From Klebsormidium nitens (lineage: Eukaryota; Plantae; Klebsormidiophyceae), in assembly GCA_000708835.1 (NCBI GenBank), contig DF237166.1, positions 73,870 through 137,869 on the forward strand: a stretch of DNA of 64,000 nt, read 5' to 3'. The position numbers and the translations under genes are program-made. The number at the start of each line of letters is the position of its first letter. The stretch's first letter is position 1. The notes under the pieces were generated by a model that was not told the origin of the DNA, ran no database searches, and saw only the letters and a program-made list of their open reading frames with translations. Of this stretch, positions 1 through 64,000 are shown piece after piece.

Positions 1-3000
1 ATCGATATAGTCAGATATGCCAAGCAACTCGAAGCATCCTCTCATGGATCTTGATCCACACCCTTCTCAGAAAGTTGCAAGAAAGTCAGAGGTAAGACAA
101 GGGGATCATCACACCATAATGGGCGAGCACCTTCCTTGCTCACACCTGCAAATGCACGGCAGAGCTCCCACTAGCATTGGTCCTCACCTGTGAAAGTCAA
201 CAATGAGCTCAATGAGCTCAACCAGACCAATGCTGTCTGGCGCCGCCCCAAACACCGTGCAACTCGACCTTTACCGCAACTCGCACACTACCAGCTGACT
301 CACTTCCAACAACTTGTGAAGCGCTTTGCTGCAATGCTGTCACTTGTTCCCTCCGTCTCTGCTAGACAACGCAGCACCACCGCAAAGTTTTGACAAGGAA
401 ACCTTTGATCTGAACGAGCTGCGAAGTGTCGTAGCCTTCCAAGTTGTTCTCGAATGCTGCACCCTCGGCGCTCTTTTTGCGCGCAGGGGGACTGCTCGAT
501 TGAACCAAGGCGATCATCCCCCCGACCCGAATGTTAATGGAGTGCATGCAGTCTGGATGGCTGAACAACCGAGGGCCTAGGGTACGAGGCTAGCTGCATG
601 ATCACTGCATCGGTACATGCGTACCTACTCCGGGTGCCCCTTCATGGACCGGACCTCGTACAGCTGGGCAATCACCCCGTGTGTCGAGCCACCAGCCCAA
701 ACCCGGGACGGTTTCGAATCGAAACGCGTCAGAGTTTTTGAAGTCTGGTTCATGAACGACGATAATCCAGCAGGTGTGCGGCGTTCGACATTCCGCAATC
801 TCCGAAGATCTTGCCAATCAATTCGAGCGGGAAATCGAACTCGACGGTTGGAGGAACTCAGAAAGTCAACATCACCTGTGACGCCACGCGTTTAAAATCC
901 GTAGTCTCATTTTACGCGCTTTTTACCTCGGGAATCTCAAGCGCTTTTTCAGGCGTTCGCTTCGGGTGCCTGTGCACCGTAGGCAATTTGGGGTCGAGTT
1001 TTCAAATCCCCGAGAATGCCTGTGACGTGAAATCCGCAACCTGGCTGGGACCCGCGTGGAACTCCCCACCTGTTTCGATGCACTGACAGTTTTCTGAATT
1101 TCGGTTGGGCTCCAACTTCCAAAGTTCCAACCGTATCGGTGACGAATCATCCGAACCGTCAGATTGGATACGAAGCCAATCTTACGGTGTTATCGACATG
1201 GAGTTCACGTGTTCACTGCGGGGGCCGTAACTGCCTCAGCATTGCGTGGCCATCTGTGATTGGATGTCTGCCTCCGAGTTTAACGAACTATTGCTTTGCA
1301 AAGAACACGAGAGCACACGTGGAAGCAGTACAAAGGCGTGCATGCGCAACCGGGGGCTCCGGCTCACTTGATCCGATCAGCACCGACCCGTACCTATCTA
1401 CCGTACTGGATGCCGGAGCTCGGTGGGTGCCTTGACGGTACAAACCTCTCCAGAGTCCAGGGAGAATGTACCTACGGTATGTAACTTGAGTAGGACGGGA
1501 ACCACCGTGCTACAGTACCTACCTACGAGGGCAGACCCGGAGCCCGTGTGGAGCTACCGGCTGGACAAAGTGTCCCGGTGAATAATTCTAGAGCTCGGTA
1601 CAGCCCTCCCATGCAGATTGGCATGCGTTCTTTCGTACGGTGTACCTGTTGCCGATCGCTTCAAGTTGAGTACCTATACCGTAGGTACATAATATGAACC
1701 TACAGTGCTCAAACTAGTGGGTACCTGCATACCGATACTACCTACGGTACTAGGCAGGTCCTACTACCTAGACGTGCCTAATAAGGGTACGGTTACTACG
1801 GTACCAAGTAGTTTGCGGAGTTATACGGTCGAACCTATGCCATATCTCACCGTTTACCCACTACGGTAGACAGTAGGAACCTAAGGAGTACCGGTCATTC
1901 TTAACAAAAATTTCCCTCTAATTAAAAGAAGGTTATTGACAACTTTCACGCAAATTTGTGTCCAGGAAACGGCTAATTTTGCAAGGTACCGCAAAAAAAA
2001 CGGTAGGTACCCGCCAACGTACTTATCTACTGAGGTCGTGATGATGGAGAGAGTGGAAAGTGTACTTCGTAGCACGCTGCAGCCTGCCGGCATGGGCCGC
2101 AGGACTGCATGACAATCAGATGGATACGGTGTACCTTCCGTCTTGATGCCAACAGCACTCTGCTTCAGATGTTGTGTGTGAAATTACTTTTGCAGCTTAT
2201 ATTTGTGCGCGCGTGGAGATGGCCAAATCCATCGACGGCTTGGAATGGTGACTAGGTCACGTTGTTGGGCCCGGTTAGCGGGGGCGTTTCCATTGTTGGT
2301 CAGCTCTGCCAGTCCACGTGTCATGCAAATATGCTCCCAGGCTGATGCATGCATGAGGACAAATAGCTTATCCGGGCCTGATCCTGCCACGCTGGCAGCT
2401 GGCAGGCGATCGGGTGCTGCTGCGGAATATCAGAAGGATCGGTTCAAGATGGCGTCCTGATCCCGGCGGATACGTTGCCGAAAGCTTGCAGGCCCAGTCG
2501 CTGTTCAGGAAGACTGACCGACTCACTCCGAAAAGAATGTGGTTCATGGAACCGGGGACTTCAACATCAGTTGACGTCGAGCATTTTGAACCGACCCGTG
2601 AACCACTTTGATATGACAGGTGTCCTCTCCGAGCCCATCTTCTGCTACGTGGCAACCTTCGAGAACGTGATGTTCGCACCCATAGCTAAAGAGTCATAAG
2701 CACATGCTAGATGCCAATGAGATGTTCATAAGGTATGTATGATTTTGAACAAGTGGCACCATCCGATCGGTACTCAATTTCGTGGCGGCATTCCTGTCCG
2801 TAGGATGGTTCGCGCCCAGCTTGTAGAATTTATAGGCACTTGACGGCCATGACGCATACGCTGGAAGACGGCGACCTACTCCTTTCAATGACGATGCACG
2901 AAGCAGACTTTGTTTAGCTCTACGCTTGCTCAGCAATCCACAACCAAACAGCGCTTCTACTTTGACAACCAGGATTCCTTAGAACTGAAGTCGAGTTGTA

Positions 3001-3099
3001 CAATGGCTTCCTTGCAGGCAGTGTCTGTTCGGTCCTCCATCTCTACTTGTTCACTTATAGGGCGGGACCACACTTTGCGGCAGGGGCAATGCTCCACAG

Positions 3100-5400
3100 T
3101 GTCTTACCCTCTTTTGAGGAGCTCGTTCTGCTCCACAAACACGAGTCGCACTGTGAATAAGGGCTCTTATTCTTCATTTGCTGGGACCCGATTCTCGGGA
3201 GAGCCCTTGGGATTGGTGAAAGCCCTTAGCCCAAGGAGAAGGCAATGCAATGTACGAGCAAGGTAGGGCATGGGCGCGCATGTCTACAACGAGCTGGACC
3301 TGAACATTTCATCATGTTGCTATCCTTGTTGCAGTATACGCTTTCATTGTTAGTCGTGACATTGACAGATACTTGGTCAATTCTTTGGAGCGCAGAATAT
3401 AAGCCGCATGTTCTTTGAGCAGCATTGCTCAAACTTTGCTTGGATTTTTGCCTGGTTAGGTACCAACATCTTAATGGTAGATTGAAGCTGCTTTGATCAG
3501 AGTCAGGATGAAAGCCTATCTGAAGTCATAAGTTCTATCGTTGTACTGTAGCCCTAAATATACTCCCAGTCAAATGCGGTTTTGTCTGTAGCACTGGAAA
3601 GCACCCACTGCATGTGGCTACAGCAATCCGCAAAATGGTGACTTTGGATTTTCTTTGGTGCTGCAGTGAAGGCAGGCAAGCTGCCCGGGATGTAGAGAAG
3701 AAGTCAAAGAACATATTTGAAAATATTGTTGACTTCTTCAAGTACATGTAAGCCTACCAACCACTTGCTTTGGGTCACATTGGAGATTGTTGTTGATTTT
3801 ACCTCAATTACCGATGGGCTCTTGTACGCAGCATTGAATGCAGCCAAAAAGCGTGTTTCAGGATCTCATCCACACGATGAAACAGTGACCTCTGTTGTCT
3901 TGTCATAGTTCTGCATCTGGCTCAGATTTAGCTCCTTTGACTGTTTGGTTCTGGATGCAGCAATCAAATGGAGTTTTGAAAGCAGACTCTAAGAAGAGGA
4001 AGCAGCCAAGGACTCTGCACTGCGTTGTTACAGGCCTGATTCAATCTGTCGCTTTCTCTGCAGTATCAACAGCATTCTTGGATTTTTCTCGAGCATCTTG
4101 GGAGGCATCTCCCGTCTGTTCAGAGGCAAGGAGGGCAGTGCCAAGGCCAATCTGAGAAGTAAGTGCCTTTGCCTGTCACACTGCTTGTTCCCTCCCATCT
4201 TAAAAGTATTGCATCCCCAGCTTTCAGAACCGAAATCTCTTTGTCTACTTCGCCAACAAGCAGCATTTCTTCTCTATATGCCTGACTCCTTGTGAGAGAA
4301 AAACAAAGAGACCTCAAAAGGACCTTCTGGTAGGCATCTCCATAGTGTAAGTTCTGCTGCACTCTTGCGGAATCAGCATTGCACATCAACCGAGTAGAGG
4401 ATATGTAATCCATATTCCAACTGTAAGGTAAAGCGCAGAGACTGGTACCAGCTGCTGCAGCCTGGCCGTACAAACTGTTTTGATGTGAATCTGGTTGCTG
4501 GTTGGTTGGTCCTTTTGCTAGTCTATGATGGGCGAGCTGACTTTGTCTAATGCTCTGATTTTTTGACTTTCATTGAAGTTGCGAATTGTTGACACTCTGG
4601 AATTCTGATAATTGTGCCCATCTGATTTCAGATGCTGGTGACAAGGTGGAGGGCGCTGGCAGAGATGTAGGCAATGCTGCTGAAGATGCCGTTGACGCTC
4701 TGGTAAGACAAGAGAGTGATGTCCAACGTGCCACTTCTGCATTTAAAAGTCATTAGATTATTTGAGTTTGATATATTGATTGTAGGAGCAAAAGTCGAAA
4801 ATGATCATTAAATTTGGAAGGAGCAAATCGAAGTTTGGCAATGGCACCAATCTGTTGTTGGTGAAGTCCAATCCATCTTCTTTGAGAGTCTCGGGCTCTG
4901 TCTTGATGCACTCTCACATGTTCTTCAGGATCTGAGCGCTGCAATAGGCGCCTTGATTTGATGCCCATTGAGCCAGTTGTGGCACAGGCTGACATGAACG
5001 CTGCGCTTTTTTCTCTCAGGGAGACAAGGGCAAGGACTTCAAGAGAGGTATCTCGGACGGTCTTGATGATGCTTCTTCAAGGTTGAAGCGCGCTTAAGAG
5101 GTGAGATACTCGCTTTTCAACATATAAGAGCCTACAGCATGATAATACAACGCTAGTGTTGCTGACCATCACCTTTGCAGTTTCTGCCAACATCACGTGA
5201 TGGAGTAGTCCAGCAATTGGAGTGCAACTGTCATGCCCAACCTTGAGCATCGAATCTAATTTTAACATGCTGAGTGGTGGTCCGATAGCTGAAATTTTCC
5301 CCCACTTCTTGGCAGGTGGTTGTTGAGCAGCGGTCAGCCTATCTCTTGTTTGTTGTCCAATCGAAGTCAAGGGTTTACGATGTCATTTAAACGGTAGAAA
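3100..5400 (-). mobile_element. Possible heavily decayed L1-like LINE remnant
   Basis: Only weak, frame-broken motifs: DKTAFDWEYI at 3557-3586 (cf. RT DxxKAFDxVxWxYI), RCRHARPCPTLL near 3250-3290 (cf. GVRQGCPLSPLL) and FNDHF near 4800 (cf. endonuclease SDH), in the expected order on the minus strand. Boundaries are approximate. Confidence 0.25.
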
Positions 5401-6566
5401 ATTGACTCTTTCAGACAAAGCACTGCCTTTGAAAATGTTAGGAAACCCTGTACGTAGCTTAGAAGCAACTGAAAGCACCTCGGTGCCTCGTAGATTTGTC
5501 TAGAAGGGTATTGTCTGTAGGCTTAGCATGCTGCGATTTGCTTGTGGACGCTATTGTGTCTTATACATAGACATGTTTGGAGACATAAGATCTCTTCCCT
5601 TTCGACAACCAAAGGCTTGGAAGTGCATGCAATGCATCTAAGTGAATCTCAAATCAAACGCGCAGTGGAAAGAATATATCCAGCCTGTTGCTGTATTTGC
5701 CCTTGATTAAACCTACCAGCAATTTGTGTACAAAATGCAAGCCAGGGCTCCTTCCGTAAGTATGTCAGTAAGCATCCCTGACATTTATTGACGAGAACTT
5801 AGCTTGCACTATGTAGTGCCAAATCCGACTTCGAGCACATTGAATCAGTCGTAACGGTAGTACGACTGAAGGGTTATCATGTTGCGTGCGCAGTCCATCA
5901 TAGGTACGTTGCCATAACGTTGCATCACGATTCACATCCTTATTATACAATGACATATACTAGTCGAAAATGATCGTCGCACATCATTTACTGCTGAGGG
6001 TGGCAATATCACTCAAACAAACCAGAGTCCCGGTCAAACCGTCGAAACAAGCGGCCACAATAAACAAAATGCATATCGAGTATTCACCGCGATTATAAGT
6101 TTTTGCATGTTTGTAACTGATGTACTTGAGCACATGTTCGAGTAGCTTGCAATGCCTCAGAGTCCTCTATAGGACATCGGGCAAGATAGTAAACGACCAA
6201 TTCCAAAGTTGGAGGATCGATATTGGTAATTAAGCTGTAAGATTCTTCTTGAACAGCCAAAACGTTCATAGCAGAGAGCAGCGGCACCATCGAACTTCCA
6301 CTAATTGGAGTATGCAAGCATTGAGTACTTGAGGATGTCCGAGCCCATCAGAAACGAGATCAATGTAGTGTCAGGTCAGCTCAAATCTATCCCTTAAGCC
6401 GAGGTGCAGGGTACATGCATGGCATTACACAGATTATTGCCATGAGAGCCCCCGATTGTCGGAAGCGTGTGCGTTACACTTCCGAGCGCTGTATACTCTC
6501 AAGCTACTGCAGAGTAGCAAACGACAAATTCAACACCTCAGGATCTTCTCCCCGTTCATATGTATC

Positions 6567-8420
6567 TTACGCTCCCGGCACCCTTGTTCTATGTATACGT
6601 ATGCCAAGGTACTCGCACGTGCCGTGAATAGCCACGTGGGGCTTTTTTACGGTGATTGTCAAGTCGTCGACCTTCGAATACCTTCCTAGGATGACGTCAG
6701 CAATGCTCTGCGCTACGGTCTCGAGAAGCAACCGGGGCGGCCCCTCCACGATATCCCTCACGTCCCTGATGGTCAGGGCAAGCAACGCGGGTCGGTCAAG
6801 AGGGCGGGAGCCAGCACAAAAGCAGAAAAGTGACCTGTAAGTTTGCATCCGAGGAAAACAGAAATGGCATTGATGCCCTTTCGGACGTCCAAACCTGGGC
6901 AAGGGGTTCTTTCTGATTCCCGGAAATATGTCAGAATGGAGTGCAAGCACCGGAAAACATGCAGAAACAAATGGCCAAACCTACCGGTAGCTTACGGCAT
7001 AACTAACGGGATCTTCAATGCCGTCAAGTCTACGAGCAGCATCCATATAAGCGCTGTATTAGATTTGAACGATAGTGGACGCCCGAAAAACGGCTCGGAC
7101 GACTCCAACAGGGGCAATCCTGAGACCAATTCAACTAGCGTTTCTCAAAGTGCCAACTTACAGGCGAGCTCTACGAAGCTAACCGGACGCTTTCAGTAAG
7201 GTATCACCCCCTCTGATAATGTACAAAGACCCACCGTGGTAGATCGCCGCATGAAGGACGGTCCTCGCTTGTTTTTCCAAATCGACACTCAGAATATAGT
7301 GAGACATCACAAAATGGCCACATATTTAGACATCAGAAAACGGCCAAGAAGGGTAGACATGGGCGTCGGAAAGTACAAAGAAAGGACAGACTCGCCGACA
7401 GACTGGTGAAGTAACCGTCTCCAAGGTCGTCCATCTTAGTTGCTCAGGTAAAACCTCCCAAGGTGGATGAAAACGAACGCTGCCAATCGGTCAAAATTTG
7501 GACGTCCGAAGTTACACAAAGACTCCACTTAGATTCACTTGTTTGGTCACAGCGTCCGTCGTACCTATTCAGGCGGCGCCAGACATCCCACGACACCGAT
7601 GTCCGACTCGGACGTCCGGAATCTCATAAGCAATCTGCCTTAAACCACCACCCGACCGGTACATATGCGCCAGCAGTGCTGGCCGTTTTCATAATTTGAA
7701 CTTCTCGACCGGAGTTCAAGTTTCCTTATGGGGCGCCACATTTTTGACACCCGCAAATGGGCTCTTTGCATGCTTAGAGCACGCTTCGATCATGTTTTCC
7801 GGAGGTCGTGCCAAGCTCGGTCGCTACAAAGGGGCCTTGTAGGAAGGCGCCATACTTTTCAGCCCTAAAAACCCTCAAGAATAGCTCCTATAAGCTGAGG
7901 ACAGCTTTTCAGGGCCTACAGGCCTTGTTTTTGGCCGTTTGAAGAGCCGGGAAAGGGAGCGCGTCTCAACGGGGCCTGTTCCAGGCGAGCAAGCTTGACA
8001 CCGTCGGATTTGGTGAAGGTTTGATGCAGCTATCGCCGGGAAAAGACGCCACTTTGAGTGTTCAAAAACATGCGCCCCATGAGTCACCGTTTGAATTGCC
8101 CGATCTCGATGACCGTTGGCAAGTTATGCCACGTCAGCATCGAAATTGCCCGGTTTTATAGGTTGGGTGGTGGTGGTGGTGGTGGTGGAGCTCAAATCGT
8201 TGAACTCAGACGTCCGAAGTTATACTGATGATGGGCTTCGACTCACTGGTAGACTGCCGCGTAGTTGACTGTGTCAGCCAGGTCGTCCGTCCGGCCCGCG
8301 CGCGCGAGGTCCGCCGAGGCCTCGATGTCGACCACGAACTTCTGACCCAGCCGGCGCTCCTCCTCGAGCACGCCGTGATACCCGTGGAAAACAAGGCCTT
8401 TCAGCAGGATCGTGTCGCGC
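6567..8420 (-). CDS. folB: Dihydroneopterin aldolase (folate synthesis), two core exons
   Basis: Exon 8247..8420 (RDTILLKGLVFHGYHGVLEEERRLGQKFVVDIEASADLARAGRTDDLADTVNYAAVYQ) joins in phase 2 to exon 6567..6765 (DVRDIVEGPPRLLLETVAQ...KKPHVAIHGTCEYLGIRIHR) through canonical gtgagt/cag sites. FHGYHG, GQKFVVD, NYAAVY and KPHV match DHNA motifs. A candidate first exon (MGGHGWR) ends at donor 10397, low certainty. Confidence 0.93.
8163..8189 (+). repeat. (GGT)n microsatellite in folB intron
   Basis: ggtggtggtggtggtggtggtgg read directly. Confidence 0.85.
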
Positions 8421-9130
8421 CTGAAAAGACGGAGAACAGCGGAATGAGACGGGCGGCGACAGACACTACCGGGAAGCAACTTGTGCCAGAGCGCCGTGGA
8501 ATACAAGGCCTTTCAGCAGGATTGTGTCGCGCCTGAAAAAACGATAACAACAAAAGTTGAGGGGGTTTGATTGGGGGAGATGGGAGAGTCATCCGAGAGC
8601 GCGCCGTGGTAGCCGTGGAAAACAAGGCCTTTCAGCAGGATCGTGACGCGCCTAAGGAGACGGGAACGGTAGACCGAAGTTAGGAATGTTGATGACATCT
8701 TAATTTTGTTGACGGGCGGAGACGGGGTTTCAAGTCAAGGGATTGGTCCAAGCACATCCTGGTAGCTGAGGAAAACAAGGCCTTTCAGCTGGTTGTATCG
8801 CGGCTGGAGAGACAAGAAATGCTGAAATGCTTAGAGAGGGTGACAGAACAAAACAAGGCCTGTCAGCAGGATCGTGTCGCGCCTGGAGAGACGGGAACAG
8901 CGGACCGATGTTTACATTGCTGACCGGCGGAGACGGATTTCGAGATTGGTCCCGAGCATACTCTAAAACACGTGGAAAGCGAGGCCTTTTGACAGGATGG
9001 TGTTGCGCCTCGAGAGACGGCAGGATTCGGGAACAAGTTAGGAGGTTGAAGGGCGAAGGCGGGAATTTCGGTTCGAAAAATGGTGCCGAGAACGCCGTGG
9101 TAACCAAGACAAACAAAACCTTTCAGCAGG
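8379..9130 (-). repeat. Degenerate tandem array (about 7 units, 80-150 bp spacing) of the folB 3' splice site plus exon start
   Basis: Core aaaacaaggcctttcagcaggatcgtgtcgcgcctg recurs with AG acceptors at 8421 (true), 8533, 8652, 8804, 8883 and 9009, plus a partial copy at about 9095-9130. Confidence 0.9.
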
Positions 9131-12100
9131 AAGACAGAAAAGAAGAAACTTTGATTGCGTTTGACGGGCAAAGGCGGAAGATACGTTTTGAAAGATTGGC
9201 GCCATTCAGCAGACTCTTTAAAATGTAGCGCGCCAAAGAGATGGATAGAAAGGAGATTTTCGTGAGGTTTGAAAGCGAAGACGGGAGACACGTTCGAGAA
9301 GACGGTGCCATGCAGCAGACTCTTGTAAAGCAAAGACTTTCTAAAGAAACGAAAGGGGCGAATTCTGGGAAAACTTCGTTTAACAAAGACGGGGGTTACG
9401 CTCACACGGGCGGTGCTATTGACAAAATCTTGGTCGAAGATGATGGGAAGATGCACGGAAAAAGGCGCTTCGAAGTGGTCCTTGTCAGCGTACGGTAAAG
9501 GCAAATCTCAAAGCGGAACCATGTCGCGGAGCCTGCTAGCAAGAAGGTGAAGTTGTTCCACGCTTATAGCGGAACCTGTTGGCGTGAGATCTGCCGCCGA
9601 CGATGTTTTCTCTTCTTAGAGAAGCCACCTTCGTTCGAGAAAGCGAGCGGCAAGAGACTCGCACCAGGAAAGTCGGGAGGGTAACGAAAATGCACGGCAA
9701 GGCGAAGAGAGCTGGAGGCTTCGGTTGAAGACTAGGACGGAAAGGGGTGACAACACTTTGCAGCTGGGAAGGGGTGCATAGACAGCGAATTACATTACGA
9801 AGCCGCCCTAGGTTGAAAGTAAAACGGCGAACGGTGCAATTTAAGCGGATATGTGGTGATAGAAGAGGATTGTAAAATGGAATGCCCGGCAAAAAGGCGA
9901 CAGCCCGGCGTTTCGTGTGTGTTGATAAGTTGCCTAGAGCAAAAAAGCGAAGGCAGCATGGGAAGCAGCCCTGGCAAAGAAATATTCGGGGCGGCTTCCA
10001 TGTTGGAGACAGAGACGGTGCCATGAAGACAGGTTGCTCCTGTCCCTTCAAATGCTGCAAAGTCTGAGAGCACCTCGCGCCTGCGACAACTTCGCAAGGG
10101 CTTCAAAGGACACTGGGTATGTTCTGAGATGATGAAGGGTAGCCAGTCAAGGAAGCACGAACCAGAAAGGGGTAAGAAGGTGGCAGCTCATTGTGAACTT
10201 ACATCGTGCGTGATCTGAAAATCCAAGGTTGAGCCTTGAACTCTGAAGTAGCCAAGCATCAACTAACAAATGACTTTGATCAGCGATGCATGGTTTGTTG
10301 GGAAAGCTTGCATTTATGAGTCATGCCTTGAGATGCTAAAATCCTCTGGGTTGAAGACAAGTCAATTTAACACATGCATAGCTTACATTTGCTCACCGCC
10401 AGCCATGCCCCCCCCATGCTTCCACCGGACCTGAGGTCTTTCGACCGCTGTTCGGTGCGCAAAGCATGACGGCACTGCCGCGGAAGGACGCTGCAGGAGT
10501 GGGGAAAGTACTGATGTGAGGCAGTGACCTTGGGGGGGCAAACCCTCGGAAGCTAGTCTTGAAGACTTCTCAATTCGAAGCCAACGAGCAAGACCAGAAC
10601 AGGCTGAAGGAAGAGATAAGAACGTCCAGTTTCAGGGGCTTGGAGCTCCAGTAAGGAAGAGAAGGAATGAAGAGTCGCCAAACGGGTTCACCTTCCACTT
10701 TCGCAGAGTAGGCTTTTCGGTCAGTGCTGCTATTCTAAGACGATAAGAAACGACTTGGCATCAAGGCATCGTTGTGTCTGACAGGCTAACGGATAATATT
10801 GACAGTCTCTGAGACCATGAGCCAATCAGATGTCGCCCGCATAGGGGCTGCTTACCAGCAAGTGGGCCCATTGCAAGGGAAAAGTGCGGGCTAGACTCTG
10901 CTTTCCGCACTGCGTGTGTACAGACCTGGTGTTTTCATGGCCACTAAAGAGAGATGAGGGGTGAAGCGGCTGACTCTGATTGTCTGGCCCTGTGGGCAGA
11001 CTGCAGCCATGAATAGAAGTTGGAAGCAGGTGAGTGTTCCAATCCAGCTTGTATTGGCAGTATGCCATGCATCTTTTGATCTTGCGCTGCAATCTGAGTG
11101 GTGGTACGTGCTCAATCTCAGCTCAACTCAAGAGGGACTCTCTATATGGAGCGGCGAACGGGTGAGGAACACGTGAATGTCTTGTGCAGGGCAACAAAGC
11201 ACCGCTCGGCTCTCAGACAAGACATTGTACCGTAAGCCACCACTCTGAGTGCAGCCTGATCCTCAGCTGTCAAGGACCCCTGCCGTGTGCTCAACGCATA
11301 GTAGGTCAAGTTGCCCCCTTGCCAAGCTTGCACATGAGAAAACAATTGATGCAACTTTGAGACTGCTGAAAAGGGCTTCCACTTCAGAGATGCATTTCTA
11401 CGATCAGATATGTGAAGGTAGTGCATCTACCAAGTGGGTTAGGATGTGAAGCGTTATCTTTGCAAGGAAGGGCAGGCTGGTCTGGCGCACCAACACCGCC
11501 GGAGCCATAACTTGGTAAGTAGGCAGGAGATGACCCGTGTTCCCACAGAGATGCATTTTTGGCTGGTCTGTACAAGTTTCTCTTTATGACGCCAATGCAG
11601 TTTGGTTTCCTTCAACCCAATCTTTGCCTCCTTTGTCTTGAAGACGCTTGGTTGCGGCTCTGAAATACTCCTGAGAGCCAGCTTAGGATGGCTCTGCTTA
11701 GATAGACTCAGATTCTAGTCAACTGCTGGAGCAATCTGGAGCGACGCACCTCTTTCTGGAGCCAAGCGTGGGGAGGGATATCGATTTCCAATGCCGGAGG
11801 TCTAAGATCTTTGCCAACCGCACAGGCTTGCAAGCCGCCATGAAAAGTGCCGCCATGTCTCAGTCAAGCGCCTTGTGTCAAAAGTGGCCCCATACTCCTT
11901 CACAGACTTCCTGAAGGTTACTTATTCCTATGTCACTGTGTATCCAAGCGTTTTCTCCAGCGGTTATTTAGTAGACTTCACATCCCTATGACGGCTCCAG
12001 AACGAACGCCACAGGAGCCCAAGTGGTGGTATGCGACTAAACTCACTGACTTTCTCAGCGCACGAGCAATGCTGCTTGGGAATTGCTGGTGGGACGAGAG

Positions 12101-13002
12101 AAGCAGCAAAAGTTTCTCTGAGACTCGCAACGGCGGCGCTCAATCAGCACTTCGCTTTGCGGAGTGGATCAGCCCAGCTGGCTAAACATGGTCTTGTTGA
12201 AACACACTTACTGCGCCCATCAGACAACTGAGTGGCAGCTGGTAGAGGCCAGGAGACTCTTGACAGCTCTCTCAATCGCATTATAATTGATTTAGGAACC
12301 TGCAGAAAGGAGGGACCAAATGATCACAACATGCAACATGCAGGAACACTGACCACGCACATTCACTGAATTTCAGTTGTAAACCGCAGCCTCAGGAGTC
12401 AGGGCCAAAGCCAAACCATGTGATTCCTGTGTCTCTCCACGTAAGCAACTCGACGCCGTCCGATAAGCTGTTTCTTGCATATCTACGGTTCGGATCCACT
12501 CAACCAAACCCTGATGGACCGAGCGTCTTGCTGACGTAGTGCCGCAGCACTCAGGAAGCTTGTCATCAAGCATATGGAAGCTTCAGAGGGCGTCATAAAT
12601 GAACGAGGCGCCCTTCTTTCTCCACAATCTGGTCTCTATGGCAGCTAAGCTTTGCTCAAGAGTCAAGATCGCCCTTGGCTACCGGAAGCCGTTGGCTACC
12701 TGAAGCCGTTGTTTCTTCCAGCTAGCTTCTTTGGAATCCGCAAATGCAGCTTTCTAAAGGTACTTTGGGCTTCTTTTGACAAGCACTTCGTATTGCTGAT
12801 TTCACAACTCAGCCCCCGCAGCTCTCATCGCATTTGCGGGACCGCTAAATGCAGAACGCCCTCTTACACCTTTGATCTCCGTTAAACATCTAATCGTGCA
12901 GCAGCCCTCTTCTTTCTGCGCTGTCAGCCACAGGAAGAAAAGATCAGCATTTGGACTGGCCAACCCCAACCCGCGCAACTACTCTCGCCTCAGCATTGCC
13001 TA

Positions 13003-16000
13003 ATGGCTACCTCCTTCCCCCTCCCCCCAGTGTTTCCCCAGGGCCAATTGACCCATGTGCCAATCCAAGGAACACAGGGGAGAGTTGCAGTGGAAGACAG
13101 CGGACCGCCAGACTCTGCATTGCCCACTCTGCTCTTCCTCCACGGCCTGGGAGACTTCCGTCAGACTTACCGCTTCCTCGCGCCAAAGTTCCACTCAAGA
13201 GGGCACAGAGTCCTCTTGGCAGACCTGAGGGGGTGCGGAGAGTCAACGACAAACTTCCCATCCTACACGTGAGTCCCCGCTGACAAAATTTGTTGGAGTA
13301 GGGGAACGAATGTGGCCAAGTCATTTTCCAGAGTGGGTAAAGAAACAGTTCTTGAAGTTCTTCATAGGGGCTGTCTTTTGTGCAGGATTAGGGCGGAATC
13401 TGCACATGCAAGTGCTTGCACCGAGCGGTTGCTGTGTAACGGACAATGTCTTGAGCTTCTCAACAACTCTGCAGACTCAACACTGCGAAGGTAGTCTCTA
13501 CAAGCTGAACAACCTCCTTTGCACCAGATGTAAACTCTTTCTCAAAGCTCTTCCGCAGATTTGTGCCTGTGATCATCTTATAAAATGGACGACGTTGCCA
13601 TAACCGCCAGCTGTCCACCCAATAACTTTACAATCTACCGCAGGCCTGTGGATGTGGCAAACGATGCGGTGGCTGTCTTGGACCATTTCAAGGTGAATCA
13701 ACCAGCAGTCATCGTCAGCAATTCGCTGTCTGCCTCCTCTAGTGCGTACGTGGCTGCCAAGCACCCCGAGAGGGTCGCTGCTCTGATTGGGGTGAGCGGT
13801 GCTCTTTTTCCTAGCCCTCTTCCAAACGTTGTTGGTTCGCATATGTGCTTTGTCTAATTGTATCGAGTTGAAATACTGAAGAGCGTTGTTGTAGACCTCA
13901 GTACCTTAGATCTTTCAGAACGGACTGAGAATCTACATATCTGATGCGCACAGACGTCGATTCTCTGGTTCTTAAAGTCTTCGTGCGAGACTCCCTTCCG
14001 TGATTGCCACCGTTCGATTCTTCCACAGTCAAGCTGATTCCTCATGGAATTTGATTGGTTGTGGCGGCAACACGCCGGAGTGGCCCAGAAAACGCCCTCA
14101 TGCACCTGAAATACTTCTTAGCAGCCTCAGTCTGTGTGGAGCAAGGGATTTTCGGGCACGCCGTTGTCCCTGCATGGCGTGAACTTAGTTCAAATCTGCT
14201 TTCCTGGACCATACTCAAGACTCAAATGTCCGACGATCTCCATGTCGCGCCCGCCGAACTTTTCTTGATTCGAAAAGGTCCTCACAAACAAAGTCCGCAG
14301 CAGCCTGGCCAGCGAAATTGTGCGCACTAGTTGTTGTCGCCCGCCTGCGCCTTCCGATGTTGCATCTGCCAACGTGCTGCACGCTCCACCTTTTCCTTGT
14401 GTGCACTCTGGAAAGGATGTGTGAGCCATTTCGCTATGTTCAGAAGGCTCCGACATACCCATTTGGCGCGTCTTTTGATTCCCCCAGTCCTCAAAAGACC
14501 AGCGTAGGGCCCCCGGTAGTGGTGGCCTCACTGACTCCCCGTTTCCTTCCTCAGTGTTCTGTCCGACCGGCCCTATTGATTCCGCTTCTGCAGAAAGACT
14601 CACTTTATTTCCGATTTTACTTCTCCCCTTCCCTGCAGACCGACCCCTTCCTCCCATGGACCCCCCCTAAATCGGGGCGACTCACTCACCCCCCGTTGTC
14701 CCCCTTCTTCCCTTGCAAAGCGGCCCCTTCTTGTGCAAACCCCCTGGAAGCAGAAGAGCTAACCGGCCTCCCATTTTTTCCCCCGCTTCTTTCTGCAGCC
14801 CTTCTTGCGTCACCCCCCCGAATCGAAACAAGTTACTTACCTCCTCCTCCCCCCCCTTTCTTTGCAGACGGGCCCCTTCCTGCGCGACCCCCCCGGCAGC
14901 GGCTGGCTCGGCCCCGTGAGCCACGTGCTCTTCGCCCGTCCGTGGGGCGCGGCCGCGTGGGTCTCCTTCTGGAAAACGCTCACGGTCAAGAAGCCCGCCG
15001 ACTTCGATGATTATACGAAGGCGATGAACGCGGCCACGAGGAGCGAGGGACACCTGGCGGCGATCGGCGGCATGATCCGGGGGCCCAAGAAGCCGTGCTG
15101 GGATGTTGCGGGGGACGTCAAGTGCCCGGTTCTGCTCGTGTTTGGTGAGCGAGACCGGCTGGAATTTGGGGTCTCCTCTTCGTTTAATCGCTGTCTTCGG
15201 CTTCTTTTTCCTAGTTGACGGGAGATGTTAAACTTTCAAAATACTGGGTCGTGGGCTCTTTTAAGTGCGGATACTGGTTCGTTATTTGTGTTTCGAGATG
15301 ACAACAGGCTCATGGGATGCTTCTACCCTGGCATACTGGTTTCATTGGTCGCTGTTCAAATCTCGGTCCTCAAGGGCTGTTGAAACTTCCACATGATTCA
15401 TGGGCTGTGTTTGGGCTTGGTTACGGGTCAAGGGATGTGTTTGGATTCTCCTGGCTTATGCGGTTCGCTCAACTTTGTCGGAAAGCCCCATTCAGAATCT
15501 TCAGCCGTGCTGCTTGAAAATATGAGGCCCAGAATGCCAATAGGCTGATACTCCGTTCTTGGCGATTGTTAAAATTCACCTTTGGTTGGTAGGCGATGAA
15601 AGCCCCTAACTTACTAGCAGAGAGAAGCTTGCAAGCTGTACGCTGAAGCCGTTGAAGGCTTTTGAGCGCTTTTGGTTACTCAAGGCCCAGTATTCCTGCA
15701 TCATCGGGTCTTCAATACTGAAGACCCACCTCTTCCGATGTGTGCTGCTTCTGTCTCGCCTCGATTAGAAGATTACTGTCAACTCGATTAGAACTTGAAG
15801 CCGAGACGTTCGAGTTGCACATTCATGATTTCCATTTTGAAGGAGATAAAGCTTTGCCGCTGCGGTATGAAATCAACCGCACTGCAAGTATCCTGCTTTT
15901 GGACGTTTGGATCCATAACATACTTGTTTGAGACGATTATGGTTCCTCTCGAAACAACATAAAAACTCGAACGACTGCAGACTATGGCTAGAACAGCTAG

Positions 16001-16365
16001 GCGTTGATTGTAAGAAGCCCTGATTCCAACTGGCTTCGGCACTTAGCAATCACTCTCTTGTAGCCCTCTCCTGAAAAACAGGAGTCATCGTTTTGGACAA
16101 ATAAAGACGGTCACTTTCCCAGAGGACGCTGTCAATGAAGGAGGCCCCATAAAACAATCAATAACGTTTGACACGTCTTTTTGCAGGCTCCAAAGACCCC
16201 GATTTCAAGGACCCGGCGGCTGAGGGCGAGGAGCATCGCCGGCAGCTGAAGTCTGCCAAGGTGGTTAAGGTCGAGGTTTTGCCGGGGTTAGGCCACTACC
16301 CAGCTTCTGAAGATCCGGAGGCCGTGTTCAAACTGGCGACAGACTTTCTGGAGGCTTCTCTCTGA
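13003..16365 (+). CDS. Alpha/beta-fold hydrolase (Abhydrolase_1/6-like), 289 aa
   Basis: join(13003..13268,13644..13791,14868..15144,16187..16365) = 870 nt, all GT-AG and in frame. Motifs: LHGLGD, DLRGCGES, nucleophile VSNSLSA, acid GSKDPD, His LGHYP. Confidence 0.9.
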
Positions 16366-17983
16366 ATGGCCCTGCGACTTACGTCTGGCCGTTTGGTGCA
16401 CTTGTATACTTAGCACCGAGCTAGAAGTTGTGACATAATTGGTGCCAAATCGGCCGTTGAGTCTCATGAAGACCAGGCCAGTATAGGTGTATGGGATAAT
16501 ATGACAGCGTAAGAAAGGCCGGCAGTCTGGGGTATTTGACCACAATAGTTCTTAGGTAGAATAGGTTGCAGGCCCGGCAGTGACCATCCTTATAGAGCAT
16601 GCGCAGCGATTGGGTCGATCTTGGCCCATGCCTCACGGATACCGTCGAGTGGATCGACTGGCAACTTTGTAAAGGCGTATAGGTAAGAACTTTGGAACGA
16701 TGCCAGAACCACTAAAATGACGTGTGGGAAATCTAGAATTGATTCAATATCATGTGCTAGCAAGCCTGCTTGCAACATGTAGTAAGTTGGCTTTAAGTAC
16801 ATACGGGCTCAGATGAAATTCTCAGCTTCATTACTCGCGTCGGGCGCGCCAAGTGATCCGGGCCCGCGAGCAATTGACGCGTCCGATCAAAATTGCGCCC
16901 GTCAATTATGCACGTTGATGTCTGAGCCCCGGCGTCTGTGTTTCTAATTGTGCAATTAGTTGCACTGGCACATTGCGTACATGAAATACATTTAAACATT
17001 AGCTCCTAAGATTTGACTTCCAAAGAAAAAAGCTTGTTCAACTGAGAATGACATCATGTGTCACATATAATATCATTGTATCCTCCCGCGCGGGCCTACA
17101 TCACTTAAGTGAACCTGATCACATGAGGCTCTAGCCAGCTAGATAGAGTAGCTCCGCCTAGCTAATCAACTCCATGCCAGGCAGGACTTGCAGTTATGGC
17201 CTACCGGTATACCGTACGCATGATGGCATGCTTCCTCGTGCGTGGAGCTAGTCTTGAAAAACCTTTAAGGATTTGTCATTGGAAGCTGCCATGGTGGTAT
17301 ATGTATACAGCAGAAGGCCACCGGGACGAGGGTTGACTGCGCCAGGCCACATGACAAACATGATGTATAACATGATTCATCTGGAAATGATTGCATGGAA
17401 CAGTAACGTTGAATGCGGAATCAGAGTGAGAATAGTGAGAATAGGAGGCAACGTACATGCGGTGGATACGCATTCGTCATCGAGCAGTTGGGCAATGCAC
17501 TCGACGACGGTCGCACGTGTATGCTAGGATTGGATGCGAAAGAACCCGGGTGACATCGAGGAAATTGCAGGGGGTCAATTATCCAGTTCGCGAACGAGTA
17601 GCCTCTTATGAGCTGAAAACCGTTCAGAACCTTCCGTCCAGCGCTTAATTAGTTCGACAAGCAACTTATCTACAGGAGCCGCACATGCTCCGCATCACAG
17701 CCCCACAACAATCCCAAGAATACTTCACGTCCGCGCACAACACAGGTTTAAATGTTGATTATTGCAGACGTTATGCAACCTGAAAAGCAGATCTACCTGT
17801 CCTTCTGGCTGACCTGTAAGCAGTCCCCTTGTACTTCGCCACCAGCAGCGTGCAAAACCCCACCCATTGCTTCGTTCCCCTCTACGAAAAACTTCAACGC
17901 TCCTTCACCCGGTCTCTTTAGCCCCAAAAAGGCCCCACGCTTCCTCCCCCGGTCTTTTTACAATCAAGGAAGCGCACCGAAAC

Positions 17984-18097
17984 TTTGACAGTCTAGAACT
18001 GCCCCCCGCGCCGCTCCTTGTGCGGCGTTATGTAATGGACGCGGTTTGACAGTCTAGAACCGCCCCCCGCGCCGCTCCTTGTGCGGCGTTATGTAAT
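17984..18097 (-). repeat. Two-copy 61-bp-period tandem duplication covering the stop codon of the coiled-coil gene
   Basis: 17984-18036 vs 18045-18097: 53 bp with 1 mismatch. Confidence 0.92.
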
Positions 18098-21000
18098 AGT
18101 CCGCGTCCCCCTGGCTGCGCAGAATGCTCAGCTGGCCCTCCCGTTCCAGCAACTCCTGCTCCAAGTCTCCCACTCTAGTTCTCAGCGCCTCGCACTCTTT
18201 CCGCTCCCGCGCCAAACCACCCGCCAACTTTTCCACCTCACTCCGCAGCCCCAGAACCTCCTCCTCCAAAACCCCCGCCTCTTCCCCGCTTCGCAGAAGG
18301 GCCTCGTTCGCCTGCGCCAAACCCGCCTCCAAAACCCTAACCCTCGCGCCTAACCTCGCCACCTCTTCCTCAGCGACCTCCGCCCGCGCTTCGGCTGACG
18401 CCAGCGCGGCACGCATCGATTCCGCGTCCTCGTTCCGTTTCCGCTCGACCTCGCCCACCAGCCGCTCGAATTCCGCCCGCGTCTCCGCCAGTCGTTCCGT
18501 CAGCCCGCGGGAGTGCTCCTCCAAAGCCGTCTTCTCCTCACCGGACGCCCGCAAACTCTCCCGACATTCGGACAGCGTCCCTTCCACTTCCTCCACCCGT
18601 CCGATCAGCATCGCCACGCGCTCCTCGTTCTCGGCAACTTTCGCCCCCCGCTCTAGTTCCATCACCTCCACTGTTGCTTCCAACTCCCCTCGTGCCGTTT
18701 CACACTCCGCCCGAGCCGATTCACACCCCCGCAGCCGCTCTGCCAGTGCGGCCGTTCTTGCCTCGGCGGCGTTCGCCCGTTCCGCCGTTTCGATCTGCGC
18801 TGCGCCCCCCATCTCCAGCAGACTCCGCGCCTCTTCCTCGGACCATCTCAAGCGTTCAAGTTCGCCCTTCGTTTCTTCCATCTCCTTTTCGAGCCCTTGT
18901 ATCACTCCTTTCAACCGCTCCTTCTCGTTCTCGGCTGCCGCCAACTCTTCCAGCGCTCCTTTCTCCGCCTGCTCTGATTCTCGTGCCTTCGTTTCCAACT
19001 CGAAAACCTGTTCTGTCAGGCCCTCCTCCCTTAATCGCCCACCTTCCAGGTCTTCTTCGGCGACGAGAACCCGCTCTCGTAGCACCTTTTCACTTTCTTC
19101 CAATGCCGCGGTTCTCGCTTCGCTCTCACCCAGAACCGCAGTCAACCGCTCGACCTCTCCTCTGGCCTCCGTGACCGATTTCCTCAACATTTCGGCTTCT
19201 CTCTCCCCTTCTTGGTGCGCCAAGACCGTCGCTGCAAGCTCTGCTTTTAGCGACGTGTCAGAACCCCGCAGCCGTTCGATCTTCGCTTCTCTTTCCCTGA
19301 CGTCAGCACCCAGCCTTTCTTCAGCTTCCTCTGCGGCAGCCCGCGCCGCTTTGAATTCCCGCTCTAGTTCCCCGACCCTCGCTTTTCCGTTCTCGATCTC
19401 CGCCAACATGTCCACCTTCACCATATGGTAAGCTTCCCGCTCCTCGCCCGCTGACGTCAGCCGTGACGTCAGCTCTGCCACGTGGCGCCTCTCCCTCTCG
19501 AGTTCCTTGAGCGCCTTCTCTGCGCGCACCGCCGCCCTCCCCTCATCGACCTTCGACGCCTTCAGTTGAAACTCCAAGCCCTCGACACGTGTCGCCAGCT
19601 CAGCGTGTCTCTCGCGCGCCTCCCGTAACTCCACCCGCATCTGCGACTCCTTCCTCGCACTCGCCAAAAGCTTCCCCTCGCCGGCTTGTATCTCCTCCTG
19701 CGCTTCGGCCAACTCCCGCTCTAGTTCCTTCATCCTCTCCTGCCGTTTCGCATTTCCCTCCCGCCACGCCCGCTCTCTCTCGCTGCTTTCCGCCACCCCC
19801 CGGTCGCGCTCCTTTTCCACCGTGCGGAGCGTCTCTTCCAGAACCCCCACCTGGGTGCGCAGCCCACTGATCTCCAGTCTCAGCGCCACGCCCGCAGCGC
19901 GCTCTTTTTTTCAGCTCATCCTGCCACCCCCGGGCCCGCGAAACGCCGCCGCCTCCAGACTCTTTCCGCACTCCCCCCCCCCCGCNCNCNCNCNCNCNCN
20001 CNCNCNCNCNCNNCNCNCCNCNCNNNCNCNCNNNCNCNCCNNNNNNNNNNNNNNNNNNNNCCGCCTCCACGACCTTTCCGTCCATCCCCCCCCCCCCCGC
20101 CAGCCGTTCGTTCTCTTTCCTCAGCCCCTCCAATTCGCTCTCCACCCGTTCCAGCCGCTCCTGCAGCGCCGTCTCCTCCCCCTCCCCCTCCAAAAGCTGC
20201 CGCTCTAGTTCCTCCACCCGCCCCTGTTTCGCGGCGTTCTCCGCCTCGAGAAGCTTCACCCGCTCAAGCGCTTTCTCTTTCTCCTCTTCCCCGGAACCCT
20301 GTCGAAAGCCGTCCATAACCCGTTCTGCGGCCAAAACCCTCTCCCGGTGCTCGCGCATTTGCGCCTCGAACAGCGCCAGCTTCGCGGCCTGGTCTCCCTG
20401 CCGCGCGCCCACCGCGGCCAGCTCCGCGACCAGGCGCCCGTTCTCCCGCTCTAGTTTCCCGTTCTGAGAGCGCGCCAGCTCGAGCTCCCGCTCTAGTTCC
20501 TGCATCGTCCAACCCTCCTGCTTCTTAGTCAACGTTTGTGACGTTTGTTGCTTCACATCGACGAGCGACTCGGTTCTCCGAAGTTGTTCATCGATTCAGC
20601 CTTCAAACTAATTGACTTTCTCTCACAATTGACGCTCATATTAGCAGTCTTGCTTTCTAGTTGTCCGTCATTGCATGTCAACTGTGCACTGGCAGTGTTC
20701 GTAGATTGGTAAATAGTGGAAGCCTCCGCGGGCAAGAATGAGTCTGAAACAGCTGACTGCCGAAGTACAGGTCCGGCTACGAAACAAAACCCATGTGGGT
20801 AGCAGTTCCACAAAGATGGCCGCTTTCCTCACCCTTGCATCCCGGCTCCCCGCTCGCGCACGCTCGAGCTCTCGCTCTAGATCCTGCACTGCCCGCCGGT
20901 CGCGCCTCAAGGCCTCGTTTTCGGTCGCGAGACGCTGGGCTTCAGCGACGGCCCTTTGATGCTCTGTGGTTAGCACAGACACCTCCTCGGAAGCCCCTAT

Positions 21001-22925
21001 GAGCGCTCGCTGGGCGTCCGCACGGTCGGTGCTTGCGGCGGAGACGCGGTCCAGCAGCGCATTCTTCTCTTCCTGAAGGGACAAAGAGGGAAAGATCGAA
21101 AGGTGAAGACAAAAGGGTACCTATGCACAGAAGTGGGGCAAAGTCTCAAAAGTCTTCGTGGTTGGTATTCTGAGACGATATTTTCCAAATGCAGTGCCCA
21201 TGTGGAGGATCAATAAGCAGACACGCCTTGACCAACTTGGCGAAAGTCGATTTGGAGGCCACGTTAAGATTCCCTGAGAAGTGAAGCAGACTTGCGACAA
21301 GACAGGTTTTCTCCCACTGTCATACTTCAGCAAACCGTCCCCAACTACAGAGGTGAACGAAGAGCACTCTGGGAGGCAGCACGAGCAACGTCAGCAGCTC
21401 TGATTTGAGTAGGTTTATACCACAGGAAATGGCAACAGCGATTAGATTCAGGGGGGTTTGCAACCGGCAGTGCTTTCTCATTGTATATACCCAGCTTTTG
21501 TAGCAAAATGCACGAGGATCAGGACATCAGGATCAGAGCGTTAGAACCAGACGAGATTCCGAAGGAATGTCATATGTCTTCATAGCAGCTCATGCAATCA
21601 GTAGCCAAGCAACTTGTCTGATAGAGAGGAGGACTTCAAGTCCGAGATCTGTACGTGGAGATCAGATTCTGTAGACGTTTTTGAGTTCAAGATGAGAGTA
21701 CAAACAAGTGTGTAGTTCTTAACTCGAGAAATTGGAACCATTCATTCAGTCACAGTTCACATGAAACATATTGGACACACTCGAGGTTGCCCCATCAACT
21801 GCTAGGGACTCCCGCGCTCACCTCAGCCCTGCGAACGTGCTTCTGCAGCTTTTTGGCCCGCTCGGCCGCCTCCTTGCGCACCTCGGCTACTTCTGCTTCC
21901 CGCCTCTCCCGCTCCGCCCGCAGCTCTTGCTCCAGATCCGCCCGGGTCATTTCTGGTGCGCCCAACTTTTCTTCCAGCATCAGCTTTCGTCCGCTCAAAT
22001 CCTCACCCCTGGTTGGCGAACTGGTTCTACTCCTCTGCGCACGCGCAGGGCTCGGCCTCGAAGCGGACCCCTCCGGGGCCCTCGCCGCACTGAGGGGCCC
22101 TGTAGACGAGTCATGCGTTGCTTCAAGCCTCAGCTTCTCTGCCAGCGAGCGCAGCCCCGCCTCCTGCAGGGCCTCCTGTAATCTTCTCCTTGGCGCGCCA
22201 GCTGTCGCCGCGCCAGCTGTCATCGTGCTCTTTGCCGTGCTCAGGAGCGCCCCCTGGTCGCGCGCGTTGCTCGAAACGCTCAGCCCCCCGCCGGTGCTCT
22301 CCTTCACACTGCCCCATGACGAGGCTTCCTTGGGCCCCCGCACAATGATCTCTTCTGCTATCTGCTGCGCCAGGTTCCGAAAGCTCTGGTCGTTCAGGTT
22401 TAGAAAGCTGAGGGAGCGTTTCTGGACCGATTCCCCCTCCGTGCTGCGCTCACTTGCCGAGCTGTGGCGGTGCTTTCGAGGAGTGGACCGCGTGCTCTTG
22501 GATTGTGAGTCTGGGGGAAAGGGCACCATCACTGGCTGGTGGGTTAGCCCCTTAACCCTGCCCGCATTGACTCGATTGTCAGCAAGACCTAGGATCTCCC
22601 GAGTCTCATCTTCGACAAACCGCTCACCCGGAGCTGGAAACAGCCCCGTCAAGTTCTCATCCCAGGACCTGTCCTTGGAGCGGGACGACGCCCGGCTGCT
22701 ACTAAAAACGGGGCTTGCGTCCGTTTTCAGGGTACTTATTGAATGCAGTTTCTGGGCGCTGTCAGGACGGGCTTTTTGGACGCTCCCCGGACGCGACCTG
22801 CCGGACGAGCTTCTGGAGGAGTGCCGCGTGTCAGCGGAGGAGGCCTCCCTGACTAGTATGGGCGGAAGCGGTGTGGTGCTGCGGGACCCCAATCTCCGAT
22901 GCTCTTCACTAGCTGAGGGCGACAT
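18054..22925 (-). CDS. Long coiled-coil protein (E/R/A-rich heptads) with S/R-rich disordered N-terminus; function unknown
   Basis: Exons 21822..22925, 20833..21072 and about 20517..18054 with phase-0 GT-AG junctions. The last exon is broken by an N patch (19986-20060) and a 1-nt frameshift at an A7 run (19905-19911). The 5' end is uncertain. Confidence 0.8.
19986..20060. other. Low-quality / N assembly patch inside coding exon
   Basis: Alternating c/n followed by 20 N. Confidence 0.98.
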
Positions 22926-24881
22926 TGCCAGGTTGGATCAGCAGCAAGGAAATCTGAGATGAATTCCTGCAGTGAAGCAGGGCAACACCTGTCAGCAGGT
23001 CACATCTGAACTTCTCATGGAAGTGTTCTTCAGAGTTCTTACTTCGGCTTTAGCGCCTTTGAATCAGCCGGGTGTAGAAAGGTTGCTGACCAGGGAAGCA
23101 GAGCGTCTGTCTGGAGAAGGCCATGCCACCTGTTGTAGGACTGTGGTACCAAGCCACGACTTGGATTAGTCAATCACCATTTCAACTGGTCTCTGAGTAG
23201 GACTGAGATTCTGCATCAAAGGACTTCCTTGTTCAGCTTTGGCGACAGCACATGACTGTAATCTGTGAAGTGGGCCTTTCTTGCATTCACCAGCAATCCT
23301 GTCAAGAACCAATCAACAAAGCCAAGCAGTGGATTGTCCGACTGCAGATATGATATGCCTATTCAGAACCCAGTTCAATTGGCAGATTGTGGTTCTCACC
23401 TTCCGAGAATCTGATGTTGCGTCTGTTCGGCTTCAGGTGTTCGGGGACCAATCTAAAGAAGTGCAAAAGTACGACGCCCAATAGTAGTGGCCCCTTTGGT
23501 GTGTTTCCTGAGACATCTATGCACCTGGGCCGTGTTGGATTGTGCCAGTTAACATGCACTTGGCTTACTGATCAGCACCGACTCAGCAGCGCAGCAATTC
23601 AAACAAAGAAAATGATGAGCCATCATCGTAAGAAGTTGCAATTATGCTCCTTGAAACCCAGACAATTGTCTTAGATCATGCTTCGGACTCTTCCTGAGAC
23701 AACAATAGGCAAGCACCCTGCTACCCTAGCTGCAGCCCGCAACCTCCACGGTTCAGGGCATTGTGCTTCGATGTTTTGTTGAACGTAGCAAAACCGCAGG
23801 CTTCCCGGATTTTCAAAACTTTCGCGCCACATCTGGATATTTGATGTTTCGAGCCCGCCGTCGAAGAAGACAGGCACCGAGACCCGCACCCATGTTTCGA
23901 CGCCGGTCTGGATTGCTGTTTAATCGTAACCGCTACATATGGAGGTTTTTGACAGTTTGAATTGCTTGGACCAGCTTGGACTGGCGGGCATGCAGTCTGG
24001 GCCGGACCAACCACTTCTTGAACTTGCGCGCGGGCCTGCACTGGCAGTCTCTGCAGTGCCCTGCGCTATGCGCATGCACCCAATCACTTAGTAGTACACC
24101 TTCGACTATAGCATGCATGCCATAAAGGTTGGCTTTGAGGCATGGCCGCGACGATCGTGGCACGACTTCCTAGACTTTTATAGCTTCCATGGCTTGCCTA
24201 TATTTGCATGATGTGCATGCATTTTCCGAAATTTTCTGCATCATGTACAACTAACTCGACTGGGTGTACTGCTACTGAATTATATTCTGCAACAAATGAT
24301 CTGTATACAGATTGGAAGGTGCAACATTGTCAGTGCACCGTCCATGCAAAGCTTTCGGAGATAACAAGTCGAAGCAATCTAATGGTTGCTATTGTCACCA
24401 AACCTAGTGCCCCGTAGGAAGGTATATATGCATAATCTAGGAGGCGCGGTGCCCCGCGCAAGCATGATGGCCATGGTCGTGACCATACGGCCAAGTATCA
24501 TTGATGCAGTGACACGGCTTGATGGCATACTAAATCGAACCATGATGCACCCTGTGCCTGAAGAAGTACTAGCTCCCATTTCGTCTGCGAATTTGATGCA
24601 CCCATGTTTGCAGACCCCCCATAGATAGTAATCAACTCGACGTGGCAATAGTGGGCCCATGCAATGGCAAACTTCGTGGAACAGGCCCGTCTTGCTGTTG
24701 GCCACTTAAGATGAGGACAAGGAGGCGCCGAGCAACTTGCTCGTTGAAAGAGTGGACAATAGCTTGATAACGGCCAGGCCTCCGCGTTTATACGTTCAGA
24801 CTCAAATGACGGTTTCATGGCTCATTCCAGTGTTCATACCTTTGCTCACAAGACTCCAAACACTTCTATTGCGCGGCAACC

Positions 24882-27800
24882 TTATGCTTCGTCAAGGTAA
24901 TAGTAGTTCCCTGACAACTTCTGTTCTCGATCTTTCAAGGAGTCCATTTTATTGATTCGTGGTCGGAAGTTGGTCGGATCTCGTCGGAAGGTGATCTCAA
25001 GATTCTGCAGAAGAGTGGGGGTAAACCAGATCAGCACCAGACTTTCTCGGCAATGGTTCTCGTCAAAAAGGGTCGAAATCGTTACAAGTTTCAAACCTTG
25101 TAGTGACGACAAATCCTGGTTTACACCAGGCACAGATATCTAAACACGAGTTTACGCACTCCATGGCAAGAGAGGCACAATGAATCAAGTACGATGGGCG
25201 ATCTGACAACGTGTGACAAACAAATGCCACAAGACGGGCAACAACAAGCTGTCCCAGGAGTAACAGTCGCACCAAAGACGAACAGCCTGGGCCACAATAC
25301 TCAAAGGCCAGGGTGCATGACAAAAACCCCGTGATCACTTCGCGATATGATAGCAGTTCCAGGATGCCCAAGAGGTGCAAGAATTAACCTATAGGCTGCT
25401 AAACGACGCACGAAGAAAAAGAAGGACCGAAATACCGGAAAGTAAACGCAAAAACCAAATTGATGCCAGAAACTCCAGAAAGTAAATGCAAAACCAGATT
25501 GACGCCAGAAAGTCACGATACAGACAACGGAAGAAACGACCATCGGGCTCGCTTCGACTGCAACAATCAATGTCTGGAATCGTGGGTCACATCATTCACT
25601 AGAATCAGGCCTCTTGACACAGAGCATGATCGCCCCGCCGAACTGCCTTTGTTTAGAAATGTCCAGCAAGAACGGAAACGCCGTAGGAAGCTCAACCGTA
25701 GGATAAAGGTCATGCCAGTCGGAGGCAGTCTTCTTGACACAGGAAACCCCACTGCCATGTCAGCTAGAGCTTTTACTGATAGAGCAAAGCCAGATACACA
25801 AGGGTGGTGAGCTCACCCGTAGGAAGGAGTTCATGCCGGTGAGGAGGGACTGGGGCGCGCGCGCGACGCAGTCGAGGGAGGGGACTCCGTCGTAGACGAT
25901 GACCTTGTCGGCCAGGTAGGTGGCCATGATGAAGTCGTGCTCCACCACGAAGGCCGTCTTCTTGGCGTGCAGAATGAACCGCTTGATCACCTGTGGAATT
26001 GAGGATGGTATTAATTTCAAATAGCTCCGGGCAAAAACGATATCCAAAATGAAGTTTTTGAGTCAATGTCACTTCACAGGCCGTCTTCTTGGCATGCAGA
26101 ATTGAACCGCTTGAGTATACGCAGAAGGTGAAGATGCCGTCATATTCGTACAACCCTCTTGCGAGCAGTCCCTCAATTCCTTAAGTCAGGGCTTAGCCAG
26201 ACGACAGCGTGCTGGCAGACGCAAAGTTGGCAAGAAGGTGCGCATCCCCCTTTCTTTACGAAGTCAAACCCGACCTCGAATGCAGCGACCAATCTGGTCC
26301 GTCGAAAAACCCCAGGCTCACCGACGGTGCATGTCCGGGCTTTAAAATCTGACGCGCATTGGAATCAGATGACGTGCCCTATCCAAAGTGTCTTGCTAAT
26401 GACAGGATACAAGCAGAGAGCTCGGTTAATGCGAGTAGAGTCCTTGAAAGGAAGAAAGAGAGCGAGACTCAGCCGCACAGTATGAGCAGTGCGGTATACT
26501 TTGGGAGTCAGAATGTAGTATGCCCTCAGGCCACTCTCGCACAAGGATGCACAGATTGGCAGGACCCCTTGAAGATTGATATAACCCGACATTGAGATTT
26601 CTTGAGCATGCGTCGACGAGCTGAGGGGACCTTTCTCCTAGCACAACCGTTTGCCCAAAAGTACCGTTTGGTACAAGGAACCGTTTGCTTAAGGGCATCG
26701 CTTCCACCCACCTTTGCTGCCACTATCCGTTGCTCCGAGTCTAGGTACGCGCTGGGCTCGTCGATAAGGTAGATGTCGGCAGGAGTGCCCAGGCACAGCG
26801 CGATGGCCACGCGCTGCAGCTCACCGCCCGACAAGTTGATCACCTCCTGGTCCATCAGCTCGTCGATCTGCGAAAAGCGAAGTGATACGTCAATTTCAGC
26901 CCAGTCTGAAAGCCTCTTGGAAGTGCTATTGTGGGGGTGGGTACCTTCTGGATAAGCCCGTTAAATTGCAGAAAAAGGTGTGAACAGATTGAATCAGTGC
27001 AGTCCGCAAGCGTATCGGTGGTTTGAGTGGCCTTTTACACCACCAGGTTAATCACCTCCTGGTCCAGTAGCTCGTCAATCTGCAAAAAGCCATTGTGATA
27101 AGCTAAGAGAAAGGCCAGTACGTGGCAATGTCACACTTTCATGAGGATGTTCGTTTCTAACCTTGGGAGCGCGGGTCCAAAACAGGACAAAATTAGGTTG
27201 AACTCAACCCAATTTGCAAGCATACGGTATGAGGGGTTCGGAAGCTTAAATACCCCAGCACAATAATTGTCCCTAACGACATGGTTGAGAAAAAGGGAGG
27301 TAAAGAACAAATTCCGTTGCGAAGTCGCTAAGTCCCAGAATGTACTTGCACTTTGTGATTGGCTTCGGTTTCATGCTTGTCAATCCAGACATCATGCATA
27401 GATGAACATACATACTTGAATGCAGGTGTAAGATTGAGAATGGAGTTCAAGCGGATAATGGATGACCGAAGCATTACAACAGTCATCGCTGCAACAAAGT
27501 GCGAATGAGCAACGATGGCCCGTTCTGCAATACCAAAGGGCCCTCGAATGTAATAGGTTGCCTGCTGCGTCAATATAGGCGGAACAAATTACTCAAGAAC
27601 TTATCAGTCCATTACGACTAGACGATTTTTAAACCGTATATCTACTTAACAAAACCATCTATAAACTTATCTTCACGGTCGTGCCCAATAACGATTGTGA
27701 CACTGAACAACTTTCAACAACACCCTCTACCTTCCAGCAAGACCGCCAGGGCCCTGGTGATGCAAAGAAGACGGCCCCATAAAATTCCGCAACACACAAA

Positions 27801-30800
27801 AACAGGGGGCGATTCAAACATCCAACAAAAGAGGCAGTTGCACAGCGGCTCACCCGGAGGGGCTTCATGACGTCGGTGTTGAACTGCGGGTGCATGTAGG
27901 ACTCGCGGATCTTCTTGTGCAGCAGCAGGCGCACCGTGTTCTGGAACTTGGGGCTGATCTTCTGCGGCTTGTATGACACGTGGAACTCCGGCACCTCCGC
28001 ACGGTCGTCTTCATCCGGCTTCAGCAGGCCCGCCTGCGGGGAGCGGTTGAGCGCGGGTTTAGTCAAAACCCTTGGTGGGTCAAAGACATTGATAGGTTGA
28101 TAGGTTGATAGGTTGATAGGTTGAGATAGCAGGTTAAGAACACCAGTTAGAACCTCCGCGCGCTCGTCGTCGTCCGGCTTCAGCAGGCCTGCCGCGTGAA
28201 TGCGTTTGCAGCGAAAATAGGTTAGAAGTCCTTAGACGTTAGCCCACAGGGAAATCCTTCGCAGCCCCTGCCGTCAGCGATCCAGCATGGCCGCCTGCGG
28301 AAACCGCTTGCAGCGGAGAAAAGTCAACAATCATGCAATTATATGAACCACTGTGTACCCCTGTACGGTTCTTGTCGTCTAGCTTCAGCAGGCCCGCCTA
28401 CAGGAACGGCAGAGCTCGGGTTAGTCAGAACCTTGCATGGATTAAGGCTGCAACCGTTAAAAGGTTAGCTGAATAACAACACCACTGAGCACCTTTTCGT
28501 ACGCTTCCACAGGCCCGCCTGCCAGGAGCGGCAGAGCAGGGGTTAGTCAGAACCCTTCATGGGTTAGTGGCATTGAGAGGTCTACCCAAAATTGTAGTTC
28601 AAACAAACAATTTTTGCCGCCGTTTCTTACTTGAGTCGCAACACGGCATGGTGGAGTCTTCACGCCCTTGAAAGGCCAAAACTTAGTACAGATTTGCTGC
28701 TTTGAAAATTTGTTCAATCCCGCCAGCATGCACGATGACGTTATGATTGATATTCTGTCCAAAAGCCTGCTCGCACAAGTTTTGGTCGCACCGTCCTCAC
28801 GCAGGTTCAAGCAAAATCCCGTACAACTGATACCCGGGTCTAGAAAGGTTTGCCTTCCACTGTCAGGGCATTTCGTCCCTCACCCTGCCAGCAAACAATT
28901 TCCACAATATCCTGCTCAGAACAGGGGGCGCTTCAAAGTGCGTCGATCCAAAATATGGAGAGTTCGCGCACTCACGAGCATCCGGATGAATGTGGTTTTC
29001 CCCGTCCCGTTCTCTCCCAGCATCACCACGATCGCCGAGTCCGTGAACTCGCCCTCCTCCACTTGCAGCGTAAAGCTGCCCTGCGTCTTTTTCATCGCGG
29101 GGTACTTGTACCGCGCATACGACTGCAACTCCTCCTTTGTCTCAGTTGCAGTCTCCGCCACCTGAAGGAGGAAGCTTTGAGAAGTGACAAGGCCGCGAGT
29201 GCAGAAAGAAAGAAAGTGAAGACCCAAAGAGTGAGATAGTAACAAGAAGAGCTGGATTCGAGTGGCTACCTAGACTTCTATGATTGCAATCCCCCGAGCA
29301 TCTGAGATCCGTGACGAGATGACGCAATCGACTTGTGACTTGCGAAAGCTCCGAAGCTTGACGTCACGCCCATCAATATAACCAGGGGCCCACGACGTAA
29401 GATCTTACAATTAGGCACGAAGATCAGGAGCAAACTTCCAGAGAGTCGCAAATGGTACGTGCTTGCACCTCACGTCGGGGGGCTAATCCGACAAGACAGC
29501 GAAGACACACATTCTACACTCTTCGAAATGATGGAGCATGATGAAACAGACTACTCAGAGGTCCCTTCATACAGTCTGCACACCCGAGAGTAACGCGTAT
29601 ACAACTGAGAGCGGTGCCATATAAGTGCGTGACTCCTGGCGAGAAATTATCGGCTGCCCTAAATCCGTTCCGAAACGCCAACCGGCAAAGTTCCAAGTTG
29701 AACGGACGCGCCGCCACACCCAATACTAAACAATGGGCTTCCTGTCCTTCGTGGAGAGGAGAAAACGCACCTTGAAGGTGAGCGACTCGTCGCGGAAGCG
29801 CAGGTTCTCGGTGGGGATGAAGCCGGCGAGGAAGATATTGATGCCCTCGCGCACGGAGAAGGGCAGCGTGACCACGCCGTATGCGCCGGGCTTGCCGTAC
29901 AGGCAGCAGATGAAGTCGGACAGGTAGTCCAGCACGCTCAGGTCGTGCTCCACCACGATCACGTAGCTGCAAACATGTTTAAGATTGTAGGTTTGGGTGC
30001 ATTGTTGCTCTCCTTCATTTTCGCATTGTCGAATTTTGATGTGCTGCGGATTGCTGTATCCGAGTAAAGCGGACCAAAAGGCTAGCACGCTCAGGTCGTG
30101 CTCCACCGCGCTCACGTAGCTGCGGAAACAAACCACTTTCGGTATTCTTTTATTTCCTATTCGGTGTTGCCCTCCCTCCTTTTCCGCAATGTTATTGGTC
30201 TGCATGATTGCAGATCGTTGTATGTGGTAGGAGAGGAGGGAAAGGCTGGCGCGCTTTGGTCGAACTCTGCAACGTCCGTGGCCTGGAACGGAAAGAGATC
30301 CCAAAGCGTCTGATCGATCTCTGGCAAAGGACGTTTTCGTGACAATATTCGTCACGCAGTTGATCACGCTCAGTAATCTCTCCACAATCGTCGAGCTCTT
30401 CAAGGCGGCTGAGCGGTTGAATACTGACTCTAAAAGCAAGAGTCCTCTTCATTCGTCTATCCTCGTCGAAAACCACGCCGCAGCCGTAGGTGCGCGAGAA
30501 GGCAAATGGCTACGTTTTGCTATTCCACCAAAGCTGTCAGCAGTCGACGCCGTTTGCTCCGTTTCATCCCAGGCGATTTACAGTCAACCTCGCTAAGATC
30601 GGGTTTTCACAGTCCAATGATCAGACCAGGTGCTGCCGTACAGAGGTGCTGCTATACCAAGGTGCTGCTTAGGCGTGCTTCAGCGACAGCTCTTCCGCAA
30701 AGTGCAGTGAGGGAGGGACTGAGGGCGCCACCGTCTATTCCAAAAAAGTAATTATCAATCCTGACGGTCTGAGAAACTTTGTCTCGAAATAGCTATCTCG

Positions 30801-33800
30801 AAGGATTGCTCACAAGGAATATTGCATAGAACCAACAGTGACCTCCAATGCTGATTGCCCACTCTGCATTTGAAAACTTCGGAACGTAGACTTCTAAACA
30901 ACGAAGCTCCAACAGTTCGCAACGAAAGCGCGCTGACCTTTCTGGATGTAGGAGTGACCGCACGACCTGCGCCGCTTTGAGCCGCTGCTTGACATCGAGG
31001 TAGCTGGACGGCTCGTCAAACATGTACACGTCAGCTTTTTGCGCAGCCACCACGCCGATCGCAAACCGCTGCAGCTCGCCACCCGACAGGTCCTCCACAT
31101 TGCGGTCCAGCACCTGGTTCAGCTCTGCGAGGACAACCAAATGGTTTGGATTCAATAACTTGTTTGAAAACGGAAGGAACATGATCATCGTTTTCGGAAA
31201 AGGGAAGAAGGAGCTATTGTTGCAGTGGACTGCCGAGTGAATAGAGGGAAAAGCTTTGAAAGAAAATCAAAGCGGACGAGGAAAAGGCTGAGAAGTGGAC
31301 AAGAGCCCTGCAGGGGTAATCTCGTGATTCCACGATTCTAAGCAAGGTTCTAACGCTCAAGTGGTGTCTCTGCACAGCATGAATATGGCACATACCAAAA
31401 CCTTGCGAAGTCCGAGGATCTTATACGGACTGGCTGATTCAAAGTAACTCAATCAACAAACACACTCATGGTCGTCAGACCTTCTTGGCACATCCAAAGT
31501 CACCACAAATCAAAAACCCGGCCTTCCTCGTCATGTCGTTCTGCATCCACCGCATTGAAGGCCTCTGAACTCAAGGCCAGTTATGGCTTCTTACCCCCTC
31601 CCTGGCAAACATGTAAAGACAACCAGTGCGACTTTTAAAGTTCTGCCAATCCAATACTACACAGTGTATGTCCCACTTTTATCGCTCGCGCATCCTTCCC
31701 CTCTGTTGCTAATAGCAGCACAATCTCCTCACCTAGAACGTCCAGCAGATTCTGCTTCTCCCCCCGCTCGTCCTTCTGCGACAGCACCTCCCCCACATTG
31801 CCCTTCACTGCGCGCGGAATATGGTCCACATACTGCGGCTTGATTGTCGGCTTCAGGTTGTCTTCCAGCACCTGCCGGCGAAAACGATAGCAAGATTTGT
31901 AAGAATTCCTAATTCTTGAACCGAGATCTTCTCAGACAGAAGTTCCTGATTCTTCGGATGTCAGAACGTCTGACTCTCAGGGCGCCTCGGTAAATGCAAG
32001 GCGTTCTCACTCGGACTACAATTACTTGAAGCTACCATAGGCATTTGAATCCTTGCCTGATTCGTGTTCCTTGGAGCTGCGTCCGCTTCGTTCATACCCT
32101 TATGTCTTACAAGCTAGTAAGCTCGCCAAATTTCTGAAGATTGCGCACACTCTCTTCCGGTTTGAGAGTCGACTTCAAAGTCCGGACAAAGATGTACAAG
32201 ACAACCTCTTTCGCTCCGATTGCCTGAACTCTTTGCTGCATCATCATTCGCTTCCAGAGAAAGGAAAAGTTGAATCCTGAAAGCTGGTTCCCAACTCAGA
32301 CATCCCACTCCTAACACTGCGTCTCGCGATTTGAAGCGTCAACTTGAAATCGCACCTTTGTGAAGTAGTTTTGCAGCTCGCTCCCTCGGAAGTGCGTCAA
32401 GATCTCCTCCCAGTCTGGGGGGTCATCAAAGCGCCCCAGGTTCGGTTTCAGCTTCCCAGCCAGGACTTTGAGCGCCGTCGACTTCCCAATACCATTGGTC
32501 CCCACCAGACCCAGGACTTGGCCAGGCCGGGGGACCGGCAACCTGGAAACCAATTGAAACTCAGCTTCGTCGAACAATCCCATTTCTGATCTCTGACTAG
32601 GTGGCCGTCGCGAAAGCTTGGGTAGAAACTATGGTCTACCCGAGACAAAATCTTGCACAGAGAACTTCAAGACTGCAACCTCACAAATTACAGAGATCTT
32701 TCAAGCAGTTTGGTGCAATACCTGCTTGAAGATGTCAGTGCACAGGTACCCGAAGACTCAACACTAGTATCACCATGACGAAACTGATCTCTGAGGGGCA
32801 GCTAAAGGGCAGCGGCGACAGCGCATCATGGGAACCATGCTCACCTGTGCAGCTTGAAGGTGTTGGGGCCATATCTGTGCGTGGTGTCCCTCTCGAGATT
32901 CTTAGGGAGGTTGATGATCTGGATCGCCTCAAAGGGACATTTCTGCAAGTACACGATCAGGTGTGAGAAGACAGCCTGAGTCTTCGTGCACCAACTTCAA
33001 CCGTGCCTAGGGGGTCTCCACAAGGACTATATCCCGGCAATTCTTTGTAACAGACAGGTTGAAGTCAAGCTTGGGTCTCCGTTAATCAGACCTCTATACC
33101 AGCAAGCGCTCTGCGGCAGACCCATCATCTCTCAAAACCAGTGCAGCCTTCGCCATGCAAGACATGGGCTACTGGATCCTAAGTGGTGACTCCTGATTTC
33201 CACTGCTGGTAGGCGTGAACGACTTTGATTTCGAGCCATTTGAATAACAGCGTAGGACAGCGCCAGCGAACTGATTGGACCACACCGCCAATTAGATTGG
33301 TTCGTTTACCTTAACACAGATACCGCAGCCGATGCACAGCTCCTCAGAGATATACGCAACCTTGGAAGCGGGCGTGACCTCAATACACAACTTTCCTGCA
33401 CCAGAACGAGAGGCCATGCTGAGAATTCAATCAGATTCTTGAGCAGTAAGACTACACGTAAGCACTTCCTAACAACTACTGAGGCTTGGGCCCTAACAGA
33501 AAGCCGGGCCATAACATCAAACAACCCAGCAAAGTTGCATGCACTAGGTTTATGGCCAAAAAGTCGTTGAATGATTCGTGCGATCTTTTAATCCAATTGC
33601 GTCCCCTTCGCCTGCTGAATTATGTCAGGCTTTTCCAGAGGTGTGTGAAAGTAAAGAACTTGGAAAACTTGGGCTCAACCACAACGTCATCAACCCTTTT
33701 TGTGAGACAAAACCTTTTCCTGGACGATGCCGCCTTCGATAAGCAGCTGCAGCACATCCCTGAGCAGCCTGCCCAAACCTTTACCAAGTACCATTACCAA

Positions 33801-34034
33801 CATCAGCCGGGAAGCTGGCGTTAATCCAGCACAAAAGGCGTTTCATCCGTTGCAACTTGTCAGGAAGCAGTGAGCTGGTCGCAGTGTTGCCTTGGCGGAC
33901 ATAATGGAGTTCTGAGCAAAGAGTGACTTACCAATCTTCACGACAGGGCAGCTCTTCTTGCACTCCTGCCGGCACTTCTTTGGCTTGCACCTGTCAGCGC
34001 TCACAATGGCGATACGCGTCAGCTTATCGGCCAT
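24882..34034 (-). CDS. ABCE1: ABC ATPase ABCE1 / RNase L inhibitor (ribosome recycling factor), 604 aa, 12 exons
   Basis: complement(join(24882..25004,25817..25990,26712..26867,27854..28033,28976..29161,29771..29966,30938..31124,31733..31871,32356..32542,32845..32942,33310..33395,33932..34034)) = 1815 nt, in frame. Fe-S motifs [15 protein letters not shown] and [12 protein letters not shown]; Walker [10 protein letters not shown] and GENGTGKT; two LSGGELQR signatures; DEPS Walker B; EHD switch; C-terminal [14 protein letters not shown]...YYYLDEA. Confidence 0.98.
28004..28555 (-). repeat. Four degenerate intronic copies of the ABCE1 exon-9 acceptor region (branch point, AG, exon start)
   Basis: True site 28004-28068; copies at about 28164-28225, 28282-28316, 28374-28432 and 28503-28555 (cagcaggcccgcctg...gggttagtca). 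Confidence 0.85.
28091..28122 (+). repeat. (GATAGGTT)4 tandem repeat in ABCE1 intron
   Basis: Four exact 8-bp units read directly. Confidence 0.9.
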
Positions 34035-34710
34035 TGCTGCCGCCGCCCCACCCGCCGGCCGCTACTGAACCAACAAGAGCAGCCTCCTCTCAGCAACGGT
34101 CAGCTCGTTCGTAGATACTACTGCTGCCAACAAGCAATGACTCAACAGAAAGGTGGCGCCAAAGATCAAACTCTACAGCGCTTTAAAAGCCCAGCTCGCT
34201 GAGTATGCGTGATGCGGTCGTACAACCTAGCCAACCCCTTTGCGCCCTTCTTAGGAGCTCTCGCACCAATCCGGCCTCCCTTTTGGTACGGCCAACAATC
34301 AAATGTTGACCCTCCAGGATCTAAGCGCCCCCCTCCTTTCCTGTCCTGCAAAACTTGCTGAACCCTGCGGAAACCGAGTGCCAGCACTTCCACAAACCTC
34401 CTCCGTCTGTGCCACTCCCTCTCTCCAATTCCTCCCTACTACTACTACCGTAGTAGGGGGTCGCCAATACCATCACAAACGGTTCTGGACGTCAGCTCGC
34501 ACAGTCTGCAAAGAACCTTTCCCATCCGGGCCAGGCTAGCGCCGTCGACAGCAACGGCAGACAGTCCTACCGTTCGCGGCGACCAAAGCTTAGCTAGAAG
34601 TGGGGCCGAGAAGTGGAGCGACTGCAAGTTCAACACGAGCTGAAGTCTTCAAAATCCTGCCAGTTCAGCAATTGTTCAAAGTTCAAACGTCCTGACAAGC
34701 TGAAAGCGCC

Positions 34711-37700
34711 AATGGCAGCACTAGCAGCAACACTGCCAGCAAAGCCGCTTCCAGGAAGCAGCATTGCAAGCTGGCGGGGGCGTCAAGACTCTCCAGGAGG
34801 GCAGGTACAGAATACAGAATTCCCGCTAACAAAATGCAGCCACATTGGCACATGGATAGATACAGGGGTTTCACGTCGATCCGTGAGGGCTCGAAGTACG
34901 GTGCCAGCAACACGTTGCACTCCATCAGGAACTGTAAAGATGCATGCAATGCATTCGAATGCAGGTAAGCTTTCTGTTCACCTTTCTTGGACACAGATGC
35001 GGGCGCTAACTGACTGCCCAATCGAAGCAAGAACTTCAAGAAATGACATATTTCAATGAGTGGAGGCACTTACTCTGCTCACTTAGACTATCCAGATCTC
35101 AAATCTCTTCCTCGAAAGAAATCTCTTACCTGTTCCCCAAGAATGTTCTGTTAAACAAAGGATTCAGCTTCCTGACATTCATTCGTTTGAGCCCTTGTTC
35201 CATAGTGAACAACCCAAAAATGTGATGCTTGAAGAGATCAGTCCTTAGAATCACACCAATGGAACTGGCTTGAAAGCTGATAGAGTGATCAAGAGGCTCT
35301 GGAAAGAACAAAAAGAAAGCTTTTTGCAGCCAGCCCCTCTAACCAACTATCTGACGGACAAAATGTCTGCTCCAATGCTTAAGCACAGCTATCCCTGCAG
35401 GCCCTCCGTTGAAGCCTGCAGTCTTTTTACTGCCAACCAAAAGGCCCTTGGAAGGTCGCAGACAGAAAGTGAGCCTCCGGGAAGACTATATGGCTTGACC
35501 CTTTCAGTGTACGCAGTATGGAGTGTCTCATACAACCTGTCCGATCACTGTATCAGTAGAGTAGATAGCCTGCTCATTTATGGTTGTTGACTGTGTGGAG
35601 AAGGAATCTTGCTTCAAGCATGTAATCTTTCGATCTTTCACCTGTGGTGGCTGGAATGTTTGAGAAAGGAAACCACGCAAGCCTGGTCCAGGCAAAAAGT
35701 GGGTGGAAGGAAGCTGACAAGGTTGATTCTGGGTTCATGGCCAGCTTCTGCAGCTTCGAGCTAGCGCAAGCCCAACAGAAGGAGAACCGCTGACTAAAAC
35801 TGGTGAGTTCTTTTCTAAGCTGACTCTGTCTCTCTGCCAGCGCAAGGACAGAATGTCTAAACTGCTTGTCAGCAAAACTTGGTTGTCTTGCTCACTAAAC
35901 TTTGTATCGAAAAGCCTGCTTAGTTAGACCTTCCGGCATACTTTCCGTGTGTTCCGCAGGTGTTCGTTGATCGAAAATACGCGGTTTTCTGATATTGTTG
36001 TGTGGCTCACCGCAACCTTCCTCAGCTTACAACTGAACGGCCAGAAACCAAGCACTTCTCAGCTGCTGCCCTTGCTCCCTGCAATCAAACTCACGCTCGC
36101 ACCAATGTCTCTCCCAGGATTCATAGCCGACAAGAACAACCAATCGAATGCGTATGGTTTGTTGGCCGTTATTGTGGCGGCCAGTGCAGTTGGCGCACTG
36201 GCCTTCCCTGAGCAGACCCTGGCCGTGCTTCTGAACGCGCGTGCGACGCCAGTTTCGCTCTCTGCGGTCCGAGCTGCGGGGGCCAGTCTAATCCCTGTCG
36301 CCGCCTCACATCAGTGTCTGAAAGTAAGAGCTTTTAAACCTTGAAGTCTTACTTGAGTCACATGGGCTAACGAAGGCAGGGACGACGTATGCTGGGTCGA
36401 CCGTCTAGAAGTCAGCCAAGTGACGACGGTTTGTGCCGAATAGAAGCCTAAATAAGGAAGGTCGCCCTTTGTTCTTCATGGATTTAATGGTGGGCTCGCT
36501 TGTCAGAGTTGTGTCGCAGATAGAGTCAGCCTGAAAGAGGAATTCCAAAGGCAATCATCTGTGGGGGCCTTCCCAATGGACGACCTTTTCCGGTTGCTGG
36601 TGTCTTGAATCAAAGATCGAATGTGAATGCGGCTATTCTTAGAAGCGAGGCATCCCGGATACGAAGGCGGCAATACGCTCAACCCGTCTGGTGGCATCGA
36701 TCTCTGCAGGACGCAGCGTCACATAACCGCCTCTCGTCCGCCACATACAAGCGGCTCAACCTGGCCGTTATCTTCTTCTGGGCGATCGTTTTGTGGATCG
36801 TGGTAGCAGCCAAGCTGCAATCGATTCTGCCGCCAACTTCCTTCGGGTGAGGATTCGGTCACCGTAGATGTACTCCCAGGGACCACAATGAACTGCGAAT
36901 TCAGATCTCGCTAGATCAAGAAAGCGTATTAGGTGCCTGGTCCGTGAAATTGAAAGTGTTGTTTTCGATTCGTCAAGCGCGAGCGGCAGAAGGTGAGGCT
37001 TTCTATTGTAGAAAGTACAGAGAGCTCCTTACCTGCAGTCAAGTGTCTGTCTAAGAACAAGGGGCCGGTTGCAGTCAGCAGCACCGGAATCTCATTTAAA
37101 TTGACATTTCGAGCAACGGCTTTCCGCGAATCGAGCAGGTGGGACTATCTGAATGAGGTGTTTCCTTAAACTACGCCTGCGGAGCACCTCAGACCGGTAG
37201 CCAGATTTTCTTCAAAGAAAGCAATCGTCAGTTCCTGACTCGCACTAACACTTGTCTTCGAAGTGCGCAGATTTAGAATGCTGCGCTGCAGTCATTCTTG
37301 TACGAGGCCAGGCCGAGCTTGTGAGATCGACCTTGAACAGGTCCATCCATCTGCGAACTATGGCAATATTGCCCTTCCGTTTTCTACGCCCTCATCATTC
37401 TCGAAAAAACCCAATCTCCGTTATTCGACGTCAGCCATCAACACACCAATCCGCAACAGACGCAGTTTAAACAACCAGCATATGTAAGGACTTATGTCCC
37501 AATCTCTTATCCCTTTCCATCAACTTCCGCAGAATCCTCACCGCCATCTCGATCTTCGGCACCGCCCTCCCCTGGCTCATCTCCTCTTCCAGCGGGTCCT
37601 CCTTGGTCGCCCTCTACAAGGACTTCTCCTCCTCTTACGGCACCGTTCTCAAGCCAACCGGGGCGACCAGCGCCGCCTACGGCTTCTTCTCCGCGGCTTG

Positions 37701-38742
37701 CTACGCACTCGGGGCGGGGCTTTTCTACTTTCCCCACCACTTCCAGCTGCGCTATCCGGCGCTGCTCGGCGCATCGACGGCGGTCCCCGACTTCTTCTGG
37801 CAAATGCTCGCGAATGTGTACTACGCTTCTAGCGTCCTGTTCTTCGTGCTCAAGGTGGGGCCGCTTTCGTTTCACTCTTTCAGAATTTCGATAGTAAAAG
37901 TACCAGTGGCGATATTTTTGGTCTTTCGCCCCACTTCTTTCGGCAGATACTCGCGAACGTGTACTACGATTCTAGCGTGCTGTTTTCGTTGTTAAGGTGA
38001 AGCCGCTTTTGTTTCGCTCTTTTAAGATCTTGTAACGAGAGCACTAGTGGCAGTAATTGTGTCGCCTATCCAGCATTCGACTTCGTCTGGCAAGTCTTTG
38101 CAAGCTTCCACACGGCCCTCTTTGCTCTCACGCCGGAAGATGCATGAGGATCGAAATTTTAATCCCAACATGACGTCGCTTGCTTCCGCCAATGCTTCCT
38201 TCAGCCTGGTGCTTGAGGGGGATGACCCTGAAAGTCTTGCTTTTCCTCTTACTTCAAAGCGCCTGTGTATGTGGAATGGACTAATATTCTCGCTTTTATG
38301 TTGAGTTACGGCTATGTTGAGTGAGGTCATGCCCGGGGGACGGGTGGGGTTACTTTGGGGGTTTAGAGTGGGTACGGGTGCGGAGCATGTTAACTTTGGG
38401 TTCAGATTCTAAGTTTGTTTGAGCCCGGGGACTTGATCAAACTCAACATAAAATCGAGACGTAAGAATGGACTCGCTCACCTGCTCGGCGGCATATACTT
38501 ACGTTATCCGTTTTGCCTTGCAGGACGCATCCGAGCGGGGTCGCCTGGCCGCGAGCACGTTCAAGAACCTCAACGCCAGCTTCGCGGCTGCTTCGCTTAC
38601 GATCCTACTCAACTTCGTAACCGAGTTTTTGAAACTGAACCACAGCATAGGCGATGTCGGGCTGGGCTGGTCGTTCCAAGTACTGGTTTTGGGGCTTGTG
38701 TTTGTAGTGACGTCGTACAACTACTTGACAGCCCGGAAATGA
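34711..38742 (+). CDS. Multi-pass membrane protein of unknown function with two internal repeats (LKDA-x4-RL-x3-T[YF]K-x-LN); possibly plastid-targeted
   Basis: Supported exons: ..36323, 36710..36846, 37533..37854 and 38524..38742 with consistent phases and several hydrophobic helices. The N-terminus (candidate transit-like MAALAATLPAKP at 34711) and the acceptor near 35960-36025 are uncertain. Confidence 0.7.
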
Positions 38743-40439
38743 CACAGTTTGTTGTTTGAATTTTTCGCTTACATGCTCCAGACCAACTCACAACATAGGC
38801 GATGTCGGGCTTGGCTGTTCCTGTTCGTTGTTACGTCCTAGCCTACAAGCAGCCAATAATTTGTGTTGATAGGATTTTGAAACCAGGACCCGCAGGCTAT
38901 CTGAAGCAGCTCAAAATGCATGCGCGCACGTCTACTTATGAACTATGGCAAGAAGTTGTTCTTGACGAAGCTAAGGTCGTTGTAAGAAGGAAAACGATAC
39001 ATTCTAAGTTCAGTGGCACCTCCGATTCCGAGCTTCCTTTTCCGTTGTCCTGCGTGCACATGGTTGGCGTGACAACGTTTACAAATCGACATGAGGCCAG
39101 TCGGTTGCATGAGCACTTGAAAGGCATTTCAAGTTTGACAGATCATTACAACATCATGCATCATGCTTCTTGACAGCTGTCACGGCAAGATCGACTAAAG
39201 CTAGCGATCTGAGTAAACCAGACGAAAACTATATGATTGAGCTAATTGCTGCTCGATCGCATATGTGGCAATACGCGTTTAGTTCGCTCTCTAGCGAGTA
39301 TCGTACAGATCCACATGGTACTACATAATTTGCCACTGGATTTCCGACGTGATCAAGCATGTATAGGCGGCTATATAGTGTCACTTCCAAGAGCTCGGAT
39401 TGCATCGAGGGGGCATGCACTGCAAACTTATATATAGCCGTCTAGCATATATAAATGCCATATGCAGCTGCATATGGCATTTATATATGCCCTATACCAA
39501 GGATCAACCGGCATCGTTGTATCCGGGCGGCCATCTTCTCTAGGAATGACCATGTGTTAATTCAGACTTATGCGTACGGTAGCTTATATATCAAGATTCC
39601 ACTACGTACTATGTTCTATAAACATCACGTGAATTCTATCGCTTTCTAAAAAGCTCGTCAATGTCAGGCTGCACTCACCATCGAGTAGGTAGGTCACCAG
39701 ATTGGCACAAAGTCACAAAGGAATGAGACGTTGTTTTGTGGCTTAGCAAGTCGCGGAGGGATCCCCTCAGATCTACCTTGATAGCTAGATCAACCGGTGC
39801 CTAGGTCTGTCGATCGGGTGAAAGTCGATCACGCCGATCCATGCCCCGGTAGGGTGGCCGATCGACCGGTGGAAGTAGCGCGGCCCAAAGCGCTTCAGAA
39901 GTTAAGTTAAGACTGCGCCCGGTTCACAACTTACCGGGACAATATTATTGCAATTCCACCGACCAACCTTCCGCCCCATGCACTGCCTAGACTCGGCCGT
40001 GCTGCTCAATGCGCTGCAGCCTGCATGCAAGGTTATATGCGTATATATATCTGATATATCTTATATAGATAGCCTCGCATATAGTAGTCACATGGTTCGA
40101 GACAGCAACGGCGTGCGCTTTGGGCTGAGCTTCCACAAGGAGGTGGCATTTGAGTTATGTAGTACAAAAGCGTAGAATCCATGAGCTGAATGTAGACGTC
40201 GCAGGTGGGGCGCAGATTGACTGCTTCAACGTAGCCAACAGCATTGACTTTGCTTCAAGTACTGCATTTAGGATGCGCTGATTGTGAGTTTCTGTCCACC
40301 ATTTCGCAATTGAACAGTCCAAATCCCTTCTCTGTAGCTGTTAGTTGCGTGCAGCAGCCAGTTCTTCGCTTGACAAAGAATACCAACAAGAAGACTGCAC
40401 AAGATTGAAGTGCTTCTGCTAACACGGTTGTTCAAAAGG

Positions 40440-43400
40440 ATGTCTTCCTACGACCAGGCTGGTGAGTACTCAACACTTGCTCTACTTCAAGACAAGGACT
40501 TGTTCAATGAATGATTAAGAAGCTTTAGCTCCCATTGCAGCATTGGAGGTCTCTGGCAGGACTTACGTGGCAGGTATGAGCCAACAGTCAGCTTCCCCAT
40601 TTCATGCACTTTGAAGTCTCTGTTCAGCAAAACACAGTCTGATAGATAGATTATCAGACACATCTCTGGAAGATTATACATTCTGCTAGTCACTGCACAA
40701 CGCTCATGACTTGCAAATCCTCTTCTCTGCAGATCTGAAGGACATGGAGGCTGTGCATGAACTGGTGAGACACCTTACCAATCTGCTTACTACATGCATG
40801 ATGTTCACACCTTTCACAGCTTCTTCAAGTACAAAGCCATAGAATGCTCCAAACAGCATCTCCACGCAATTCATTCTTGGAAGAGCGCTCTTTGGTGTTC
40901 CATGCCACAATTGATGCTTAAAAGCCAATTATGCAGGGCAGGACAGATAGGAAGAGGCTGATATGAGGACGTGCTTTGCGCAAGACTTCTAGCCTACACC
41001 AAACAATGGACACATTTGGACAGATTTAGACACATTGCCCTTATGTCATCTTTGTCCAAGAAAAGCAAAAAGTCACGACCTGATCTGGAGGTTTTGTATA
41101 GCCCTCCCATGTCTGTTGGGGCGGCAGCTTTCAGTCAAGCATGCACTTTCACCAACCGACACTTGTCTTTTTTCTATGTCCAGGAGCCAATCAGAGTCAA
41201 CGGTTGCGACATTCGGGTCACGACGTCCGGGCTAGTGCTGCCGGACGCCTTGGCTGCAATCTTCCAGCCAGTGGACAACCACATGCAGCTCCTGAGAACA
41301 GCAGTCACAGCCGAGGCCATGGAGAGATGGGGCTACGACGTCAGGAGCGTGAAGCTCGCAAACCCTTACAAGCAGTAAGTATCCAGATGAGGCTTGAATG
41401 GGCCCCGGACCATGCATATTAGCATATGGTCTACAAGGATTTTGGGGCCGTGGCATACGGCATATCGGCCAAAAACTGATTTGGCATCCGGCATATTGGC
41501 ATCTGCAATATGCCAATATGTCTAAGATAGTCTAGTATAACGTGTTTTCTGGCCCTGAATGGCGTACACTTCGATTACGAATGTTCTGACATGTTCTGGC
41601 TTATCTAATCCGTTTATCAAGCTAGGTATGAGCAAACAATAGCAACTATTATTTAGACCGTATACATCATATACCAGCAGGTTTTGTGAGGTTATGTGCT
41701 TTTAAAACGGAAAAGTCGCTTTTGGATTATACTGAAAACTTACACAAAAACGCAAAAAACTTCTCGTGAATGCAAGGCGTATATTAGATGGACCAGCTCG
41801 CTTATGGTTCGCGGTTGAGTAGGCTTCCCCGAGGTCCACAAATTCGGCTGGTACCATACGGGCCAGCCAAACATTACAAGCTCACCAAACGAAGTTTCTC
41901 GCATTTTTGCTATCATAAATGGTGGAATTTGATGTTCTTGTAAGTAGTGATTGAACCTGTTACACTCAGCTGCCTCGAAACAGTAAATCGGCATGAAAAT
42001 TTAGTGTCTGCCGTCGTTTTTGAGCCGCATACGGCCATTTTCAAGTCAAAAAACAAAGATTTAGCATATATGCTGATTGCATATAACATAACCCAAAAAG
42101 AGGCGCTCGGCATATGGCAGAACGGCCAAAAACTCGGCTGGCATATGGCATATTGAAGTCGAAATATGCATGGTCCGGGGCCCACTTGAACACTACAGAT
42201 ATAGTGCCGATAAGTAGACTGGTCACAAGCTGGTGTACAAGGTTTGCAAGGTCTTGGGAGAAGCTTCCGTGAGGCTGTCTTCAAGAGTTTCTTGCCTTTT
42301 GAGAATGGCATGGATCAAGACTGCGAGGTTCACTTGGCGGCAGGTGGTTTGACCATCGGAGGAGCAAGTTAGCACTGTTCAAAAGCTATCTGAAGGAAGG
42401 ACAAAGCAGAGGGCAGATGTCAAATAGTCATGGCTGTACAGCTGGTTAGTGGTACTGACAGCTGTCATTGGTGGCATTAGTTGAGGGCATTGCCAGTCAG
42501 AGGCTGAGCGCCAACTTGCACCGTCGTTTTTCCCTTGTCGACTTCAGCAAATACAATTACGACGCATCAATCTCTTGCGAGGCCATCTCGACAACTTGTG
42601 GAGTCCTTTGGACCTATTGAGAAGCATATGAGCGAAAAGGACTTGGTTTAGGAGCACCACTTAGGAATTCTAAATCAAAAGTTGTTTGCAATCAAAGCGG
42701 CACAGCTGGCAAGTGGCAGAGACAGCTGGCGCGTGAATGGAAGGGGTTGTCTGACAGCTGTCACCTCTGTCCTAAAACTGGTCAGCAGCAGACAGATCTT
42801 TGTACAGCTGGCATCTTTTGATTTAATTCAAACTGGCATATACGGAACCCTTGCAAAGCAACCCTTGCATTCGCATCTTTTTGTGGGGAACGAGCAAGAG
42901 GAACCGTGCTTTCTTCACCCACCTTTGGGCCCAGTCTTGGATATTCTCGCCTTGAGGATGACAAACCCGCACAAACAGAGTTCTTTGTTTTGCAGCCGCA
43001 GTGCGGTACTCCGTTTTCCGCATTTTTACCATCGCAAACTAATTGTTCTTTTATAGAGAACAGGAAAGAAAGTCTTGATAGCTGCAAATGAAATGCAAGC
43101 ACCTGCGGAGAAGCGAGTCCTCTAAATTTACCAGACATTTAAGCTGGAAATTTCGATTTTCTACTTATGTTGGAGTAGGCAGGTCTGTAGCTTCCACGCA
43201 CTCCATCGTTTCCTAGCGCACACGCACGCAGACGAGCCTTGTGAGTGCAGAATGCGAGGAGAAAAGGCCGAAAAATGCGACAAGAGGCGCCACAACTTTC
43301 TCAAGCTCTACTGGCAAAAACTGGAGGATGAGTACAAGCGGATACGGAAGGTAAGAACTACGAGTACACTTGAACTTAACCGTGCGGTTGCGCCTGAGCA

Positions 43401-46400
43401 CTCGTATCTGCACGCTTCTGTTAGGCGCGAGATGCGAAAGCCCCTCATGTTTGACAAACCGGTTGGATACTCGTTGGCCCCAGCTTACACAGGTTTGATC
43501 ATGAAGGTCAAGGAAGCGTGTGTATCTCTTCAGGCACGAGTTTTCTGATAAATTCTTGCATGTGGCACCCGTTCAGCTCTCTCTTTGAGGTCATAGGACC
43601 GATCAATCCGACCAGACACCTTGTTCATCTACATAAAATCTTGATTGGGTCGAGAAGCTCTCGGCTGAAGGTACTCTGGAGCTAGTCGGGTCCGCTTATC
43701 CAACGGGTCCATCGTAACAATCAGATCAATCGCTGACGGCATCCTGAAACGCTTCTCACTTGATGGCCTCAAACACAGTCACTTAGACCAAGTCGCCCCA
43801 CATGTTCGATTGGGCCAGAAGATTCCTCCCAAACCTTGGTGTTCTTCTCTCTTTTGTGACGCACATGGATCGGAGCATAACAGATATGTTAAGGATCGAA
43901 ATATGTTTGATCATGCATACTGTATCAAAACTTCGGCATATAAATACCGATTGGTGTGGGCCGCAAGGTTCCCGTTCTTGGCTGACGTCACACCTCGTTC
44001 CTCCAAGCTCCGACTGGTGAAAACATAGTCGGGTTACATTTTCACCGCTGACGTCATTGCGGAACCCCACAGGCGGCCTTTATGAAGAGGAAGCGCTCCC
44101 GGCCCTACTATCAATGCCGCGACCAGCGCGCCATTCAGATGCCACGTGTCAATTACGGATCCCAAGGGATGGACGGTGGGGACAAGCCGGGAGACTGGGG
44201 GCGACAGTCTGGGAGCGTGAGCGGCGAAACGGCGAAAGAAGAGGACGGAAGAGAGGGAAAGGAGGGTTCTACGCGCCGGTGGGTTTCCGGAAGACGAGCG
44301 GAGCAGAACGGAAGCGGAACCGAGAATCCAAATGGGAACGGGAACGGGAATGGAAACGGCAACGGAAACGGAACCCGGATTGAGAGGGAAGCAGCGGAAC
44401 GGGGGAATGGCAGGGCGGGTGTGGTGACGCCGGAGCCGGAACAAGGGGATGGGCCGCGGAACAACGGAGTGCGCAGCGATGGAAAGGCTGTAAGCTGCGA
44501 GACAAGTGCGAGTGAGGAGGAAGGTTATACGATTCCAGCAGAGTCGCTCAACTCAGAACACTTTCGGACTGGAGTCCAGGAGCTCCTTGCGAGAACAAGA
44601 GATATGAAGGCAAGGAGCGTCGCCGAGAAGGCGGGCAACGGGCACAGCGGCTGGGGCGCGGTCGAGATATTGACGGAGGCGATCGAGCGGGAGCTAAACG
44701 GAGTCGAGAGGGTACTTTCAGTGGCGGTGGAAGGAAAAGTTGGGGACGAAGAAGCGCGAGAAATCGGTCGGCACATGATGAGGGTCCAGAAGCTCAATTC
44801 CTTGGAGAGTTTCCACGAGTTGCTCGCCAGTGAGACGGAAGCCGGCGGAATGGGCGGCGATCGGATTCCGGCGAAAGCCCCGGAGGCGAAACAGCCGGAC
44901 GACTACCTAGAGGGCATCGCGCAACTTTTCGCAGAGAAGGACGCAGAGGAGGCGAGCAAGTCAGCGAACGCAGGCGACAACGATGGGTCCCCAAACGATC
45001 CCGGAAACACGAGCCCCCCGGTGAAGCAGCAGTCGTTCCGCCCAGAGATTGCGGCTCCTTTCGTGGAGCGCTCTCCTAACTTTCCCACGCGCAACACCTC
45101 TGTCGCGGATGGCTCGGACACATGCCAGACCTTGGGGAAGGGCGGCCGCGCAAGCGCAACTACCGGAAAGGAGAACGCTTCGCCGATGCAAAGTCTTAGC
45201 GACAACCAGAGCGGGGAGAAAGGTTTTGGAAGCGGGAGCAACGCCGGATTTTCAGATGAAGGGGAAGGCTCTGAAGCGGAGGATGACTCCGGCCGATCAG
45301 AAAACAGGGCCGGCTACGGCCACCGGTCACGGAACGAGTCCAATGGAAAATGGGAACCTGGATTTGTCCCACTTGTAGCTGGAATCGAGCGACATGCAGT
45401 TGGAGTCATACAGCGGTATAGCAGGGCCTTTGGGAACGCCAGCATAGGTGAGGAAAATCAATGCGAGAGCGAAGCCGTCCAGGGGGGCGGAAGGGGGGCT
45501 AAGTTGTACCCTGCGCCCGGGGAAAGCCTTCCGGGGAGCGTGAGCGTGGGCCAGAAGAAGGGGCCGGGAAGCCTTCGGAGCAGCGTGGGGTCGAGTGGGG
45601 CTGTCAGCCTACAGGGGAGCCTCAGCAGAGCTGTCAATTCACAGAATCCCATCAGCAGGGAGCAGGTGATGCGGTTGGCGGACCCGCTGTTGGCCGTCTT
45701 TGTGGACCTCACCGGCGGGGTAAGTTTTACGAAGCTCGTACATCGTGAACCGTGGTTAGCTGCGTAAATGTCTCTTGGTATGGCAGCTCTGGGAGGAGCG
45801 CGTAAAGAACGTCTCAGCTTGGCTCTAAGATGAGCTTCGAATAACGCGGACGTGCAATTGCGTGGGCGTCCATTTCTGTTGCAGGGGCCGGACATACCTC
45901 GTCAATGTATCGTTTGTCAGAATGGTTGATGGCAGAATGGTAAAGAAGTCTTAATTGCGCGATTCCTGCACCGTCCAACCGTTAATCTTTAGACAGCCCA
46001 AAGCCTGAGGAGACGTTGAGCATCTGTTGCATCACTGCCGAGCAATTTAGAACGAGGGTCTTGTTTCCCTGCAGGACCGAGCAGCGGCCATGCGTATGTT
46101 TCATTGGGCGATCGAGCTTTCGTCTCTGCCGCTGCATCTGCGGTGGGTTTACATTCTGCAAATTGAAGTGCTAGGCTTCAAAGAGACCAGGAATTGTCCC
46201 GCAAATCCATTCGAGCGTACGTGTGGAAGGCAGCCCAGATAAAGTTTGCATCCGTTGTATCGGCCAGCCTTCGAGCTCTGCATCTACCTACATCCATTGA
46301 TACTTGCATCGACCCTGATCCCATTCTAAACGCGCTCGACGGCAGCTGCAAACGCTGCTGCCAACGTGGCGCAAAGTAGCAACCTGACTGGTCACATCGA

Positions 46401-47860
46401 CTGCTGACGGGGCCTTTTGACCTGCTAGTACGCATTCCTCGCTAGCAGGTCAAGAGTGTTCGGCAATCAGTGCTGAGTGACGAGGCGCACCTTCCGTGCA
46501 TCGGCAGTTGACTTTGGCCGCAGAATCGATCTCAGGCAGCTGCAACAAAGCTTGCTCGTTTCCTTTGTTCGACCTCTAAAAGACCGTTTGCCACCTGTTA
46601 GGTACTGATTCTCCTTCAGACGGGCTCTCAAACTCGTAATGTATCCTCCATATACCAACCTCTTACTGAAACCAGCATGGGGTTTCCAGGTCTCAGATCA
46701 TTGGGCCAGAGCATACGATCGAGGCCAACTTTGATGAGGTCTGCGGCACGCTCTGCACCGCGCTGGCGGAATCGCCGCCGGAAGCGGAACCGATGCTGAT
46801 GGCGACGGTGGCGGAGGCGGCCGCGAGAGCGGAGATGCCGAACGCGTGGCGGCCGCGATTACCCCTCCTGGCCAAGTCCCTCATCGACGTGGACCAAAAA
46901 CAGCGCTACAAGCGCTGCCCGGACGACCTGTTTCATCTCATGAAGAGGATCGGACAACTAGAGTGAGTCAGATTCGTGAAAGTGGGTCGACATCTTGTTT
47001 TCGGATGCACGAAGCTGCTAATCTTGCGTGCCGGTTCGCTTGCGACGACTCTCTTTTTTGGGTTCCGGGCGTTGAGGGCAAAGGCTGCCAGGACGCAAAC
47101 CCACTGTCTGTAACAAGGATAAGATTTTCAACGGCTTGTCGAATGAATGCTCAGCCTTATGTGTAGGCAATTATACGTGATGTTCCTATTCCGCTTATCG
47201 AGCCAATTCTTGAATCAGTGTACCTTTACCCGCAATTGCAGCAGAACAGCATGATTTCTGCGGCTGATTGTCACCTTGGAGATGCACCTGCTCTAAATTT
47301 GAAACGTACTGTAGTATCCCATAGTCACGCAGACTCGACCTTTCCCGGAAACTTCTACGAAAAGTGGCTTGTCTACTGTTTAGCATGCCGTGACGTGCTC
47401 TTGACGGCACATGTTGCCCCTATACGGGCCAGATTGCCCTTGCGGTTGATTTAGAGTTTACTTACCTTCACGAGATCGAATCAGATATTAATCGCACCTA
47501 ACATGCTACTCGCAAACCCGTGTACACCTGTGCCGCATCTGACGTTTCTTCCACCCCTGCAGGACCGACCAGCCATGCCATCCAAGGCTCGCAAAGAAGC
47601 CGCCCTTTGAGGGCCCCGGGCACTTTACGTGGGGCCAGACGATCCTTCGCTATCTGGGGATGAAGTTCGCCAACGTTCTTTGGTGCCTGTCTAGATCCCG
47701 GAGAGATGCGGACCTGGAGCCGGGCAGTTTGGACAGGACGACAGACTCCGAGTTCATCCGGGCCGCAAACGAGCTGTGCTATGACGGCGGCAATGTCAAG
47801 GTGTTCGGGTACGTGGAGCGGCTTCGGCAGCAGCCTTTTGCTTTTGCGGAAATGACTTAA
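40440..47860 (+). CDS. Uncharacterised protein, paralog A of convergent pair
   Basis: Exons 40440..40461, 40541..40573, 40733..40764, 41184..41374, (one unresolved junction), 43232 or 43251..43350, 44073..45719, 46075..46142, 46690..46962 and 47563..47860. Phases are consistent and homology to paralog B is clear. The 5' end is uncertain. Confidence 0.8.
41399..42184. mobile_element. 786-bp non-autonomous TIR element (MITE-like), TG..CA termini, 6-bp TSD
   Basis: Perfect 22-bp TIR tgggccccggaccatgcatatt (41399-41420) / aatatgcatggtccggggccca (42163-42184). Direct repeat cttgaa at 41393-41398 and 42185-42190. Subterminal ggcata(t)ggca and ggccaaaaact repeats. Confidence 0.9.
44329..44375 (+). 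repeat. Coding hexamer repeat encoding (NG)n
   Basis: NPNGNGNGNGNGNGT within the large exon of paralog A. Confidence 0.8.
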
Positions 47861-50308
47861 GATTATTCTGGGGAGTGACTGGTGATGCTTTTGAGACTGA
47901 GATACTCTTGGGTTTGGGGAGAGACTAAATCAGTTGTGGGCAATGAGCTGAAGTGTAATCGACAGAATGGGCTCAAACAATTGGGGGCTTTTGGCTGGAC
48001 TTAGAAGCAGAAAGGTGACTCTGAAGACTTGCGAAGGCGTAAGTGATGCATTATTGCTTCAAATTGGACCGACGCTACGGGGTAGACAGTGAAGCGACTT
48101 AGAATGAGAATAGAGTACGTGCTGTTTATGAATCAAGTTGAAGGAGGATTTGTTAGACGAGCAGGTCGGACGATAGTGGTTACGGTGGCCTTTGAAAAAC
48201 GCAGTTGCCGCTAGCTGAGAAGGGTACAGGCTGCTGCGCCAGAGAATCATTGATTGGCTTCCTTGAGGGGGCTCGGTGTTTCAACGTGCATGCTGAGCTC
48301 ATCATCCTTGAAAACCGCAACTATGCCGTGTAAGTTGATACGTAGTACTAGTTTCGGATTGCCTTGGCAGCATTCCGTTTTACGTAAGTCGGCGGCGGCC
48401 CTGAGCTACTGAGCATGGGTCGATTGAACACCTGGCGTTACAAGATCTGGACGCCTTCACTAAATCTATGTCACGTGTATCCAGATATGCGTATGAACTT
48501 GAATCCTGGCGCGCTACGTTGAAATGTGTGCCCTGCACGTGCACATGCTGCACCTAGACAAAATTGTTCTTACTCATTGAGTTGGTGACACGGCATGGAA
48601 GGTATTCCCGAGAGTCGCGGACGGACATCAACCATGTGCGTCAGGACGCTGATCGTGCATACAGACCGCATGTGATACTCTATACATGTGGGACTCAGCA
48701 TGAGCCACAGTGTAAAGCAGTTCAATAAATCTCACCATAAGTTGAAGGCAGGACCAGCACGCCCTATAATTTCAATGAGGACATTACCCAGCACATGATA
48801 TATATCATGCAAGGGCAAGTTTAGATGTAAGATTGAACATGCGCATGCCGTGGCGCGCTTTGCAATCGCGGTGGCACGTCATTGTCGAACCGCAACTTTC
48901 GTGTTCGTTAAGCCGCGGGCCCAATGAGTAGTTGGTCGACAGCACAGCCCGCCGCGCTGCCATAAAGCCTGATGATCTCACGCCTGTTCCTGATCATGCA
49001 GCCTGGGCCGCCTGCCATCTTTCGATTTTAACGGCCTCTGACTATGGCAGCTTTGCTGATCTCGAATATATGTGACCGAATCTACTAAAGCTAGAGCCAT
49101 CAATAACGTGGACGTTGTCGGCCCGTCATGCTGAGTTGGGTCGATAAATTCACCTGCGTTCAGTGTTGGAAAGGCAAGGTGGGTCAAAAACGGAATGTGA
49201 CCGGACTATAGACAAACATGATGATCCGATCCTTAATGCTCCTATGTTTCATTATAAAACCCATCTGCTAGTCCAAAACAACCTGCCAGGGTATATACCT
49301 ACATATCGGATGTCACATACGTATACTTAGCTTGCACAGTAAATGATCTCGCGATTCACCACGAGTGCCCCGGTACCCCGGAAGAAAATATCAGGTTTTA
49401 ATGATGCATGCAGGGCCACCCCCAGTTATAAAACATCCGTAAAGCCTACTATAAGAAGGGTACAACAACATGCCCTGAACATGTACGTGCCTTTCATGCA
49501 CGTTATAAGCTAGCTTGGCCCGCACGTATACATCGGCGGCAGGGAGGCTAGCTGTTGACAAAATGCCACGACTCGGACGATCAATATGAGCAAGACCCGG
49601 CTTTGACCGGACTCAGGCTCATATGGCCTCCATCGCTCATGGTTGGGCCTCGCGGACATCATACCGATAGAATCAATGGCAGCTAGCCGGGCATGATGGT
49701 TCGGTGGGCCATCCTTGTCGCGTCACTTCATGTGCTGGCAGGTTGGCCCGCTCATTTCAGGCTCGTGATAAATTGGACTTGGAGCATCACACGCAATACT
49801 GGCCCCGGATCCGCATGAATGATCATGCAACTTTCCAACAGTAAGCAGTGCTTACATACTCTCTGATTGGAGAGTCACAATGTTGCAGATGATTACTGCA
49901 CGGGAGTACATCTAGCTTGTTGCGGTGCTGCCATTTACGCGTTCTCTTTTCTATGTCTATTTCAATGGGCAATTGTCGAGACCAGCATAGCAAAGACGGC
50001 CGCAATCTGCAACATCAGAATCTTCATTGACTGTTGGTAACTATATCGAACAGGATTCAGCTGTTGCCCCTGCTTTTTGACTTTGAGGAGTCACCAATCG
50101 TCTCCGTTTATCCGCCAACCTTTTAATATTTGATCTCGTCGTTAGTCCAACACCGCGCTTGCATGATGTCATATACAAACGGGCTAATGCCCCAGCCTGA
50201 CGCCCTACGAACAACATACGAGATACACAAAACTCACGGTTATGAACTCATGACCCGTAGCCTAGGGGCTTCTCTGCCGGCAAGCTCGTAACTCAATCGC
50301 TATCTCCT

Positions 50309-53300
50309 TCAAGCCCAGGTTGGTTCCATATCGGAATCCTCGAACTTCTGCATCCGAAGAAAGTCCACGTAGTCCGAGAACACGCCGTGGTTGGCCGTGT
50401 CCTCCAGCCGCACAACCGCCGCGTGCAGCGTGGGGCTCTGCCTCCGGCTCAGGCTGCTCTGCACCTCAGGCTTCACGTCGGCCGGCTTCAGTTTGAAGTA
50501 CAGCCGGTACATGAACGACGGGAGCCGTCTTCCCTCCAGCAGGTTTCGCGCCCACGTCTCGCCCCAAGTAAAGTATTCCGACAAGTAGAACGGCTCGGCC
50601 TTCAGCAACAGCTCGAGGTAACGGTGGTGCGCGCTGCGTGAAACAGTGATGAGGCGATCAGATCTTGGTGAGCCCTGCGGCGAAGGGCACTAACGTCCAG
50701 CGGCCGAAAAGTAATCTGTGGAATAGGCTTTTATGTGACGGCATCGCGAATGAGAGTCGACCGAATGTTTTAGTTTTACAAAGCGAGCGTTGGCGAGTGC
50801 TTTTGCACCGGGCGAGAGTCAACCAAAGTCCACGTTTAACAGCCGCCGCACAGGACCACGTGGCATCGCGGCGACCAAAGAGACTAATTCCAGTGTGTTT
50901 GGTCGCCGAAGCCACGTGGGCGCACATCCTTTTTCAACGTCTCAGGAAAGTCTTCGTGGAACAAAACGAGTTCTAGCAGACATGGGAAATTACACTCGCT
51001 TCCAGACAACCAGAGTACGTTTGCGCACCGCAGCCCATCCGCCACCGCTGATAGAATGAGGAGCAGCAAAAAGCAGACGACACACGGCAAGCAATCTGAC
51101 AGTGCATCTTTTGAAACTACAACAATCTATCTTCAAAGGGTTCCAACTAGACTGGAGGGTTGGACTAGACTTGAGCTCAGTGCTATCCAGTTCTTCGACA
51201 GTGCACACGAGCATGGCACCCATACTTGGAAAAAGACCAGGAAGCCGCAATGCAGACTAAGCAGTTCGCAATCCAGCGGGTGGATAGAAGAAACAGTGCA
51301 ACCAACTCACTGCAGGTGGCGCACGTTGCGGGAGCCGTGGAACAGGGTGTCGGGGCATCTGACGTACTGCCCCTTCGAGTTCCGGTCGAAGCACGACTTG
51401 GCCGTGTCGGAGAAGTCCCGGCGCCAGTCGTTCGGCATGAACGACTCCTTGGCCGCCTCCGCCACCAACCGCAGCAGCCTCTTCTTGGCCGTCGGCTCCG
51501 ACTCCGCGAGCAACATGCATATGTCGTTGCACACGGTGTTGAATGTGTCGCCGCACTCCTTGACGGTGTAGAGACGGGGGCCGAGGAACTCGCGGGACCT
51601 GGAGACGAATCGGGTCGCAAAGCTGGTTAGCCAAACCCTGACTAGATTTGGTTAGTGACTAGGCACAGGATGTTGTAGTTTAGAAAAGCAGCAGCTGATC
51701 AGTAACCTCCGGTGATCGGAGCAAGCAAGGTGGAGCTAGAGGCGGAAAGCTTGGTACAGAAAGTGGTTAGGAAACCAGAAAACAGAACCGGATTGTAGCA
51801 TTACTAGAAGGCGATTCTGCTTACAGAACGGACCGGAACAGAATTGTGCGGAGCTCCTGCACTGTTTCGCTTTATGGAAGCGCGCGTCTTCATTGGAAAC
51901 CTTTGCCTAGTTTGCGAAAGACCTCTGGAGAGGAGGGCTTCGCTTTATCAGTCGTCGATGTTCGGCGAGCTCGAGGTTTGCCTGCTTGAAATCGAGTGCT
52001 ATGAGCGGTGACACCTGTCGAGAAGATAGTGGCCGCCACGTGGCGGCTGCAGAGAACACGCCACGTGGCACCAGCCGGAAGGGCGTAGTGTGACATCATC
52101 TCTTAGTAACGAAAGGTTTGGTTTGAAACGGGCAACATGAGAGCACTACAAGTACGTTCCCTGAAAGGCCCCGGAGAAATTTTGAGAAACGTTTTGAAAA
52201 CTCAGGCCAGTGACGTCTTGACCAGAAGACCGATATTCCAAGAACTCAGCGCCAGCTCCACGCAGATGAAAGTTGGCTCGGAGACGGCATCCCATTACTT
52301 CATTTCTGAAGATCCACCAAGCAACTGAGTTGAGGAGCTTCGACTCAGCCAGCCTATGCATTTCAAGGTTCTGAAACTTGATAAGACAATCCATAGAACT
52401 TCTCCGACTCGCTCTTGCAAAGAAATCGCAGACTCGAAAGAACGTGAATCAGTCAGTGCGGCACCTCCTTTGATTCAGCCTTCTAATTCATCAGAAAGAC
52501 CAAAATACATATCCCAACGCCTTTTGCGACTAAAGTTTGTGCCAAGACTAAAGGGTACTCACCACGGGTCTAGCGGCACGCGCAGTCCCTCGTGAAACTC
52601 CCGCCCCAACTGCTCCGTCTTCTCCTTGTCCTGCAAGGGTGCACAGAGCCAGTAAAGAGATTTGGCAACGAACAATATGCCTAAGATGGAGCCGGGTTGC
52701 TGAACTAGCTTAAACCTGACACCCTGGACCTTTACAATTCTCTTTTTGGAAAGCTCGAAATGGAAACAATTATTCCAAAACTTCGTCGGCAGCTCTCGTT
52801 CCGTTTCGGAGAGGGCGGCAGCTCTTCTTCGGATATCAGGGCTTACTCGCGCTGCGTGCAAACTTCAGTGAATGTCACCGATAAAAGTTCGGTAAACCCC
52901 TCCGAAAAGGAAGTTTTGCAGAAAAGAGAGTTCGTTGCATCTGCAGAACGCTAAGCTAGATGGGCGGTCGTTCGTGTTTTACAAGCGCACCAAGACTGCG
53001 GTCGTGACCTCAGCGACCGGAACTTCGGTTCTGAATGAGCAACCATGAGTTGTGCGTAAACCAGGCAGTCACCAATCCATCATCGGTCTCAATCGACAAC
53101 GATTACGTCATCAGTTGGCTAAGAGAGAAGGCCAATCAAATCACCATAGAAACTACAGACCCTGTCAGCTCATTTCCTTCCTCTGCGGGCGCTCCCGCAC
53201 AGCCGTAATGCAGATTTGCCCTTCCGCCTCTATACTGGATCAAACAGAACACCGAAAGCGAAGCTTGGAACGGGTCCGCAAAACTCACACCCGCCGCATA

Positions 53301-56300
53301 GAAGTATCCGTGGGCTCCCTCGCTCCGCGCCCACAGCTTCGACTGCTCCCAGGTCGGCGGCGTCATGGGGCTGAGCAGCCCACTCGACCCGGTCGCCCCG
53401 CTCCCTGGCTGGCCGCTCCCCGGTGCTGCCTCCAAAAGGTCCCGGTCAGTGGAGGCGCTCCCCGGGGTTGGCGCAATGCGCACGGGCGGCAGTGCCATGA
53501 GCGCGCGGTCGCCGATCGCCCGGGCAGCGTCAAGCCCCGGCCGCTGTGCCTCGTTCCCCAGCGCCACGGGCAGGGCGTCCACCGCGCGGTCGTTGCTCCC
53601 CCGGGCAGCGTGATCACCCAAGCTTTTTGCCCCGGCCTTCCCTGGCGCCCGGGGTTCTAGAACGAGCGCCCGGTTTCCGTTCGCTCGCGCGGCCTCATCT
53701 CCCAATGTCCGTTCACCGGGGTTCCCTGGCTCGTTCTCGGTCTGCCCAACCCCGACCGGTATTGCCAGCCGGTTGCTCACCGTCTCGCCGGCTGCCCTCG
53801 CCTTTTCTCCTCCAATTTCCCCGGACTTAATTGTTCCCATCGCTTTCTTCCCGGCCGCTTTGGTTGCCTCTCCCGTCCCAGCCAAAGCGGCTTCCCCGGT
53901 TGCTTCCTTGCCCAGTCGGCCCCGGGGCATTTCTCCCCTCTTCAGCGGCCCGCTCTTTCCAGCCCCTCCTCCTTGCGTCTTTTTCCTCGCGCTGTCCTTC
54001 GCTCCACCTGCCGAAGCTTTCAGTGCCGGAATCTTAACGAGGGCCCGGTTCGTCAGCTTGATGCCAGTAGTTCTCTTCACCGGCTGCTTTCCTGGGGCCC
54101 CATTTCCAGCCTGCTTCGTCTTCGGCTTGACCGCAACCACCTCCCCGGGCATCGCCGAACCAGGTCCTCCTACAGCCGGCTGTTCCCCGGGAGCTCCCTT
54201 CGAGCCGGCCTTCCTCCCGGGCGCATCTTTCCCGGTCCCCGCTGCCATCTCCCCACCCGCTTCCTGGCCGCCACGTGTCAGCGTCTGCTTCGTCCTCCCG
54301 GGCATGCCTCCGGTTTTGTCCTTCACCAGCGCGGCGTCCTCAGTCTGTGACTCTCTCGTCTCCGTCGGCGCGTCGTCCGTTGCTGACGTCGCCATCCTCA
54401 CCCCTTCCTTGTCTGTCATTGCTCTCGCCCTCGCCTCTCCGAGCACTTCTCCGCCCGTCCCCCCAGTCAGCTTTGCGGGCGCTTCCCTGGGGCGCTCCCC
54501 TCCGTCGCTGCCCAGCTCTTGCGCGCACTCGGTCTCTTCCCCCCCTGCGCACATGGCCGGACTGCCGCCGGCTTCTTTCCCCGCCCAAAATTCAGGCTCC
54601 GGCACACGAGCAAAGAAACTCGATGCTTTCCGCATCATCTGCTCCCATTCGCCGTTCCATTCCGCCCGTTGCTGATTCAGCGCCAGCAGTTGCCTCCAGA
54701 AGCCGGCACCAGGCTTGACCTCCGGATCCGATGCTGTTCCGCTTGGGGGGTGCGTCAAGGACTGCCTGCGGCTGCCCCTCTTCGCAGAATCAGAACCGGG
54801 GGGTCGCGGGGTGGTTTTCTGGACAAGGGGAGACGACTTGTTCGGAGACGTTCCCGCGTGGAAACCCCCCGGCGTGACCGGACCGCCGTCGCTTCCCGTC
54901 TTCCGGCCGTCACTGCCATCTTGCGCCGGGGAGGCGTTCTCTTTCCCGGCCCCCATGCTAGAGCGCCGCGACTTCCGGGGGGGTGTTGAGTTCGACATTC
55001 CGGGGAGAAACGGGGCCCCGGCGTCGGAGTTGAAGTCACGGTGTGCGAACGGGTCGGCGCTGTCCCCGCTCCACGGGTCACGATCCCCGGCGCTCTCCTC
55101 GCTGTCGCCGCTTTTCAGAGACATTTGGGGGGGGACAGTCCCTGACGGCATGCTGCCAGGGGGAGAGGGGGGGGACTGTTCGACGGCTGGGGTTAGCGAA
55201 AGCCGACTCAGCACGTCCGCTTGCGTCACGTCTGAGCCTGCCGCCGCTGCCTCTGGCGCCTGACCCCGCTCATCTTGCACGTCACCCCCCTGGCTGTTGA
55301 CGTCAGCAACTGCGTCTCCCCCACTAACAGCTGCGCACCGAACGTCGCGCTCCGCCCCGCCGCCGTCTGCGTCTTCTTCGTCACCGTCTCCGGCTCCCGT
55401 CTCCTGCTCGTTGCTCGGGCTTTTGGCCTCAATATCCGTCTCCAGTACCGTGCTTGCATCGCCCTCGTCCGGCTCAGCGCCAACGTCGTTCAGACTCTGC
55501 TCCCCAGACGCATTCTCCAGGCCGTCTGCCCCCTCAAACCCTCCGTCGGACTCAGTGGGGATCTCCCCCTCCTCGAGCTCCGAGCTTCCGGAGTCCCTCC
55601 TGCCTTCCTGCCCTTCTGGTGCGCCCTTTCCCTCGTCCGCACCGCTTGCGGGGCCCCCCTGATGGCCCACACCGTCCATGAGTGCGTTCTTGCTCCCCCC
55701 GCCCATGGCGGTGCCACCCGATCCCGTCTTCTCAGCTGTCGGCGCATCTTTCTATGGCTCGTTTTGCAGCTTCACGTTGGCAGGCTCCAGTGTTGTGGTC
55801 TTGTCATCCATGCGCAGCTTCTTGGCGGGGGGCTTGTCCGTTGAGGGGTGGGTGGGCCTCGGACGCTTGGAGTCGGTGGGGGTGGCCTGTCAGAAGCAAC
55901 CAGTGACGTCAGCAGGAGACATTCAGGAAGTGCGCGCTCTTTTGATCACTGATGATTTAGGCGCACACCTTGGTTGTTCAGCGATGCCCTCAGTGAACAC
56001 AATCCTCAGGCCTCCAACTCTCACAATTATCAGTCACACCGCCTGACCTCACGACTCGAGACAACAATCGATTTCGAGCTCTTACGCTTCTTCCCCAACG
56101 CGCACGTGCCTAACAGCGAGCAGTGACGTCGTCATCCCTGAAAGTACGTCTTGCCTCCGCTTTTCGAACCCTTGCCCTGTGGAAATTTCGGGTGATCTGA
56201 ATACTGGCACCAGAGTTGACAGACAATCACGCCCTGTACTTTCTGAACCCCATGCAAGAGTCTTCTCAGTCGAGTTTAAGCAGAGACGTCAGCTCCAGTC

Positions 56301-59171
56301 GTGAAATTTTCAGCCTGTAACATGCAATGGCACTCCAAAAGTCCGCCCGATTTCAAACCGAGGCTGTGAAGACAGAGGGCCTCGTTTTCGCCAGCTGACA
56401 TGTCGAACTCCACGGCACCAGATAGCAAAAAGACACAAACCGTTGGCACCAACCGTTGCTAGCACATGCAATTCTACCGCTCATATCGTTGTCCCTTTCT
56501 AGCAATATCAAAACTACTCAGAAGCACTACGTCCCTGATCAATAACCAGCACACTATAAGTGACCACAGTAGCTTACTCATCAATTGTCTCATCTTACCT
56601 CAACGTTGCGACTCTGAAGCAAGTCTGAAGCTGTGCGTTCAAGAACTTAGCCCCAAGTCTAAGTGACTTTCACCCTTCCCAAGTGAAATACATGAGATGC
56701 AATGCCATTCACCGGCACTGGTTCTGACTCTTACCACGATGCGAGTGTGCTCAGCCTCCACCCAGGCCCAGTACCGGCTGAGGAAGGTCCCCCTCCTCTC
56801 GTCGGCCCTACCCTTCACCATGCACAAGCATGCGGATACACCAGTTTGCTTTGGTTGATGCACGTGCGCCAAGTAGTGGTGCACCGCTTCAATGCTGCAA
56901 ATGCGCGCCGGCCTGCAGAACAATCTCAAGGTTTCTTGATATTTGTGATTGTTCAAACCCCGCTCACCTGCTCAACGTGAATGACGCAGTCAGCGGTCTG
57001 ACATATGCGGTCAACGAACAAGAAGTGTATTCAGACCCTCCCTTTGCCAAGACAGGTTCTCCCAACGCCCTTTGCTGAAGACAACATCTTGACAATCCTA
57101 ATCAGAGTCCCCATCCTCATTTCCAGGTCAGAGTCTTGAACGGAGGAAGGTCAAACTCTACATACTCAGCTCTGACAAGGCAAAGTCACGCCACCACGTT
57201 GCTTTAAAATGCTGCAGCTAATTGCTGCCAGCTGTCCTGGAACATTGCTTGGAGGTTCTCTAGAAGGATCTCCTCAGAAATGCACATCCCGGTCGCGCCA
57301 GCTGTCAGATTTACTTGACGGCAGTTATTGCCGCATGCCACTTTTGCCGCTCTATGCACCGTAGCTGTCTCTCTTGCACCTTCATTTCTCTCCAACTGTC
57401 AAGCTGTTGCCTCCCTGGCCAGTACCAACAGCAGATCAGAAAAGAACAGCAGGTTGAGCATGATCAGACAAAGAGAATCTTTTCGTTCCGTCTCCCTGAA
57501 TCTCAGCAGCTGCCCTTAAGGTGCCAGCTGGTCATCGACCTGTGCGCCAGCTGTCAGCGTGCCTCTCCAGTCGATGCAACAACGACTTGTCAAAGGCTAT
57601 CTTTATTCGTACCAGCCCTTAGGATTGACTAAGATCGCTCTCTTTCTTGAGAGCTCAGAAAAGGGAGTTTGTTTGAAGTATGTAGAGCTGCTTTGTTCTC
57701 CGACATGCATTGTACCATTGATGGCAAGAGCTTCTCAGGTCAGGTAGGTCAGGCTTCGCAAAGGTCACGCTCTCAATCAACAAAATCCTCTACTTTTAAT
57801 CATGCTCCAGACATCCTAACCAGTCAGTAAGCAGGTTTGACTTTTAAGCAGCTTTCTACTCACTGATTCTTGAGTGAAGCAAGCTTGAGCCATGGAACTG
57901 TATGGCCCGCTTCCTCCAGGAATTTTGCTGCCGCTGCAGTTCTCTGCTGAAGGTAGCGAATCGGCTCGTCGGGCATCTCGAAGGTTGCGGCAACCACGTC
58001 CTTCAGGTCCAAGCCGGCCCTGGCAACCTTGATCTCCCACGAACTCACGGTGATCGTTTCCTGCACAAGCAATAAATTGTCAGGTTTTATTCAGGTTCTT
58101 TTCTTGAAGACAGCAAGTCTCTGCTTCAGCGCCATCTGTCTAGGCTATCGAAAGCAACAAATCTCTGCACCAAGGCTGCTAGTCTAAAGAGGCTGCCCCG
58201 ACAAACCACGCATGCAGGCTATCTTTCAGATGCTGGGGTGACCCGCACGCCAGCTGTCATCAAGGCAACTCGTCTAGTCAGCCAAGATCCCATCACCATC
58301 TACCCCATCTGTTCAGGATGCTTTAACAATTGGATTGTGTCCAGGAAGCACTATCAAGCTATCTCGTGCCGGGACCACATAAAAGTCTTTAAGCCAAAGG
58401 CCTTTGATTCCACGTTTCTCATTTCTACGATGATGCAGTTCTTGTGTATCATTGAAGGCATCCATTGAATGGGTCCATGATTACTTACCTCGTACTCCTC
58501 TCCCAGATCCACTTCTTCCGGCCCTGTAAACAGCAAAAAGATCTGCGGTCGAAACCAGAGCATATGATACACTATGAAGTCTGTCTATCTCTTTGTGTAA
58601 TTGTTCTTGTCGAAAGAACTCTTAAACATCGTCCTGCAAAAATACCCAAACAATCGCTCTCAGAGGTTCATATCGGTCCATCATCAAAGTCTCTCAGGAA
58701 ATCCTCCCTTACCTGCTATCAGAGGGTTCACCACCAGCCCTGACATGCAGAATTCACGTTCCAGATGTATGGAATGCTGTGAATATCTTGATTCATTAAG
58801 CCTAAAAGTGGTCAAATCTCTCAAGAATCCTGCGTTCTCACCTTCCTCTTCCACAGCTGCCATTATCCTCACACCGTCTGCCGATCCAGCTGCGCAGCCT
58901 GCAGGAGTACTGAACTGCGACGAAGTCCTTAGTACCTGCCAGCGCTCACATCACCAGAGCGGTCTCCTGAATGCACCTATCTGTACTTTTTTGTCTTCAT
59001 TAAATGTCTCAGGACGGTTCTATGAAACACCTTCTTAGCAGCTTGCGAGACGAAGCGGCCACCATTGGCACGACCATCTCCACCAGAAGTAGCCTGAACA
59101 GCGCCACAAATGGCGCAGTACGTATGGCTATAACTTGGAAAAGGGATTCTCTTGTGAAGCGCGTTTGCCAT
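50309..59171 (-). CDS. Uncharacterised protein, paralog B of convergent pair (one in-frame TAG at 55752-55754)
   Basis: Exons (minus) about 59171..59031, 58914..58713, 58523..58489, 58060..57864, (unresolved junction), 56848..56735, 55886..53289, 52630..52563, 51598..51311 and 50633..50309. GT-AG sites and phases match paralog A. The 5' end is uncertain. Confidence 0.78.
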
Positions 59172-60394
59172 GGTGTGAACCGATCGTCTTCACAGCTACT
59201 GTTGATCAGTGTCCTGACACTCAAGACACTGTACGTATGAGTGCACGAGCGTCGAAAGGAAGTTTGACACAGTACCACGAAAGATCTAACCAGGCGAAAA
59301 GCCCCGTGCCTGAATCGCCCTTGCAGCTTGCTGCTTGCAAGACGGGAAGGATACGAATCACGGGGGACAGGGCGGAGGACGCCGGGGACGCGAGTCGGGG
59401 ACGAAGACTGTGCACGGGGGAGCTGGAGTCGACCGGGCCCTCGACTGATTTGCAGAAAGTGTCCTGACCACTGGAGTCTGATGTCATCAGGAACTTGAAG
59501 GGATCATCTTTAGATCTTTAAGGAAATTGTACATATCTGCGGTCTACTGAGTACTCCCCTTTTTGGCATGCCATTTCCTTGGCGTTCTTTGCGCTCCCTG
59601 TGTGTGCGCGAGCGGTCGCGTATTATTGAAAATGGCGACAGCCGTAGAGTTGATCACAGTACGACGCCGCGATCGAGGGGGCGACCACGGGCTGAACTTC
59701 AGGCTAATTGCGTCGCTATTTTCCCTCTTAAGATTCTGCGTTTCTACCCCGCCCGAACCTTTCTACCATCCGGATTTACGGGCCGTGCCTGTCAGCTCCA
59801 GAGTCAAATAAGATATTGGCCTTGGCCGCGGCTGCCTTACCGAAAAACATCATTCGTGGCGTCTTACTTGGCTTCGAGTCCTTTCGAGCGGCTGACAGAA
59901 TACTTTCTGTGAGTAAACCTGCTTCAGCAGACACTTTGTCAGCAACAGAAGCAAGATACAATACTCATAGCTTCTCAGGACTTCGAACAACCTGCCACGT
60001 GTCATCTGGCTGCAGTTGACGGACCAAACCGCCTTTAGGAACAGTCAGTATAACAGAGAAATTCTTTAACATAGGAAAAGGCACAGACATGCTATCACGA
60101 AGAGTCAAAACACATGCTGACGTGGCAGTAGGATTTTCATCAAACGCAGAATGAAAGTGCCAAACACGTTCTGTCAAATCTTTGACTGAACTGGCACTTA
60201 ACCACATACGCTTGCCTGACATCGAAGATGACGGGAAGTCTGAGTTAGGACATACAGATCTGTGGAAATAGAATCTTCAGAACGATGGACTCCCATATCA
60301 AAGATACGACCAGTAATGTTTGATATACTCAGGAAGTCTTGTTCTGACAGATCTAACACAGTGTTGTTAACACTAGACAACAGTCCTGCACTGC

Positions 60395-61138
60395 CTAGCG
60401 TTTCCGAAAATCCTTCCTGCCCTTCTTCTGTTTCTTGCCACTATTGCTACCTTCCTGAGACTCCTCAGTACAGTCTGCCGCAATATGGCCCGGCTTCCCG
60501 CAGTTGTGGCAGAGGCGGTTCGCCATGTTGTGAGCATACTGCTCATCGTTCAGGGCAGCAGACAGCCGCGCCTTCGACGTCTTCCCGGTGCCACTCCCGG
60601 ACGCCTTACGTTTGGCAGCCACCGACTTGGCGGTCTGGGCAGGTTTACGCTTCAAGCGTTCCTCAATCATTGGCCACTGCAGAGTAGCATACTGCATGAG
60701 AGCACGCAGAGCATTCCAACGAGTACCGGCGGGAGACGTTCTGCACAACTCCTTCAAATCCACTTGGAGACCAGACCGATACTTCTCGATCTTAATCTGC
60801 TCGTCTGTAATCTCAGCGGCAAGGTTAGTAACAGCTTGCTCGAAAGCAACGTTGTACTCATCCACACTTGTGAAGCCCTGCTTGAGATTATTCCAGGTGT
60901 CCCAATAAGACTGAATGGGGGTTCGCAGACCATAGGTCCACGAGTCATGACCAGTGTCCCTGAAAAACTGACGAGCATTCGGAGGATACACTCCTGGGTT
61001 TGCACGCTGATACACAGCATACTGGGAAGACCAATAAGACCTTGGCTTCCCATTCAGATACGAAGACGCCAGACGCAAATACTCAGCGTTAGGCGTGTTC
61101 CGAAGATACTCTTCGATCTGATCATTGAACCACTCCAA
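60395..61138 (-). pseudogene. gag: Retrotransposon gag (capsid plus CCHC zinc knuckle) fragment
   Basis: Retrotrans_gag-like motif and CX2CX4HX4C knuckle; in-frame stop and frameshift upstream. Confidence 0.9.
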
Positions 61139-61886
61139 GATGGGCGGGTTGCTAGCCTAATTCTCCCACTTGGAAGGAGGCGAAGCCTTTACTTGCCCTG
61201 CAGCAGCTGCAACGGCCTGGGCCTGAGCAGCAGCAGCGGCCTGAGCCTGTTGCTGTGCCTGTGCAGCCGTAGCCCGAGCCTGCTGCAACTGACCCTGCCA
61301 TCGCTGTCAAGTCAGCGTGATTACGATAATCACGCTTCAGCAACACAGAGATCCTGATGGCGTCACTGCCATGAGTCAGGGCTTGCGTCTCAGCCGCAAT
61401 TCTGGCAGGATTTGTCTGAAGACCATTATAGTACTGGTCAAACTGGGCAGCTGTCATTGCCGCAAAGTTCGGCAAATTAGCCGCCATGGCTGAAGATTCA
61501 CCTGAATCAACAGACTGACTCCTCACTTCCCGACAAACAGGAATGATGTAAACAGATTGAGAGCTACCTCCAACAATCTGACAATAGGAAGGAGGCGTAT
61601 CACTCTCAGATGGCAGATCGGGAACACTGTCCCAATCCTCATAAATCGCACTCCCCTCTTCGCCAGAGACCTTCTCCTTCCCCTTGCGTGAAGGCTGAAA
61701 AACTGCGGCCTTAGGATTGAGAGCACTCGTGGAAGCCTTAGCTGTTGCTTCCTCCTCAGAGTCTTTGCCAATCGCCAACTCAGAGATCGTAAAACACAGA
61801 TCCGTTATACGGTCAAGAGACGAAGCGATGCGCTCCTTCTTCGACATGGACCCAACTCCAATCTCGCAAGAGATCATAACACAACC

Positions 61887-61897
61887 CTCTGATACCA
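61887..61897 (-). promoter_or_regulatory. Primer binding site complementary to tRNA-iMet 3' end
   Basis: TGGTATCAGAG on the minus strand, 1 nt after the LTR-terminal CA. Confidence 0.9.
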
Positions 61898-61917
61898 CTG
61901 TAACGGTTGGCCAGCTA

Positions 61918-62226
61918 CCGTACCGGAACGGTATGATTCCGAATGGTCAAAAAGGCTAATTATCTAATCGAATACGACTTCGTTTAGCGATTTATTTTAT
62001 GAATCCGACCATGATTCCGCATCCGCCCTGAAAACGCTCCCGAGCACTTTTTTGCCCCGGAAAAGTCCCTATAGGGCTGACCGGTTGACATTTTTGAATT
62101 CCGCCGGCTAGCCAGCAATTATTTCTTGAATCCGAAAATTCACTTTCCGAACGAAAAAGTGGTAATGTAGCTTTCCGAGGGGCAAATAATTATTTAATTA
62201 TTCGGAATCATACCGTTCCGCTACGG
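61918..62226. mobile_element. 309-bp Tc1/mariner-type MITE inserted in the LTR
   Basis: 27-bp TIR ccgtaccggaacggtatgattccgaat / attcggaatcataccgttccgctacgg (1 mismatch), with TA on both sides (61916-17, 62227-28) and an AT-rich interior. Confidence 0.9.
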
Positions 62227-62502
62227 TATATGCAAAGAGCTGGCAGGATAACTACACACGTTCAGCGACCATGTGCGGAAACCATGGAAGCAGGCGTTCT
62301 CAAGCGATGGCGCAGCTCAGAAAATGGTCGTTCTTCTGCTCAAGACAACTTCTGTCCTCTCGTTGGACAAGTCCCTCAGAACATCCTTCAAGATTTCAGA
62401 GTCTTGTTTCTGCCTGCGTTCAGTCAATCACGAATCGTAGAGAGGCAGAATGGGCAAAGCCCATGGCTGCGTCTAGTCATCTCCATGACGTCCTTCCAGC
62501 GT

Positions 62503-63163
62503 NNNNNNNNNNNNNNNNNNNNNNNNNNNNNNNNNNNNNNNNNNNNNNNNNNNNNNNNNNNNNNNNNNNNNNNNNNNNNNNNNNNNNNNNNNNNNNNNNN
62601 NNNNNNNNNNNNNNNNNNNNNNNNNNNNNNNNNNNNNNNNNNNNNNNNNNNNNNNNNNNNNNNNNNNNNNNNNNNNNNNNNNNNNNNNNNNNNNNNNNNN
62701 NNNNNNNNNNNNNNNNNNNNNNNNNNNNNNNNNNNNNNNNNNNNNNNNNNNNNNNNNNNNNNNNNNNNNNNNNNNNNNNNNNNNNNNNNNNNNNNNNNNN
62801 NNNNNNNNNNNNNNNNNNNNNNNNNNNNNNNNNNNNNNNNNNNNNNNNNNNNNNNNNNNNNNNNNNNNNNNNNNNNNNNNNNNNNNNNNNNNNNNNNNNN
62901 NNNNNNNNNNNNNNNNNNNNNNNNNNNNNNNNNNNNNNNNNNNNNNNNNNNNNNNNNNNNNNNNNNNNNNNNNNNNNNNNNNNNNNNNNNNNNNNNNNNN
63001 NNNNNNNNNNNNNNNNNNNNNNNNNNNNNNNNNNNNNNNNNNNNNNNNNNNNNNNNNNNNNNNNNNNNNNNNNNNNNNNNNNNNNNNNNNNNNNNNNNNN
63101 NNNNNNNNNNNNNNNNNNNNNNNNNNNNNNNNNNNNNNNNNNNNNNNNNNNNNNNNNNNNNNN
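62503..63163. other. Assembly gap (661 N)
   Basis: Run of N. Confidence 0.99.
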
Positions 63164-64000
63164 TGGTCATGCATAAGACATGCTTACTATCTCGTAGCTC
63201 TACTTATACTATTGTCGACATGTCCAACAATAATTATTATCGAACATTACTTCGACACTTGCCACGTGTCACGAACGACAGTGGACTTTACTTGCCACAT
63301 GTCACCACGTGACTGCGGACTTAACCCCGTGTGTTAGAGCGGTCAGACTTAACCATAGCTCAAACGTCACATCAGAGCTCTTCGACGTCAACGATGAAAG
63401 AAGAGGCTATCCCTAGCTGATCTAAGCCTAAAGAGGCACTTTGATTCATGAACAGAGCTAGAAGTTTCTGCTTCTTGCTCACTGGGGCTCACAGTATCCG
63501 AAGGCTCAGCCTCGGACCTTGCCCTTGCAGGGTCTGCCGGCGTCGAAGAAGACGCGTCTGTTGCCACTCCCTTCGTTTTGCGATTCCTCGTCTGTGGAGG
63601 CATGCAAAGAGGAGTTTACAACCGGCAATGCTCACTATCAATTGCTGTCTACCTACCGACGCTAACTACGCTACCTGCCCAACTGCCGGCACAACAATTA
63701 TAATGAAGGAAGCGAAAACCCTCGCAACCCACTAGCAAGCAACCCTATGATCACCACTGCCGGCGCACCGTGCAGCGTCAGGCAACCTTTTCCAACACTG
63801 CCGGCACACACCGCAGCGCAAGACAACCCTTTCCACGCAAGCAAGAAACCGTTCTGCCTAAGCTACCCCGCAGAGCAATGCATTGGCTACGCTAATTGCT
63901 ACCCCTCTTGGCAGCAATTGCCAACGGCTCACCTGTGGCTGTATCAATCACAAAACCACGAGACCTGTCACGCCGGCGGTATAGCACCAAGCCAATTCTG

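Follow-up and report, generated by a model that had tools for sequence, protein, structure and literature searches.

Two convergent genes, A on the forward and B on the reverse strand of scaffold DF237166 of the freshwater and soil green alga Klebsormidium nitens, raise the question of what kind of protein they encode. Each has eight exons with canonical GT-AG splice sites, and their features within the 64,000-nt stretch analysed (the window, to which all positions refer) are as follows.

40440..40461, forward: gene A exon 1, 22 nt, phase 1, with the ATG at 40440
40733..40764, forward: gene A exon 2, 32 nt, a prediction based on splice signals and a layout matching B
41184..41374, forward: gene A exon 3, coding for the first half of the N-terminal domain, with a beta-hairpin and two helices predicted
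41399..42184, no strand: MITE-like element inserted in A intron 3, with perfect terminal inverted repeats of 22 nt and the 6-nt direct repeat CTTGAA on either side
43179..43350, forward: gene A exon 4, C-x5-H-x4-H-x-H...C-x-C (43186-43248, common to B) and D-x-RR-x2-FL-x2-YW helix
44073..45719, forward: gene A exon 5, encoding the disordered spacer in 549 open codons, with the basic patch KRKRSR at 44085-44102
46075..46142, forward: gene A exon 6, 68 nt, with the size and phase of its B counterpart
46690..46962, forward: gene A exon 7, core of the C-terminal domain, KRIGQL in place of an R-N-x-x-H motif
47563..47860, forward: gene A exon 8, ending at the stop TAA
58842..58863, reverse: gene B exon 1, 22 nt, phase 1, with the ATG at 58863; start of NCBI KFL_002170190
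58489..58523, reverse: gene B exon 2, 35 nt
57864..58060, reverse: gene B exon 3, aligning with A exon 3
56735..56912, reverse: gene B exon 4, Cys/His cluster at 56899-56822
53289..55886, reverse: gene B exon 5, 866 codons of disordered spacer, with KRPR-x11-KKLR, resembling a bipartite NLS, at 55868-55812
55752..55754, reverse: in-frame TAG of B, codon 189, 44 codons into exon 5
55704..55706, reverse: in-frame ATG of B, 16 codons past the TAG, context ACCGCC-ATG-G; start of NCBI KFL_002170180
52563..52630, reverse: gene B exon 6, 68 nt, as in the ortholog
51311..51598, reverse: gene B exon 7, 288 nt, as in the ortholog, KEN-like Y-x11-R-N-x2-H-x-H from 51366
50309..50633, reverse: gene B exon 8, 325 nt, as in the ortholog, ending at the stop TGA

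Comparison of the predicted proteins and exon layouts establishes that A and B arose from one 8-exon gene by an old inverted tandem duplication. In local alignments scored against 2000 shuffles, four exon pairs were far above chance, namely exon 7 (z=36, 38/89 identical), exon 4 (z=19, 22/51), exon 3 (z=15.7, 24/60) and exon 8 (z=14.6, 33/88), and 0/2000 shuffles reached the real score for any of them. Exon 6 measures 68 nt in each gene and shares its phase, its sequences being dissimilar (z=1.8). All seven intron phases agree (1,0,2,0,0,2,2), which under the assumed phase frequencies would occur by chance about once in 1000. The convergent paralogs of the original prediction are thus present, with homology wider than claimed; a recount reproduced its 35/77 ungapped identity in the penultimate exons exactly, and the common 68-nt exon and identical phases it described were recovered. 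Its description of the pair as unrecognisable at the DNA level needs correction at exon 7, which retains a 74-nt match (76%, E 1e-4). Synonymous sites between A and B are near or at saturation, in keeping with the old inverted duplication that had been proposed. The homology comprises an N-terminal domain of ~125 aa and a C-terminal domain of ~230 aa, which flank the disordered spacer. The earlier account lacked the homology in exon 3 and in the opening half of exon 4. The comparison further establishes a common predicted architecture in which a folded N-terminal domain is followed by an NLS-like patch, a disordered tether of 550-870 aa and a folded C-terminal domain. The proposed KR-rich patch at the start of the spacer opens exon 5 in both genes, and the disordered character proposed for 550-860 aa is consistent with the 66-69% of disorder-promoting residues in this exon.

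The gene models previously put forward were sound for A, which has an open frame of 900 aa and which NCBI calls at 40440-47860 (876 aa) on the same scaffold, next to the B calls. They were not for B, which is interrupted by the in-frame TAG and was given a start at 59171. The start of B is most likely the ATG at 58863, because the resulting first exons of 22 and 35 nt mirror the 22 and 32 nt of A and the NCBI protein of 188 aa is reproduced. NCBI splits gene B into two hypothetical proteins, KFL_002170190 (188 aa) and KFL_002170180 (GAQ85024.1, 1080 aa); paralog A identifies these separately annotated halves as one ancestral gene split by the TAG, thereby correcting the gene model. The NCBI model also runs ~50 codons into intron 5 and is contradicted by the donor of exon 5 (53289), which is matched in the ortholog contig. 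As a possible alternative splice acceptor the TAG lies in frame but is weak, its tract having 5/14 pyrimidines, against 8-10/14 at the other scored acceptors of B.

The sole homolog outside the pair is an ortholog of B on a second contig, with identical exon sizes (68/288/325 nt). Purifying selection, part of the original prediction, is borne out by a dN/dS of 0.27 between the 3' exons of B and this ortholog (bootstrap 0.17-0.43). Both domains are genuine and under selection, and none of the libraries tried holds a match to them; they are therefore candidates for new domain families. Scans of the exons and NCBI pieces against Pfam, PHROGs, NCBIfam, PADLOC and PDB sequences were blank (GDNF and OrgA matches fell below the cut-off and were rejected), as was Rfam, so that the family stays as unrecognised as first described across the sequence and structure libraries. 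From 1.84 billion representative proteins, a profile of exon 7 retrieved B itself, a single ortholog piece and nothing else. Word-based protein searches returned only K. nitens proteins or nothing; they see targets of 0.55-1.75 times the query length, a limit that puts distant full-length relatives of the N-terminal domain beyond their range. A literature search found no paper on genes A and B. With three sequences and one remnant from apparently one algal genus, the family so far looks restricted to Klebsormidium-like algae, and its reach is correspondingly smaller; with its function guessed, the impact is modest.

For function, a possible, though not probable, reading of the sequences is a regulator acting in the nucleus, with a DNA-binding end that is KilA-N/Bro-N-like and stabilised by zinc, and a helical end that is KEN/HEPN-like but degenerate. 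This reading is supported by the exon-by-exon homology with identical phases, by the ortholog with the same exons and low dN/dS, and by the basic patches. The protein would enter the nucleus, a step that is itself likely and that keeps the nuclear location of the original prediction plausible; there its N-terminal domain would anchor it on DNA, and the disordered tether would bring nearby RNA or partner proteins within range of the helical C-terminal domain. The C-terminal domain would probably be a mostly non-catalytic binder, and A lacks the KEN-like motif. The copies look partly redundant: B is stopped and A open in this assembly, and on the second contig A is decayed and the part of B covered there is intact.

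The N-terminal end is modelled as a putative KilA-N/Bro-N-type winged beta-hairpin/helix DNA-binding module with an added Cys/His zinc site, an assignment that is nearly an even call. Its support comes from the predicted strand/helix order, from Bro/KilA/Rha fold hints and from the six Cys/His residues shared by A and B, whose common cluster is N-terminal. The predicted order, E-E-H-H-E-E-H-H (pLDDT 42, from AlphaFold on a 3-5-row alignment and too poor to use), is that of KilA-N/Bro-N, and KilA-N/APSES is counted within the KilA-N clan of DNA-binding domains. The Bro/KilA idea was stated before the viral fold search and the Atlas listing; the former placed a Bro protein from a baculovirus at rank 2 (E 0.35, TM 0.23, 134 aligned columns) and, for the same N-terminal query, KilA and Bro-1 at ranks 33 and 48, and the latter gave a Rha cluster that spans residues 1-129 (TM 0.36). 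The domain thus resembles the clan (Bro-N PF02498, AntA PF08346, Rha PF09669) in size, N-terminal position, predicted order and weak fold hints, but differs in its lack of a significant sequence, profile or structure match and in carrying the Cys/His cluster and long tether. No clan profile (Bro-N, AntA, Rha) matched in Pfam or PHROGs. Hhalign comparisons with Bro-N, AntA and Rha profiles built for this analysis stayed at noise level and are uninformative, since positive controls failed too; in the global AntA comparison, subject to the same failed controls, 1/100 shuffles scored as high (probability 0.7%).

Descent of the C-terminal end from a KEN/HEPN RNase is proposed tentatively, with the balance tilted somewhat against it, on the basis of a Y/R/N/H spacing in B near that of IRE1 and a mostly helical predicted model (again AlphaFold on 3-5 rows, too poor to use). 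Judged by eye, DW before and P-x5-YF after the B motif also align with IRE1 sequences, which serves as a lead only. The IRE1 catalytic set is Y892, R905, N906 and H910 (PMC9472280). B has Y955, R967, N968 and H971/H973, with 12 rather than 13 residues from Tyr to Arg and His at +4/+6 rather than +5, a pattern that was picked after viewing the sequence and occurs in 0.6% of shuffles. Like the KEN domain of IRE1 and RNase L (HEPN superfamily), the C-terminal domain is predicted to be helical and of roughly the right size; unlike it, A and B have no kinase domain (none matched in the exons scanned), membrane segment or profile match, and the motif of B is changed in the ortholog and missing from A.

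Equally possible, and likewise doubtful, is a selected, lineage-restricted nuclear scaffold or regulator in which both domains are new families making protein-protein contacts and the KilA-N/Bro-N and KEN resemblances are due to chance. The blank libraries agree with this, as does the set of residues kept in A, B and the ortholog at the C-terminus (Y-x2-C-P-x2-L-F-H, F-x-W, VF and LR-x-Q-x-F), which is not the KEN catalytic set; against it stand the weak but pre-stated fold hints and the KEN-like spacing in B, uncommon by chance.

An origin in a giant virus or transposon, from which a Bro/KilA-type or Mutator-type gene was domesticated, acquired introns and was then duplicated, is unlikely. 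The same Bro/KilA hints would fit, together with a Mutator-like cluster in the ESM Atlas, but the feature score of the latter (0.84) is below 0.9, a level often reached by shuffled proteins, and Pfam gave no match to a MULE transposase profile. Viral, metagenome, prokaryote, phage and plasmid collections hold no relative, no inverted repeats bracket either gene in 39000-60000, and such an origin also fits poorly with the conservation of seven introns and with ABCE1, an ordinary gene, as neighbour.

Similarly improbable is a putative active, kinase-less KEN/HEPN endoribonuclease in B acting in defence or RNA decay, with A as its inactive regulatory partner by analogy with RNase/pseudo-RNase pairs. 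The HEPN motif, R-x4-6-H with a polar residue after Arg (PMC3710099), is fitted by R-N-x3-H...H in B and by R-H-x3-H in B and, via a second Arg, in the ortholog, and A lacks it. However, R-[NDH]-x3-5-H occurs in 26% of shuffles, and the IRE1 set Y...R-N-x3-H is not conserved in the family, in which only B comes near and the ortholog has Ala for Asn. KEN/HEPN profiles had no match in filtered sequence-versus-profile searches of Pfam, NCBIfam, PADLOC and PDB sequences, and a structure search with the poor C-terminal model gave no fold support. More improbable still is the full combination of such an RNase, a disordered arm and a virus-type KilA-N/Bro-N domain into a nuclear, DNA-targeted, RNA-cutting surveillance protein with an inactive paralog, B being possibly made as two polypeptides by stop and restart 16 codons on. 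If true, this would be a previously undescribed means of directing an RNase to DNA, here in a streptophyte alga that diverged early, and KEN domains would no longer be limited to fusions with kinases.

That both genes are now silent or decaying, their conservation being a trace of past selection, is very improbable. The TAG in B would fit, as would an A-like copy on the second contig decayed by a frameshift and a stop, and four RNA runs gave no contigs on B, which weighs little as no control gene was included. However, A is open for 900 codons despite large intron insertions, the 3' exons of B, beside their low dN/dS, are no more diverged from A than those of the ortholog, and 6% of the words of the A 3' region, unplaced, are present in two RNA-type runs. 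As for the Cys/His metal-binding C-terminal module of the original prediction, built on an "invariant" C-x3-C and C-P-D-x-L-F-H, the His-rich stretch that follows in B and the ortholog would suit it, but it is highly improbable, as A lacks most of these histidines and the ortholog reads VANDIF at C-x3-C, with both cysteines replaced, leaving only Y-x2-C-P-x2-L-F-H of the proposed site common to all three sequences.

Genes A and B are a real, old and selected pair of paralogs that meet tail to tail and define two unannotated domains. Across the 23 kb compared, the window is 100% identical to K. nitens scaffold DF237166.1. The gene models, and the NCBI hypothetical proteins in the same region, are as follows:

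40440-47860, + strand: gene A, 8 exons, open frame of 900 aa
58863-50309, - strand: gene B, 8 exons, 1236 codons, single internal TAG at codon 189
P0003 (KFL_002170190): NCBI protein, 188 aa
P0001 (KFL_002170180): NCBI protein, 1080 aa
strand opposite to P0001 and P0003: NCBI protein, 876 aa

The NCBI model of gene A is 24 aa shorter than the present 900-aa model. The identical intron phases originally predicted are borne out across all seven introns (1,0,2,0,0,2,2 in both genes), and a recount of the penultimate exons returns exactly the 35/77 identities reported. The claim that the genes align exon by exon holds for exons 3, 4, 7 and 8, which reach z = 15.7, 19.2, 36.3 and 14.6 relative to shuffles; z falls to a marginal 2.5 for the large exon 5, and no similarity between A and B is seen in the 68-nt exon. 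Exons were joined solely in local scripts, as a frame and phase check with the B stop codon set to X, while queries for searches and fold predictions were single exons or pieces of P0001 and P0003; neither the joined gene A protein nor a read-through of the B stop was used in any of these. Two further segments lie outside the models: A intron 5 may contain a small alternative exon (45885-45937, + strand; cag acceptor, GTAAAG donor), and an upstream ATG with a short open frame (59030-59171, - strand), apparently the B start of the original prediction, might represent either an upstream exon or a uORF.

When a two-sequence exon 7 profile of A and B was compared with 1.84 billion proteins, there were only 2 matches, one of them B and the other an 85-aa fragment in a public assembly, and the range of the family is apparently narrow. 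The source contig of this fragment (L002, 7.6 kb) carries a B ortholog with 64-66% identity in exons 7-8. Its exons measure 68/288/325 nt, its splice positions agree with those of B, and its exon 5 ends at the same donor; it independently supports the 3' junctions of B. By the Nei-Gojobori method over 224 codons, dN/dS between B and this ortholog is 0.27 (bootstrap 0.17-0.43). Since introns of L002 and the window retain about 67-70% DNA similarity, the source appears to be a close relative. Long parts of B introns 5-7 are conserved in L002, and so are the bases just inside intron 5 (53254-53288, at L002 874-909, part of a 72% DNA match). The strand opposite the B ortholog carries what is left of an A-like exon 5 (DNA matches to E 5e-15), bearing both a 1-nt deletion and a stop; exons 6-8 of this copy were not clearly found on L002. 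The tail-to-tail layout therefore existed before the two lineages parted; within the parts visible, a different copy is damaged in each.

The TAG of B lies 3' of the NLS-like patch and 16 codons 5' of an ATG with good context, and could serve in frame as a weak alternative splice acceptor; L002 ends short of the matching position. As the C-terminal exons of B show no decay, either the stop arose recently, or it is bypassed, or the assembly is wrong at this point. No sequence from four RNA-type runs was placed on B, and 6% of the words of the A 3' region were present in two runs by word matching.

Regarding the C-terminal domain, the metal site originally proposed (C-x3-C ... C-P-D-x-L-F-H) fails, as both Cys positions of C-x3-C are gone in the B ortholog. 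B residues Y955, R967, N968, H971 and H973 compare with Y892, R905, N906 and H910 of the RNase IRE1 (PMC9472280). This pattern, picked after viewing the sequence, arises in 0.6% of shuffles; the ortholog has Ala in place of the Asn and gene A is devoid of the motif, and a looser HEPN motif (PMC3710099) is frequent by chance. A KEN ancestry of the domain is possible and its membership in the family unproven, since no KEN/HEPN profile or fold matched it and its predicted model was too poor to use. Its N-terminal limit may lie about 25 residues further upstream, where an EQ-x3-WA-like motif closes exon 5, a segment left out of the fold prediction; similarity there is significant for B, its ortholog and, through the ortholog, the A remnant, and not significant for gene A.

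The N-terminal domain (~125 aa, exons 3-4) has C90, H96, H101, H103, C113 and C115 (P0003 numbering) common to A and B, a set that is suggestive only, coming from two sequences with 42% identity. Its low-confidence model has a KilA-N/Bro-N-like order of elements, and Bro, KilA and Rha proteins were among the non-significant fold matches. Profile-profile comparisons with Bro-N (131 sequences), AntA (37) and Rha (33) stayed at noise level, as did those of the families with each other. The range of this domain is poorly tested, because it rests on one short length-limited query and non-eukaryote-centred collections. The pair is best classed as a lineage-restricted duplicate with possible remote links to known folds, outside all of the tested families. 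Rather speculatively, A and B might act as DNA-anchored nuclear regulators with a degenerate RNase-like tail.

Other features of the window are:

18057-20556, - strand: coiled-coil-like long open frames (611 and 318 aa), Pfam matches all sub-threshold
29000-34034, - strand: ABCE1/RLI1 ('RNase L inhibitor') gene, Fer4_RLI E 1e-13, ABC_tran E 1e-8, about 6 kb upstream of gene A
39445-39490: perfect 46-nt palindrome, with the gene A start about 950 nt downstream
41399-42184: MITE-like element in A intron 3, 22-nt perfect inverted ends, internal 47-nt subterminal repeat, 6-nt CTTGAA duplication
60398-61138, - strand: LTR retrotransposon gag (Retrotrans_gag E 2e-5) that includes a zinc knuckle (zf-CCHC E 2e-7)

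That ABCE1/RLI1 adjoins a KEN-like candidate is probably coincidental. A 20-N gap parts the coiled-coil-like frames from further sequence, and the gag, 1.5 kb upstream of gene B, adjoins an assembly gap (62503-63163). Introns of both A and B contain clustered recurrent CAGCTGTCA/TGACAGCTG words (42400-42800, 57200-57600 and 58200-58280), and a 32-nt inverted match links 42702-42733 with 57294-57325.
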